This document shows, in pieces, positions 1 to 64,000 of a DNA stretch of 64,000 nt. Where the stretch lies: assembly GCF_044704955.1 (NCBI RefSeq), contig NC_091980.1, positions 130,758,001 to 130,822,000 of the forward strand, in the 5' to 3' direction. The position numbers were made by a program, and so were the translations under genes. The stretch is from Pristiophorus japonicus. Lineage: Eukaryota. The notes under the pieces were generated by a model. That model searched no databases. It was not told the DNA's origin and saw only the letters and a list, made by a program, of their open reading frames with translations. Every line of letters begins with the position of its first letter. The stretch's first letter is position 1.

Positions 1-352
1 ATGGAATTCAGAAGAACGAGGTGATCTTATTGAAATGTATAAGATTGAGGGGGCTTGACTGCGTGGATACAGAGAGGATGTTCCCGCTGATGGGGGAGAC
101 TACAACTAGAGGCATGATCTTAGAATAAGGGGCTGCCCATATAGAACTGAGAAAGTTCTTAAGGGTTGTCAACCTGTGGAATTTGCTGCCTGAGCTGTGG
201 AAAGCTGAGACATTGAATAAATTTAAGACTGTAATACAGTTTCTTAAATGCTAGGGGATTATGTGGGGATAAGTCAATGATCAGATCAGCCATAATAAAT
301 GGTGGAAAAGGCTCAGAGCTGTGTGATCTACTCCTGTTCATATTTCTCATAA
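1..352 (+). mobile_element. CR1 LINE 3' end in intron 1 of copy A
   Basis: Matches 30559-30912. Confidence 0.7.
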
Positions 353-1053
353 GTTTCCCTATGGCTGGAGCTGAAATTATCCAATGTCTTTACCAGGTTA
401 GTTGAGTAGGTGTTAGTTTCCATAACTATACATTCAAGTTCAGTGAGACTGAGCCCTTAAAGCAAGAAAAATGAGTTTGACTTCATGTACAATGCCCATA
501 ATGGGTGTGCCATGGAATAATCAACTACTCTTCTGAGCCCTCCGCAGTCCGTCTACTTTGACCGGGATGATGTTGCCCTGCGTCACTTTGCGTTCTTCAA
601 GGAGCAGTCACATGAGGAACATGAGCATGCTGAGAAACTGATGGAATTCCAGAATCGGCGTGGAGGCCGAATCATCTAGGCAGACATCAAGGTTTGGCTC
701 CATAAACGAGGGCCCTTCTGTTTGGTTCCCCTTAGACTGATTGTTCACAATACATTGTAAAGGAGTTGGTTACAATTTACAGCACAGGAACCAGCCATTT
801 GGACAAACTGGTCCATGCTGGTGATCAGCTTCAGACGACGTAATCCCACCTTGCTTTATCCAGCAACATATCATTCTATTCCTTTTTCCCTCATGTACTT
901 ATTTAGTTTCCCCTCAAATACATCTATGCTATTCACCTCATAAATTTGACATCGGTAGTTGACTTAATGCAGTAATTCAATATTCTAACACATTGTTTCA
1001 TGGTAACCTAGACTTCTGATTGCAATTTTTCCATCCCTAATTTCCTTCAATAC

Positions 1054-4000
1054 TGTCCTATTTCCAAACCTGTTTTTACTGCTTGTACTATTACATATGT
1101 GCCACCAGAGGGCACTGCAGTCAGACTTGCAGGTGACCTGTACAGGTGTGCCTTGCCCAGTATAAAAGGCAGGCCAACAGGTGTGATTCTCACCACGAGT
1201 TCCATTATGTAAAGTCCTGTCCCCTCAGTACAGCTTTTCACAAGGCATGTAGTGAAGTCAAGGTCACTCTGGACCTGCACCTTTATTTCACAGCTCTGGA
1301 ATGCTGCACTTGTCTGAGACCTGTCCTTGTATAACCTGTCTCTCGCAAGTGCACCCCTGGTGGTCAGGTATGCTGGTGGTTACAGGTCATATCTTAGTCA
1401 TGTATAGTATGTTAGGATACAGTTATTTATAATGTAAGATACATGACATCACCCTCCCCAAGGTCTTATTGTCTTTATAGGTTCAGTCTCTCAGGTGGTC
1501 TACACTCTCGCGTGGAGCATCTGAGTTGTGGTTCAGTTGTTTGCCTTTGGGTGTGGTTGCTGTTATCTCGCCTGGGCTGTCTGTTTCAATTGGTGTGATT
1601 GTTGTTGACTCGCCTGGGCTGTCTGTTGCAGTTGCACTTTCCTCAGGTTGTTCCCTCTCTGTCCACCAGGTGTGATGCGAGTTCCACATTGTAGTCTGGT
1701 TCTGCAGTGTTGGTAAATCTGCTTTTTACTTGGTCTACATGCCTCTGGCGGGTTTTGCAATTGTCTACTTGTACTACCAGTAGCCTGTTTCCTTCCTTGC
1801 CCATTACTGTCCCTGCAAGCCATTTGGGACCCCTGCCATAGTTTAGTACAAACACTTTGTCCCCTATCTCATTCCATCTCCCCCTTGAATTTCTGTCATG
1901 GTACTCGGTCAGCTTAGAGCACTTTGCCTCAAGGATTTCGTGGATGTCTGGGAGGATTAATGAGAGCCTTGTTTTTAAAGTCCATTTCATCAACAGTTGC
2001 ACAGGGGATCCCAGTCAGTGAGTGCGGACGAGATCTGTATGCCAGCAGCAGTCGCAACAGGCGACCCTGCAGCGTGGCACTTTGGATTTTAAGCATGCCT
2101 TGTTTAATGATTTGCATTGCTCTCTCCGCCTGGCCTTTGGAGGCTGTCTTGAACGGTGCTGTCTTGACGTGATTTATGCCGTGGTCAATTATAAAACCTT
2201 GGAAATCTGCGATGGTGAAGCACGGACCATTGTCACTGACCAATATGTCAGGGATTCCGTGCATTGCAAACATGGTTGCGAGGCTCTCCACAGTGGTGGA
2301 GGTTGTGCTCAAGTTTAAAATGGTGCATTCAATCCACTTTGAAAATGCATCTACAACTACGAGGAACATTTTGCCCATGAATGGGCCCGCATAGTCTACG
2401 TGCACCCGTGACCATGGTTTGGTAGGCCAGGGGCTCGGGGAGCCTCCCTGGGGGCATTGCTGAGTTGGGAACAAATGGTGCACCTTCGGATGCAGAGCTC
2501 CAAGTCTGCATCAATACCAGCCCACCAGATGTGGGATCTGGCTATGGCCTTCATAACGGTTCCTGGGTGCTCGCGGTGGAGCTCCCGGACAAATGCCTCT
2601 CTGCCTCGCAGAGGCATGACTACTTGGCTGCCACACATCAGGCAGTCTGCTTGTAGTGATAGCTCATGCATGCGCCTGTGAAAGGGTTTTAATTCCTCGG
2701 GGCAGGCATTGCGAGCCTCTGCCCAGTCACTGGTTAGGACATATCATTTTACTAAGGATAATGTGGGGTCGCTGTCCGTCGAGCCTCTGATTTGGAAAGC
2801 TGTCATGGGCGAACCTGTGGACTCAAAGGCATTGATTGCCTTGACAATCTCTCAGTCCTGTTCGTGAGAGCCTTCTGTGGTCACCAGGGGTAGCCTGCTG
2901 ATCACGTCGGCACAGTTGTCTGTGCCTTATGGTATAGTCGTAGGACGCCAGTATGAGTGGCCACTGTTGAATTTGTGCTGAGGCGTTGGCGTTTATTGCC
3001 TTGCTCTTGGATAGGAGGGACGTGAGGGGCTTGTGGTCGGTTCCTAACGCGAACTTGGCCCCGAAAAGTTATTGGTCTATCTTTTTGACACCGTACATGC
3101 ACGCGAGCACCTCCTTCTCTACCATTCCGTACCCATGCTCCACCTGCAAAAGTGACCTGGAGACATAAGCTTTGGGTTGTAATTTGCCTGCACTATTGAC
3201 GTGTTGCAAAATGCACCCAACCCCAATAGCTGATGCATCGCATGTGAGAACTAACTTTTACTTGCGTCAGAGAAAGTCAAAACACTGTTGGAACACAAAA
3301 GGTTGTGTGCCTTATTGAAGGCAAGTTCCTGGGCATCCCCCCAAAACCAATCGCACCCCTTCCTGAGTAGCATGTGGAGAGGCTCCAGCAGCGTGTTTAA
3401 GTTCTGCATAAAGTTCCCAAAATAATTGAGTAGCCCGAGAAAGGCGTGCAGTTCTGAGACATTCCAGGGCCTGGGTGCCAGGCGAATTGCTTCTGTATTG
3501 GACTCTGTTGGGCGGATTCCAGCAGCGGCCTAATCCTTCTGCCCAAAAATTCAACCTCGGGTGAGAAACAGGCACTTTGATTTCTTGTCTCGTCTGCCTA
3601 CCCGATCCAACCGCTTTAGTACTTCCTCCAAATTACGGAGATGGGAGTCTGTGTCCCTGCCAGTGATAAGTATGTCTTGAAATACAACCGTCCTTGGGAT
3701 GGACTTGAGCAGACACTCCATGTTGCGCTGGAATATGGCAGCTGCTGACCTGATGCCAAATGGGCATCGATTGTACATGAAAAGGCCTCTGTTGATGGTG
3801 GTGAGTAGCTTGGATTCCTCGGTCAATTCTTGTCATACGCAGATGAGGTCTAGTTTTGAGAAGTTTACCTCCAGCCAATGTGGCAAATAAGTCCTCTGCT
3901 CTGGGCAGTGGGTACTGGTCCTGTTGGGAGACTCTGTTCATGGTCGACTTGTAGTCCCCACAGATTCGTATGGATCCATCAGGCATCATGACTGGGACAA

Positions 4001-5928
4001 TGGGACTTGCCCAGTCGCTAAATTCCACAGGTGATATAATGCCTTCCCACAGAAGCCTGTCTAGTTCGTGTTCCATCTTTTTCCCTCATCACATAGGGTA
4101 CAGCTCTGGCCTTGTGATGGACCGGTCTACCATCCTGAGATGTAGATTTTGACTTTGGCCCCTTTGAATGTGCCCACACCTGGCTGAAAGAGATGTTCAA
4201 ATCACTTTATAACTGTTGAGCAGGAGGTCCGTCCCTCTAATGATATGGCATGGACATCATCCCATTTCCAGTTTAGTTTTGCCAGCCAGCTTCTCCCCAG
4301 CATTGCAGGGGAGTCTCCGGGGACAATCCACAGGGGAAGTTTGTTCACTGTCTTTGTGTGTGACAGAGCATGGCGCTGCCAAGGACTGGTATGATTTCTT
4401 TGGTATAGGTCCTTAGTTTGGTGTCGAACCTTGAGTTTTGGTCTGTCTCTTTTTTAATGCGGCCACAGTTGTTCAAATTGTTGAGCACACGTGAGATTGA
4501 TTCGCTCTCATATCCAGCTCCATGTTGACAGGTATTCTGTTGAGTAGGACCCTCATCATTATAGGAGGCATCCTGTTGTAGGAGCAGCGGCCATTGACCG
4601 TGTTGACCCGCTGCACATCGTTGTCCCAGGTACTGTCCCCACCTTCTTCTGGTCCGCTTTCCGACCCATACGATTCGTATATCAGCCAAGCTGTTTTTTT
4701 TTTTTGCACATGCTGGCCAAATGCCCTATATATTCACAGTTCCTGCAAACAGCCTGCTGAAATCGACAACCCCTTGACGAGTGCCTACCCTCACCTCCAG
4801 CACAGACCACTTCCATTGTTCTCAAAGAATGAGCTGTCTGGCTGATCTCTTGAGCTTCTCCTCAGTTTGTAGTTGATTGCTTGCATTGTGGGTTGATGAG
4901 GTGTGAATGGCTGTTCCTGTGGCCCTTGATGGTTTCTGGCGCCACTGCCTGCTGTCGAGAGCTTGTTCTCCCGGTTTTGTCTGTGTGGGGGTAGCAGCTT
5001 GTTTACTGCTGTGACCACCACCTTCTGATAGTTCGTTAGTTGTCGTACCTGCATTGTAAATCAACCTCGTTTCTTCTTCTCCCCGACCAAGAATGTCTGC
5101 AACCAGTGCTGCTGCCTCTAAGGTCAGGTTCTTGGTCTCTGAGCTTTCAGCGTATGCCTGCATGGCCTATTCCTTCAATGAAAGTCTCTCAGCATTTCTC
5201 TCCTCAGTTCATCTGAGAACTCACATAAACGAGCTAACCTCCGAAGTTCCGCCACAAAGTCAGGTATGCTCTGGCCCACATAGCATCTGTAGTTGTAGAA
5301 CCTGTGTCTGGCCATGTGCAGGCTACTTGCTGGCTTCAGGTGGTCTCTTACCAGTGTGCTCAATTCTTCAAACGACTTGCTGCTTTCACGGGTGCTAGCA
5401 GATCCTTCATAAAAGCGTATGTTTTTGAGCCACAGCTGGTCAAGAGATGGGCTCTTGTCTGTTTTGTCATCTCCTAACCAGTCTTTGGTTACAAGGCATT
5501 GCTGGAGCCTTTCTGTAAATTCCTCCCAATTGTCTCCAGCATTGTACTTTTCATCTGATCTGTTTGCCATTCTGTGGATTCTGTAATCCCGTAACTTATC
5601 ACCACTGTAAAGTCCTGTCCCCTCAGTACAGACTCACACGAGGCATGTCGTGAAGTCAGGTCACTCTGGACCTGTACCTTTATTTCACAGCTCTGGAATG
5701 CTGCACTTGCCTGAGACCTGTCCTTGTATACCTGTCTCTTGCAAGTGCACCCCTGGTGGTAAGGTATGCTGGTGGTTACAGGTCATATCTTATTATTCAT
5801 GTATAGCATGTTAGGATACAGTTACATATAATGTAAGATACATGACACATAAAATGAACTAAGGTCACTACAGTTAAAGTACAATACATTGCCTCATGGA
5901 GTCATTATCAGAGCATCTAAAGACAAAA
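1054..5928 (+). mobile_element. Older solo LTR (about 230 bp: 1054-1207 plus 5853-5928) split by the Gypsy element
   Basis: Starts TGT, contains TATAAAAG, and is flanked by a 5-bp direct repeat aatac (1049-1053, 5929-5933). The paralogous intron 2 of copy D (about 46655) shows the empty site ccttcaatac|tttgttt. Confidence 0.75.
1208..5847 (-). mobile_element. Ty3/Gypsy LTR retrotransposon, full length but decayed, in intron 2 of copy A
   Basis: LTRs of about 240 bp at 1208-1448 and 5606-5847 (TGT...ACA). PPT at 1449-1459; PBS TGGTGATAAG on the - strand next to 5605; TSD catta/cataa. Frameshifted gag (5175-5570), protease (about 4473-4709), RT (about 3551-4076, WASPIVPV and PFGIRSAAAIFQ), RNase H and integrase (1929-2483, VHVDYAGP, SDNG, GQAER). 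Confidence 0.95.
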
Positions 5929-6353
5929 AATACTTGTTTGTTTAATCTGACTTTCCTCTTCAGAAAGCAGAGCAGGATGAATGGAGCAATGTCCTGGAGG
6001 CCATGCAGAGAGCTCTGCAGATGGAGATGAATGTGAACCAGAGTCTGTTGGATCTGCACAAACTCTCCACTGGGAGCACTGACCCTCATGCAAGTTCCTA
6101 ATTCTTCAATGTGGGCTTTTGGGTAAGTTGCTGTCCTTGAACTTAATTTAAAAAGATCTCTCTGCCCAATAGCTTTGTGTTGGTCTATATTTTGGGGTAG
6201 ATATTGTAAATGTGTCTGTTCCCAGCACCTTTTTGAATGGCAAGTTTTCATCTAAATGCAGTAATTCCATCAGTTTCAATTGCACCACTTAACTATCCTC
6301 AGTCCAAGAGGACTAAAATTCAAACTCAAGCAGTAAGCCCCAATGTTCCTTGA

Positions 6354-6554
<201 letters not shown>

Positions 6555-7127
6555 TGATCAGTACTTGTGTTTATACAAAGTGTGTGAGACTCTGTCCTAC
6601 ATAGAATGGTGGCTTTGTACAGGCTGAGACCTGGGCTCTTGATGTGAAATGTAATCAACTGTAAATAAACTGTTCAATATTGAGCTGGGTTTTATCTCTT
6701 TGCAAGTTACTGGTTGCTTATTTTCCATTTACCATAACAATGCAGCACAAGAATTGCACTTGGTTATGCAATAATCATACATTGGCCTCCTGTGCTGTAA
6801 CCACTCAGCCTGTTGAGCCTCTGCTGGCTCTCCAAGAGCACTTCGGCTCGTCCTACTCCCTTGCATTTTCCCTGTAGCCCTGCAATGTTTTTCCTTCATG
6901 TAATTGTTCAATCCTATGATTGAAACTGGCTTCACCACCCCCTTGGGCAGTGCAATACAGATATTATCCACTCACTGCATAAAAGGTTATCCTCATATCA
7001 GCTGTAGTTCTTCTGCCAATTGTCTTAAATTTGTGTCTGCTGGTTCTCGTCCCTGCTGCCAGTGCAAACAGTCCTATAATTTTTTGCTTTTCTGGAATAA
7101 TTTCAATATATTGACATTCCTATTCAC

Positions 7128-9085
7128 AAAAAACATAAATCGGAGCAGTAGTAACCCATTTGGTCATGTGAAGCCTGCACCACCATTCAATATGATCATT
7201 ACTGATCCTTTACCACCACCATGTTCATGCTTTTACCCCATAGCCCTTGATGCCTTCTGTATCAAGATATCTCATCTCATCTTAAATATATTCAGCAATT
7301 GGGCTCCACTGCCTTCTGTAGTCAACAGTTCCCCAGCTTCCCCATCCTGAGTGAAAACATTTCTCATCTCATCGCTAAATTTCCTACCCTGTATCCTGAG
7401 CCTGTGACCTTTTGTTCTCAACTTCCAAGCTGGGGGTACTTCCTCCCCACATCCAGTCTCTCCAAACCAGTCCGAATTTTATGATTCATTAAGATCCCCT
7501 TTCACTCTTCTGGTGAATACAGGCCTGGTCAACCCATTCTCTCTTCACACGACAATCTTTCCATCCAAGGAATCTGTCTGGTGGAACTTCGCTGCGCTCT
7601 TTCTTGGTTAGAGACCCAAAACTGTGCACAATACACCAGGTGTCATTTCACCAATGCTGTGTATAATTGTTGTAAGACATACTTGCTCCAGTACAGTGGA
7701 AAAAATTGTAAATATTACATTTGGTTTCTTCCTCCTCCAAATCTCTTTATATACGTGACAAGCTGGGGCCCAAACACTGATCCCTGTGGTATCCCACTCG
7801 TCACTGCCCACCACCCAGGAAAAGACCTGTTTATTCTGACTTTTCTATCAATTCACCAATTTTCAATCTATGGCAGTATATTGCCCCCAATCCCATGTGC
7901 TTTAATTCTGCTCACTAACCTCTTGTGGGACTTTATCAAAGGTCTTCTGACAATCCAAATACACTACATCCACTCGTTCTCCCTTATCTAATCTCAGTTA
8001 CATCCTCAAATAAAAACAGTAGGTTTGTCAAACACCATTTTCGTTTCATAAATCCATATTAACTTTGTCTAATCGTGTTGATATTTTCTAAGTGTCCCTT
8101 TATCACATTCTACGAATGTTAGGCTAACCGGGCTGCAGTTACCTGTTTTGTTTCTCCTTCCTTTTTAAAATAGTGGGGTTACATTTGCCGCACTCCATTC
8201 TGCGGCAACAGTACCATAATCTGTAGAAATTTGGAAGATGATAACCAATGCATCCACTATTTCCATGGCTACCACTTTTAGTACTCCGGGATGCAGATTA
8301 TCAGGCCCTGGGGATTTATCAGCTTTCAGTCCCATTAGTTTCTCCAGCACTATTTTCTTACTAATAATCATTCCCTTTAATTTCTCTTGCTCACTAGACC
8401 CTTAGTTCCCTAGCATTTCTGGGATGTTATGTGTCCTCTTCTGTGAAGACAGAACCAAAGTATTTAATTGTTCTGCCATTTCCTTGTTCCCCATTATAAT
8501 TTATCCCATTTGTGACAAAAGAACCTACATTTGTGTGTCATTTTCTTTTTACATACTGGGAGAAACTTTTACAGTCGGTTTACATGATCCTTGCAAGTTT
8601 AGTCTCATGCACTATTTTCCCCCTCTTAAACAATCTCTTGGTCATTTTTTTGCTGGATACTAAACTGCTCCCAATCCTCAGGATTGTACTTGTTCTGGCA
8701 ACTTTGTATGACTCCTCTTTGGATCTAATACTATCCTTAATTTATTGTGTAAAGCATAGTTGGGCCACTTTTTCTTTTGTGTTTTTGTAGCATAAAGGAA
8801 TGTATCATTGTTGCAATTCATGCATGCGTTCCTTAAATGTTAGCCATTGACTAACCACTATCATGCCTTTTAATGAATCTTCCCAATCTGTCATAGCTAT
8901 TCCTCATACCTTTGTAGTTTCCTTTGTTTAGATTTAGGACCTAGTTTTGGATTGGACAACTTCACTTTCAGTCTTCAGGAAGATTGAAAATCATGTTATG
9001 AACATTCTTCCCTAAAGGATCCCGCACAAAAAGACTATTAATTAACCCCTTCTCATTGCACAATACCCAATCTATGATAGCTATT
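7128..9085 (-). mobile_element. Decayed CR1 LINE
   Basis: LMGLKADKSPGPDNLHPGVLK...NVTPLF (8165-8371); RT remnants; CR1-type 3'UTR. Confidence 0.8.
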
Positions 9086-9689
9086 CAGACATGTTGAAGA
9101 CCTAATTTCACTTGCATGTATATGTAATGACTCAAAAATCTGGTTACTGTAAACTCACTCAGGTGCAACATTATCCATCTTTATTCCAGCCCCAGAGTGC
9201 CAGTGTGACAAAGACACCCAGCTTATATACAGGTGATCAAGCACACATGCCATGTGTATACAGCCCGATGATCTCCGACAGCAGAGACCTCTGGTGTCTT
9301 GTGACTACCAAGCATTAATCCATAAGAGTATATCTTGCAAATTCTATTCATGCATTTCAATCTAGCATTGCAATGCTGTAATCCAACAATTGAAAATGTT
9401 CACGTTTGTTCAGCCACATAAGGCAGTGGGACCACAGGTACATTTTAGTGTATTAAAGGAGGCAGAGAGGTTTACATAACATTCGTATGCCATTTGGCAC
9501 CTCGAGCCTGTTCCGCCAATCAGTAAAATCGTGACTGGTTTGATCTTGGTCTCAACACTTTCCTGCCTGTTCCCCATAACCCTTGACTCCGCTATTGTTA
9601 AAAAATCTATCTATCTCCACCTTAAATGTATTCAATGACCCTGCCTCCACACATGCGCGCACACACCCATACACACGCACACAGACACA

Positions 9690-9835
9690 CAGTACTGAGG
9701 GAGTGCAGCACTGTCAGAGGGGCATTACTGAGGGAGCGCCGCACTGTCAGAGGGACAATACTCACAGGATTCTTCACTGTTGGAGGAGCAGCACTCAGGG
9801 ATTGCCACTGTCTGAAGGGCAGTACTGAGGGATTG
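9690..9835 (+). repeat. About 30-bp minisatellite derived from a Deu-domain SINE segment
   Basis: About 5 degenerate units of CAGTACTGAGGGAGTGCAGCACTGTCAGAGGGG after a (CA)n tract. Confidence 0.7.
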
Positions 9836-10094
9836 TTGTACAGACTCATGTTTGATTCAGGTGGGTCAACTGTGCTCATTGGTGACATCTCCCCGGAAAG
9901 GGTAGTGTCTGTGGTGTGATTGGTGGCTCCGGATCTGAATCACTGCCGCACTCTCTGCCCCATCGAAAGCAGAGTTTTAATCCAAGGGAACACCTCTCAT
10001 CAGCTCATCCAGGACTGAACCACTTCTGCACTGAAACCAGATGTCACGGCTTTGGATCTCCAGGATACACCAGCATGAAAGGTCAATGACCAGA

Positions 10095-10905
10095 GGGGAG
10101 AGATGAGGACGATTATTTTAACGCAGCGTGTTGTGGTGATCCGGAACGCACTGCCTGAAAGGGCGGTGGAATCAGATTCAACAGTAACTTTGAAGAGGGA
10201 ATTGCATATATACTTGACAAAAGTTGCAGGGCTATGGGGAAGGAGCTGAGGAATGGGACGAATTGGATCGCTCTTACAAAGTGCCTGCACAGGCACGATG
10301 GGCCGAATGGCCTCTTTCTGTGCTGATAGGATCTATGATGAGCCAGGCAGTTAGAGCATATCTGAGCCTCATCATTTCAATCAGATTTAAATATTCATCA
10401 TTTCAATCAGATTTAAATATTCTTTCGAGTCACTGAAAACCGACTGTAAAAGGACTCGTCTAACACATCAAATTGAGGGGCAGGAAAAGACCAGCTGGTC
10501 CATCAAGCCTGCCCCAAAACATGCTGGAGCAAATCATAGAATCATAGAATGGGTACAGCACAGAGGGAGGCCATTCGGCCTGTCGAGCCCGTGCCGGCTC
10601 TCTTCAAGAGCACTTCAGCTAGACCCACTCCCCCGCGCTTCCCCTGCAACCCTGCTATTAATTTTTCCTTCAGGTACTTATCCAATTCCATTTTGAAAGC
10701 CACGATTGAGTCTACCTCCACCACCCTCTCGGGCATTGCATTCCAGATCCCAACCACTCGCTGTGTAAACATGTCGCCTTTGGTTCTTTTGCCAGTCACT
10801 TTAAATCTGTGTCCTCTGGTTCTCGACCCTTCTGCCAATGGGAACAGTTCCTGTCTATCGACTCTGTCCAGACACCTCATGATTTTGAATCCCTCTATCA
10901 AATGG
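10095..10905. mobile_element. Two CR1 3'-end fragments in opposite orientation (about 10095-10340 on +, about 10530-10905 on -); repeated at about 50525-51310
   Basis: TRGHRFKV...FTQRVVGIWNAMP motif and (ATAGAATC)n tail. Confidence 0.7.
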
Positions 10906-11369
10906 AGATGTGGGTGACAATGTGTTCAGTAATGTTCACTCCCTCTCATTTTCGCTCAATATATTGAATTTTACCAGGCATCATTCCATGAGAATAAAAA
11001 TGACAGATCGTTGATGCCCCCATGTAGCCAATCCTCAGACACATGCCCATTCTCTATATTTGAACTGGGGGAAGTTCACACCACCCACAGGATGGAATTC
11101 CCATTCCACTGGCCAATGCTTGGTTTGTAAATGCACCAAGATGACTTGATTGCTTTGAATATTGTCTCAGTGCCACAGAAACTTGCAAGTAACAAACTTC
11201 GCCAGATTATGAAAAACTCCTTTGGCGAAAATAGAAAATTATCATTTCATTCAAGTGAGAGCGTTAAACAACAGCACACTTTCAGATTTGAAGACGTTCA
11301 AGGAATCCAAAGGCAGTGACATCACCAAGACTGATCTCCCCTAGCCCCCTCCCCCGAACCCCCTCTCCT

Positions 11370-11483
11370 TTGTTAATTGGTGCCTCAATTCAGGGAAGAT
11401 TCCTGATTGGCTCTGAGGGATTGTCAATCATCATTGGTGATGTCATACCCTGTTTGAATGCAGCTGTTCCAATAGTATAAATA
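11370..11483 (+). promoter_or_regulatory. Core promoter of ferritin B: TATA box plus inverted CCAAT boxes
   Basis: TATAAATA at 11476-11483, about 70 nt upstream of the ATG. Three ATTGG motifs near 11377, 11406 and 11434. Confidence 0.7.
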
Positions 11484-11551
11484 CAGGAGCTTGTGCAAGA
11501 TAGAGTGAGTTTTAGAACTGTGCAGGTGATAGTGAAATATAGATAGAGAAG

Positions 11552-14131
<2,580 letters not shown>

Positions 14132-15814
14132 ACTGACTGGGATCAAGCTTATTGTGTTTAGTACTTGTATTTATATAATCAGGCCCCTATACTGTAGGGA
14201 ATGAAGGCTTGTGACTTTGTACAAAAAGAGCTAAAACCCATAACAGTAAATAAACTGTTCAACATTGGGCTGTGTTTTGTCACCTTGTAAATTTGAGTGG
14301 TTACTTATTTTTCATTTAACGTAACTTGGTTTCCATCAAACAAGAATTACACTGACCTGTGCAACATTTATTTGGGATTCAGTCCTATGAAATGTGTTTT
14401 CCCCTTGTGTAATGTCTATGTATTGACTGGGCCACTCAGGCACCTGTTATAAGATCTAAAATATTCAAGAATGTGTTTGGACAACTGACAGCCCCATGGG
14501 ATGTTGGCCCAGTGACCAAAACTCTGGTCAGAGGTATGTGTTGAGGTACAGAGATGTTTAGGAAGGCATGTCTCGAGCTTGGCACTGATAAGCTGTATAC
14601 AATTACCTGTTCCAACGATCTGTTTTTTACAAAGGAGACTTCAATCCAACAAGATGTAACATCTGCTAAACACAGGACCAATTTGTCAGTAGTTCATTGT
14701 TGCACCATTTCAGTCCAATGAAGAAACAGTCCTGGATTAGCTTCCTATTTAGTCTATCTGCCTTGTGAACGAACAGCAGTTTGTATTCAATCGCTGCAAT
14801 AGATCCTCTTCAGTAATGGGACTCACCACTGCTGCTATAGCCTTGCTGTTAAGCTTTGTAGGCAGAAAAGCAATATCTCAGCACACTGAACTCTGGGCAC
14901 TAGAATTGGGTGAGGAGGGAAAGCAACAGTTGTCATCAGCTTGCTGTCATAGCTTCAGTGCTTTGTGTGGATACCCTAGCGGTTCTGGGACAGCTTCTCT
15001 TCAGCCTGCTCCCCTAATGGTTGAATAACTTGCCAATACAACCTCCATTCACATGAATAAGGTATTGCAAGACTAATGATACTCCAACAAAATTTAATAC
15101 TTGGCAAGGTGTAAATGTATTTAATTCCACAAAGCAAAAGGCACAAGATGTTAAACCCTTTTCTGGCCACAATGCTTAAGCACTCAATTTATAAGCCTAT
15201 CAATTTTTTTTTCTTAGTACCGCTGTGAATGGATACAAATGGTACTGCTGCTCCAATAATCCAGTGTTTACAAGTTATTTTTATGAATTTAATTGAGAAC
15301 TGTGTTGAGTGCAATTAAATAGCCATGCACAGACATTCCAGGTTAATGTCTTGGCAACACTCAAGCGCCTTTCGGCTATCGATGTTACAAAATGTCATAT
15401 ATTGATGAGCCACAGTTCCACGAGTCGGCCTGGGTTTGCGTGCTGATGGTTTTGATGGCTTCATGTATCAACAAATCTCCAGCTCACTCAATGTGAAACT
15501 TTACAGGTGCTCGTGTTTTAAGAATTACTTACAATTTATAGCACAGGAAAAAGACCATTTGGGCCAACTGCGCCATTCTGTGGTTTATGCTCCATGTGAA
15601 ATATGTCCCACCCCACTTCATCTGGACCTATTAGCATATCCTTCTATTCCTTTCTCCTTTGTGTTGATCAAGCTTTCCCTTAAATGCATCTATGATCTTT
15701 GCATTCAGAGTTATTACTGCGAGTATCTCAGTAAACGCACTGCTGCTGCTGTGAATTTTCTGTTAAGCTGTGTGGGTAAAGAAGTGAGTAACAGCTTTCA
15801 AGACCCGCAATGTT

Positions 15815-18000
15815 TGAGCTCAAGGACAGCATTTATTGTCCGTCACTAATTGCCTTTGAGAAGGTGCTGGTCAGCCATCTTCTTGAACCGCTGCAGTCTT
15901 GTGGTGAAGGTACTCCAACAGTGCTTTTCGGGAGGGAGTTCCTGGATTTTGCCGCAATGACGAAAAAGGAATGGTGATACACACCAACCTGACTTGGAAA
16001 TGTAACGTGGAGGTGAACTTGCAGGCGATAGTATTCCCAAACTTCTGCTGCCCTTGTCCTTCTAATTGCTAGAGCTCGTGGGATGGCTTGTGCTGCTGAA
16101 AAAGCCTTGGCGAGTTGCTGCAGTGCATCTTGTCGATGGTACACACTGCAGCCATGGTGCACCGGTGGTGGAAGCAGTGAATGTGGAAGGTGGTGGATGG
16201 GATGCCAATCAAGTGGCCTGCTTTGTCCTGGATGGTGTCGAGCTTCTTGATGATTGCTGAAGCTGCACTCAGCCAGTCAAGTGGAGAGTACTCCACCACA
16301 CACCTGACTTGTGCCTTGTCGATGCTGGAAAGACGTTAGGTGTCAGGAGGTGAGACACTCACCGCAAAATACCCAGCCTCTGGCCTGCTCTTATTACCAG
16401 AGTATTTATGTGGCTGGGCGAATTCAGGTCTTGATCAGCGATGACCCCCAGGGGTTAATGCTGGGGAATTCAGCGGCAGTGAATGTTAAGGGCAGGTGGT
16501 TAGACTCTCGTTTTTTGCAGATAGTCATTGCCTGGCACTTGTGTGGTGCCATTGTTACTTGCCCATTATCAGCCCCACACCGAATGTCATCCAGGTCTTG
16601 CTGCATGTGGGCATGGACTGCTTCATTTTCTGATGTCTTGCAAATGGAACAGAACACTGTGTAATCATCAGCAAATATTCCCACTTCTGGCCTTTATGAT
16701 GGAGGGAAGTTCATTGATGAAGCAGCTTAAGATAGTTGGGCCAAGGACACTGCCTTGATGTATTCCTGCAGAGATGTCCTGGGGCTGAGATGATTGACCT
16801 CCAACAACCACTTCCTTTGTGCTAGATATGAGTCCAGCTCATCGAGAATTTTCTATATTCGCATCGACTTCAATTTTGCAAGGGCTACTTGATGCCGCAC
16901 TCCATCAGGTGCTGCCTTGCTGTGAAAGGTAGTCACTCTCACCTCACCTGTAATTCAGCTCCTTTGTGCATGTTTGGACCAAGGCTGCAACGAGATCAGG
17001 AGCTGAGTGGTCCTGGCACAACCCAAACTGGGCATCGGTGAGCAGATTATTGTCGACAAAATCTTCCCTCACTTTGCTGATGATTGAGTGTAGAATGATG
17101 GGGCGGTAATTGGCCTGAATGGATTTGTCTGGCTTTTTCTGGACAGGACGTACCAGAGCAGTTTTTCACATTGTTGGGTAGATGCCAGTGTCTCTGTACT
17201 GGAACAGCTTGGCTTGAGGTGTGGCCATGAATTTACAGATTGTGGTGCAATACAATTCTGCAGTTGCTGATGACCCACAGTGCCTCATAGATGCCCAGTT
17301 TTGAGCTGCGAGATCTGTTTTGAATCTATTCCATTTAACACTGGTCAAACCACTCACCACGAAGGAGGGTGTCCTCAGTGTGAAGACAAGACTTTGTCTC
17401 CACAAGGACTGTGTGGTGGTCACTGCTACCAATGCTGTCATGGACAGATGAATCTGTGACAGGTAGATTGCTGTGGACAAGATCAGTAGGTTTTTCCTTT
17501 GTGTTGATTCTCTCACCATCTGTCGGAAGCCCAATCTCGATGCTGTGTCTTTCAGGACTCAGCCCGCTTGCTCAGTGCTACCGAGCCCCTCTTGGTGATG
17601 GACATTGAAGCCTATTGCTATAATCAGTGCTTCTTCCAAGTGGCCTTCAACATGAAGGAGTGCTAATTCATCAGCTGAGCGCGGGTGGTAGGTGGTACTC
17701 AGCAGGAGGTTTCCATGCCCAAGCTTGATCTGAACCCATGAGACTTGATAGAGTCCAGATTCAATGTTCAGGACTCCTACCACTACTCCCTCCCGACTGT
17801 ATACCACTGAGCCGCCACCTCTGGTGGGTCTGCCCTTCTGATGGGACAGAACATACGCAGGGATGGTGAAGGAGGAATCTGGGACATTGGCCGAAAGGTA
17901 TGATTCTGTGATTATGACTATGTCAGGCTGTTGCTTGGCTAACCTGTGGGACAGCTCTCCCCATTGAGGCACAAGATACCAGATGTTAGTGAGGAGGACT
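15815..18000 (-). mobile_element. Decayed APE-RT non-LTR retrotransposon (CR1/L2-group, clade uncertain)
   Basis: Endonuclease motifs PDIVIITESYL and RGGGSVVY (17559-17972); RT GIFADD (16424-16684); EYSPLDW (16069-16299). Internal deletions. Confidence 0.8.
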
Positions 18001-18809
18001 TTGCAGGGTTGACTGGGCAGGGTGTACCATTGTCATGTCAGAAGCCGGTGCCGAGGTCAATGCCGGGTTGTCCATCCTGTTTTATTCTAATTATTGTTTC
18101 TCGTAACGGTTTGTTACAACTGATTGGCTTGCGAGGCCATTTCAGAGGGCAGTTAAGACTCAACCACATTGCTTTGGGTTTGGAGTCATATCGGCCAGAT
18201 TTCCTTCCCGAAGGACATTACTGAAGTAGATTGGTTTTTTTGACAATCCGATAGCTCCCTGGGCAACATTACTGATACTAGCTTTTTATTCCAGATTTTA
18301 ATTTAATTAACTGAATTTCAATTCCCCAGCTGCCATGGTGGGACTTTGGATTATTAGTCCAGGCCTCTGAATTACTTGTCCAGGAACATAACCACTATGT
18401 TACCGCACTCTTTGCATCTCTCAATGGCACTTTTGGAGTATCGATGTCACCACAATTCATACATTGATGAGTCACAATTCTACAAGTCATGTTGGGTTTT
18501 GCGTGCTGATGAGTTTCACGGCTTCATGTTTCAGATAAAACAAATTCTTCAGCTCACTCGATGTGAAAAACTTTACAGATGCCCTTGTTTTAAGAATTAC
18601 ATAGAATTTACAGCACAGAAAAAGGCCATTCAGCCTGGCAAATTGCAGTGGTGAGCGGTCCTTCTTGAACATAAAATGTATCTAGGATGATGTGAGGAAA
18701 CGACTGAGACAAGATCGATTTAATTGTCTTTCAATCATGAGCATGGAGAGCGAAGTACTGAGAGGACTTGACTTCACACACTGAGCCTCCTCCCAACTTC
18801 ATTTAACCC

Positions 18810-20250
18810 TATCAGGGTAACAATGGACATGATCTTTGCAGCACGCCAATTGCAGGAAAAATACAGGGAGCAGCGCCAGCCCTTATACATGGTATTTTTT
18901 GATCTTATAAAGGCCTTTGAGACTGTCGACCGTGAGGGCTTATGGAGCGTCCTCCCTCCATTTTGGATACCCCCAAAAGTTTGTCAACGTTCTTCGCCTG
19001 CTCCACATCGACATGCATGCTGTGAGCCTTATCAGCAGATTTGTTACAGACCCATTCCACGTCCGAAGCGGGGTCAAACAGGGCTGCTTCATCGCTCCAA
19101 CGCTTTTCTCAATCTTCCTCGCTGCCAACTCCACCTCACTGTCAACAAGCTCCCCGCTGGAGTGGAACTAAACTACAGAATTAGTGGGAAGCAGTTTAAC
19201 CGATGCCCTCTCCAGACCAGTGCAAGACCACCCAAACCTCTGTCGTTGAACTGCAGTATGCGGACGACGCCTGCGTCTGTGCACATTCTGAGGCTGAACT
19301 CCAGGATTTAGTCGATGTCGTCACTGAGGCATATGAAATCATGGGCCTTGCACTTAACATGCATAAGGGAAAGTGCCTCCATCAGCCTGTCTTCGCCGCA
19401 CAGCACGGCCCCCCAGACATCAAGATTCACGGCGTGGCTCTCGACAATGTGGACCACTTCCCATACCGCGGGAGCCTCCTGTCAACAAAGGCAGACATCG
19501 ATGCGGAGATTCAATATCGCCTCCAGTGCGCCAGTGCAGCCTTCGGCTGCCTGAGGAAAGGAGTGTTCGAAGACCAGGCCCTCAAACCTACCACCAAGCT
19601 CACGCTCTACAGGGCTGTAGTAATACCCACCCTACTGTATGGATCAGAGGCATGGATGACTTACAGAAGGCACATCTCGTCGCTGGAGATATATCACCAA
19701 AGATGCCTCCGTAAGATGCTGTAAATTCCCTGGGAGGACAGATGCACCAACATCAGTGTCCTCGCGCAGGCTAACATCCCCAGCATTGAAGCACTAACCA
19801 CATGTGATCAGCTTTTCTGGGCAGGCCACTTAGTCCACATGCCAGACATGAGACTCTCTAAGCAACTGCTCTATGCGGAACTCCTTTATGGCAAACGAGC
19901 CAAAGTTAAGCAGCGGAAACGTTACAAGGACACCCTCAAAACCTCTCTGATGAAGTGCGACAGCACCACTGATGCCTGGGAGACCCTGGCCGAAGTCCAT
20001 CCTAGTTGGAAAAAGTGTGTCCGGGAGGGCGTTGAGCTCTTCGAATCTCAACGCTGCGAGCGTGAAGAGGTCAGGCAGCGGAAGGAACGTGTGGTATATC
20101 AGTGACACCCACCGCCTTCCCCCGACGAATATCTGTCCCATCTGTGACAGGGTCTGTGGCTTTCATGTTGGACTGTTCAGCCACCAACGAACTCACTTTA
20201 GGAGTGAAAGCAAGTCTTCTTCGATGCCGAGCGACTGCCTATGATGATGG
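18810..20250 (+). mobile_element. 5'-truncated RTE-clade LINE
   Basis: RT motifs DMIFAARQLQEK, FFDLIKAF, GVKQGC, LQYADD, LLYGSEAW; C-terminal CPICDRVC...SHQRTH; short (ATG)n tail. Frameshifted. Confidence 0.88.
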
Positions 20251-20839
20251 GTTCAGCTGCAGGTATTCCTCGCTCTGAGCTCAGAACTGCGCCAATGGTT
20301 AACACTCATCTGTGCCTTTTTATCTCTAGAATTGACTATTTCAATGCTCTCCTGCTAGCCTTACATGCTCCATAAACTGAAGCTTATCCAAAACTCTGCT
20401 GCCTGTATCCTAACACACACCTAGTCCCACTCACCCATGACCCCTGTGCTTGTGGACCATCATTGGCTCCCGGTCTGACAGCGCCTCAAATTCAAGATTC
20501 TTATCCTTGTATTAAAATCCCACCATGGCCCTTCCCTCACCTCTTTTCCCAACACATTGATAATATCGGTGCTGTTTCTTGCTCTCACAATAAACTGGAA
20601 CATTTAATTCACTATTTTCCCAATTTCCACCCTTCACTCACCTTCACATTGTCCATTTCTGTCACTTCACTTCCCTTTCTCGACTTCTCTGTCTATCGTC
20701 TCAGTCTATCAGACAAATATCCAATGAGTTGTTTGGATGTTGCTTCAAACCCGCAGATACCTGCAAATGATCAACCCACTGAACAATCCAGAACTATTAA
20801 AAAAACACTGACTCGCAAACAACAGAGGATTCAATGAAT

Positions 20840-21183
20840 CTTTCAAGGTGGCCATTAACTGGTCCAGGCAGAGCACGGTCGATAGGGTGTTCTCTCTGTC
20901 TGCCTGCCTCTCTTCTGCGGCTATATCCGCGCGCGGGTATCCCTGGATTGGGAGCACGCGGTGTCTGCCGGTATGCTTGAGGCTTTCCGTCATCGGAGGG
21001 CACCAGAGGGAGGGGAGCGCAGCGTGGATACAGGGAAATAATGTAAAATTTTTAGTTTTTTTGTTAGTTTTGTCGTAATGTGGATCTGAAAGTTTATTCC
21101 CCCTTATAAAGGGAGCACTTATGGTTTAAGTGTTTCCGATAGCTGAATTAAACATTCCAATTAATTAGCCCAAAGAATAGAGA
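20840..21183 (+). mobile_element. 3' end of an L1/Tx1-like LINE upstream of promoter C (copy at about 61000-61343)
   Basis: Degenerate reading LPLFCGYIRARVSLDWEHAVSAG followed by an AT-rich 3'UTR. Family assignment is from recall only. Confidence 0.5.
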
Positions 21184-21324
21184 ATCCAATTAAACCTGTG
21201 ACTCTGGATATTTGAACTGTGTTTGAGAATAGTTCGGACAATTGAGATCCTCATTGAGATGTCAACCAATGATGCTCATTCTTCAAAGATCTGACTGGCT
21301 CTGGGAGTCCATCTCCCTCCTCCC

Positions 21325-21429
21325 TTTACTTGATTGGTGCTCTGAGAAGATGCAACTTCTGATTGGGTATTGATCACTGTCACTCATCATCAAGAATGCC
21401 ACACCCTGGATTATCCCTCAGTATAAATA
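21325..21429 (+). promoter_or_regulatory. Core promoter of ferritin C (TATA, inverted CCAAT)
   Basis: TATAAATA at 21422-21429; gattgg motifs near 21332 and 21361. Aligns with the promoters of D and F. Confidence 0.65.
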
Positions 21430-22409
21430 TAGGTGTTTGATATTAGTGAAATATTACCTTTGTACTTCTACAAAGTTTTTACTTTGGAAAAATAAAATAT
21501 TAAGATGGTTTTTCAAGTGTGTCAAAATTACCACCAGGACTGTGAGGATGCTGTCAACAAGCAGATCAACATGAAGCTTTCTTTCTCCTATGTTTATCTC
21601 TCTATGGTGAGTTTTGTGTTTTTTGCCACTTTACAATGGAGACTATGTAATGTGAATTTATGAAATCCTGTGCTGTACACAGCTCACCTCTTGCTCTCTT
21701 TCTGTCCACCCTGCCTTCCCACCCCACCCCAGCCTTGAATCTATGCAGTGAATTCACTTTTAAAGCTATAATATGATACAATTTATCTTAATTTGTATTT
21801 GTTAACAAATTCTCTCTGTTCCTTGTATCATCTGATTATCTTGATTCTTTCTTTTTCCTGGAATCTTGAGCTTGATTAAGTTTATTTGGAATACATTCTG
21901 CACACAATGCAAGGAATTCAGAATTAGTATCCTCATTCTAAATCACTGCATGGGCTTTCCTTACCTTGCTGGTTCAATGGGTGGTGACATAAAAATAAAT
22001 TTAGGCCATTTAGGAGGGAAGTCAGGAAGTATTCTTTCCCGCCAGTGTGGTGAAAATCGGAAACACTTTTTCTCCCAGCCATCCCTCACCTCCACAGGGG
22101 GAGGATGGGAGGAAAGTGTTACAAATGTTTCTGCTTCCCTCCTGTTCCTAGTGTTTCTAACCTCTTAATTTTAAGTACCAGATTGTATCCTTTTTTTCCT
22201 CGAACTTTTAGCACCAATAAAGCAAAGAAAGTTCATCAATTGTCTGCACTGTGGACTCTACCTTAACCCCGTGATCTTCAACAAGCACTTCAAATTCTGA
22301 GGGGTTCTCATGAAACATTTTTTTTTCTGTGGTCTCTGCTTCTCTGCTACTGTGCCAAATTAATGCTGCTTGTGGTAATTTTAGTTCCTTGGCATGATTG
22401 TAGCCAGTA

Positions 22410-25400
22410 TGTTAGCATGAATGTTGTCTCAGCAGAATCACTCAACACTGTCGGTTCCCATGCCAATGCGGCCTTTATTTTGGCATGCGGGGAGGAAGCC
22501 TCAGGACTGGATCCAGGCAATTCTCTCTGATGAACAAAGAAACTCAGCGATATTTGTTTTACAATAGTTTTTTACAGTTACTCAGCCCACTTCGGCTGTT
22601 CACAATCCAATCATAACGATTATAGATTACACTTCGGTTTCTTTAACCCAATAAAATTCCCCATATACCTCAGGGGCTGTATGTTCGGTTTTGTCAGCTC
22701 GGGCTGATTAATGACCTCGTTTATGTGAGGCAGGTTCTCCCCTTATCTCTGTTCCTCGTGGCTCGGCTGTGTGAAGTCACTGATTATACCAGTGTACTAT
22801 AATGGTTCGTTATAATTATCTTGTATCCAAGGCATTCCTGGTAGTGGGCCTCACATGGTCATTGCTCAGTCATTGCTCGAGTTCATTACTTGACTAATTG
22901 AGTACCCATCATGCCTGGACAGCCATTTTGTGTGTCCACTTTAAACTTGAGTTTAGATATATTCAGCAGGTGCCTAATGCCTAGTGTTTTGATATATTCA
23001 GCAGGTGCCTAATGCCGACAACAATTCTCCCCCCCACCCCCCCCCCCCCCCTTCGGTAAAGGGACTAGTCCTAGTCCCCCTTTAACCGACCGTCCTACTT
23101 TTATTAGATTTTGTGCACGGCCTGGTACTCCCTGCCTCAATGTGCTGGCGAGTCATGTGGTTTCAGGAGTCCCGGTTGCTTAAATCAAATTAACAAAGGC
23201 CAAATCCTCCTGCTCCTTTATTAGACAGGCTTGTTTAGTATTTGGGGACCGGTCATGGGTCCCTCTTCGTCGTGCTGGGTGCCTGCATGCCTGGCAGGCC
23301 ATTCTGCCCCATGTTACTACTAAGATCAATTGTATCCCGACCGGTATGTGTGAAATTATTTGAATCCAAGGATGGATGTTCACATTTATTCCCCAGTCCC
23401 AGACCTTTCTCCACCAACTCTGACTTTGTAAGTCTACTTCGATATCTTCTTTCAGTACATTGATTTTAGTTTGCAGTTGGTGGTAGAGCTTTACGGATTG
23501 ACCCACCCTGAGTGTCAATTCTCGTAATACTTCGGTTCGATGTGGGATCGGGACCTGCTCTGACTCGTCATAATCCTGCAAACGATCGTGGAGCTGATCG
23601 GTTACATAAATAACTTCAGGCTTCCAGTGCCTAACCTGGGTGATATGCGCTTGCCCGATTGTGACAAGTCGTAGTGGTGCAAAGCAAATGTTAGGCTGTG
23701 GTATCGGGCACTGCAGGTCATTATACCGGTATGAACGCTCTGTGGTAGAGACGCAGTATCTTCCCTTCCCTCTGTAACCTACCCTCGCGAAGTGCCTGTG
23801 TGCGGGCACTATTTCTAGTACACACCTGTCGGTTCGGTTAAACCCGCACTCATCTCGCTCACCTCGGCCGACTGGGTGAGGGCATACTGTGATCTCCCCA
23901 TTTGCTTGCATTCTGTTAGGGAGATCCTGGTTTCTCCTCATCTCAGTCCCAAATGGCTGACCCCTTATCCTGAGACTGACTCCTGGTTCTAGACTCCCCA
24001 GCCCGGAGGGGAAACAGCCTCCCAGTATCTAAGCTGAATTATGTATGTTGTATGTCGTTTCGACGAACGGCGGAGGTGCTGGTCAGATAGTAACGTATGG
24101 AGACATTTTCCCGTATTACTCCGATATTCTCTAGTTGGTACAGGGGGGACGGCCCTGAGTCTGGCGTGGCGATAGGGATCATCAGGACTATCCCTATCCC
24201 AGTATTGCTACCCATCTGGCAATCTGGAATTGCTGGGTGTACTCTGGTCAGTCCCTTCAGAGTACAATTATCCTTTGTCCCCCTCTGCTTAGCCAACTGA
24301 GCTAAATGTGAACTGTCTATCCAATCGGGTACTTCCCTGCGTTGGATCTGGTCGAGATTGTGGCGGATCTGTCCCACCATCCACAGACCATAAGCGTGAC
24401 AGAGTTGCCCCAGTCTTTGCGTTCCTGTATCTTCTTTTTCTCTATCAATGAGGTGATTGGTTTTGGCGTGAGCTTCCAGGACTGAGATGCCATCCAACTG
24501 GATTTCGGCACCCTCCTTTCCTAGGTTGGCTTGGTCTTCCTGGTTTTGCTCCACTCTCTAATAACTTAACCCCTTCATCACCCCTCTAAGCTGTTCCACC
24601 CTCTCATTTAACCCTTGTATATCTATCGAGTTTACTACGGAGGCCCCTGTATTGAAACCGGTAGCAACATCATTAACTATTCCCCTCTTTATCCTGGGGG
24701 CTGACCCCTGTCCTCGGAATCTACTGGCACCCATTGCATCGGCAGCCTGCTGCATTACAACTTTACTTAATACATTGTACATTTTCCTTGACTGACTGTT
24801 CTGTCTAGTATTCCGGCATCTGGATGCCTGAAACATTGATCAGGACAGGCACAATTTCATGTTTAACATTATCATACAACAATTCCCCTTCGTTGTACAT
24901 TACAATCCTATTTTCTGGTCCCTCAGTAGTTATGTGACAAGGCAGTTCCTCGGGCAATGTAGTGGTTCTTATGGGGCACAGTGTCGGAGGGGGTGAGAAG
25001 CATACATGCAATGATATTGCAGCCGCCCCCACCTCGTAGTACCCACGCAGCCCCACTTTCTTTTTGCAGATGCCTGATTGCTGGGACTGTCCCGGAGGTG
25101 CGCAAATTATGCCGAAAGTACATTCATCGGGCCCTTTGACATCCCTCTGTTTAATGCAGCTGCTCCTTATACCCATGGAGCACTGTACACATACCCTGTT
25201 CTTATTAGGATTCACTTGTAACCATGCATTATAATAAGTCCTGTCCTTGCTCCAGTCCTTGGCTGCTGGGATGCACATTCCATCCGTTAAATTAAACAAG
25301 ACTCCATAGTTCATGTAGTTTATTTCCTGAGTGCGCTGCAATCCGTTGGTATCATCCAGTGTTTGCGTGGGTCTTGAGGTTCCCAGTATCATGAGTCCCC

Positions 25401-28400
25401 AGAGTCGAAGTCACCACTGCGGTCCCATCTTGGTGAGTGTTTTATCTGAAAATTTTAAACCGATAGCCTGGTTGTCACCAGGTGTTAGGTTCTGGTCTAC
25501 TTGTGTCGTTGTCACTCTGTGGAATCGGAGGTAAGGATTAGGTTAACCATATTCTTTATAGTCGTACCATCTCTATCACTTCATGTCCCTGTCTGGGCTG
25601 CTGTCGGTTTTGCGTATGAGCCTGCTGTGCTCGAGCCTGCGCGATGACCCATCTAAATATTATCCAAACTCCAATCAACACCAATGCCACCATTATTCCT
25701 CCAAACATCGCTGTCTGCTTTACCGTTAGGTTGGGTTTGTGGACTACACCTACCCACTGTGGGGTACATTGGCTCTATTGCCATAGGTGATGGTGCTATG
25801 GCTGTGTACTGCACTATCCATCTAGTCCTGTTTTTTAAAACATCTCTTCCAGCTTGTTTATCTTAGCTTTTAACTCTTGACCAGCTTGTTCCGTTTTATT
25901 TTTATTCTGAATATTCCACCATTTCCTCTGTCTGTCAGGTGAGTCTTCTTTCTTTTAAGAAATCCAAATTAATAATGTCTAGTATAAAACAGCTGTCAAT
26001 GGAAAGGGTTAACTCCTTTACAGGTTTGTAAGAAAGCCTGATGTCATTACGTGACTTCTTGTAATCATCTGAAAATTTTTTTTTTTTTTTCCCAAGTCTT
26101 TGTGCCTTAAACTTGCTTAGAAATTAGGAATCTGTTAAACAGCATAAATCATTAGTAAAGTGGTCATAATAAAAAATCTTCTCATCAAGAAAGACAGCAT
26201 TTTAGATTAAACTCCAATTTTTTTCTTAACTTCTAATTCAAGTACTTGCCAAATAATTTTTTTAAAAAATTGATTTAAGACAAGACCACACATTTTTAAT
26301 AGCTATTTTGTTTACTGAAATTCAATTTTGTTTTTTTTTAATTTCTCTCGCAGCACAAAATCTAAACATCTGTGCCAGTTCCATTTTCCTCAAGAATTTA
26401 AAAATTCAGTAAGATTCTCCAATTCCCAGTTTTTTTTTCTCTTTCTGTGCTGAGTTCGCAAAGCTTAGATCTTTTCTCCTCGTTCTCTTCAAAACCCTCC
26501 TGCTTGTTTAGACTGTTCGGGACTTTTCTTGATAAACACTGTCCATTTTGCAAATCTTTTCAAAGTGCATTGAAACTTTCTCATAATTTAAAATCTTTAT
26601 CAATGTAGAGTGTCTTTTACCTCCCATTTTTTTATTCTTTTTCTAATTAAACCAATATCGTTTTCACAGCAAACATCAACCAGTATTTAGTTTTGTCTTT
26701 CTCCATCACAAACACATTTTTTTTTTCAGCACATATTTAGTCCGTTACATTTTTTTTCAGATCTCCTTTCTTCAAATTAGGTTTTGTATTCTAAACGGAG
26801 GGCTCGTGACTTCATAAATTTGTTAATTTAAAATCATTTGTTTACTTTCAAAGTGTCGTCTTTATCTTTTTCTTTTCTCCATGACTAGAATGGAGTCCAG
26901 CAATTAGGTTTTGAGGGCTGCTTTTTGTGATCTCAAAATGCTCCAGTTTCAAAATCGTTAAAATGTCTCTGCTAAACTGCTAAAGCTTGCTGTTTTTAAC
27001 ATTTTTCAAAAGTCCCTTTTACACCTTTGCAGATAGCTCGCCACTCGCCCAGGAGTTTGACCTGATCCCTGAAGGTATTTCTAGATTGTTTCCAAACCTT
27101 TTAGTTTTATATCTCCTTTTTTTCCTTTAAGAGATCAGATTTAATTTAATTTTTTTTGAATCCACCTCAGTATTTTGCTGTGCTTTCTCTGAATATCTCA
27201 AAATCCCAATTCAAACTTTGTAATTTCAATCTTTATTTAAAATCTTTTTTTGAGCTAGAAGTTTTTTTTTTTATAAAGGCATTCTTTATCTCATTCCTAG
27301 ACTAAATTTATGTCTTTCAACCCAATGTAATCAATCATTGCATGTTTTCTTTCGACAAGTGAGCGTGTCAAATAAATTATTTTTTTTAAACCACTTGGAC
27401 CATGTATTTTTTTATCTTTTGCTCAACAAACCTATCCTTTGTATATTTCCTAGCTCCGTAAATTATCATCCAAATAAATCCACATCTGTGTTTCTAACTT
27501 AAAATGTCTTAAAACTTCCCACATACAGGACAACACAAAGGGTTAAAAAAAACTTTCACTCTGTTTAGAAAAGTGGGTGGAGTTAAAATAAACAGACACT
27601 TGCATTCCTCTTCCAACCAGGCTTTCGGAAACATGAAAACAAAAAAATTCATTCGGCAGTCAAGAAATCACAAGGACTCAACAACATTCATTCACAAGTC
27701 TCTCTCTCCATTCAACAAGCTTATTAATTTTTTTTTTTGGCAGGCTCTATTCTTGGATCCGTACTTCACTTAAGATAATCACTATCGTTTTTTTTTTATT
27801 TCATGCATATTGATTTACTTCCTCTGTTAGTTTTACGTGGGCTCACAGTATCAAAACTACAGCCTTTTCATTTTTATCTTTCTTTTCCTTCTCCCACCAT
27901 TTCCGCTGGTCTGCTTGCAGGTCCTGAGGATCCCACCCTGCTCTAATCATTTTCTCGATTTTTGTTTCTTTTGTTTTTCTGCCAGGTGGCGGGTAAGGGA
28001 CCCTTCTGATCCCCACTTGGTTATTTGTTTTATTGGCTATACCTGGGTAGGACTAGAACCATTAGGAATCTACTCTCGGAGGTCTGCTTTCTACCTAGCG
28101 TAACTTGTAGTAGACCGTCTCCTGGCTACTCTCAGGTCACAAGTTCTGCTGTTGCACAAACTTATTCAAGTCTTAACGCGTTTAAGCAATTCCCGCAGTG
28201 CTCTACGTATCCTTAATGACTACCTACCACCGCTCTGCCCGTTGGTCCGACCCTGTTGACAGGTTTGGATTCCGTTAGCCACTGTACACCGGGGTATATT
28301 TCAAATTACACTAATGAGGCCGGAAGATGTCTTTCAGTATCACGATCCCACGGTCCAAGTGTGTTCCCGGCACCTACTTAGTTCCTGGCCATCACGTGGG

Positions 28401-29122
28401 ACTAAAGTCCTCTTAATTCAGGCTCAGGCTAGGTGTTTGAGATATTGGACTGTCTCCTCGTGTTGATCTTCCAGCATCCACCTTCCGCACCGTTATAAAA
28501 TTTTGTTTAAGGTATACTCACCCGGTTTCTCCAAGAGCACCACTGTTAGCGTGAATGTTTTCTCAGAAGAATCACTCAACACTGAGTCGGTTCCAACGCC
28601 AATGCGGCCTTTATTTTTGCATGCAGGAAGGAAGCCTCAGGATTAGATCCAGGCACTTCTCTCCGACGAATAAAGAAACTCATCGATATTTAGGTTTTAC
28701 AATAGTTCTTTGCAGTTACTCAGCCCACCTCGGCTGGACACAATCCAATCATAACTATTATAGATTACATATAGGTTTCTTTAACCCAATAGAATTCCCC
28801 ATATATCTCAGGGGCTGTCTGTTCGGTTTTGTCAGCTCGGGATGATTAATTACTATGTGAGGCAGGATCTCCCCTTATCTCTGTTCCTCGGGGCTCGGCT
28901 GTGTGAAGTCACTGATTATACCAGTGTACTATAATGGTTCATTATAATTATCTTGTATCCAAGGCATTCCTGGTAGTGGGCCTCACTAGGTCATTGCTTG
29001 GTCAGCCCCAGTTCATTACTTGACTAATTGAGTACCCATCATGCCTGGGCAGCCATTTTATGTGTGGCCACTTTAAACGTATGAGTTTAGATACATTCAG
29101 CAGTTGCCTAATGCCTACAACA
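22410..29122 (-). mobile_element. Env-encoding, pol-less LTR element (non-autonomous endogenous-retrovirus-like) in intron 1 of copy C
   Basis: LTRs of about 600 bp at 22410-23023 and 28544-29122 (TGTTAGC...CAACA). Perfect 5-bp TSD cagta at 22405-22409 and 29123-29127. Purine-rich PPT on the - strand from 23024; PBS begins TGGTGC just inside the 5' LTR. Empty site visible in copy D intron 1 (tagccagca, about 45430). Confidence 0.92.
23180..25428 (-). pseudogene. env: Disrupted envelope / class I fusion glycoprotein gene
   Basis: ATG at 25428 with a signal-peptide-like MGPQW*LRLWGLMILGT. Then a Cys-rich surface part, furin site RIKR, fusion-peptide-like GIVNDVATGFNTGASVVNSIDI, a heptad repeat, a long Cys-rich ectodomain, a second heptad (LRELTLRVGQSVKLYHQLQTKINVL), a Trp-rich WWRKVWDW segment and a hydrophobic anchor (IQIISHIPVGIQLILVVTW). 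Broken into ORFs 24805-25392, 24558-24836, 24039-24554 and 23180-23941. Confidence 0.85.
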
Positions 29123-29509
29123 CAGTAAAACTCAGCTAGTTTTTCTCTGTTTTTTATATACAATATGAATTCTGCACTGTGACTCGATCTCTAGTTTAGG
29201 AAGTTGCTTTGACTGCCAATACTGCCCCTCAACTAGCCTGTACAAAATGTATTTGGGTTAATAAAGTAGTATTATTGGAGCATGCTACTGGTGACCAGGG
29301 TATAAATCTTGTGGCAACTCCTTCTCTAATTTCCAGAGCTACAATGAATATAGGGTGCCAAGATTAAGGTTCCAGTTTTAAGCATGTTCAATCAAAGCTG
29401 AATTGGTGATTATGGAGTGATTCAGCACAGGAGGCCATTCAGTCCATTGTGCCTTGCTGAATGTTGGGTGGAGCGATACAACGGTTTCCATAGCCTGCAA
29501 ATTTTTCTA

Positions 29510-30912
29510 AATCACGCAAGAGGATGAGACTGGGGAATTAGTAATGGGCAACATAGAGATGGCAGAAAATCTGAACAAATATCTTGTATCTGTTTTGACA
29601 GTAGAGGACAGTAACAACATTCCAATGGTGGATAGTCAAGGGGCTATAGAGGGGAGGTACTTAATGCAATAACAATCACCTGATGAGTTAGGACTCAGTA
29701 AGATAATTGGGCTAAAGGCAGATAAATGTTCCTGATGGCTTGCATCCTAGGGACTTTAGAAGTAGTGGCAGGGATTGTGGATGCATTGATTGTAATTTAC
29801 CAAAATTCCCTGGATTCTGGGGAGGTCCCAGCAGATTGGAAAGCTGCAAATGTAATGCCCCTATTTTTTTTTTTTTAAAGTAGGAAATTATAGACCAGTT
29901 TGCCTAATATCTGATTGGAAAAATGTTGGAGTCCATTATTAACATAGCAGCAGGGACATTTGGAAAAGTAAAATTTGATCAGGTAGAGTCGGCATGGATT
30001 TGTGAAGGGGAAGTGGTGTTTGATATATTTGCTGGCATTCTTTGAGGATGTAACGAACAGGGTTGATGTGAACCAGTGGCTGTGGTGTATTTGGACTTCC
30101 AGAAGGCATTTGACAAGGTGCCACAAAATTACTGCACGATGAAAGTTCACAGGCTTTGGGGGTAATATACTAGCATGGATAGAGGATTGGCTAAAGAACT
30201 GAGTCGGGATAAATGGTTCATTCTCTGGTTGGCAACCAGTATCTAGTAGGGTGCTGCAGGGATCAGTGCTGGGACCCTAACTATTTACAATCTATATATT
30301 ACACTCTGTCCCTCCATCCAAGTCTGTAACGTAGCCTAGTTTGTTGTTCCTCCCAACTTTGTCAGTGATGTGTGAGAACACACATCTGCAAAAGGACATA
30401 GGCAGGCTAAGTGAGTGGGCAAAAATTTGACTGTTGGAAAGTGAGGTCATGCACTTTAGCAGAAAAAAAAAATCAGAGCAAATTTTTATTTAAATGGAGC
30501 AAGATTGCAAAGTGCCACAGTACAGCAGGAGTGGTGGGGGGTGAGGTGCCTCTATTCAATGGAATTCAGAAGAATGAGGTGATCTTATTGAAATGTATAA
30601 GACTGAGGGGGCTTGACTGAGTGGATACAGAGAGGATGTTCCCGCTGATCAGGGAGACTACAACTAGAGGCATGATCTTGGAATAAGGGGCTGCCCATAT
30701 AGAACTGAGAAATTTCTTGAGGGTTGTCAATCTGTGGAATTTGCTGCCTGAGCTGTGGAAAGCTGAGACATTGAATAAATTTAAGACTGTAATACAGTTT
30801 CTTAAATGCTAAGGGATTATGTGGGGATGAGTCCATGATCAGATCAGCCATAATATTAAATGGCGGAACAGGCTTGGAGTTGTAGGGTCTACTCTTGTTC
30901 ATATTTCTCATG
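29510..30912 (+). mobile_element. Decayed CR1 LINE in intron 1 of copy C (its 3' part is repeated at 1-352)
   Basis: DNA encoding ANV.P.F, LDFQKAFDKVPH and GVLQGSVLGP motifs, plus a CR1 3' end. Confidence 0.8.
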
Positions 30913-31621
30913 TTAAGTTGCCCTATGGCTGGAGCTGAAATTATCCAATGTCTTTACCAGGTTAGTTGAGTAGGTGCTAGTTTCCATAACTATACATACA
31001 AGTTCAGTGAGACTGAGCCCTTAAAGCAAGAAAAATGAGTGACTTCATGTACAGTGCCCATGATGATTGGTGTGCCATGGAATAATCAACTACTCTTCTG
31101 ATCCCTCCGCAGTCCTTCTACTTTGACCGGGATGATGTTGCCCTGCGTCACTTTGCTGAGTTCTTCAAGGAGCAGTCACATGAGGAATGTGAGCATGCTG
31201 AGAAACTGAAGGAATTCCAGAATCTGCGTGGAGGCCGAATCATCTTGGCAGACATCAAGGTTTGGCTCCATAAACGAGGGGCCTTCTGTTTGGCTCCCCT
31301 TAGACTGATTGTTCACAATACATTGTAAAGGAGTTGGTTACAATTTACAGCACAGGAAGCAGCCATTTGGACAAACTGGTCCATGCTGGTGATCAGCTTC
31401 AGATGTCGTCCTCCCACCTTGCTTTATCCAGCAACATATCGTTCTATTCCTTTTTCCCTCATGTACTTATTTAGTTTCCCCTCAAATACATTTATGCTAT
31501 TCACCTCATAAATTTGACACCGGTCGTTGACTCAATGCAGTAATTCAATATTCTAACACATTGGTTCATGGTAACCTAGACTTCTGATTGCAATTTTTTC
31601 ATCCTCAATTTCCTTCAATAC

Positions 31622-34600
31622 TGTCCTATTTCCAAACCTGTTTTTACTGCTTGTACTATTACATATGTGCCACCAGAGGGCACTGCAGTCAGACTTGCAG
31701 GTGACCTGCACAGGTGTGCCAGGCCCAGTATAAAAGGCAGGCCAACAGGTGTGATTCTCACCACTCGAGTTCCATTTATGTAAAGTCCTGTCCCCTTAGT
31801 ACAGATTCTCACAAGGCATGTAGTGAAGTCAAGGTCACTCTGGACCTGCACCTTTATTTCACAGCTCTGGAATGCTGCACTTGCTTGAGACCTGTGCTTG
31901 TATAACCTGTCTCTTGCAAGTGCACCCCTGGTGGTAAGGTATGCTGGTGGTTACAGGTCATATCTTATTAGTCATGTATAGTATGTTAGGATACAGTTAG
32001 AAAAAATAATGTAAGATACATGACATCACCCTCCCCAAGGTCTTATTGTCTTTATAGGTTCAGTCTCTCAGGTGGTCTACACTCTCTCGTGTGGAGCGTC
32101 TGAGTTGTGGTTCAGTTGTTTGCCTTGGTGTCTGTTTATCTTTGGGTGTGGTTGCTGGTATCTCACCTTGGCTGTCTGTTGCAATTGCGCTTTCCTCAGG
32201 TTGTTCCCTCTGTCCACCAAGTGTGATGCGAGTTCCACATTGTAGTCTGCCTCTGGTTCTGCATTGTTGTTGGTAAATCTGCTTTTTACTTGGTCTACAT
32301 GCCTCCGGCAGGTTTTGCCATTGTCCACTTGTACTACCAGTAGCCTGTTTCCTTCCTTGCCCATTACTGTCCCTGCAAGCCATTTGGGACCCCTGCCATA
32401 GTTTAGTACAAACACTTTGTCCGCTATCTCATTCCATCTCCCCCTCGAATTTCTGTCATGGTACTCAGTCAGCTTAAGCGCTTTGCCTCAAGAATTTCGT
32501 GGATGTCTGGGAGGATTAATGAGAGCCTTGATGAAATGGACTTTAAAAACAACAGTTGCGTGGGGGGGATCCCAGTCAGTGAGTGCGGACGAGATCTGTA
32601 TGCCAGCAGCAGTCGCAACAGGCGACCCTGCAGCGTGGGACCTTGGATTTTAAGCATGCCTTATTTAATGATTTGCAATGCTCTCTCCGCCTGGCCGTTG
32701 GAGGCCGGCTTGAACGGTGCTGTCTTGACGTGATTTATGCCATGGTCAATTATAAAACCTTGGAATTCTGTGCTGGTGAAGCACAGGCCATTGTCACTGA
32801 CAAATATGTCAGGGATTCCGTGCATTGCAAACATGGTTGCAAGGCTCTCCACAGTGGTGGAGGTTGTGCTCGAGTTTAAAATGGTGCATTCAATCCACTT
32901 TGAAAATGCATCTACAACTACGAGTAACATTTTGCCCATGAATGGGCCCGCATAGTCTACGTGCACCCGTGACCATGGTTTGGTAGGCCAGGGCCAGGGG
33001 CTCAGGGAAGCCTCCCTGGGGGCATTGCTGAGTTGGGAACAAATGGTGCACCTTCGGATGCAGAGCTCCAAGTCTGCGTCAATACCAGCCCACCAGACGT
33101 GGGATCTGGCTATAGCATTCAAAACGGTCCCTGGGTGCTTGCGGTGGAGCTCCCGGACAAATGCCTTTCTGCCTCGCAGAGGCAGTCTGCTTGTAGTGAT
33201 AGCTCATGCATGCACCTGTGAAAGGGTTTTAATTCCTCGGGGCAGGCATCGCAAACCTCTGCCCAGTCACTGGTTAGGACATATCTTTTTACTAAGGATA
33301 ATGTGGGGTCGCAGGCCATCGAGGCTCTGATTTGGCAAGCCGGCATGGGCAATCCTGTGGATTCAAAGCATTGATTGCCTTGACTATCTCTCAGTCCTGT
33401 TCGTGAGACCCTTCTGTGGTCACCAGGGGTAGCCTGCTGAGCGCGTCGGCACAGTTGTCTGTGCCTTATGGTATAGTCGTAGGACGCCAGTATGAGTGGC
33501 CACTGTTGAATTCGCGCTGAGACGTTGGCGTTTATTGCCTTTATCTTGGATAGGAGGGACGTGAGGGGCTTCTGGTCGGTTCCTAACGCGAACTTGAGCC
33601 CGAAAAGATATTGGTGCATCTTTTTGACACCGCACATGCACGCGAGCACCTCCTTCTCTACCATTCTGTACCCGTGCTCCACCCGCAAAAGTGACCTGGA
33701 GACATAAGCTATGGGTTGTAATTTGCCCGCACTATTGACCTGTTGCAAAACGCACCCAACCCCAATAGATGACGCATCGCATGTGAGAACTAACTTTTTA
33801 CTTGCGTCAAAGAAAGTCAAAACACTGTTGGAACACAAAGTTGTGTGCCTTATTGAGGGCAAGTTCCTGGGCATCCCCCCCCCCCCCCCCCCCCCCCCAC
33901 CAGAATCAATCGCACCCCTTCCTGAGTAGCACGTGGAGAGGCTCCAGCAGCGTGCTTAAGTTCTGCATAAAGTTCCCAAAATAATTGAGTAGCCCGAGAA
34001 AGGCATGCAGTTCTGAGACATTCTGGGGCCTGGGTGCCAGGCGAATTGCTTCTGTATTGGACTCTCTTGGGCGGATTCCATCAGCAGCCTGATCCTTCTG
34101 CCCAAAAATTCAACCTCTGGTGAGAAACAGGCACTTGAATTTCTTGACTCATCTGCCTACCCGATCCAACCGCTTTAATATTTCCTCCATATTAGAGATG
34201 GGAGTCTGTCCCTACCAGTGATTAATATGTCGTCTTGAAATACAACTGTCCCCGGGATGGACTTGAGCAGACACTCCATGTTGCGCTGGAATATGGCAGC
34301 TGCTGACCTGATGCCGAATGGGCATCGATTGTACATGAAAAGGCCTCTGTTGATGGTGGTGAGTAGCTTGGATTCCTCGGTCAATTCTTGTCATATATGC
34401 AGATGTGAGGTCTAGTTTTGAGATGTTTACCTCCAGCCAATGTGGCAAATAAGTCCTCCGCTCTGGGCAGCGGGTACTGGTCCTGTTGGGAGACTCTGTT
34501 CATGGTCGATTTGTAGTCCCCACAGATTCGTATGGATCCATCAGGCTTCATGACTGGGACAATGGGACTTGCCCAGTCACTAAATTCCACAGGTGATATA

Positions 34601-36480
34601 ATGCCTTCCCGCAGAAGCCTGTCTAGTTCGTGTTCCATCTTTTCCCTCATCACATAGGGTACAACTCTGGCCTTGTGATGGACCGGTCTACCATCCTGTG
34701 TGATGTAGATTTTGACTTTGGCCCCTTTGAACGTGCCCACACCTGGCTGAAAGTGATGTTCAAATCACTTTATAACTGAGCAGGAGGTCCGTCCCTCTAA
34801 TGATATGGCATGGACATCATTCCATTTCCAGTTTCGTTTTGCCAGCCAGCTTCTCCCCAGCATTGCAGGGGGGGGGTCCTCCAAGGACAATCCACAGGGG
34901 AAGTTGGTTCACTGTCCCTTTGTGTGTGACAGATCATGGCGCTGCCAAGGACTGGTATGATTTCTTTGGTATAGGTCCTTAGCTTGGTGTCGAACCTTGA
35001 GTTTTGGTCTTTTTTTTAATGCGGCCACAGTTGTTGAAATTGTTGTGTGCCCGTGAGATTGATTCGCTCCTGTATCCAGCTCCATGTTGACAGGTATCCT
35101 GTTGAGTAGGACCTTCATTATAGGAGGTGTCCTGTTGTAGGAGCAGCAGCCATTGATCGTGTTGACCCGCTGCACATCAGTGTCCCGGGTACTGTCCCCA
35201 CCGTCTTCTGGTCTGCTTTCCGACCCATATGATTCGTATATCAGTCGAGCTGTTTTTTTTGCACATGTGGGCCAAATGCCCTATATTTTCACAGTTCCTG
35301 CAAACAGCCTGCTGAAATCAACAACCCCTTGACGAGTGCCCACCCTCACCTCCAGCACAGACTGCTTCCATTGTTCCCCAAAGAATGAGCTGTGTCTGGC
35401 TGATCTCTTGAGCTTCTCCTCAGTTTGTCGTTGTTTGTTCGCATTGTGGATTGATGAGGTGTGAACAGCCGTTTCTGTGGCCCTTGATGGTTTCTGGTGC
35501 CACTGCCTGCTGTCGAGAGCTTGTTCTCCCGGTTTTGTCTGTGGGGGTAGCAGCTTGTTTACTGTTGTGACCAACTTGTTTTGATATTTCGTTAGTTGTC
35601 GTACCTGCATTGTAAATCAACCTCGTTTCTTCTTCCCCCTACCAAGAATGTCTGTGCAACCAGTGCTGCTGCCTCTAAGGTCAGGTTCTTGGTCTCGATG
35701 AGCTTTCAGAATATGCCTGCATGGCCTATTCCTTCAGTGAAAGTCTCAGCATTTCTCTCCTCAGTTCATCGGAGAACTCACAAACGAGCCAACCTCAAGT
35801 TCCGCCACGAAGTCGGGTATGCTCTGGCCCACACAGCATCTGTAGTTGGAGAACCTGTGTCTGGCCATGTGCAGGCTGCTCGCTGGCTTCAGGTGGTCTC
35901 ACCAGTGTGCTCAATTCTTCAAATGACTTGCTTGCTGGTTTCTCGGGTGCCAGCAGATTCTTCATAAAAGCGTATGTTTTCGAGCCACAGCTGGTCAAGA
36001 GATGGGCTCTTGTTTGCTTTGTCGTCTCCTAACCAGTCTTTGGTTACAAAGCATTGCTGGAGCCTTTCTGTAAATTCCTCCCAATTGTCTCCAGCATTGT
36101 ACTTTTCATCTGATCCGTTCGCCATTCTGTGGATTCTGTAATCCCGTAACTTATCACCACTATAGTCCTGTCCCCTCAGTACAGACTAACACGAGGCATG
36201 TCATGAAGTCCAGGTCACTCTGGACCTGTACCTTTATTTCACAGCTCTGGAATGCTGCACTTGCCTGAGACCTGTTCTTGTATACCTGTCTCTTGAAAGT
36301 GCACCCCTGGTGGTAAGGTATGCTGGTGGTTACAGGTCATCTTATTATTCATGTATAGCATGTTAGGATACAGTTATATATAATGTAAGATACATGACAC
36401 ATAAAATGGACTAAGGTCACTACAGTTAATGTACAATACATTGCCTCGTGGAGTCATTATCAGAGCATCTAAAGACACAA
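31622..36480 (+). mobile_element. Duplicate of the split solo LTR
   Basis: aatac direct repeats at 31617-31621 and 36481-36485. Confidence 0.75.
31779..36399 (-). mobile_element. Duplicate of the same Gypsy insertion, in intron 2 of copy C
   Basis: LTRs at 31779-32025 and 36161-36399. Protease LDTGA (34909-35175), RT FQDD (34175-34740), RNase H (33119-33874), integrase (32661-33122). Same insertion site as in copy A. Confidence 0.95.
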
Positions 36481-36853
36481 AATACTTGTTTTGTTTTAAT
36501 CTGACTTTCCTCTTCAGAAACCAGAGCAGGATGAGTGGAGCAATGGTCTGGAGGTCATGCAGAGAGCTCTGTAAATGGAGAAGAATGTGAACCAGAGTCT
36601 GTTGGATCTGCACAAACTCTCCACTGGGAGCACTGACCCTCATGTAAGTTCCTAATGCTTCAATGTGGGCTTTTGGGTAAGTTGCTGTCCTTGAACTTAA
36701 TTTAAAAAGATCTCTGTGCCCAATAGCTTTGTGTTGGTCTATTTTTGGGGGTAGATATTGTAAATTAGTCTGATCCCAGCACCTTTTTGTATAGCAAGTT
36801 TTCATCTAAATGATGCAGTAATTACATTGCACCAATTTCAATTGCACCACTGA

Positions 36854-37111
<258 letters not shown>

Positions 37112-37674
37112 TAAAGCTTCTGATCAGTACTCATGTTTATACAATGTGTGTGAGACTCTGTCCTACATAGAATGGTGGCTTTGTGCAGGCTGAGACCTGG
37201 GCTCTTGATGTGAAATGTAATCAACTGTAAATAAACTGTTCAATATTGAGCTGGGTTTTATCTCCTTGCAATTAGTGGTTGCTTATTTTCCATTTACCAT
37301 AACTTGTTTGCAGCACAAGTATTGCACTCGGTTATGCAACAATCATACATTGGCCTCCTGTGCTGTAACCACTCAGCCTGTTGAGCCTCTGCTGGCTCTC
37401 CAAGAGCACTTCGGCTCATCCTACTCCCTTGCATTTTCCTTCATGGACTTGTTCAATCCTATGATTAAAACTGGCTTCACCACCCCCTCGGGCAGTGCAA
37501 TCCAGATATTATCCGCTCACTGCATAAAAGTTTATCCTCGTGTCAGCTGTAGTTCTTCTGCCAATTGTCTTAAATTTGTGTCTGCTGGTTCTCGTCCCTG
37601 CTGTCAGTGCAAACAGTCCTATAATTTTTCACTTTGCTGGAATAATTTCAATATATTGACATTCCTATTCACAA

Positions 37675-39625
37675 AAAACATAAATCGGAGCAGTAGTAAC
37701 CCATTTGGTCATGTGAAGCCTGCACCGCCATTCAATATGATCATTACTGATCCTTTACCACCACCATGTTCATGCTTTTACCCCATAGCCCTTGATGCCT
37801 TTTTGTATCAAGATATCTCATATCCTTCTTAAATATATTCAGCAATTGGGCTCCACTGCCTTCTGTAGTCAACAGTTCCCCAGCTTCCCCATCCTGAGTG
37901 AAAACATTTCTCATCTCACGCTAAATTTCCTACCTCGTATCCTGAGCCTGTGACCTTTTATTCTCAACTTCCCAGCCAGGGGGTACTTCCTCCCCACATC
38001 CAGTCTCTCCAAACCAGTCCGAATTTTATGATTCATTAAGATCCCCTTTCACTCTTCTGGTGAATACAGGCCTGGTCAAACCATTCTCTCTTCACACGAC
38101 AATCTTTCCATCCAAGGAATCAGTCTGGTGGAACTTTGCTGCGCTCTTTCTTGGTGAAAGAGACTCAAAACTGTGCACAATACACCAGGTGTCATTTCAC
38201 CAAGGCCATGTATAATTGTTGTAAGACATCCTTGCTCCTGTACAGTGGGAAAAAATTGAAAATATTACATTTGGTTTCTTCCTCCAAATCTATTTATATA
38301 TCTGACTAGCTGGGGCCTAGGCATTGATCCCTGTGGTATCCCACTCGTCACTGCCCACCACCCAGGAAAAGACCTGTTTATTCTGACTTTTTTCAATCAA
38401 TTAACCAATTTTCAATCCATGGCAGTATATTACCCCCAATCCTATGTGCTTTAATTTTGCTCACTAACCTCTTGTGGGACTTTATCAAAGGCCTTCTGAC
38501 AATCCAAATACACTAAATCCACTTGTTCTCCCTTATCTAATCTCAGTTACATCCTCAAAAAAAAAAAAACTCCAGTCGGTTTGTGTCACCATTTTCGTTT
38601 CATAAATCCATATTGACTTTGTCTAATCGTGTTGATATTGTCTGTGTCCCTTTATCACATTCTACTAATGTTAGGCTAACCGGGCTGCAGTTACCTGTTT
38701 TCTTTCTCCTTCCTTTTTAAAATAGTGGGGTTACATTTGCCACCCTCCATTCTGTGGCAACTGTTCCATAATCTGTAGAAATTTGGAAGATGATAACCAA
38801 TGCATCCACTATTTCCATGACTACCACTTTTAGTTCTCTAGGATGCAGATTATCAGGCCCTGGGGATTTATCAGCTTTCAGTCCCATTAGTTTCTCCAGC
38901 ACTATTTTCTTACTAATAATCATTCCCTTTAATTTCTCTTGCTCACTAGACCTTTAGTTCCCTAGCATTTCTGGGATGTTAATTTGTGTCCTCTTCTGTG
39001 AAGACAGAACCAAAGTATTTAATTGTTCTGCCATTTCCTTGTTCCCCATTATAATTTATCCCATTTGTGACTGAAAAGGACCTACATTTGTCTCATTTTT
39101 CTTTTTACATAATGGGAGAAATGTTTAGTCGGTTTTTATGATCTTTGCAAGTTTAGTCTCATACACTATTTTCCCCCTCTTAAACAATCTCTTGGTCCTT
39201 TTTTGCTGCATACTAAACTGCTCCCAATCCTCAGGATTGCTGCTTGTTCTGGCAACTTTGTATGACTCCTCTTTGGATCTAATATTATCCTTAATTTCTT
39301 GTGTAAATCATGGTTGGGCCACTTTTCATTTTGTGTTTTTGCAGCAGAAAGGAATGTATAATTGTTGCGATTCATGCATTCGTTCCTTAAATGTTAGCCA
39401 TTGACTATCCACCATCATGCCTTTTAATGAATCTTCCCAATATGTCATAGCCATTCCTCATACCTTTGTTTAGATTTAGGACCTAGTTTTGGATTGGACA
39501 ACTTCACTTTCAATCTTCATGAAAAATTCAAGAATGTTATGATCATTCTTCCCTAAAGGACCCCACGCAAACACTATTAATTAATCCCTTCTCATTGCAT
39601 AATACCAATCTATGATAGGTATTCA
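37675..39625 (-). mobile_element. Duplicate decayed CR1 LINE
   Basis: Paralogous to 7128-9085; ORF 38717-38923. Confidence 0.8.
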
Positions 39626-40194
39626 GACATGTTGAAGACCTAATTTCAATTGTATATGTAATGTCTCAAAAATCTCGTTACTGTAAACTCACTCAGGTGC
39701 AACATCATCCATCTTTATTCCAGCCCAAGAGTGCCAGCGTGACAAAGACACCCAACTTACATACAGGTGATCAAACACACATGCCACGTGTGTACAGCCC
39801 GACGACCTCCGACTGTGGCACCCTCTGGTGTCTTGTGACCCCCACGCATTAATACATAAGAGAATATCTTGCAAATTCTATTCATGCTTTTCAATCTAGC
39901 ATTGCAATGCTGCAATACAACAGTTGAAAATGTTCACGTTTGTTCAGCCACATAAGGCAGTGGGACCACAGGTAAATGTTAGTGTCTTAAAGGAGGTAGA
40001 GAGGTTTACATAACATGCATATGTCATTTGGCACCTCGAGCCTGCACCACCATTCAATAAAACAACGGCTGGTCTGATCTTGGTCTCAACACTTTCCTGC
40101 CTGTTCCCCATAACCCTTGACTCACCTATTGTTCAAAAATCTATCTACCTCCACCTTAAATTTATTCAATGACCCTGCCTCCACACACACACTC

Positions 40195-40535
40195 ACACAG
40201 TACTGAGGGAGTGCCGCACTTTCAGAGGGGAAGTGCTGAGGGAGCGTTGCACTGTCAGAGGGGCAGTACTTAGGGATTGCTGCACTGTCGAAGGTGCTGT
40301 CTTTAAGATGAAATGCTTGACTTTCTGCTCTCTTAGGTAGACGTAAAAGATCTCAGGATGCTATTTCAAAGAAGCGGAGGGGGAGTTCTCTCCAGTGCCC
40401 TTGACAATATTTATCCCGCAACCAAAACAGATTCTCTGGTCATTAACACACTGCTGAACTTGATTGGTTGTAAAGAGCTTTGAGACATCCTGAGGCCATG
40501 AAAGGGCTATATAAATGGAATTATTTCTTCTTTCT
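40195..40535 (+). mobile_element. Deu-domain SINE remnant (3 minisatellite units followed by SINE body); a reverse fragment of the same family is at about 12140-12360 and 52545-52765
   Basis: gtactgagggagtg...ctgtcgaaggtgctgtcttt..gatga resembles the DeuSINE central domain as I recall it; not searched. Confidence 0.55.
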
Positions 40536-40914
40536 AAGAGGATAAACGTTCCCAAGGCTGCCACAATTAAGTCCAGGTGCAAGGAGATATTCTTTTTGGA
40601 CTTCAGTCCATTTCATTGCTTGTAAAATGTCAAGGTAACATAAGAGCTCAAAATCCCACGGTCCATGCCACATTCTAGCTCCTGTGTGTACAGGTGATCA
40701 CTAAACTTGGAAGTGATGGAGTATCTGAGCACTTGAGCTTGTCAAATTCCTCACACGCACTGTCCATTCACCTGACCCGCTGCCGGTTGCGTTGCAACAT
40801 CACTGCACTGTCTTTGGATGTTGCATCCACAGATACCTGAAAATGACCAACCCACTGAACCACACAGAACTATTAAAAAGACACTGACTCGCACACAACG
40901 GAAGATTCAAGTAA

Positions 40915-41233
40915 CCTGGGCAAGAGGCCGTCAAGAGGACTGGCCAGCGGGCATTCCAGGTGGTCATTCGGCCCGACAACCCGCCTCTCTTCCGTGGCTA
41001 CATTTGCGCCTGGGTGTCCCTGGAGATGGAGCATGTGGTGTCCATCGGCACGCTCGCAGCCTTCTGTGAGAGGAGGGACTGGAGTGCATCATCACCCCGG
41101 GTATAGAATTTTAATTTAATTTGTTAAGTTTCTTTTAACATCTTTTGTGAAGTTGCAGTCTTTATTGGTTGTGCCTCTTTAAAAAACGGCCCATGCTTAA
41201 CTTTAAATTGACAATTGCTGCTGACAAAAAGAG
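40915..41233 (+). mobile_element. 3' end of a different L1/Tx1-like LINE subfamily upstream of promoter D
   Basis: Degenerate reading PLFRGYICAWVSLEMEHVVSIG, homologous to but divergent from 20840-21183; ends AAAAAGAG. Confidence 0.5.
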
Positions 41234-41299
41234 TCAGTTAATGATGCTCATTCTTCAAAGTTCATGACTGGCTCTGGGAGTCATGGCCCCTCCTCCCTT

Positions 41300-41402
41300 T
41301 ACTTGATTGGTGCTCTGACAGAGGCTGCAACTTGTGATTGGGTATTGAGGAATGTCACTCACAGCTAGACTGTCCCACCCTGGATTATCCAGCAGTATAA
41401 AG
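41300..41402 (+). promoter_or_regulatory. Core promoter of ferritin D
   Basis: TATAAAA at 41396-41402 and two gattgg motifs upstream. Confidence 0.65.
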
Positions 41403-41436
41403 ACAGGAGTTTGAAATTAGCTAACTCTCAGCTTCT

Positions 41437-41455
41437 TGCTTTAACAAGGCTTAGA
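41437..41455 (+). promoter_or_regulatory. Degenerate iron-responsive element in the 5'UTR of copy D
   Basis: TGC-TTTAA-CAAGGC-TTAGA, compared with the canonical ferritin H IRE TGC-TTCAA-CAGTGC-TTGGA. Confidence 0.7.
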
Positions 41456-41476
41456 TTTTTGGAAAAGCAAATTAGG

Positions 41477-44400
41477 ATGGCCTCTCAAGTACGTCAGAAC
41501 TACCACAAGGACTGTGAGGCTGCTGTCAACATGGAGCTCTGTTCCTCCTATGTTTATCTCTCCATGGTGAGTCTTGTATTTCTGAGCACTTCACAATGGA
41601 TCTGTTGCAATGTGAAGTTACTAGATTCTGTGCTGTATCCGGCCCACCCCTCACTTGATGCACATTTGTTAAAGCTGTACTATGATAGAAGTCAGGAAGC
41701 AACTATTCACATGTGTGGTGGAAGTCTGGATCATATTCTCTCTCCTTGCTTCCTGCATTCCACCCACCCAAAGCTGTGGCCGCCTGGGCAAGGTTTTTGT
41801 TGGGTAAAGGTATCAAGGGATTTTAACATCAGCAATAGAAGTAGGCCATTTGTCAGATCTCTTCCCTCAATTCCACCTTCCCGCACTATCCCATGGGCCA
41901 TAATTTCTTTAGTTCACAAAAATCTATTGACCTCTATCTTGAATATACTGAATGACTGAGCATCCACAGCCCTCTGGGGTAGAGTTCCATAAATTCATCA
42001 CTCTGAGTGAAGAAATTGCAACTCTTCTCAGTCTTTAATGGCCAACCCTTTATTCTCGGACTGTGACCCCCTGGTTCTAGATTTCCCCAGTTAGGGTAAA
42101 CATTATTTCTGCATTAACCCTGTAAAGCTACTTAAGAATTTTGTTTAATTAGATTTGTGTGGTGTATGTAGCACAAAAATCACTGATTCCACACGGTCTG
42201 GTGTAAGTCTAATTGCTGTGACCTTCGTCCTTTATTGTTCAGCTCCAGAGTGCCTCCCAGGTGTGGTGGTCAGCCTTATATAGCCCTTGTTTCAGGTACT
42301 ACCAGGGTTTCTGCCTACAGCGCCCTCTGTGGTGTGGCATAGTACTTGCATTACATTTAAGGTACTGGGACGATACACACATCATTACATAACATCACCT
42401 CCTCCCCCGCCCCCCCCCCCCCCGACCTGGACGCAGGACAACGATACACACATCATTACATAACATCACACTTGTCCAACGGAAGGCAGGTGGGCATAAA
42501 TAGTGCGTTAGTATGGTACATATTATCTGGTACATTAACTGGTTATTGACTGGTAGTGGAACCTTGATTTCCTTGTTAGCCGTTATCATTAATTGTACTT
42601 CATCCATTATTTTACACACATACATTGGCCATTCAGCATAAAAAAAGTAATTCTTATTATAAATTCACTATCTCACATTAACATAGCTCATTTTAGACTC
42701 GCTCTGCCAAACAGAAGTCCTTTGTGGGGACCACCTCTTTTTAAGGCCCTTTTAAGACTCCCGGGTGCATTTCCTTTTTAAGGCGCCATCTTTGATGCAG
42801 GAGGATTCCACGAGGCTTCTCCTTGGGCGCCGCCATCTTTGATGCTCTGCAGCTCCGACATGATGCCGCCGCCATCTTCTTCTCCGCCGTTCCGGATGCC
42901 CTCCGCCGTCGCAGCCTCTGCTCTCCTCCGCTGCCACATGACTTGCCGCCTCTCCTGCGGCTGTCGTGGCCTCTCCAGTGGCTGCACTTGCCGCGTCCCG
43001 ACGCTACCAGCTCCTCGGCGGGGCCTGCCCGACGGCCTGTTCTTCTGCGGGGCCCTTCCAAACCGCAGGCCCCTGGATTCCTCAGCACCCCCCCCGCAGC
43101 ACCCCGCCGGCTCAACTCCCACCCCCCCCTTAGGCCCCTCTGTGCAGGGCTGCTTTCCTGTGGGGGCTGGGGCTGCAGGGTCTCTGAGAGATCTGGGACT
43201 TGCCTGTGGGGGGATTGAGGCTGCAGCTCCAGCTCGGTCGGCGCTGCTCTCTGGGGACCCAGGGCATGGCAGCACCCCAGGGAGCAGCAGCCTGTGGAGG
43301 AATGAAGTCTTCCCAGCTCCCACGAACCTTCCCCATCCACCTCCGGCCAAGGAGTGTCGGCCCATCCCCTGCAACGACCCACAAAGGTAAAGCGTGCGTC
43401 TCGTCCCGGTGGGATACCTGCACCATCGCTCTGCCGAGAACAGGTATTAGTTCTCTGGTGTAGGTACGCAGCTTCGCCGTGACCGGGACCAGCTTGGGTC
43501 GTGCAGCTGGGTGATTCCACAGTTTATCAAAAGTTCTCCGACTCATCAACGACGGACCCGAGCCCGTGTCCACTTCCATACTCACTGGGACTCCATTGAT
43601 TTTTACTTCACTTATCACTGGGGGCGAATCGTCGGTGCACGTGTACAGTCCCAACACCTCATCATCTTCTACCTGCTCCTCGCTGAACAGTGGATCATCC
43701 CCCATCTCCTCAGCCACCTGGTGAGTTCGATTTCTTTTACACATACGCTGAAGGTGGCCTTTAATGTGGCAGGTATTTCACGTATACTCCGCAAACTTGC
43801 ACCGGTGAGCCCCATGGTTTCCTCCACAGCGCCAGCATGGTGCTGCTTGATTGGCCCCCCTCAGCGGACTCTGAGCTCCAGGATCCCGAGGTCCGTGCTC
43901 TCTGCCCCGGGCAGAGCCACGTTCTGCAGTTTTGTCCGTGGTGGACGCTATCCTGTGGACAGTGCCTGCCGGGTTCGAGACTGTGTGGATTATTTGCTTG
44001 CTGCTGCAAGTCGAGGTCTATATGCCTGGCTGATAGCGATGGCCTTTGTCAGAGTGACTGTGGGTTCCATGGCCAGCAGCTTGTGAAGGAGGCCCTCGTG
44101 GCCAATCCCCATAACGAAAACGTCCTGCAAAGCCTCGTCAAGGTGTGCGCCAAAATCACACGGCGCCGCGAGTCTCCTGAGGTCCGCAACATATTTGGTG
44201 ATATCCTGGCCCTCGGGTCTGCAGTGATGGTAAAATTTGTATCTGGCCGTGAGGATGCTCTCCTTCGGTTTCAACTGGTCACGAATGAGTTCAGTCAGCT
44301 CCTCGTATGACTTGTCCCTGGTGCTCCCAGGTGCCAGCAAATCCCTGACGAGACAGTAAACCTCATCTCCACAACTGGAGAGCAATATCGCCTTACGCTT

Positions 44401-47361
44401 CTCTCTCATTGCGTATGTGTCCTCCGTCAGGTCATTTGCTGTGAAGTAGTACTCGAGCCTTTCTGTAAAGGCCTCCCAATCATTGCCCATGGTAAAATCC
44501 TTTAGCGAGCCCAGAGTAGCCATGGTTGCGTGGAGTTTGGCAACGAGGAAGCGGACGATGTGATGTATGTAGCACACAAATCATTGACTCCACAGGGTCT
44601 GGTGTAAGTCTAACTGCTGTGACCTTCGTCCTTTATTGTTCAGCTCCAGAGTGCCTCCCAGGTGTAGTGGTCAGCCTTATATAGCCCTTGTTTCAGGTAC
44701 TACCAGGGTTTCCCACCGCAGCGCCCTCTGTGGTGTGGCATAGTACTTGCATTACATTTAAGATACTGGGACGATACACACATCATGACATAACAATTTG
44801 CACCTCATTCTACTAAACTCCAGAACATTGGGTTACTCTACTCAATCTTTCCACATGGGGTAATCTCCTCATTTCCAGGACCATGTCGAGTGAACATTTG
44901 TTGTTCCACCTCTAATTCAAGTATGTGCTTAATTTGGTAAGGAGACCAGAACTGTACACAATACTTTGGTGAGGACGCACCTAATGTCCTGTATAATTAT
45001 AGCTAGACTTCTTTTACACAAACTCCAATCCCTTCGTAACAAAAGCTCACATACCATTTGCGTTCCTAATTACTTGCTGGATAAATGGAGTTAAGCTGCA
45101 GATCTGACCAAATTGAAAGGTGGAACTGCTTTGAGGGGCTGAATGGCCTACTCTTGTTCCTAATGTTCCTGAACTCCTTGCTTTAGTTACTAGTTTTTGC
45201 CCTTCTGTCTTTTTTCTCTAACTCCCTTTTGCTTTATTGGCGGTGAAGCCTTCAGTCATTTCCCCCCTACTCTGTAGAACTCTCCCTTAACCCCTCTGTT
45301 TCCCTACCTTGAGCTTCATCGATGACCTCAAACTGAGGGGTGGTATCTGGTTGTCCGCTGGAATGCCTTGATGTTTAGTTTTGAAGGTGCCAAATGAATG
45401 CTGCTTAGTTTTGGTTCCATGGGATGAATGTAGCCAGCAACACTTGGGCCACATGTACAATGTGAATTGTGTGCTGTGACTAGACCTCTACTTTTAGGGC
45501 TTTGCTTCCAGTTCTAGTAGTGCCCCTTGCATAGCCTGTACAAAATGGATCTTGGTCAATAAACCATGATTGGAATGGTACTGTTAATAATAATCATTCA
45601 CTAATTTCTAAACCTAGACTTGAGCATTGGGTGCCAAGATTTAAGGTTATAGTTTTGAGCATGTTTTATCAAAGCTGAATTGGTAACCATGGGAAGATGC
45701 AGCACTGAAGGAGGCCATTCGGCCCATCCTGCATATACTGACAGTTGGGTGGAGCTATCTAACTAGCCCCACTCCCCTGCTCCATCCCATAGCCCTGCAA
45801 ATTTGTCTGTATTATGTCTTTTTTTTTGTTTAAGCTGTTGCCATTTAATTTACTTCCACCATCCTTTCGAGCAGCCCAGGCATTTATTTAAAAAAAAAGC
45901 TTGTCTCCTGTTGCCTCCAGTCCTTTCACCAAGCACTTTTGATTTTCCATTATCCAGCTTCCCTATTGCTAGGGGATTATCCACTCTAGACCACATTAGT
46001 GAAGTCAGTCGGCTGGTGCTAGCTTGTGTAACATTGTACATGGAAATTCAGGGAGACTTTGAAAGAAGCAAAATTGAGTTTCTGTACAATACCCACAATA
46101 ATGGATCTGCCATGTGATACAGAACTACTCTTCTGATCTCTCTGCAGTCCTTCTACTTTGACCGGGATGATGTTGCCCTGTGTCACCTTTGCTGAGTTCT
46201 TCAAGGAGCAGTCACATGAGGAACGTAAGCATGCTGAGAAACTGATGGAATTCCAGAATCGGCGTGGAGGCCGAATCATCTTGTCTGACATCAAGGTTTG
46301 GCTCCATAAACAAGGGGCCTTCTGTCTGGCTTCCCTTAGACTGATTGCTCCCAAAACATTTTAAAGCAGTTGGTGCCAATTTACAGCACAGAAATCAGCC
46401 GTTTGGACAAACTGGTCTATGCTGGTGATCAGGCTCCAGATGTCTCCTCCCACTTGCTTTATCCAGCAACATATCCTTCTATTTCTTTTTCCCTCATGTA
46501 CTTATTTAGCTCCCGCTTAAATACATCTATGCTATTCACCTGATCAATTTGACTCCAGTGGTTGATGGCTTAATGCAGTAATTCTATATTCTAACACATT
46601 GGTTCATTGTATCCTTGACTTCTGATTGCATTTTTTTCATCCCTAATTCCTTCAATACTTTGTTTAATCCATTGTAAAGGCACTGTGACGTTCCTCTTCA
46701 GAAACCAGAGCAGGATGAGTGGAGCAATGGTCTGGAGGCCATGCTGAGAGCTCTGCAGATGGAGAAGAATGTGAACCAGAGTCTGCTGGATCTGCACAAA
46801 CACTCCACTGGGTGCACTGACCCTCATGTAAGTTTCTCATGTGGGGTTCTGGGTAAGTTGGAGGTGGTGGCACCTTGCTGTCCTTGAGCCTATTACAAAA
46901 ATCTCTGCTCAATAGCTTCATGTTGGGGTGTGTTTTTTGGTGCAGTGCAGTGGGGTGGGGGTGGAGCAGCAGCGATAGGAAGGGACAGGAGGTTGGCCTG
47001 CTGTGGACATTGACTAGTAAATATGTCCCAGCAACTATCGTGCAGCAAGTTTAATCTAAATGATGCAGTAATTCCATTGATTTCAATTGCACCAGTTGAC
47101 TATCCTCCAGTTCAAGAGGATTAAAATCCAAACACTTGATGGGTAAGCTCTGATGTTCCTAGATACCTGCTCCTGGTCACAACTAGTTTCCCTCTTCTCC
47201 TTCAGTTGTGTGACTTCCTGGAGGCCCACTACTTGGATGCACAAGTGAAGATGATCAAGAAACTTGGAGATCACATCACCAACCTGAAGAGATTGGGAGC
47301 CCCTGAGAATGGCGTGGGAGAGTACCTGTTTGATGAGCACACCCTTGGGGAGAGCGATTGA
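41477..47361 (+). pseudogene. fth1-like: Ferritin-like pseudogene, copy D
   Basis: Exon 1 is 41477-41566 (90 nt, KQIN deleted in helix A). Exon 2 is 46148-46295 (148 nt; a +1 C in cacCtttgctgag causes a frameshift and TGA). Exon 3 is 46702-46827 and exon 4 is 47206-47361. The AATAAA seen downstream of paralogs reads AAAAAA here. Confidence 0.9.
42158..44795 (-). mobile_element. Non-autonomous Gypsy LTR element (gag and protease only) in intron 1 of copy D
   Basis: LTRs at 42158-42394 and 44559-44795; perfect TSD atttg (42153-42157, 44796-44800). Gag from ATG 44523 (MATLGSLKDF...DWEAFTERLEYYF); protease VDTGS in 43130-43744. No RT or integrase motifs. Confidence 0.93.
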
Positions 47362-48272
47362 ACAGACTGCCAGGAACAAGCTTATTGTGTTCAGTACGAG
47401 TGTTTATATAATTGTGTGTGAGACCCTGTCTTGTAGAGAATGACAGCCTGTGACTTTGTACAGGCTGTGAGACCTGGCTGTATGATGTGAAATGTAAAAA
47501 AACTGTTCAGTATTGGACTGGATTTTGTCTCATATTTTAAATTTGAGTGAGTGGTTGCTTATTTTCAGATTAATGTCAGCCCAGAATTACACTGGGCTGT
47601 GTAACCACTTTCTTGTTCCTCCTTTTCTTTGGGTGTACATCTGATTTGTTGAGTTGCATCGTCAAGGTCTCGTGTTGAAGATGTCATTCCAAGTCTGTGT
47701 ATCCATTTAGAGTAAATTATTTGGTGCCTTTCAATGATTGTTGTAATGCTGTAATCCAACAACTTGTATTCATGTAGTACCTGTAAAAAGGCCTGAACCA
47801 CATGTGAATGGAACAGATACCCAGAAGCATAGTCCAAGAGGTAAGCTCTTTGGGCGTCGATGATTCTGGGGAGCATGCAGGAAAGTGGATTTGAGGCCAA
47901 GATCACATCAGTCGTGATCTTACTGAATAATACAGCAGGCTTGAGGGGCCAAATGGTCAACTCCTGCTCCTATTTCTTATGTAGGGAAGGGACTCTACAA
48001 TAGGGGGTCAAGGCAACTGAATACGAGTAACCACTCCCACTAGTGATGAATATTCTCTCTGCCCTTTGCATCAATAGCAACAATTTAACCCCTCGATACA
48101 ACAAAATGTCAACTGCTGTAATGTTCAATGCAGGAAGAGTGTTTGTTTAACTATTTCATTTTAAATGAACCCTCCCAGTTGAGGTATTATTTAGTTCAAG
48201 TAAGCTACCAATGCTGCTTCTGAGTTACTCCTGTAGCATACACTGCAGGTCCCTCACTCAACTAAACATATT

Positions 48273-48707
48273 GGGCCCAAGTTTCCACAAGAAAAAAAAC
48301 GGGCACCCCTCCGAGCTGGGCGCCCGATTTTCGTGCCTAAAACGGCGCCTAAAAAAATCCTCGGTAGTTTGCACCTACTTACAGGTCCTCTGGCTCTTAG
48401 CGCAGTCAGCATGAGCTGTGGGGGGGCGGAGCCAGGTCCCGGCGCTGAAAACAGTGCCGGGACCTCTGCACATGCGCACTACAGTGGGCACGCAAGTGCA
48501 GTAGCTCCAGGCGCCGAACTGTGTGGGAGGGGCCCGAAGCACGCAGCCCCTAGCCCTGGCTGAATGGCCTCACTGGGGCTCCTCCCACGGCCAGCTCCTG
48601 CTCCCCGCCTGACCAGACCCGACACTCGCTCTCTTTCCCCACCCCCCCCCCACCCAGCCGACCAGACCCGACAACCGCTCCCCCGGACTGACCCGACCCG
48701 ACCCGAC

Positions 48708-48759
<52 letters not shown>

Positions 48760-49268
48760 CCCCCCCCCCCCTCCCGCTCAGCGGCACAAACGGCTGCAGA
48801 ATTCTCCTTGGCTGAAGCACTTTCACACAGGTAGGAAGATGGTTTATTTAATCTTTTCGTGGCTTATAAATGTTTATTCAGGTTGGATTTATTTGTAGAA
48901 GTATAAATAAGGATTTATTGTTGAATTTAATAAGTTCCCCTCCCCCCCCACCTCGTTCTGGACGCCTAATTTGTAACCTGCGCCTGATTTTTTAATGTGT
49001 AGAACAGGTTTTTTCAGTTCTACAAAAATCTTCACTGGCTCCATTCTACTTTAGTTTGGAGTACATTTTCACTGTGGAAACTTTCAAATCAGGCGTCAGT
49101 GGCCGGACACGCCCCCTTTTGAAGAAAAAATACTGTTCTAAACTAGAACTGTTCTACCTGACTAGAACTGCAGAAAAAAAAATGTGGAGAATTGCGATTT
49201 CTAAAATAGTCCGTTCTCCACCAGTTGCTCCTAAAAATCAGGCGCGAATCATGTGGAAACTTGGGCCC
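48273..49268. mobile_element. Non-autonomous DNA transposon (MITE), PIF/Harbinger-like
   Basis: Perfect 17-bp terminal inverted repeats GGGCCCAAGTTTCCACA (48273-48289) and TGTGGAAACTTGGGCCC (49252-49268). 3-bp direct repeat ATT on both sides. No transposase. Confidence 0.85.
48710..48754. repeat. (CT)n microsatellite inside the MITE
   Basis: About 21 CT units, preceded by (GACCC)n. Confidence 0.9.
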
Positions 49269-49636
49269 ATTGTTGCTGCTATCGACTTTCTGGTCAGCTT
49301 TGTGGGCAAATTGCACATACTACTGATCTCCACCCCCAATGACTGAGCTTATTGAGTGAGCCATGGTACAAGGGGTCAATGGAAGTACAATTGGGTGACT
49401 GGGAAATCCACTCTCAACTTCATTTACACAAGTTAACTTTATAAAATTAGTTCAGAGCTGCAGTGAGTGCAATGAAATTGCTGTTGTGTCATTCCATGTA
49501 TTTGCATCACAAAGAAGTTTCCAGTCACCATATATCGAATGGCAGTATCTGGTGCCCATCGGGGTCACCATTGAGTGTGACCATGTGATGTCCATCTGTT
49601 TGCTCGAAGCCCTGTGTGACTGCAGGACATTCACTG

Positions 49637-50250
49637 CTTAGAAACATAGAAAATAGGTGCAGGAGTAGGTCATTTGGCCCTTCCAGCCTGCACCATTATT
49701 CAACAAGATCATGGCTGATCATTCACCTCAGTACCCCTTTCCTGCTTTCTCTCCATAATCCTTGATCCCTTTAGCTGTAAAGGCCATATCTAAGTTCTTC
49801 TGGAATATAGCCAATAAACTGGCATCAACAACACTCTGTGGTAGGGAATTCCACAGGTTAACAACTCTCTGAAAAAATTTCTCCTCATCTCAGTCCTAAA
49901 GTCCAAAATGGCTTACTCCTTCCTTCGACTATGTCCCCTGATTTAGGACTTCCCCAACATTGGGAACATTCTTCCTGCATCTAACCTGTCCAGTGCCGTC
50001 AGAATTTTATATGTTTCTATGGGATCCTCTCTCGTACTTCTAAATTCCAGTGAATACAGGCCTAGTCGATCCAGTCTCTCCTCATATGTCAGTCCTGCTA
50101 TCGCGGGAATCAGTCTGGTGAACCTTCGCTGCACTCCGTCAACAGCAAGAACATCCTTCCTCAGATTAGGAGACCAAAACAGAACACAATATTCCAGGTG
50201 AGGCCTCACTAAGGCTCTGTACAACTGCAGTAAGACCTCCCTGCTCCTAT
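49637..50250 (-). mobile_element. CR1 LINE 3' fragment
   Basis: LYRALVRPHLEYCVLFWSP...YEERLDRLGLYSLE; TAGAAACA tail. Confidence 0.85.
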
Positions 50251-51774
50251 GAACAATACAGGTGTAAATACACAGACACATGTTTGATTCACGTGGGTCA
50301 ACTATGCTAATTGGTGGCATCTCCCCTGAAAGGGCAGTGCCTGTATTGTGATTGGTGGCTCCGGATCTGAATCACTGCCGCACCCTCTGCCCCATCTAAA
50401 GCAGAGTTTTAATCCAAGGGAACACCTCTCATCAGCTCATCCAGGACTGAACCACTTCTGCACTGAAATCCAACGTCAGGGCTTTGGATCTCTGAGAAAC
50501 ACCAACGTGAAAGGCCAATGACCAGAGGGGAGAGATGAGGATGATTATTTTTACGCAGCTTGTCGGTGTGATCTGGAACGCACTGCCTGAAAGGGCGGTG
50601 GAATCAGATTCAACAGTAACTTTGAAGAGTGAATTGCATATATACTTGACAAAATTTGCAGGGCTATGGGGAAGGTGCTGAGGAGTGGGGCTAATTGGAT
50701 CGCTCTTTCAAAGTGCCTGCACAGGCACGATGGGCCGAATGGTCTCTTTCTCTGCTGATAGAATCTATGATGAGCCAGACAGTTAGAGCATATCTGAGCC
50801 TCATCATTTCAATCAGATTTAAATATTATTTTGCCTCACTGAAAGGCGACTGTAAAAGGAGGGGTCCAACACACCAAAATGAGGGGCAGGAAAAGATCAG
50901 CTGGTCCATCAAGCCTGCCCCAAAACATGCCGGAGTAAATCATAGAATGATAGAATGGTTACAGCACAGAGGGTGGCCATTCGGCCCATCGAACCCGTGC
51001 CGGCTCTTTGCTAGAGCGCTTCAGCTAGTCCCACTCCTCCATCCTTTCCCCGCAACCCTGCTATTAATTTTTCCTTCAGGTACTTATCCAATTCCCTTTT
51101 GAAAGCCACGATTGAGTGCCCTCCACCACCCTCTCAGGCATTGCATTCCAGATCCCAACCACTCGCTGTGTAAACATATCGCCTTTGGTTCTTTTGCCAG
51201 TCACTTTAAATCTGTGTCCTCTGGTTCTCGACCCTTCTGCCAATGGGAACAGTTCCTGTCTATCGACTCTGTCCAGACACCTCATGATTTTGAATCCCTC
51301 TATCAAATGGAGATGTGGGTGACAATGTGTTCAGTAATGTTCACTCCCTCTCATTCTCACTCAATATATTGAATTTTACCAGGCATCATTCCATGAGAAT
51401 AAAAATGACAGATCGTTGATGCCCCCATGTAGCCAATCCTCAGACACATGCCCATTCTCTATATTTGAACTGGGGGAAGTTCACACCACCCACAGGATGG
51501 AATTCCCATTCCACTGGCCAATGCTTGGTTTGTAAATGCACCAAGACGACTTGATTGCTTTGAATATTGTCTCAGTGCCACAGAAACTTGCAAGTAACAA
51601 ACTTCGCCAGATTATGAAAAACTCCTTTGGCGAAAATAGAAAATTATCATTTCATTCAAGTGAGAGCGTTAAACAACAGCACACTTTCAGATTTGAAGAC
51701 GTTCAAGGAATCCAAAGGCAGTGACATCACCAAGACTGATCTCCCCTAGCCCCCTCCCCCGAACCCCCTCTCCT

Positions 51775-51888
51775 TTGTTAATTGGTGCCTCAATTCAGGG
51801 AAGATTCCTGATTGGCTCTGAGGGATTGTCAATCATCATTGGTGATGTCATACCCTGTTTGAATGCAGCTGTTCCAATAGTATAAATA
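51775..51888 (+). promoter_or_regulatory. Core promoter of ferritin E
   Basis: TATAAATA at 51881-51888; appears identical to the promoter of B. Confidence 0.7.
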
Positions 51889-51956
51889 CAGGAGCTTGTG
51901 CAAGATAGAGTGAGTTTTAGAACTGTGCAGGTGATAGTGAAATATAGATAGAGAAG

Positions 51957-54532
<2,576 letters not shown>

Positions 54533-56245
54533 ACTGACTGGGATCAAGCTTATTGTGTTTAGTACTTGTATTTATATAATCAGGCCCCTATACTGTAGGG
54601 AATGAAGGCTTGTGACTTTGTACAAAAAGAGCTAAAACCCATAACAGTAAATAAACTGTTCAACATTGGGCTGTGTTTTGTCACCTTGTAAATTTGAGTG
54701 GTTACTTATTTTTCATTTAACGTAACTTGGTTTCCATCAAACAAGAATTACACTGACCTGTGCAACATTTATTTGGGATTCAGTCCTATGAAATGTGTTT
54801 TCCCCTTGTGTAATGTCTATGTATTGACTGGGCCATTCAGGCACCTGTTATAAGATCTAAAATATTCAAGAATGTGTTTGGACAACTGACAGCCCCATGG
54901 GATGTTGGCCCAGTGACCAAAACTCTGGTCAGAGGTATGTGTTGAGGAGGTACAGAGATGTTTAGGAAGGCATGTCTCGAGCTTGGGACTGATAAGCTGT
55001 ATACAATTACCTGTTCCAACGATCTGTTTTTTACAAAGGAGACTTCAATCCAACAAGATGTAACATCTGCTAAACACAGGACCAATTTGTCAGTAGTTCA
55101 TTGTTGCACCATTTCAGTCCAATGAAGAAAAAGTCCTGGATTAGCTTCCTATTTAGTCTATCTGCCTTGTGAACGAACAGCAGTTTGTATTCAATCGCTG
55201 CAATAGATCCTCTTCAGTTATGCAGGTCTTTCAGTAATGGGACTCACCACTGCTGCTATAGCTTTGCTGTTAAGCTTTGTAGGCAGAAAAGCAATATCTC
55301 AGCACACTGAACTCTGGGCACTAGAATTGGGTGAGGAGGGAAAGCAACAGTTGTCATCAGCTTGCTGTCACAGCTTCAGTGCTTTGTGTGGATACCCTAG
55401 TGGTTCTGGGACAGCTTCTCTTCAGCCTGCTCCCCTAATGGTTGAATAACTTGCCAACACAACCTCCATTCACATGAATAAGGTATTGCAAGACTAATGA
55501 TACTCCAACAAAATTTAATACTTGGCAAGGTGTAAATGTATTTAATTCCACAAAGCAAAAGGCACAAGATGTTAAACCCTTTTCTGGCCACAATGCTTAA
55601 GCACTCAATTTATAAGCCTATCAATTTTTTTTTGTTAGTACCACTGTGAATGGCTGTGAATGGATACAAATGGTACTGCTGCTCCAATAATCCAGTGTTT
55701 ACAAGTTATTTTTATGAATTTAATTGAGAACTGTGTTGAGTGCAATTAAATAGCCATGCACAGACATTCCAGGTTAATGTCTTGGCAACACTCGAGCGCC
55801 TTTCGGCTATCGATGTTACAAAATGTCATATATTGATGAGCCACAGTTCCACGAGTCGGCCTGGGTTTGCGTGCTGATGGGTTTGATGGCTTCATGTATC
55901 AACAAATCTCCAGCTCACTCAATGTGAAACTTTACAGGTGCTCGTGTTTTAAGAATTACTTACAATTTATAGCACAGGAACAAGAACATTTGGGCCAACT
56001 GGGCCATTCTGTGGTTTATGCTCCATGTGAAATATGTCCCACCCCACTTCATCTAGACCTATTAGCATATCCTTCTATTCCTTTCTCCTTTGTGTTGATC
56101 AAGCTTTCCCTTAAATGCATCTATGATCTTTGCATTCAGAGTTATTACTGCGAGTATCTCAGTAAACGCACTGCTGCTGCTGTGAATTTTCTGTTAAGCT
56201 GTGTGGGTAAAGAAGTGAGTAACAGCTTTCAAGACCCGCAATGTT

Positions 56246-58430
56246 TGAGCTCAAGGACAGCATTTATTGTCCGTCACTAATTGCCTTTGAGAAGGTGCTG
56301 GTCAGCCATCTTCTTGAACCGCTGCAGTCTTGTGGTGAAGGTACTCCAACAGTGCTTTTCGGGAGGGAGTTCCTGGATTTTGCCGCAATGACGAAAAAGG
56401 AATGGTGATACACACCAACCTGACTTGGAAATGTAACGTGGCGGTGAACTTGCAGGCGATAGTATTCCCAAACTTCTGCTGCCCTTGTCCTTCTAATTGC
56501 TAGAGCTCGTGGGTTGGCTTGTGCTGCTGAAAAAGCCTTGGCGAGTTGCTGCAGTGCATCTTGTCGATGGTACACACTGCAGCCATGGTGCACCGGTGGT
56601 GGAAGCAGTGAATGTAGAAGGTGGTGGATGGGATGCCAATCAAGCGGCCTGCTTTGTCCTGGATGGTGTCGAGCTTCTTGATGATTGCTGAAGCTGCACT
56701 CAGCCAGTCAAGTGGAGAGTATTCCACCACACACCTGACTTGTGCCTTGTCGATGCTGGAAAGACGTTAGGTGTCAGGAGGTGAGACACTCACCGCAAAA
56801 TACCAAGCCTCTGGCCTGCTCTTATTACCAGACTATTTATGTGGCTGGGCGAATTCAGGTCTTGATCAGCGATGACCCCCAGGGGTTAATGCTGGGGAAT
56901 TCAGCGGCAGTGAATGTTAAGGGCAGGTGGTTAGACTCTCGCTTTTTGCAGATTGTCATTGCCTGGCACTTGTGTGGTGCCATTGTTACTTGCCCATTAT
57001 CAGCCCCACACCGAATGTCATCCAGGTCTTGCTGCATGTGGGCATGGACTGCTTCATTTTCTGATGTCTTGCAAATGGAACAGAACACTGTGTAATCATC
57101 AGCAAATATTCCCACTTCTGGCCTTTATGATGGAGGGAAGTTCAGTGATGAAGCAGCTTAAGATAGTTGGGCCAAGGACACTGCCTTGATGTATTCCTGC
57201 AGAGATGTCCTGGGGCTGAGATGATTGACCTCCAACAACCACTTCCTTAGTGCTAGATATGAGTCCAGCTCATCGAGAATTTTCTATATTCGCATCGACT
57301 TCAATTTTGCAAGGGCTACTTGATGCCGCACTCCATCAGGTGCTGCCTTGCTGTGAAAGGTAGTCACTCTCACCTCACCTGTAATTCAGCTCCTTTGTAC
57401 ATGTTTGGACCAAGGCTGCAACGAGATCAGGAGCTGAGTGGTCGTGGCACAACCCAAACTGGGCATCGGTGAGCAGATTATTGTCGACAAAATCTTCCCT
57501 CACTTTGCTGATGATTGAGTGTAGAATGATGGGGCGGTAATTGGCCTGAATGGATTTGTCTGGCTTTTTCTGGACAGGACGTACCAGAGCAGTTTTTCAC
57601 ATTGTTGGGTAGATGCCAGTGTCTCTGTACTGGAACAGCTTGGCTTGAGGTGTGGCCATGAATTTACAGATTTGGTGCAATACAATTCTGCAGTTGCTGA
57701 TGACACAGTGCCTCATGGATGCCCAGTTTTGAGCTGCGAGATCTGTTTTGAATCTATTCCATTTAACACTGGTCAAACCACTCACCACGAAGGAGGGTGT
57801 CCTCAGTGTGAAGACAAGACTTTGTCTCCACAAGGACTGTCTGGTGGTCACTGCTACCAATGCTGTCATGGACAGATGAATCTGTGACAGGTAGATTGCT
57901 GTGGACAAGATCAGTAGGTTTTTCCTTTGTGTTGATTCTCTCACCATCTGTCGGAAGCCCAATCTCGATGCTGTGTCTTTCAGGTCTCAGCCCGCTTGCT
58001 CAGTGCTACCGAGCCCCTCTTGGTGATGGACATTGAAGCCTATTGCTATAATCAGTGCTTCTTCCAAGTGGCCTTCAACATGAAGGAGTGCTAATTCATC
58101 AGCTGAGCGCGGGTGGTAGGTGGTACTCAGCAGGAGGTTTCCATGCCCAAGCTTGATCTGAACCCATGAGACTTGATAGAGTCCAGATTAAATGTTCAGG
58201 ACTCCTACCACTACTCCCTCCCGACTGTATACCACTGAGCCGCCACCTCTGGTGGGTCTGCCCTTCTGATGGGACAGAACATACGCAGGGATGGTGAAGG
58301 AGGAATCTGGGACATTGGCCGAAAGGTATGATTCTGTGATTATGACTATGTCAGGCTGTTGCTTGGCTAACCTGTGGGACAGCTCTCCCCATTTAGGCAC
58401 AAGATACCAGATGTTAGTGAGGAGGACTTT
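56246..58430 (-). mobile_element. Duplicate of the APE-RT LINE
   Basis: Near-identical to 15815-18000. Confidence 0.8.
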
Positions 58431-59239
58431 GCAGGGTCGACTGGGCAGGGTGTACCATTGTCATGTCAGAAGCCGGTGCCGAGGTCAATGCCGGGTTGTC
58501 CATCCTGTTTTATTCTAATTATTGTTTCTCGTAACGGTTTGTTACAACTGATTGGCTTGCGAGGCCATTTCAGAGGGCAGTTAAGACTCAACCACATTGC
58601 TTTGGGTTTGGAGTCATATCGGCCAGATTTCCTTCCCGAAGGACATTACTGAAGCAGATTGGTTTTTTTGACAATCCGATAGCTCCCTGGGCAACATTAC
58701 TGATACTAGCTTTTTATTCCAGATTTTAATTTAATTAATTGAATTTCAATTCCCCAGCTGCCATGGTGGGACTTTGGATTATTAGTCCAGGCCTCTGAAT
58801 TACTTGTCCAGGAACATAACCACTATGTTACCGCACTCTTTGCATCTCTCAATGGCACTTTTGGAGTATCGATGTCACCACAATTCATACATTGATGAGT
58901 CACAATTCTACAAGTCATGTTGGGTTTTGCGTGCTGATGAGTTTCACGGCTTCATGTTTCAGATAAAACAAATTCTTCAGCTCACTCGATGTGAAAAACT
59001 TTACAGATGCCCTTGTTTTAAGAATTACATAGAATTTACAGCACAGAAAAAGGCCATTCAGCCTGGCAAATTGCAGTGGTGAGCGGTCCTTCTTGAACGT
59101 AAAATGTATCTAGGATGATGTGAGGAAACGACTGAGACAAGATCGATTTAATTGTCTTTCAATCATTAGCATGGAGAGCGAAGTACTGAGAGGACTTGAC
59201 TTCACACACTGAACCTCCTCCCAACTTCATTTAACCCTA

Positions 59240-60643
59240 TCAGGGTAACAATGGACATGATCTTTGCAGCACGCCAATTGCAGGAAAAATACAGGGAGCA
59301 GCGCCAGCCCTTATAAATGCCATTTTTCGATCTTATTAAGGCCTTTGAGACTGTCGACAGTGAGGGCTTATGGAGCGTCCTCCCTCCATTTTGGATACCC
59401 CCAAAAGTTTGTCAACGTTCTTCGCCTGCTCCACATCGACATGCATGCTGTGAGCCTTATCAGCAGATTTGTTACAGACCCATTCCACGTCCGAAGCGGG
59501 GTCAAACAGGGCTGCTTCATCGCTCCAACGCTTTTCTCAATCTTCCTCGCTGCCAACTCCACCTCACTGTCAACAAGCTTCCTGCTGGAGTGGAACTAAA
59601 CTACAGAATCAGTGGGAAGCAGTTTAATCTATGCCCTCTCCAGACCAGGTCCAAGACCACCCAAACCTCTGTCGTTGAACTGCAGTATGCGGACGACGCC
59701 TGCGTCTGCGCACATTCTGAGGCTGAACTCCAGGATTTAGTCGATGTAGTCACTGAGGCATATGAAATCATGGGCCTTGCACTTAACATCCATAAGGGAA
59801 AGTGCCTCCATCAGCCTGTCTTCGCCGCACAGCACGGCCCCCCAGACATCAAGATTCACGGCGTGGCTCTCGACAATGTGGACCACTTCCCATACCGCGG
59901 GAGCCTCCTGTCAACAAAGGCAGACATCGATGCGGAGATTCAATATCGCCTCCAGTGCGCCAGTGCAGCCTTCGGCTGCCTGAGGAAAGGAGTGTTCGAA
60001 GACCAGGCCCTCAAACCTACCACCAAGCTCACGCTCTACAGGGCTGTATTAATACCCACCCTACTGTATGGATCAGAGGCATGGATGACTTACAGAAGGC
60101 ACATCTCGTCGCTGGAGATATATCACCAAAGATGCCTCCGTAAGATGCTGTAAATTCTCTGGGAGGACAGATGCACCAACATCAATGTCCTCGCGCAGGC
60201 TAACATCCCCAGCATTGAAGCACTAACCACATGTGATCAGCTTTTCTGGGCAGGCCACTTAGTCCACATGCCAGACATGAGACTCTCTAAGCAACTGCTC
60301 TATGCGGAACTCCTTTATGGCAAACGAGCCAAAGTTAAGCAGCGGAAACGTTACAAGGACACCCTCAAAACCTCTCTGATGAAGTGCGACAGCACCACTG
60401 ATGCCTGGGAGACCCTGGCCGAAGTCCATCCTAGTTGGAAAAAGTGCATCCGGGAGGGCGTTGAGCTCTTCGAATCTCAACGCTGCGAGCGTGAAGAGGT
60501 CAGGCAGCGGAAGGAAGGTGTGGTATATCAGTGACACCCACCGCCTTCCCCCGACGAATATCTGTCCCATCTGTGACAGGGCCTGTGGCTTTCATGTTGG
60601 ACTGTTCAGCCACCAACGAACTCACTTTAGGAGTGAAAGCAAG
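59240..60643 (+). mobile_element. Duplicate RTE LINE with its 3' tail deleted
   Basis: Near-identical to 18810-20214; ORF 59317-60153. Confidence 0.88.
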
Positions 60644-61484
60644 CCTCAAATTCAAGATTCTTATCCTTGTATTAAAATCCCACCATGGCCCTTCCCTCAC
60701 CTCTTTTCCCAACACATTGATAATATCGGTGCTGTTTCCTGCTCTCACAATAAACTGGAACATTTAATTCACTATTTTCCCAATTTCCACCCTTCACTCA
60801 CCTTCACATTGTCCATTTCTGTCACTTCACTTCCCTTTCTCGACTTCTCTGTCTATCGTCTCAGTCTATCAGACAAATATCCAATGAGTTGTTTGGATGT
60901 TGCTTCAAACCCGCAGATACCTGCAAATGATCAACCCACTGAACAATCCAGAACTATTAAAAAAACACTGACTCGCAAACAACAGAGGATTCAATGAATC
61001 TTTCAAGGTGGCCATTAACTGGTCCAGGCAGAGCACGGTCGATAGGGTGTTCTCTCTGTCTGCCTGCCTCTCTTCTGCGGCTATTTCCGCGCGCGGGTAT
61101 CCCTGGATTGGGAGCACGCGGTGTCTGCCGGTATGCTTGAGGCTTTCCGTCATCGGAGGGCACCAGAGGGAGGGGAGCGCAGCGTGGATACAGGGAAATA
61201 ATGTAAAATTTTTAGTTTTTTTGTTAGTTTTGTCGTAATGTGGATCTGAAAGTTTATTCCCCCTTATAAAGGGAGCAGTTATGGTTTAAGTGTTTCCGAT
61301 AGCTGAATTAAACATTCCAATTAATTAGCCCAAAGAATAGAGAATCCAATTAAACCTGTGACTCTGGATATTTGAACTGTGTTTGAGAATAGTTAGGACA
61401 ATTGAGATCCTCATTGAGATGTCAACCAATGATGCTCATTCTTCAAAGATCTGACTGGCTCTGGGAGTCCATCTCCCTCCTCCC

Positions 61485-61589
61485 TTTACTTGATTGGTGC
61501 TCTGAGAAGATGCAACTTCTGATTGGGTATTGATCACTGTCACTCATCATCAAGAATGCCACACCCTGGATTATCCCTCAGTATAAATA
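61485..61589 (+). promoter_or_regulatory. Core promoter of ferritin F
   Basis: TATAAATA at 61582-61589; near-identical to the promoter of C. Confidence 0.65.
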
Positions 61590-61664
61590 TAGGTGTTTGA
61601 TATTAGTGAAATGTTACCTTTGTATTTCTACAAAGTTTTTACTTTGGAAAAATAAAATATTAAG

Positions 61665-61766
61665 ATGGTTTTTCAAGTGTGTCAAAATTACCACCAGGAC
61701 TGTGAGGATGCTGTCAACAAGCAGATCAACATGGAGCTTTCTTTCTCCTATGTTTATCTCTCTATG
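61665..61766 (+). CDS. fth1-like: Ferritin-like copy F, exon 1 only (C-type; the rest lies beyond the window, functional status unknown)
   Basis: [34 protein letters not shown] followed by a gtgagt donor. E27 is retained, unlike copy C. Confidence 0.8.
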
Positions 61767-62569
61767 GTGAGTTTTGTGTTTTTTGCCACTTTACAATGGA
61801 GACTATGTAATGTGAATTTATGAAATCCTGTGCTGTACACAGCTCACCTCTTGCTCTCTTTCTGTCCACCCTGCCTTCCCCCCCCACCCAGCCTTGAATC
61901 TATGCAGTGAATTCACTTTTAAAGCTATAATATGATACAATTTATCTTAATTTGTATTTGTTAACAAATTCTCTCTGTTCCTTGTATCATCTGATTATCT
62001 TGATTCTTTCTTTTTCCTGGAATCTTGAGCTTGATTAAGTTTATTTGGAATACATTCTGCACACAATGCAAGGAATTCAGAATTAGTATCCTCATTCTAA
62101 ATCACTGCATGGGCTTTCCTTACCTTGCTGGTTCAATGGGTGGTGACATAAAAATAAATTTAGGCCATTTAGGAGGGAAGTCAGGAAGTATTCTTTCCCG
62201 CCAGTGTGGTGGAAATCGGAAACACTTTTTCTCCCAGCCATCCCTCACCTCCACAGGGGGAGGATGGGAGGAAAGTGTTACAAATGTTTCTGCTTCCCTC
62301 CTGTTCCTAGTGTTTCTAACCTCTTAATTTTAAGTACCAGATTGTATCCTTTTTTTCCTCGAACTTTTAGCACCAATAAAGCAAAGAAAGTTCATCAATT
62401 GTCTGCACTGTGGACTCTACCTTAACCCCGTGATCTTCAACAAGCACTTCAAATTCTGAGGGGTTCTCATAAAACTTTTTTTTTTTCTGTGGTCTCTGCT
62501 TCTCCGCTACTGTGCCAAATTAATGCTGCTTGTGGTAATTTTAGTTCCTTGGCATGATTGTAGCCAGTA

Positions 62570-64000
62570 TGTTGGCATGAATGTTGTCTCAGCAGAATCA
62601 CTCAACACTGTCGGTTCCCATGCCAATGCGGCCTTTATTTTGGCATGCGGGGAGGAAGCCTCAGGACTGGATCCAGGCAATTCTCTCTGATGAACAAAGA
62701 AACTCAGCGATATTTGTTTTACAATAGTTTTTTACAGTTACTCAGCCCACTTCGGCTGTTCACAATCCAATCATAACGATTATAGATTACACTTCGGTTT
62801 CTTTAACCCAATAAAATTCCCCATATACCTCAGGGGCTGTATGTTCGGTTTTGTCAGCTCGGGCTGATTAATGACCTCGTTTATGTGAGGCAGGTTCTCC
62901 CCTTATCTCTGTTCCTCGTGGCTCGGCTGTGTGAAGTCACTGATTTATACCAGTGTACTATAATGGTTCGTTATAATTATCTTGTATCCAAGGCATTCCT
63001 GGTAGTGGGCCTCACATGGTCATTGCTCAGTCATTGCTCGAGTTCATTACTTGACTAATTGAGTACCCATCATGCCTGGACAGCCATTTTGTGTGTCCAC
63101 TTTAAACTTGAGTTTAGATATATTCAGCAGGTGCCTAATGCCTAGTGTTTTGATATATTCAGCAGGTGCCTAATGCCGACAACAATTCTCCCCCCCCACC
63201 CCCCCCCCTTCGGTAAAGGGACTAGTCCTAGTCCCCCTTTAACCGACCGTCCTACTTTTATTAGATTTTGTGCACGGCCTGGTACTCCCTGCCTCAATGT
63301 GCTGGCGAGTCATGTGGTTTCAGGAGTCCCGGTTGCTTAAATCAAATTAACAAAGGCCAAATCCTCCTGCCCCTTTATTAGACAGGCTTGTTTAGTATTT
63401 GGGGACCGGTCATGGGTCCCTCTTCGTCGTGCTGGGTGCCTGCATGCCTGGCAGGCCATTCTGCCCCATGTTACTACTAAGATCAATTGTATCCCGACCG
63501 GTATGTGTGAAATTATTTGAATCCAAGGATGGATGTTCACATTTATTCCCCACTCCCAGACCTTTCTCCACCAACTCTGACTTTGTAAGTCTACTTCGAT
63601 ATCTTCTTTCAGTACTTTGATTTTAGTTTGCAGTTGGTGGTAGAGCTTTACGGATTGACCCACCCTGAGTGTCAATTCTCGCAATACTTCGGTTCGATGT
63701 GGGATCGGGACCTGCTCTGACTCGTCATAATCCTGCAAACGATCGTGGAGCTGATCGGTTACATAAATAACTTCAGGCTTCCAGTGCCTAACCTGGGTGA
63801 TATGCGCTTGCCCGATTGTGACAAGTCGTAGTGGTGCAAAGCAAATGTTAGGCTGTGGTATCGGGCACTGCAGGTCATTATACCGGTATGAACGCTCTGT
63901 GGTAGAGACGCAGTATCTTCCCTTCCCTCTGTAACCTACCCTCGCGAAGTGCCTGTGTGCGGGCACTATTTCTAGTACACACCTGTCGGTTCGGTTAAAC
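62570..64000 (-). mobile_element. Duplicate of the env-LTR element (3' LTR 62570-63184 plus env C-terminus), truncated by the window edge
   Basis: Near-identical to 22410-23840 with the same cagta flank; env ORF 63337-63966. Confidence 0.92.

Follow-up and report, generated by a model that had tools for sequence, protein, structure and literature searches.

The window analysed here, a 64,000-nucleotide stretch of Pristiophorus japonicus contig NC_091980.1, carries on its minus strand a broken copy of a very abundant pol-less subfamily of LTR-bounded, non-autonomous endogenous retroviruses (ERVs; Table 1). A preliminary description of the element had reported LTRs of ~600 bp, a 5-bp target-site duplication (TSD) and a polypurine tract, all of which we recovered, the LTR pair being 89.9% identical when gaps are counted with substitutions at 7.6%. 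The primer binding site (PBS) also reported is reduced to three nucleotides. The family has a tRNA-Ser-like PBS which is retained in sister copies, and among 12 aligned leaders the deletion is limited to the window copy and its segmental duplicate. This duplicate is 99% identical to the window element and lies 40 kb away inside the same window. The closest homologues are all shark-labelled, in keeping with the chondrichthyan host previously proposed.

Table 1. Features of the window element in its own 5' to 3' order (positions within the window).
Feature	Position	Strand	Basis
5' TSD, TACTG	29123..29127	-	sequence
5' LTR, 579 bp, TG...CA ends	28544..29122	-	LTR alignment
PBS remnant TGG, ~29 nt deleted	28540..28542	-	comparison with sister copies
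Candidate splice donor GTGAGT	28516..28521	-	found in 12/12 aligned leaders
Broken gag stub, first ~85 codons (matrix region), 17% of gag	27793..28040	-	comparison with full relative
AT-rich filler "U", 2.1 kb, in place of remaining gag and all pol	25708..27792	-	alignment to relatives
Most consistently kept part of U (core)	25954..26071	-	at 98% in 48 pol-less copies
Weak, older second gag-matrix stub at 3' end of U	25883..25948	-	E about 2e-4 to 6e-3
C-terminal remnant of single-pass membrane ORF	25556..25707	-	comparison with full proviruses
Alternative env splice-acceptor candidate: branch-point-like CCTAAT, pyrimidine tract, CAG ending 25517	25517..25542	-	alignment
Candidate splice acceptor TTTTCAG, 17 nt before ATG at 25428	25446..25452	-	sequence
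Broken env (predicted F-type), 707 codons in intact relatives	23180..25428	-	alignment, translations
Furin-type site RIKR	24684..24695	-	translation
Secondary insertion of LINE RT-end fragment in env	23932..24049	-	gap versus relatives
Env membrane anchor region, then ~35-40-residue tail	23290..23368	-	translation
Polypurine tract with expanded G run, preceding 3' LTR	23024..23053	-	sequence, leader/relative comparison
3' LTR, 614 bp, TG...CA ends, 35-bp tandem duplication at its start	22410..23023	-	LTR alignment
3' TSD, TACTG	22405..22409	-	sequence

As previously described for protease, RT and integrase, none of these enzymes is present in the window element, and RNase H is absent too (0% coverage relative to a full relative). 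It is not the env-only unit that had been suggested, however, as gag stubs, an AT-rich filler and the remnant of a small membrane ORF, which in full proviruses comprises 64-79 codons and lies between pol and env, are also found. In env, codon 6 is a stop (25413-25411), the reading frame shifts near codons 211 and 470, and there are a further stop at 24560-24558 and a LINE insertion. The latter had been placed at 23931-24036; the insertion exists, but spans about 24049-23932, and its translation resembles the C-terminus of the LINE ORF in locus L060, presumably of a CR1-like element. The candidate splice donor and TTTTCAG acceptor taken to indicate an intact env splice layout lie where reported, but the codon-6 stop means that this layout leads into no open frame, and the acceptor candidate ending at 25517 is retained across subfamilies no worse than TTTTCAG.

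Pol-less subfamilies and their complete relatives

The preliminary description had proposed amplification as a non-autonomous element, with a one-off internal deletion as the alternative. Exact 20-mer matches in the genome number 1,587 for env, 3,035 for the filler, 121 for RT and 53 for gag capsid, with none for reversed controls; such counts vary with copy age, and the markers were picked on the same sample. Of 38 distinct env-seeded copies, a sample partly selected for long frames, 33 are pol-less with filler, four have pol and one is unclassified, and automatically detected 4-5-bp TSDs in different flanks were found for 17 of the 33, all of which bears out repeated non-autonomous amplification. 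A gag-pol helper with the same LTR, which remained to be found, is also present (L071-L078 and others): L071-L078, chosen because their pol frames are long, are eight 9.4-kb gag-pol-env proviruses with LTR, leader and env in common with the pol-less copies, and complete relatives have the same purine tract as well. Median LTR divergence, used here as relative age only because the rate in PMC4422223 is an assumption, is 2.6% for the window's subfamily (B1), 0.7% for B2, 0.2% for type C and 0.3% for the full class.

Each pol-less subfamily has its own lesion towards the 5' end of env. All 30 readable B1 starts have the codon-6 stop (four of 34 differ in their junction), and so do 91 of the first 100 listed among 448 genomic matches to the B1-type start. 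Codon 6 is a sense codon in the other nine, which are all pol-less, so that env may have started open in earlier defective forms. Most B2 copies (11/14) have in common a frameshift near codon 75, and type C copies a deletion of codons 116-163. The codon-6 stop common to the readable B1 starts and the lesions of the other subfamilies do not support the working env unit once supposed; the window copy is dead and without evident host function, and its env is likely dead cargo, a non-expressed passenger.

Filler U is missing from all 13 full-type copies, and pieces of it are common to defective elements of other LTR families. Unexpectedly, a class I provirus that differs in its LTRs and has a gamma-type Env contains it too, in defective copies. 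We rejected the idea that U is simply the gag of the class I helper, as seven of ten long-gag class I copies have no filler match. No long ORF is present in the filler of 12 pol-less copies, where no SMC-like gene was seen. In the U core none of 23 pairs has a two-sided change, giving no covariation support, so we claim no conserved RNA structure, and an Rfam search returned no match. Its mismatch rate is 4.6% against 5.7% in the env body, which it adjoins, so its retention may reflect position.

A predicted F-like envelope in a family with SnRV-like pol

The Env of this family is predicted to fold like the F protein of pneumo- and paramyxoviruses. The large fusion subunit described after the RIKR site (~450-500 codons) measures 462 codons in intact relatives, and the CX6CC/ISD motif is absent from env translations of the window copy and its relatives. 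A model built from nine sequences (pLDDT 29) was discarded, and a later one, made from an intact relative rather than the window copy (pLDDT 70, pTM 0.47), was used for structure searches. In the PDB it matches F proteins (RSV F, E 4.6e-11; hPIV3 F, 5.2e-11; TM 0.35-0.43), as the preliminary description had anticipated, rather than gamma- or epsilon-type transmembrane subunits; there are 262 PDB matches at E<=0.001, fold agreement spans both cleavage products, and no gamma-type Env appears among the structural matches shown. Predicted models of WEHV-1 (E 3e-11), WDSV (1e-7) and feline foamy virus (1e-5) Envs match it too, and since the former two are epsilonretroviruses the fold is not diagnostic of lineage. 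Sequence comparison was less informative: Pfam gave no env family for window pieces or an intact env and a single weak Baculo_F match (E 0.001) among 24 relatives, PDB searches with the window env piece and with a nine-sequence profile found nothing useful, and the best PDB sequence-profile match was foamy Env (E 0.007).

By hand count, the helper RT is identical to that of SnRV at 112 of 248 positions (~45%, gap-free), to WDSV at 93 of 248 (38%) and to one lokiretrovirus at ~86 of 245 (35%), and it has the motifs of SnRV (LTIDY, NGFWSI, QYTWTRLPQGFH, KINPKK, GLFN). A scan of viral contigs for reference RTs found none. Against the PDB, MLV-type RT scores best (405 bits), with Ty3 and foamy RTs at ~206 and the Ty3 match covering residues 189-495 only. 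Pfam identifies tether-like and separate RNase H domains, rve, MLVIN_C and H2C2 in pol, and Gag has CCHC knuckles (two zf-CCHC stretches), with pol following in frame after one in-frame stop. The hand count of this one RT stretch suggests that the family likely belongs to the SnRV clade. SnRV-related ERVs include clade Huo (Xu et al. 2018) and CmiERV lineage I of the elephant shark (Han 2015), cartilaginous fish being among the known hosts of the lineage (PMC4422223). Like SnRV, the shark family has a small accessory ORF in addition to the RT identity and motifs. In contrast, SnRV has an Env tail of 136 residues and a 205-codon 3'ORF (PMC12193657) where the shark family has the short tail and no such ORF after env, although these are features of SnRV itself and need not hold across the clade. 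Our literature search found no paper on an F-like Env in the SnRV clade or on an env-carrying non-autonomous family within it.

The SnRV-like RT and the excess of the MLV-type score over those of Ty3 and foamy leave the lokiretrovirus, spuma-like or env-Gypsy lineage originally inferred unsupported, and we regard it as very improbable. F-like Envs are described for lokiretroviruses (PMC7947760), foamy viruses, the Env structure of which has been solved (PMC11468914), and errantiviruses (PMC13524379), and the profile match to foamy Env points the same way. The lokiretrovirus Env in particular has a signal peptide, RXKR site, fusion peptide, coiled coil, membrane anchor and similarity to paramyxo-/pneumovirus F (Wang and Han 2021), but lokiretrovirus RT motifs differ from the helper's and its identity is the lowest of the three, the shark family has no visible SMC-like gene, and lokiretroviruses are unreported in Chondrichthyes (none of three chondrichthyan genomes in the lokiretrovirus survey). 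Lokiretroviruses are further marked by an RT clade that is sister to other retroviruses and by an integrase closest to CGIN1. Foamy, WDSV and WEHV-1 Envs appear from the models to have an F-like core in common with the shark Env, but are ~980-1,320 residues long, and the shark Env, at 707 residues, starts with a signal-like segment and lacks a long leader peptide. Spumaretrovirinae have a Gag without CCHC knuckles, a Pol separate from Gag and an RT in the foamy clade, from all of which the helper differs. Errantiviruses and env-Gypsy elements have a Ty3/Gypsy-type pol with a single RNase H, unlike the helper with its tether-like and separate RNase H domains.

Origin and maintenance of the pol-less elements

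An env tree, with low supports at many nodes, mixes full and pol-less copies on a ladder following LTR age. For codon counts in env, 14 duplicate or flank loci, nine poorly or partially aligned copies (L014, L018, L020, L021, L022, L025, L068, L075 and L079) and the unclassified L066 were set aside. Env changes found in single B1 copies are neutral (N/S 0.91), and shared changes have a ratio of 0.26, due mostly to variants seen also in pol-bearing copies (0.20). Shared variants private to B1 have a ratio of ~0.5 (31 N, 25 S; p 0.02-0.08 per bin), which could reflect some selection on env within the pol-less lineage or under-sampled older helpers. The combination of subfamily-specific lesions near the env start with an env body intermingled with helper copies suggests refreshing by recombination.

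We propose, with a probability of roughly 0.72, that the window element is a decayed member of a gag-truncated, pol-less subfamily which reached high copy number and stems from a shark retrovirus likely of the SnRV clade, its F-type env likely being a non-expressed passenger. Gag and Pol of complete proviruses of the same family would package, reverse-transcribe and integrate the pol-less RNA. Mosaic patterns suggest co-packaging with helper RNA, whereupon template switching in the common 3' half would keep swapping the env body and LTRs for current helper versions. Since nothing in the helper corresponds to the filler-env junction, lesions beside it would be spared replacement and spread with the subfamily, and rarer switches with other retroviruses may have placed filler pieces in defective class I proviruses.

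Might the pol-less elements instead, as the preliminary description implied, be selected env donors, expressing Env by stop readthrough or from another start or splice and complementing env-poor helpers? The candidate splice sites are kept, pol-less copies retain the env body at 97%, B1-private shared variants have the intermediate ratio given above, and two of 32 B1 copies are open beyond codon 40. We nevertheless consider this unlikely, as each of the three subfamilies has a common disabling 5' lesion, the next ATG in B1 yields no hydrophobic leader (read by eye), and env is open in seven of the 12 full copies analysed, so that no donor is needed. Less probable still are DNA-level events (gene conversion, ectopic recombination or segmental duplication) as the source of the mosaic pattern and common filler in place of shared particles: the duplicate within the window and tandem copies (L050, L108) fit such an origin, but the occurrence of copies on many contigs with differing TSDs and young LTR pairs indicates that mosaic forms integrated afresh, and type C recombinant junctions are common to many independent insertions with near-identical LTR pairs.

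Helper-driven amplification of the kind proposed has precedents, trans-mobilised non-autonomous ERVs including ETn/MusD, VL30, recKoRV and MER4-group elements. Zebrafish Bik-2 and chicken ENS-1 are also presented as such (bioRxiv 2024.03.25.586437). Like these, the shark elements retain LTRs, primer site and purine tract, have lost the enzymes, contain non-helper sequence in place of the internal region and outnumber their helpers; they differ in retaining an env that is disabled but nearly full-length and has kept pace with the helper over time, and in a filler common with defective elements of another retroviral class. More tentatively, the filler might be a portable hitchhiking cassette, derived by decay from the leader and gag start of an older virus, its ~120-nt kept core acting as a packaging or enhancer element. 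It would have moved between helpers of two classes, one SnRV-like with an F-type Env and the other class I with a gamma-type Env, exchanging LTRs, primer sites and envelopes, and by marker count it outnumbers the SnRV-like helpers ~25- to 55-fold. The satellite would then be defined by its core rather than its LTRs, and SnRV-clade viruses would count as orthoretroviruses that carry an F-type envelope.

Orthoretroviral Env is assigned to another class I subclass than F-type (PMC11468914). The association of an SnRV-like pol with a predicted F-type Env, together with the matching epsilonretrovirus models, suggests that F-type Env is widespread, and possibly ancestral, in aquatic retroviruses. 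The filler held in common suggests that retroviral classes have exchanged sequence within a single germ line. The family is also a record of helper-passenger dynamics in one genome: its complete, pol-less and gag-less forms make up a graded series of ages, from which rates of recombination and the cost of expressing env could be measured.

Structure of the window copy

The LTR pair and 5-bp target site duplication (TSD) claimed in the preliminary description were both located (see table), and the splice donor, splice acceptor, env start codon and RIKR site lie where it had placed them. Divergence between the two LTRs is among the highest in our sample (7.6% of aligned positions). Alignment to a full relative leaves protease, reverse transcriptase (RT), RNase H and integrase with 0% coverage, in agreement with the reported absence of RT, integrase and protease. 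The claimed purine tract is present, but only TGG is left of the primer-binding site (PBS), approximately 29 nt having been lost. Nor is the element an env-only unit, since it also holds a gag stub, a 2.1 kb AT-rich filler (25708-27792), a faint trace of another gag stub and one half of a small membrane ORF. Env is interrupted at codon 6, around codons 211 and 470 and at 24560-24558, as well as by a LINE fragment of ~118 nt.

Features of the window element
Feature	Position	Strand	Description
TSD	both flanks of element	minus	TACTG
5' LTR	29122-28544	minus	579 bp
Internal region	between the two LTRs	minus	5.5 kb
Purine tract	immediately before 3' LTR	minus	G-rich
3' LTR	23023-22410	minus	614 bp

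A second copy of the element, 99% identical and with the same PBS deletion, lies 40 kb away (window 62570-64000 and fetched locus L052), as part of a larger duplication pairing 9840-20214 with 50272-60643 (98%) and 1-9653 with 30559-40187 (92%). For one PBS variant in the family, 17 of 18 positions agree with the 3' terminus of two tRNA-Ser(AGA) genes of this genome. The match is poorer for the variant of B1, the pol-less subfamily that includes the window copy, whose primer we presume is probably another serine tRNA.

Family size, classes and helper lineage

Searching the 5.9-Gb genome with a 172-residue env query gave 13,674 candidates, from which 150 scored matches of 91-100% identity were obtained. 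Among 38 distinct env-seeded 10-kb loci, partly picked for long frames, 33 have the window-type layout (a TSD being detected in 17), four carry pol and one is unclassified; the pol-less layout is thus common and not a one-off internal deletion. Exact 20-mer markers, which detected 77-100% of their target classes within the fetched sample, were counted in the genome: the env marker occurs 1,587 times, the filler marker 3,035 times, the RT marker 121 times and the gag-capsid marker 53 times, indicating that pol-less forms exceed pol-bearing forms roughly tenfold or more. Twelve of the 53 gag-capsid matches fall on one contig of the searched genome (C23, G000), possibly a region of low recombination or a sex chromosome.

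The gag-pol helper anticipated in the preliminary description was also found. Integrase as seed gave 124 genomic matches, many of them identical, and eight loci picked for long pol frames (L071-L078) each hold a 9.4-kb provirus in which gag and pol are followed by a 66-codon membrane ORF and env. Six other integrase-seeded loci (L081-L086) make up class C, which is young and lacks gag and protease; its members have RT-RH-IN in long frames, a portion of the filler and an env with a deletion, and look like recombinants of the pol-less form and the helper. LTR divergence drops from 2.6% in B1 to 0.7% in B2, a further pol-less subfamily, and to a median of 0.2% in class C. A single-pass membrane ORF of 64-79 codons between pol and env (L071-L078, L088-L090) is open across subfamilies with ~25% env difference, and possibly encodes an accessory protein. 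One pol-less copy contains an inserted LINE with an 895-codon open frame (L060:5718-8405).

The Loki-like, spuma-like or env-Gypsy lineage originally proposed does not agree with the helper pol, which scored 405 bits against MLV-type RT-RH versus 206 against both Ty3 and foamy virus. In a hand comparison over 248 RT residues with reference sequences given in the PMC7947760 supplement, identities were highest to snakehead retrovirus (SnRV; 112, gap-free), followed by WDSV (93) and one lokiretrovirus (~86). Helper Gag carries CCHC knuckles, and pol is in frame behind gag with one stop between. SnRV-related ERVs form the clade Huo (PMC6001957) and are carried by the elephant shark (PMC4422223); judged by sequence, the helper likely belongs to this clade.

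The filler and its other hosts

The filler is absent from all 13 full-type copies. Twenty filler sites without the env marker were fetched from contig C1. Six are in class I-like elements, six carry env of the window family in an older or variant form, two belong to a third LTR family whose F-like env is distant, five are fragmentary, and in one SnRV-like pol remnants are joined to a gamma-type env. Four of the six class I-like elements differ in both LTRs and PBS, and a gamma-type Env (ISD and CX6CC) is seen in four. Long-gag class I copies are mostly without filler (7/10), the remaining three having pieces in the leader. Loci L113, L115-L119, L132 and L145-L154 represent a distinct class I-like ERV family, whose Env is gamma-type and whose PBS differs; defective copies of this family hold filler pieces.

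A ~120-nt filler core is nearly invariant across element settings among copies that had been found via that core; copies selected by env show no unusual mismatch rate in it, and no covariation was detected there. Clustered motifs in the core (25954-26071, minus strand), TGACATCA and GTCACGTAAT, are what we take to be CRE/bZIP-like, making an internal enhancer possible. From the faint gag stub behind the core, our best guess is that this sequence would be the decayed leader of an older virus. We found no description of a filler shared between retroviral families in the literature, mainly openly accessible papers.

Fold and coding state of the envelope

The proposed F-protein-like fusion subunit is borne out by structure prediction. 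The ectodomain core of an intact relative's Env (35 sequences; env ~91-92% DNA-identical to pol-less copies) gave a model with pLDDT 70 and pTM 0.47 that matches post-fusion RSV F (E 4.6e-11) as well as F of hPIV3, henipavirus and NDV; the top-ranked matches have TM-scores of 0.35-0.43. Its matches among predicted viral structures include F proteins of lispivirus, chuvirus and baculovirus origin, and likewise the Env of WEHV-1, WDSV and feline foamy virus. This reading agrees with an Atlas search, which led to Baculo_F and Fusion_gly clusters (0.91-0.93), and with a profile match to foamy Env (E 0.007), and the predicted fold confirms the family Env as F-type. An F-like Env leaves the retroviral lineage undiagnosed; in mainly openly accessible papers we found no description of one in the SnRV clade.

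All eight close Env homologues carry shark labels, and a profile search recovered 59 relatives, with proteins from rays and frogs among them. Distant full-length relatives occur in frogs and sharks (P0051, P0029, P0046 and the P0050 cluster of 16 mostly 677-residue proteins from one frog species), in some of which a possible Ig-like N-terminal domain replaces the Cys-rich one. Some shark host genes (P0033, P0065 and P0070; Niban-like, fbxo15 and cadherin-related) have database models that contain env-derived stretches, reflecting either exonisation or annotation artefacts.

A codon-6 stop is present in all 30 readable B1 env starts and in 91 of the first 100 listed of 448 genomic matches to a B1-type start, the other nine all being pol-less and joined to older or foreign env and LTRs. 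Of 14 B2 copies, 11 have the same frameshift near codon 75, and class C members have a common deletion of codons 116-163. Single-copy changes in the B1 env body are neutral (N/S 0.91, 32 copies), and changes common to several copies include few replacements (N/S 0.26-0.27). Most of this depletion signal comes from common variants also seen in pol-bearing copies (N/S 0.20); those private to B1 give ~0.5 (56 sites), and those private to B2 are too few to judge. The env tree is ladder-like, with full copies dispersed among pol-less ones and weak support at many nodes. We infer that the simplest account of the env pattern is template switching: pol-less RNA would be co-packaged with helper RNA, and repeated switching would renew env and LTRs, while lesions adjoining the filler would not be removable in this way. 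The window element is a real, high-copy non-autonomous ERV of a lineage other than first proposed, and the env of such pol-less elements is likely dead cargo.
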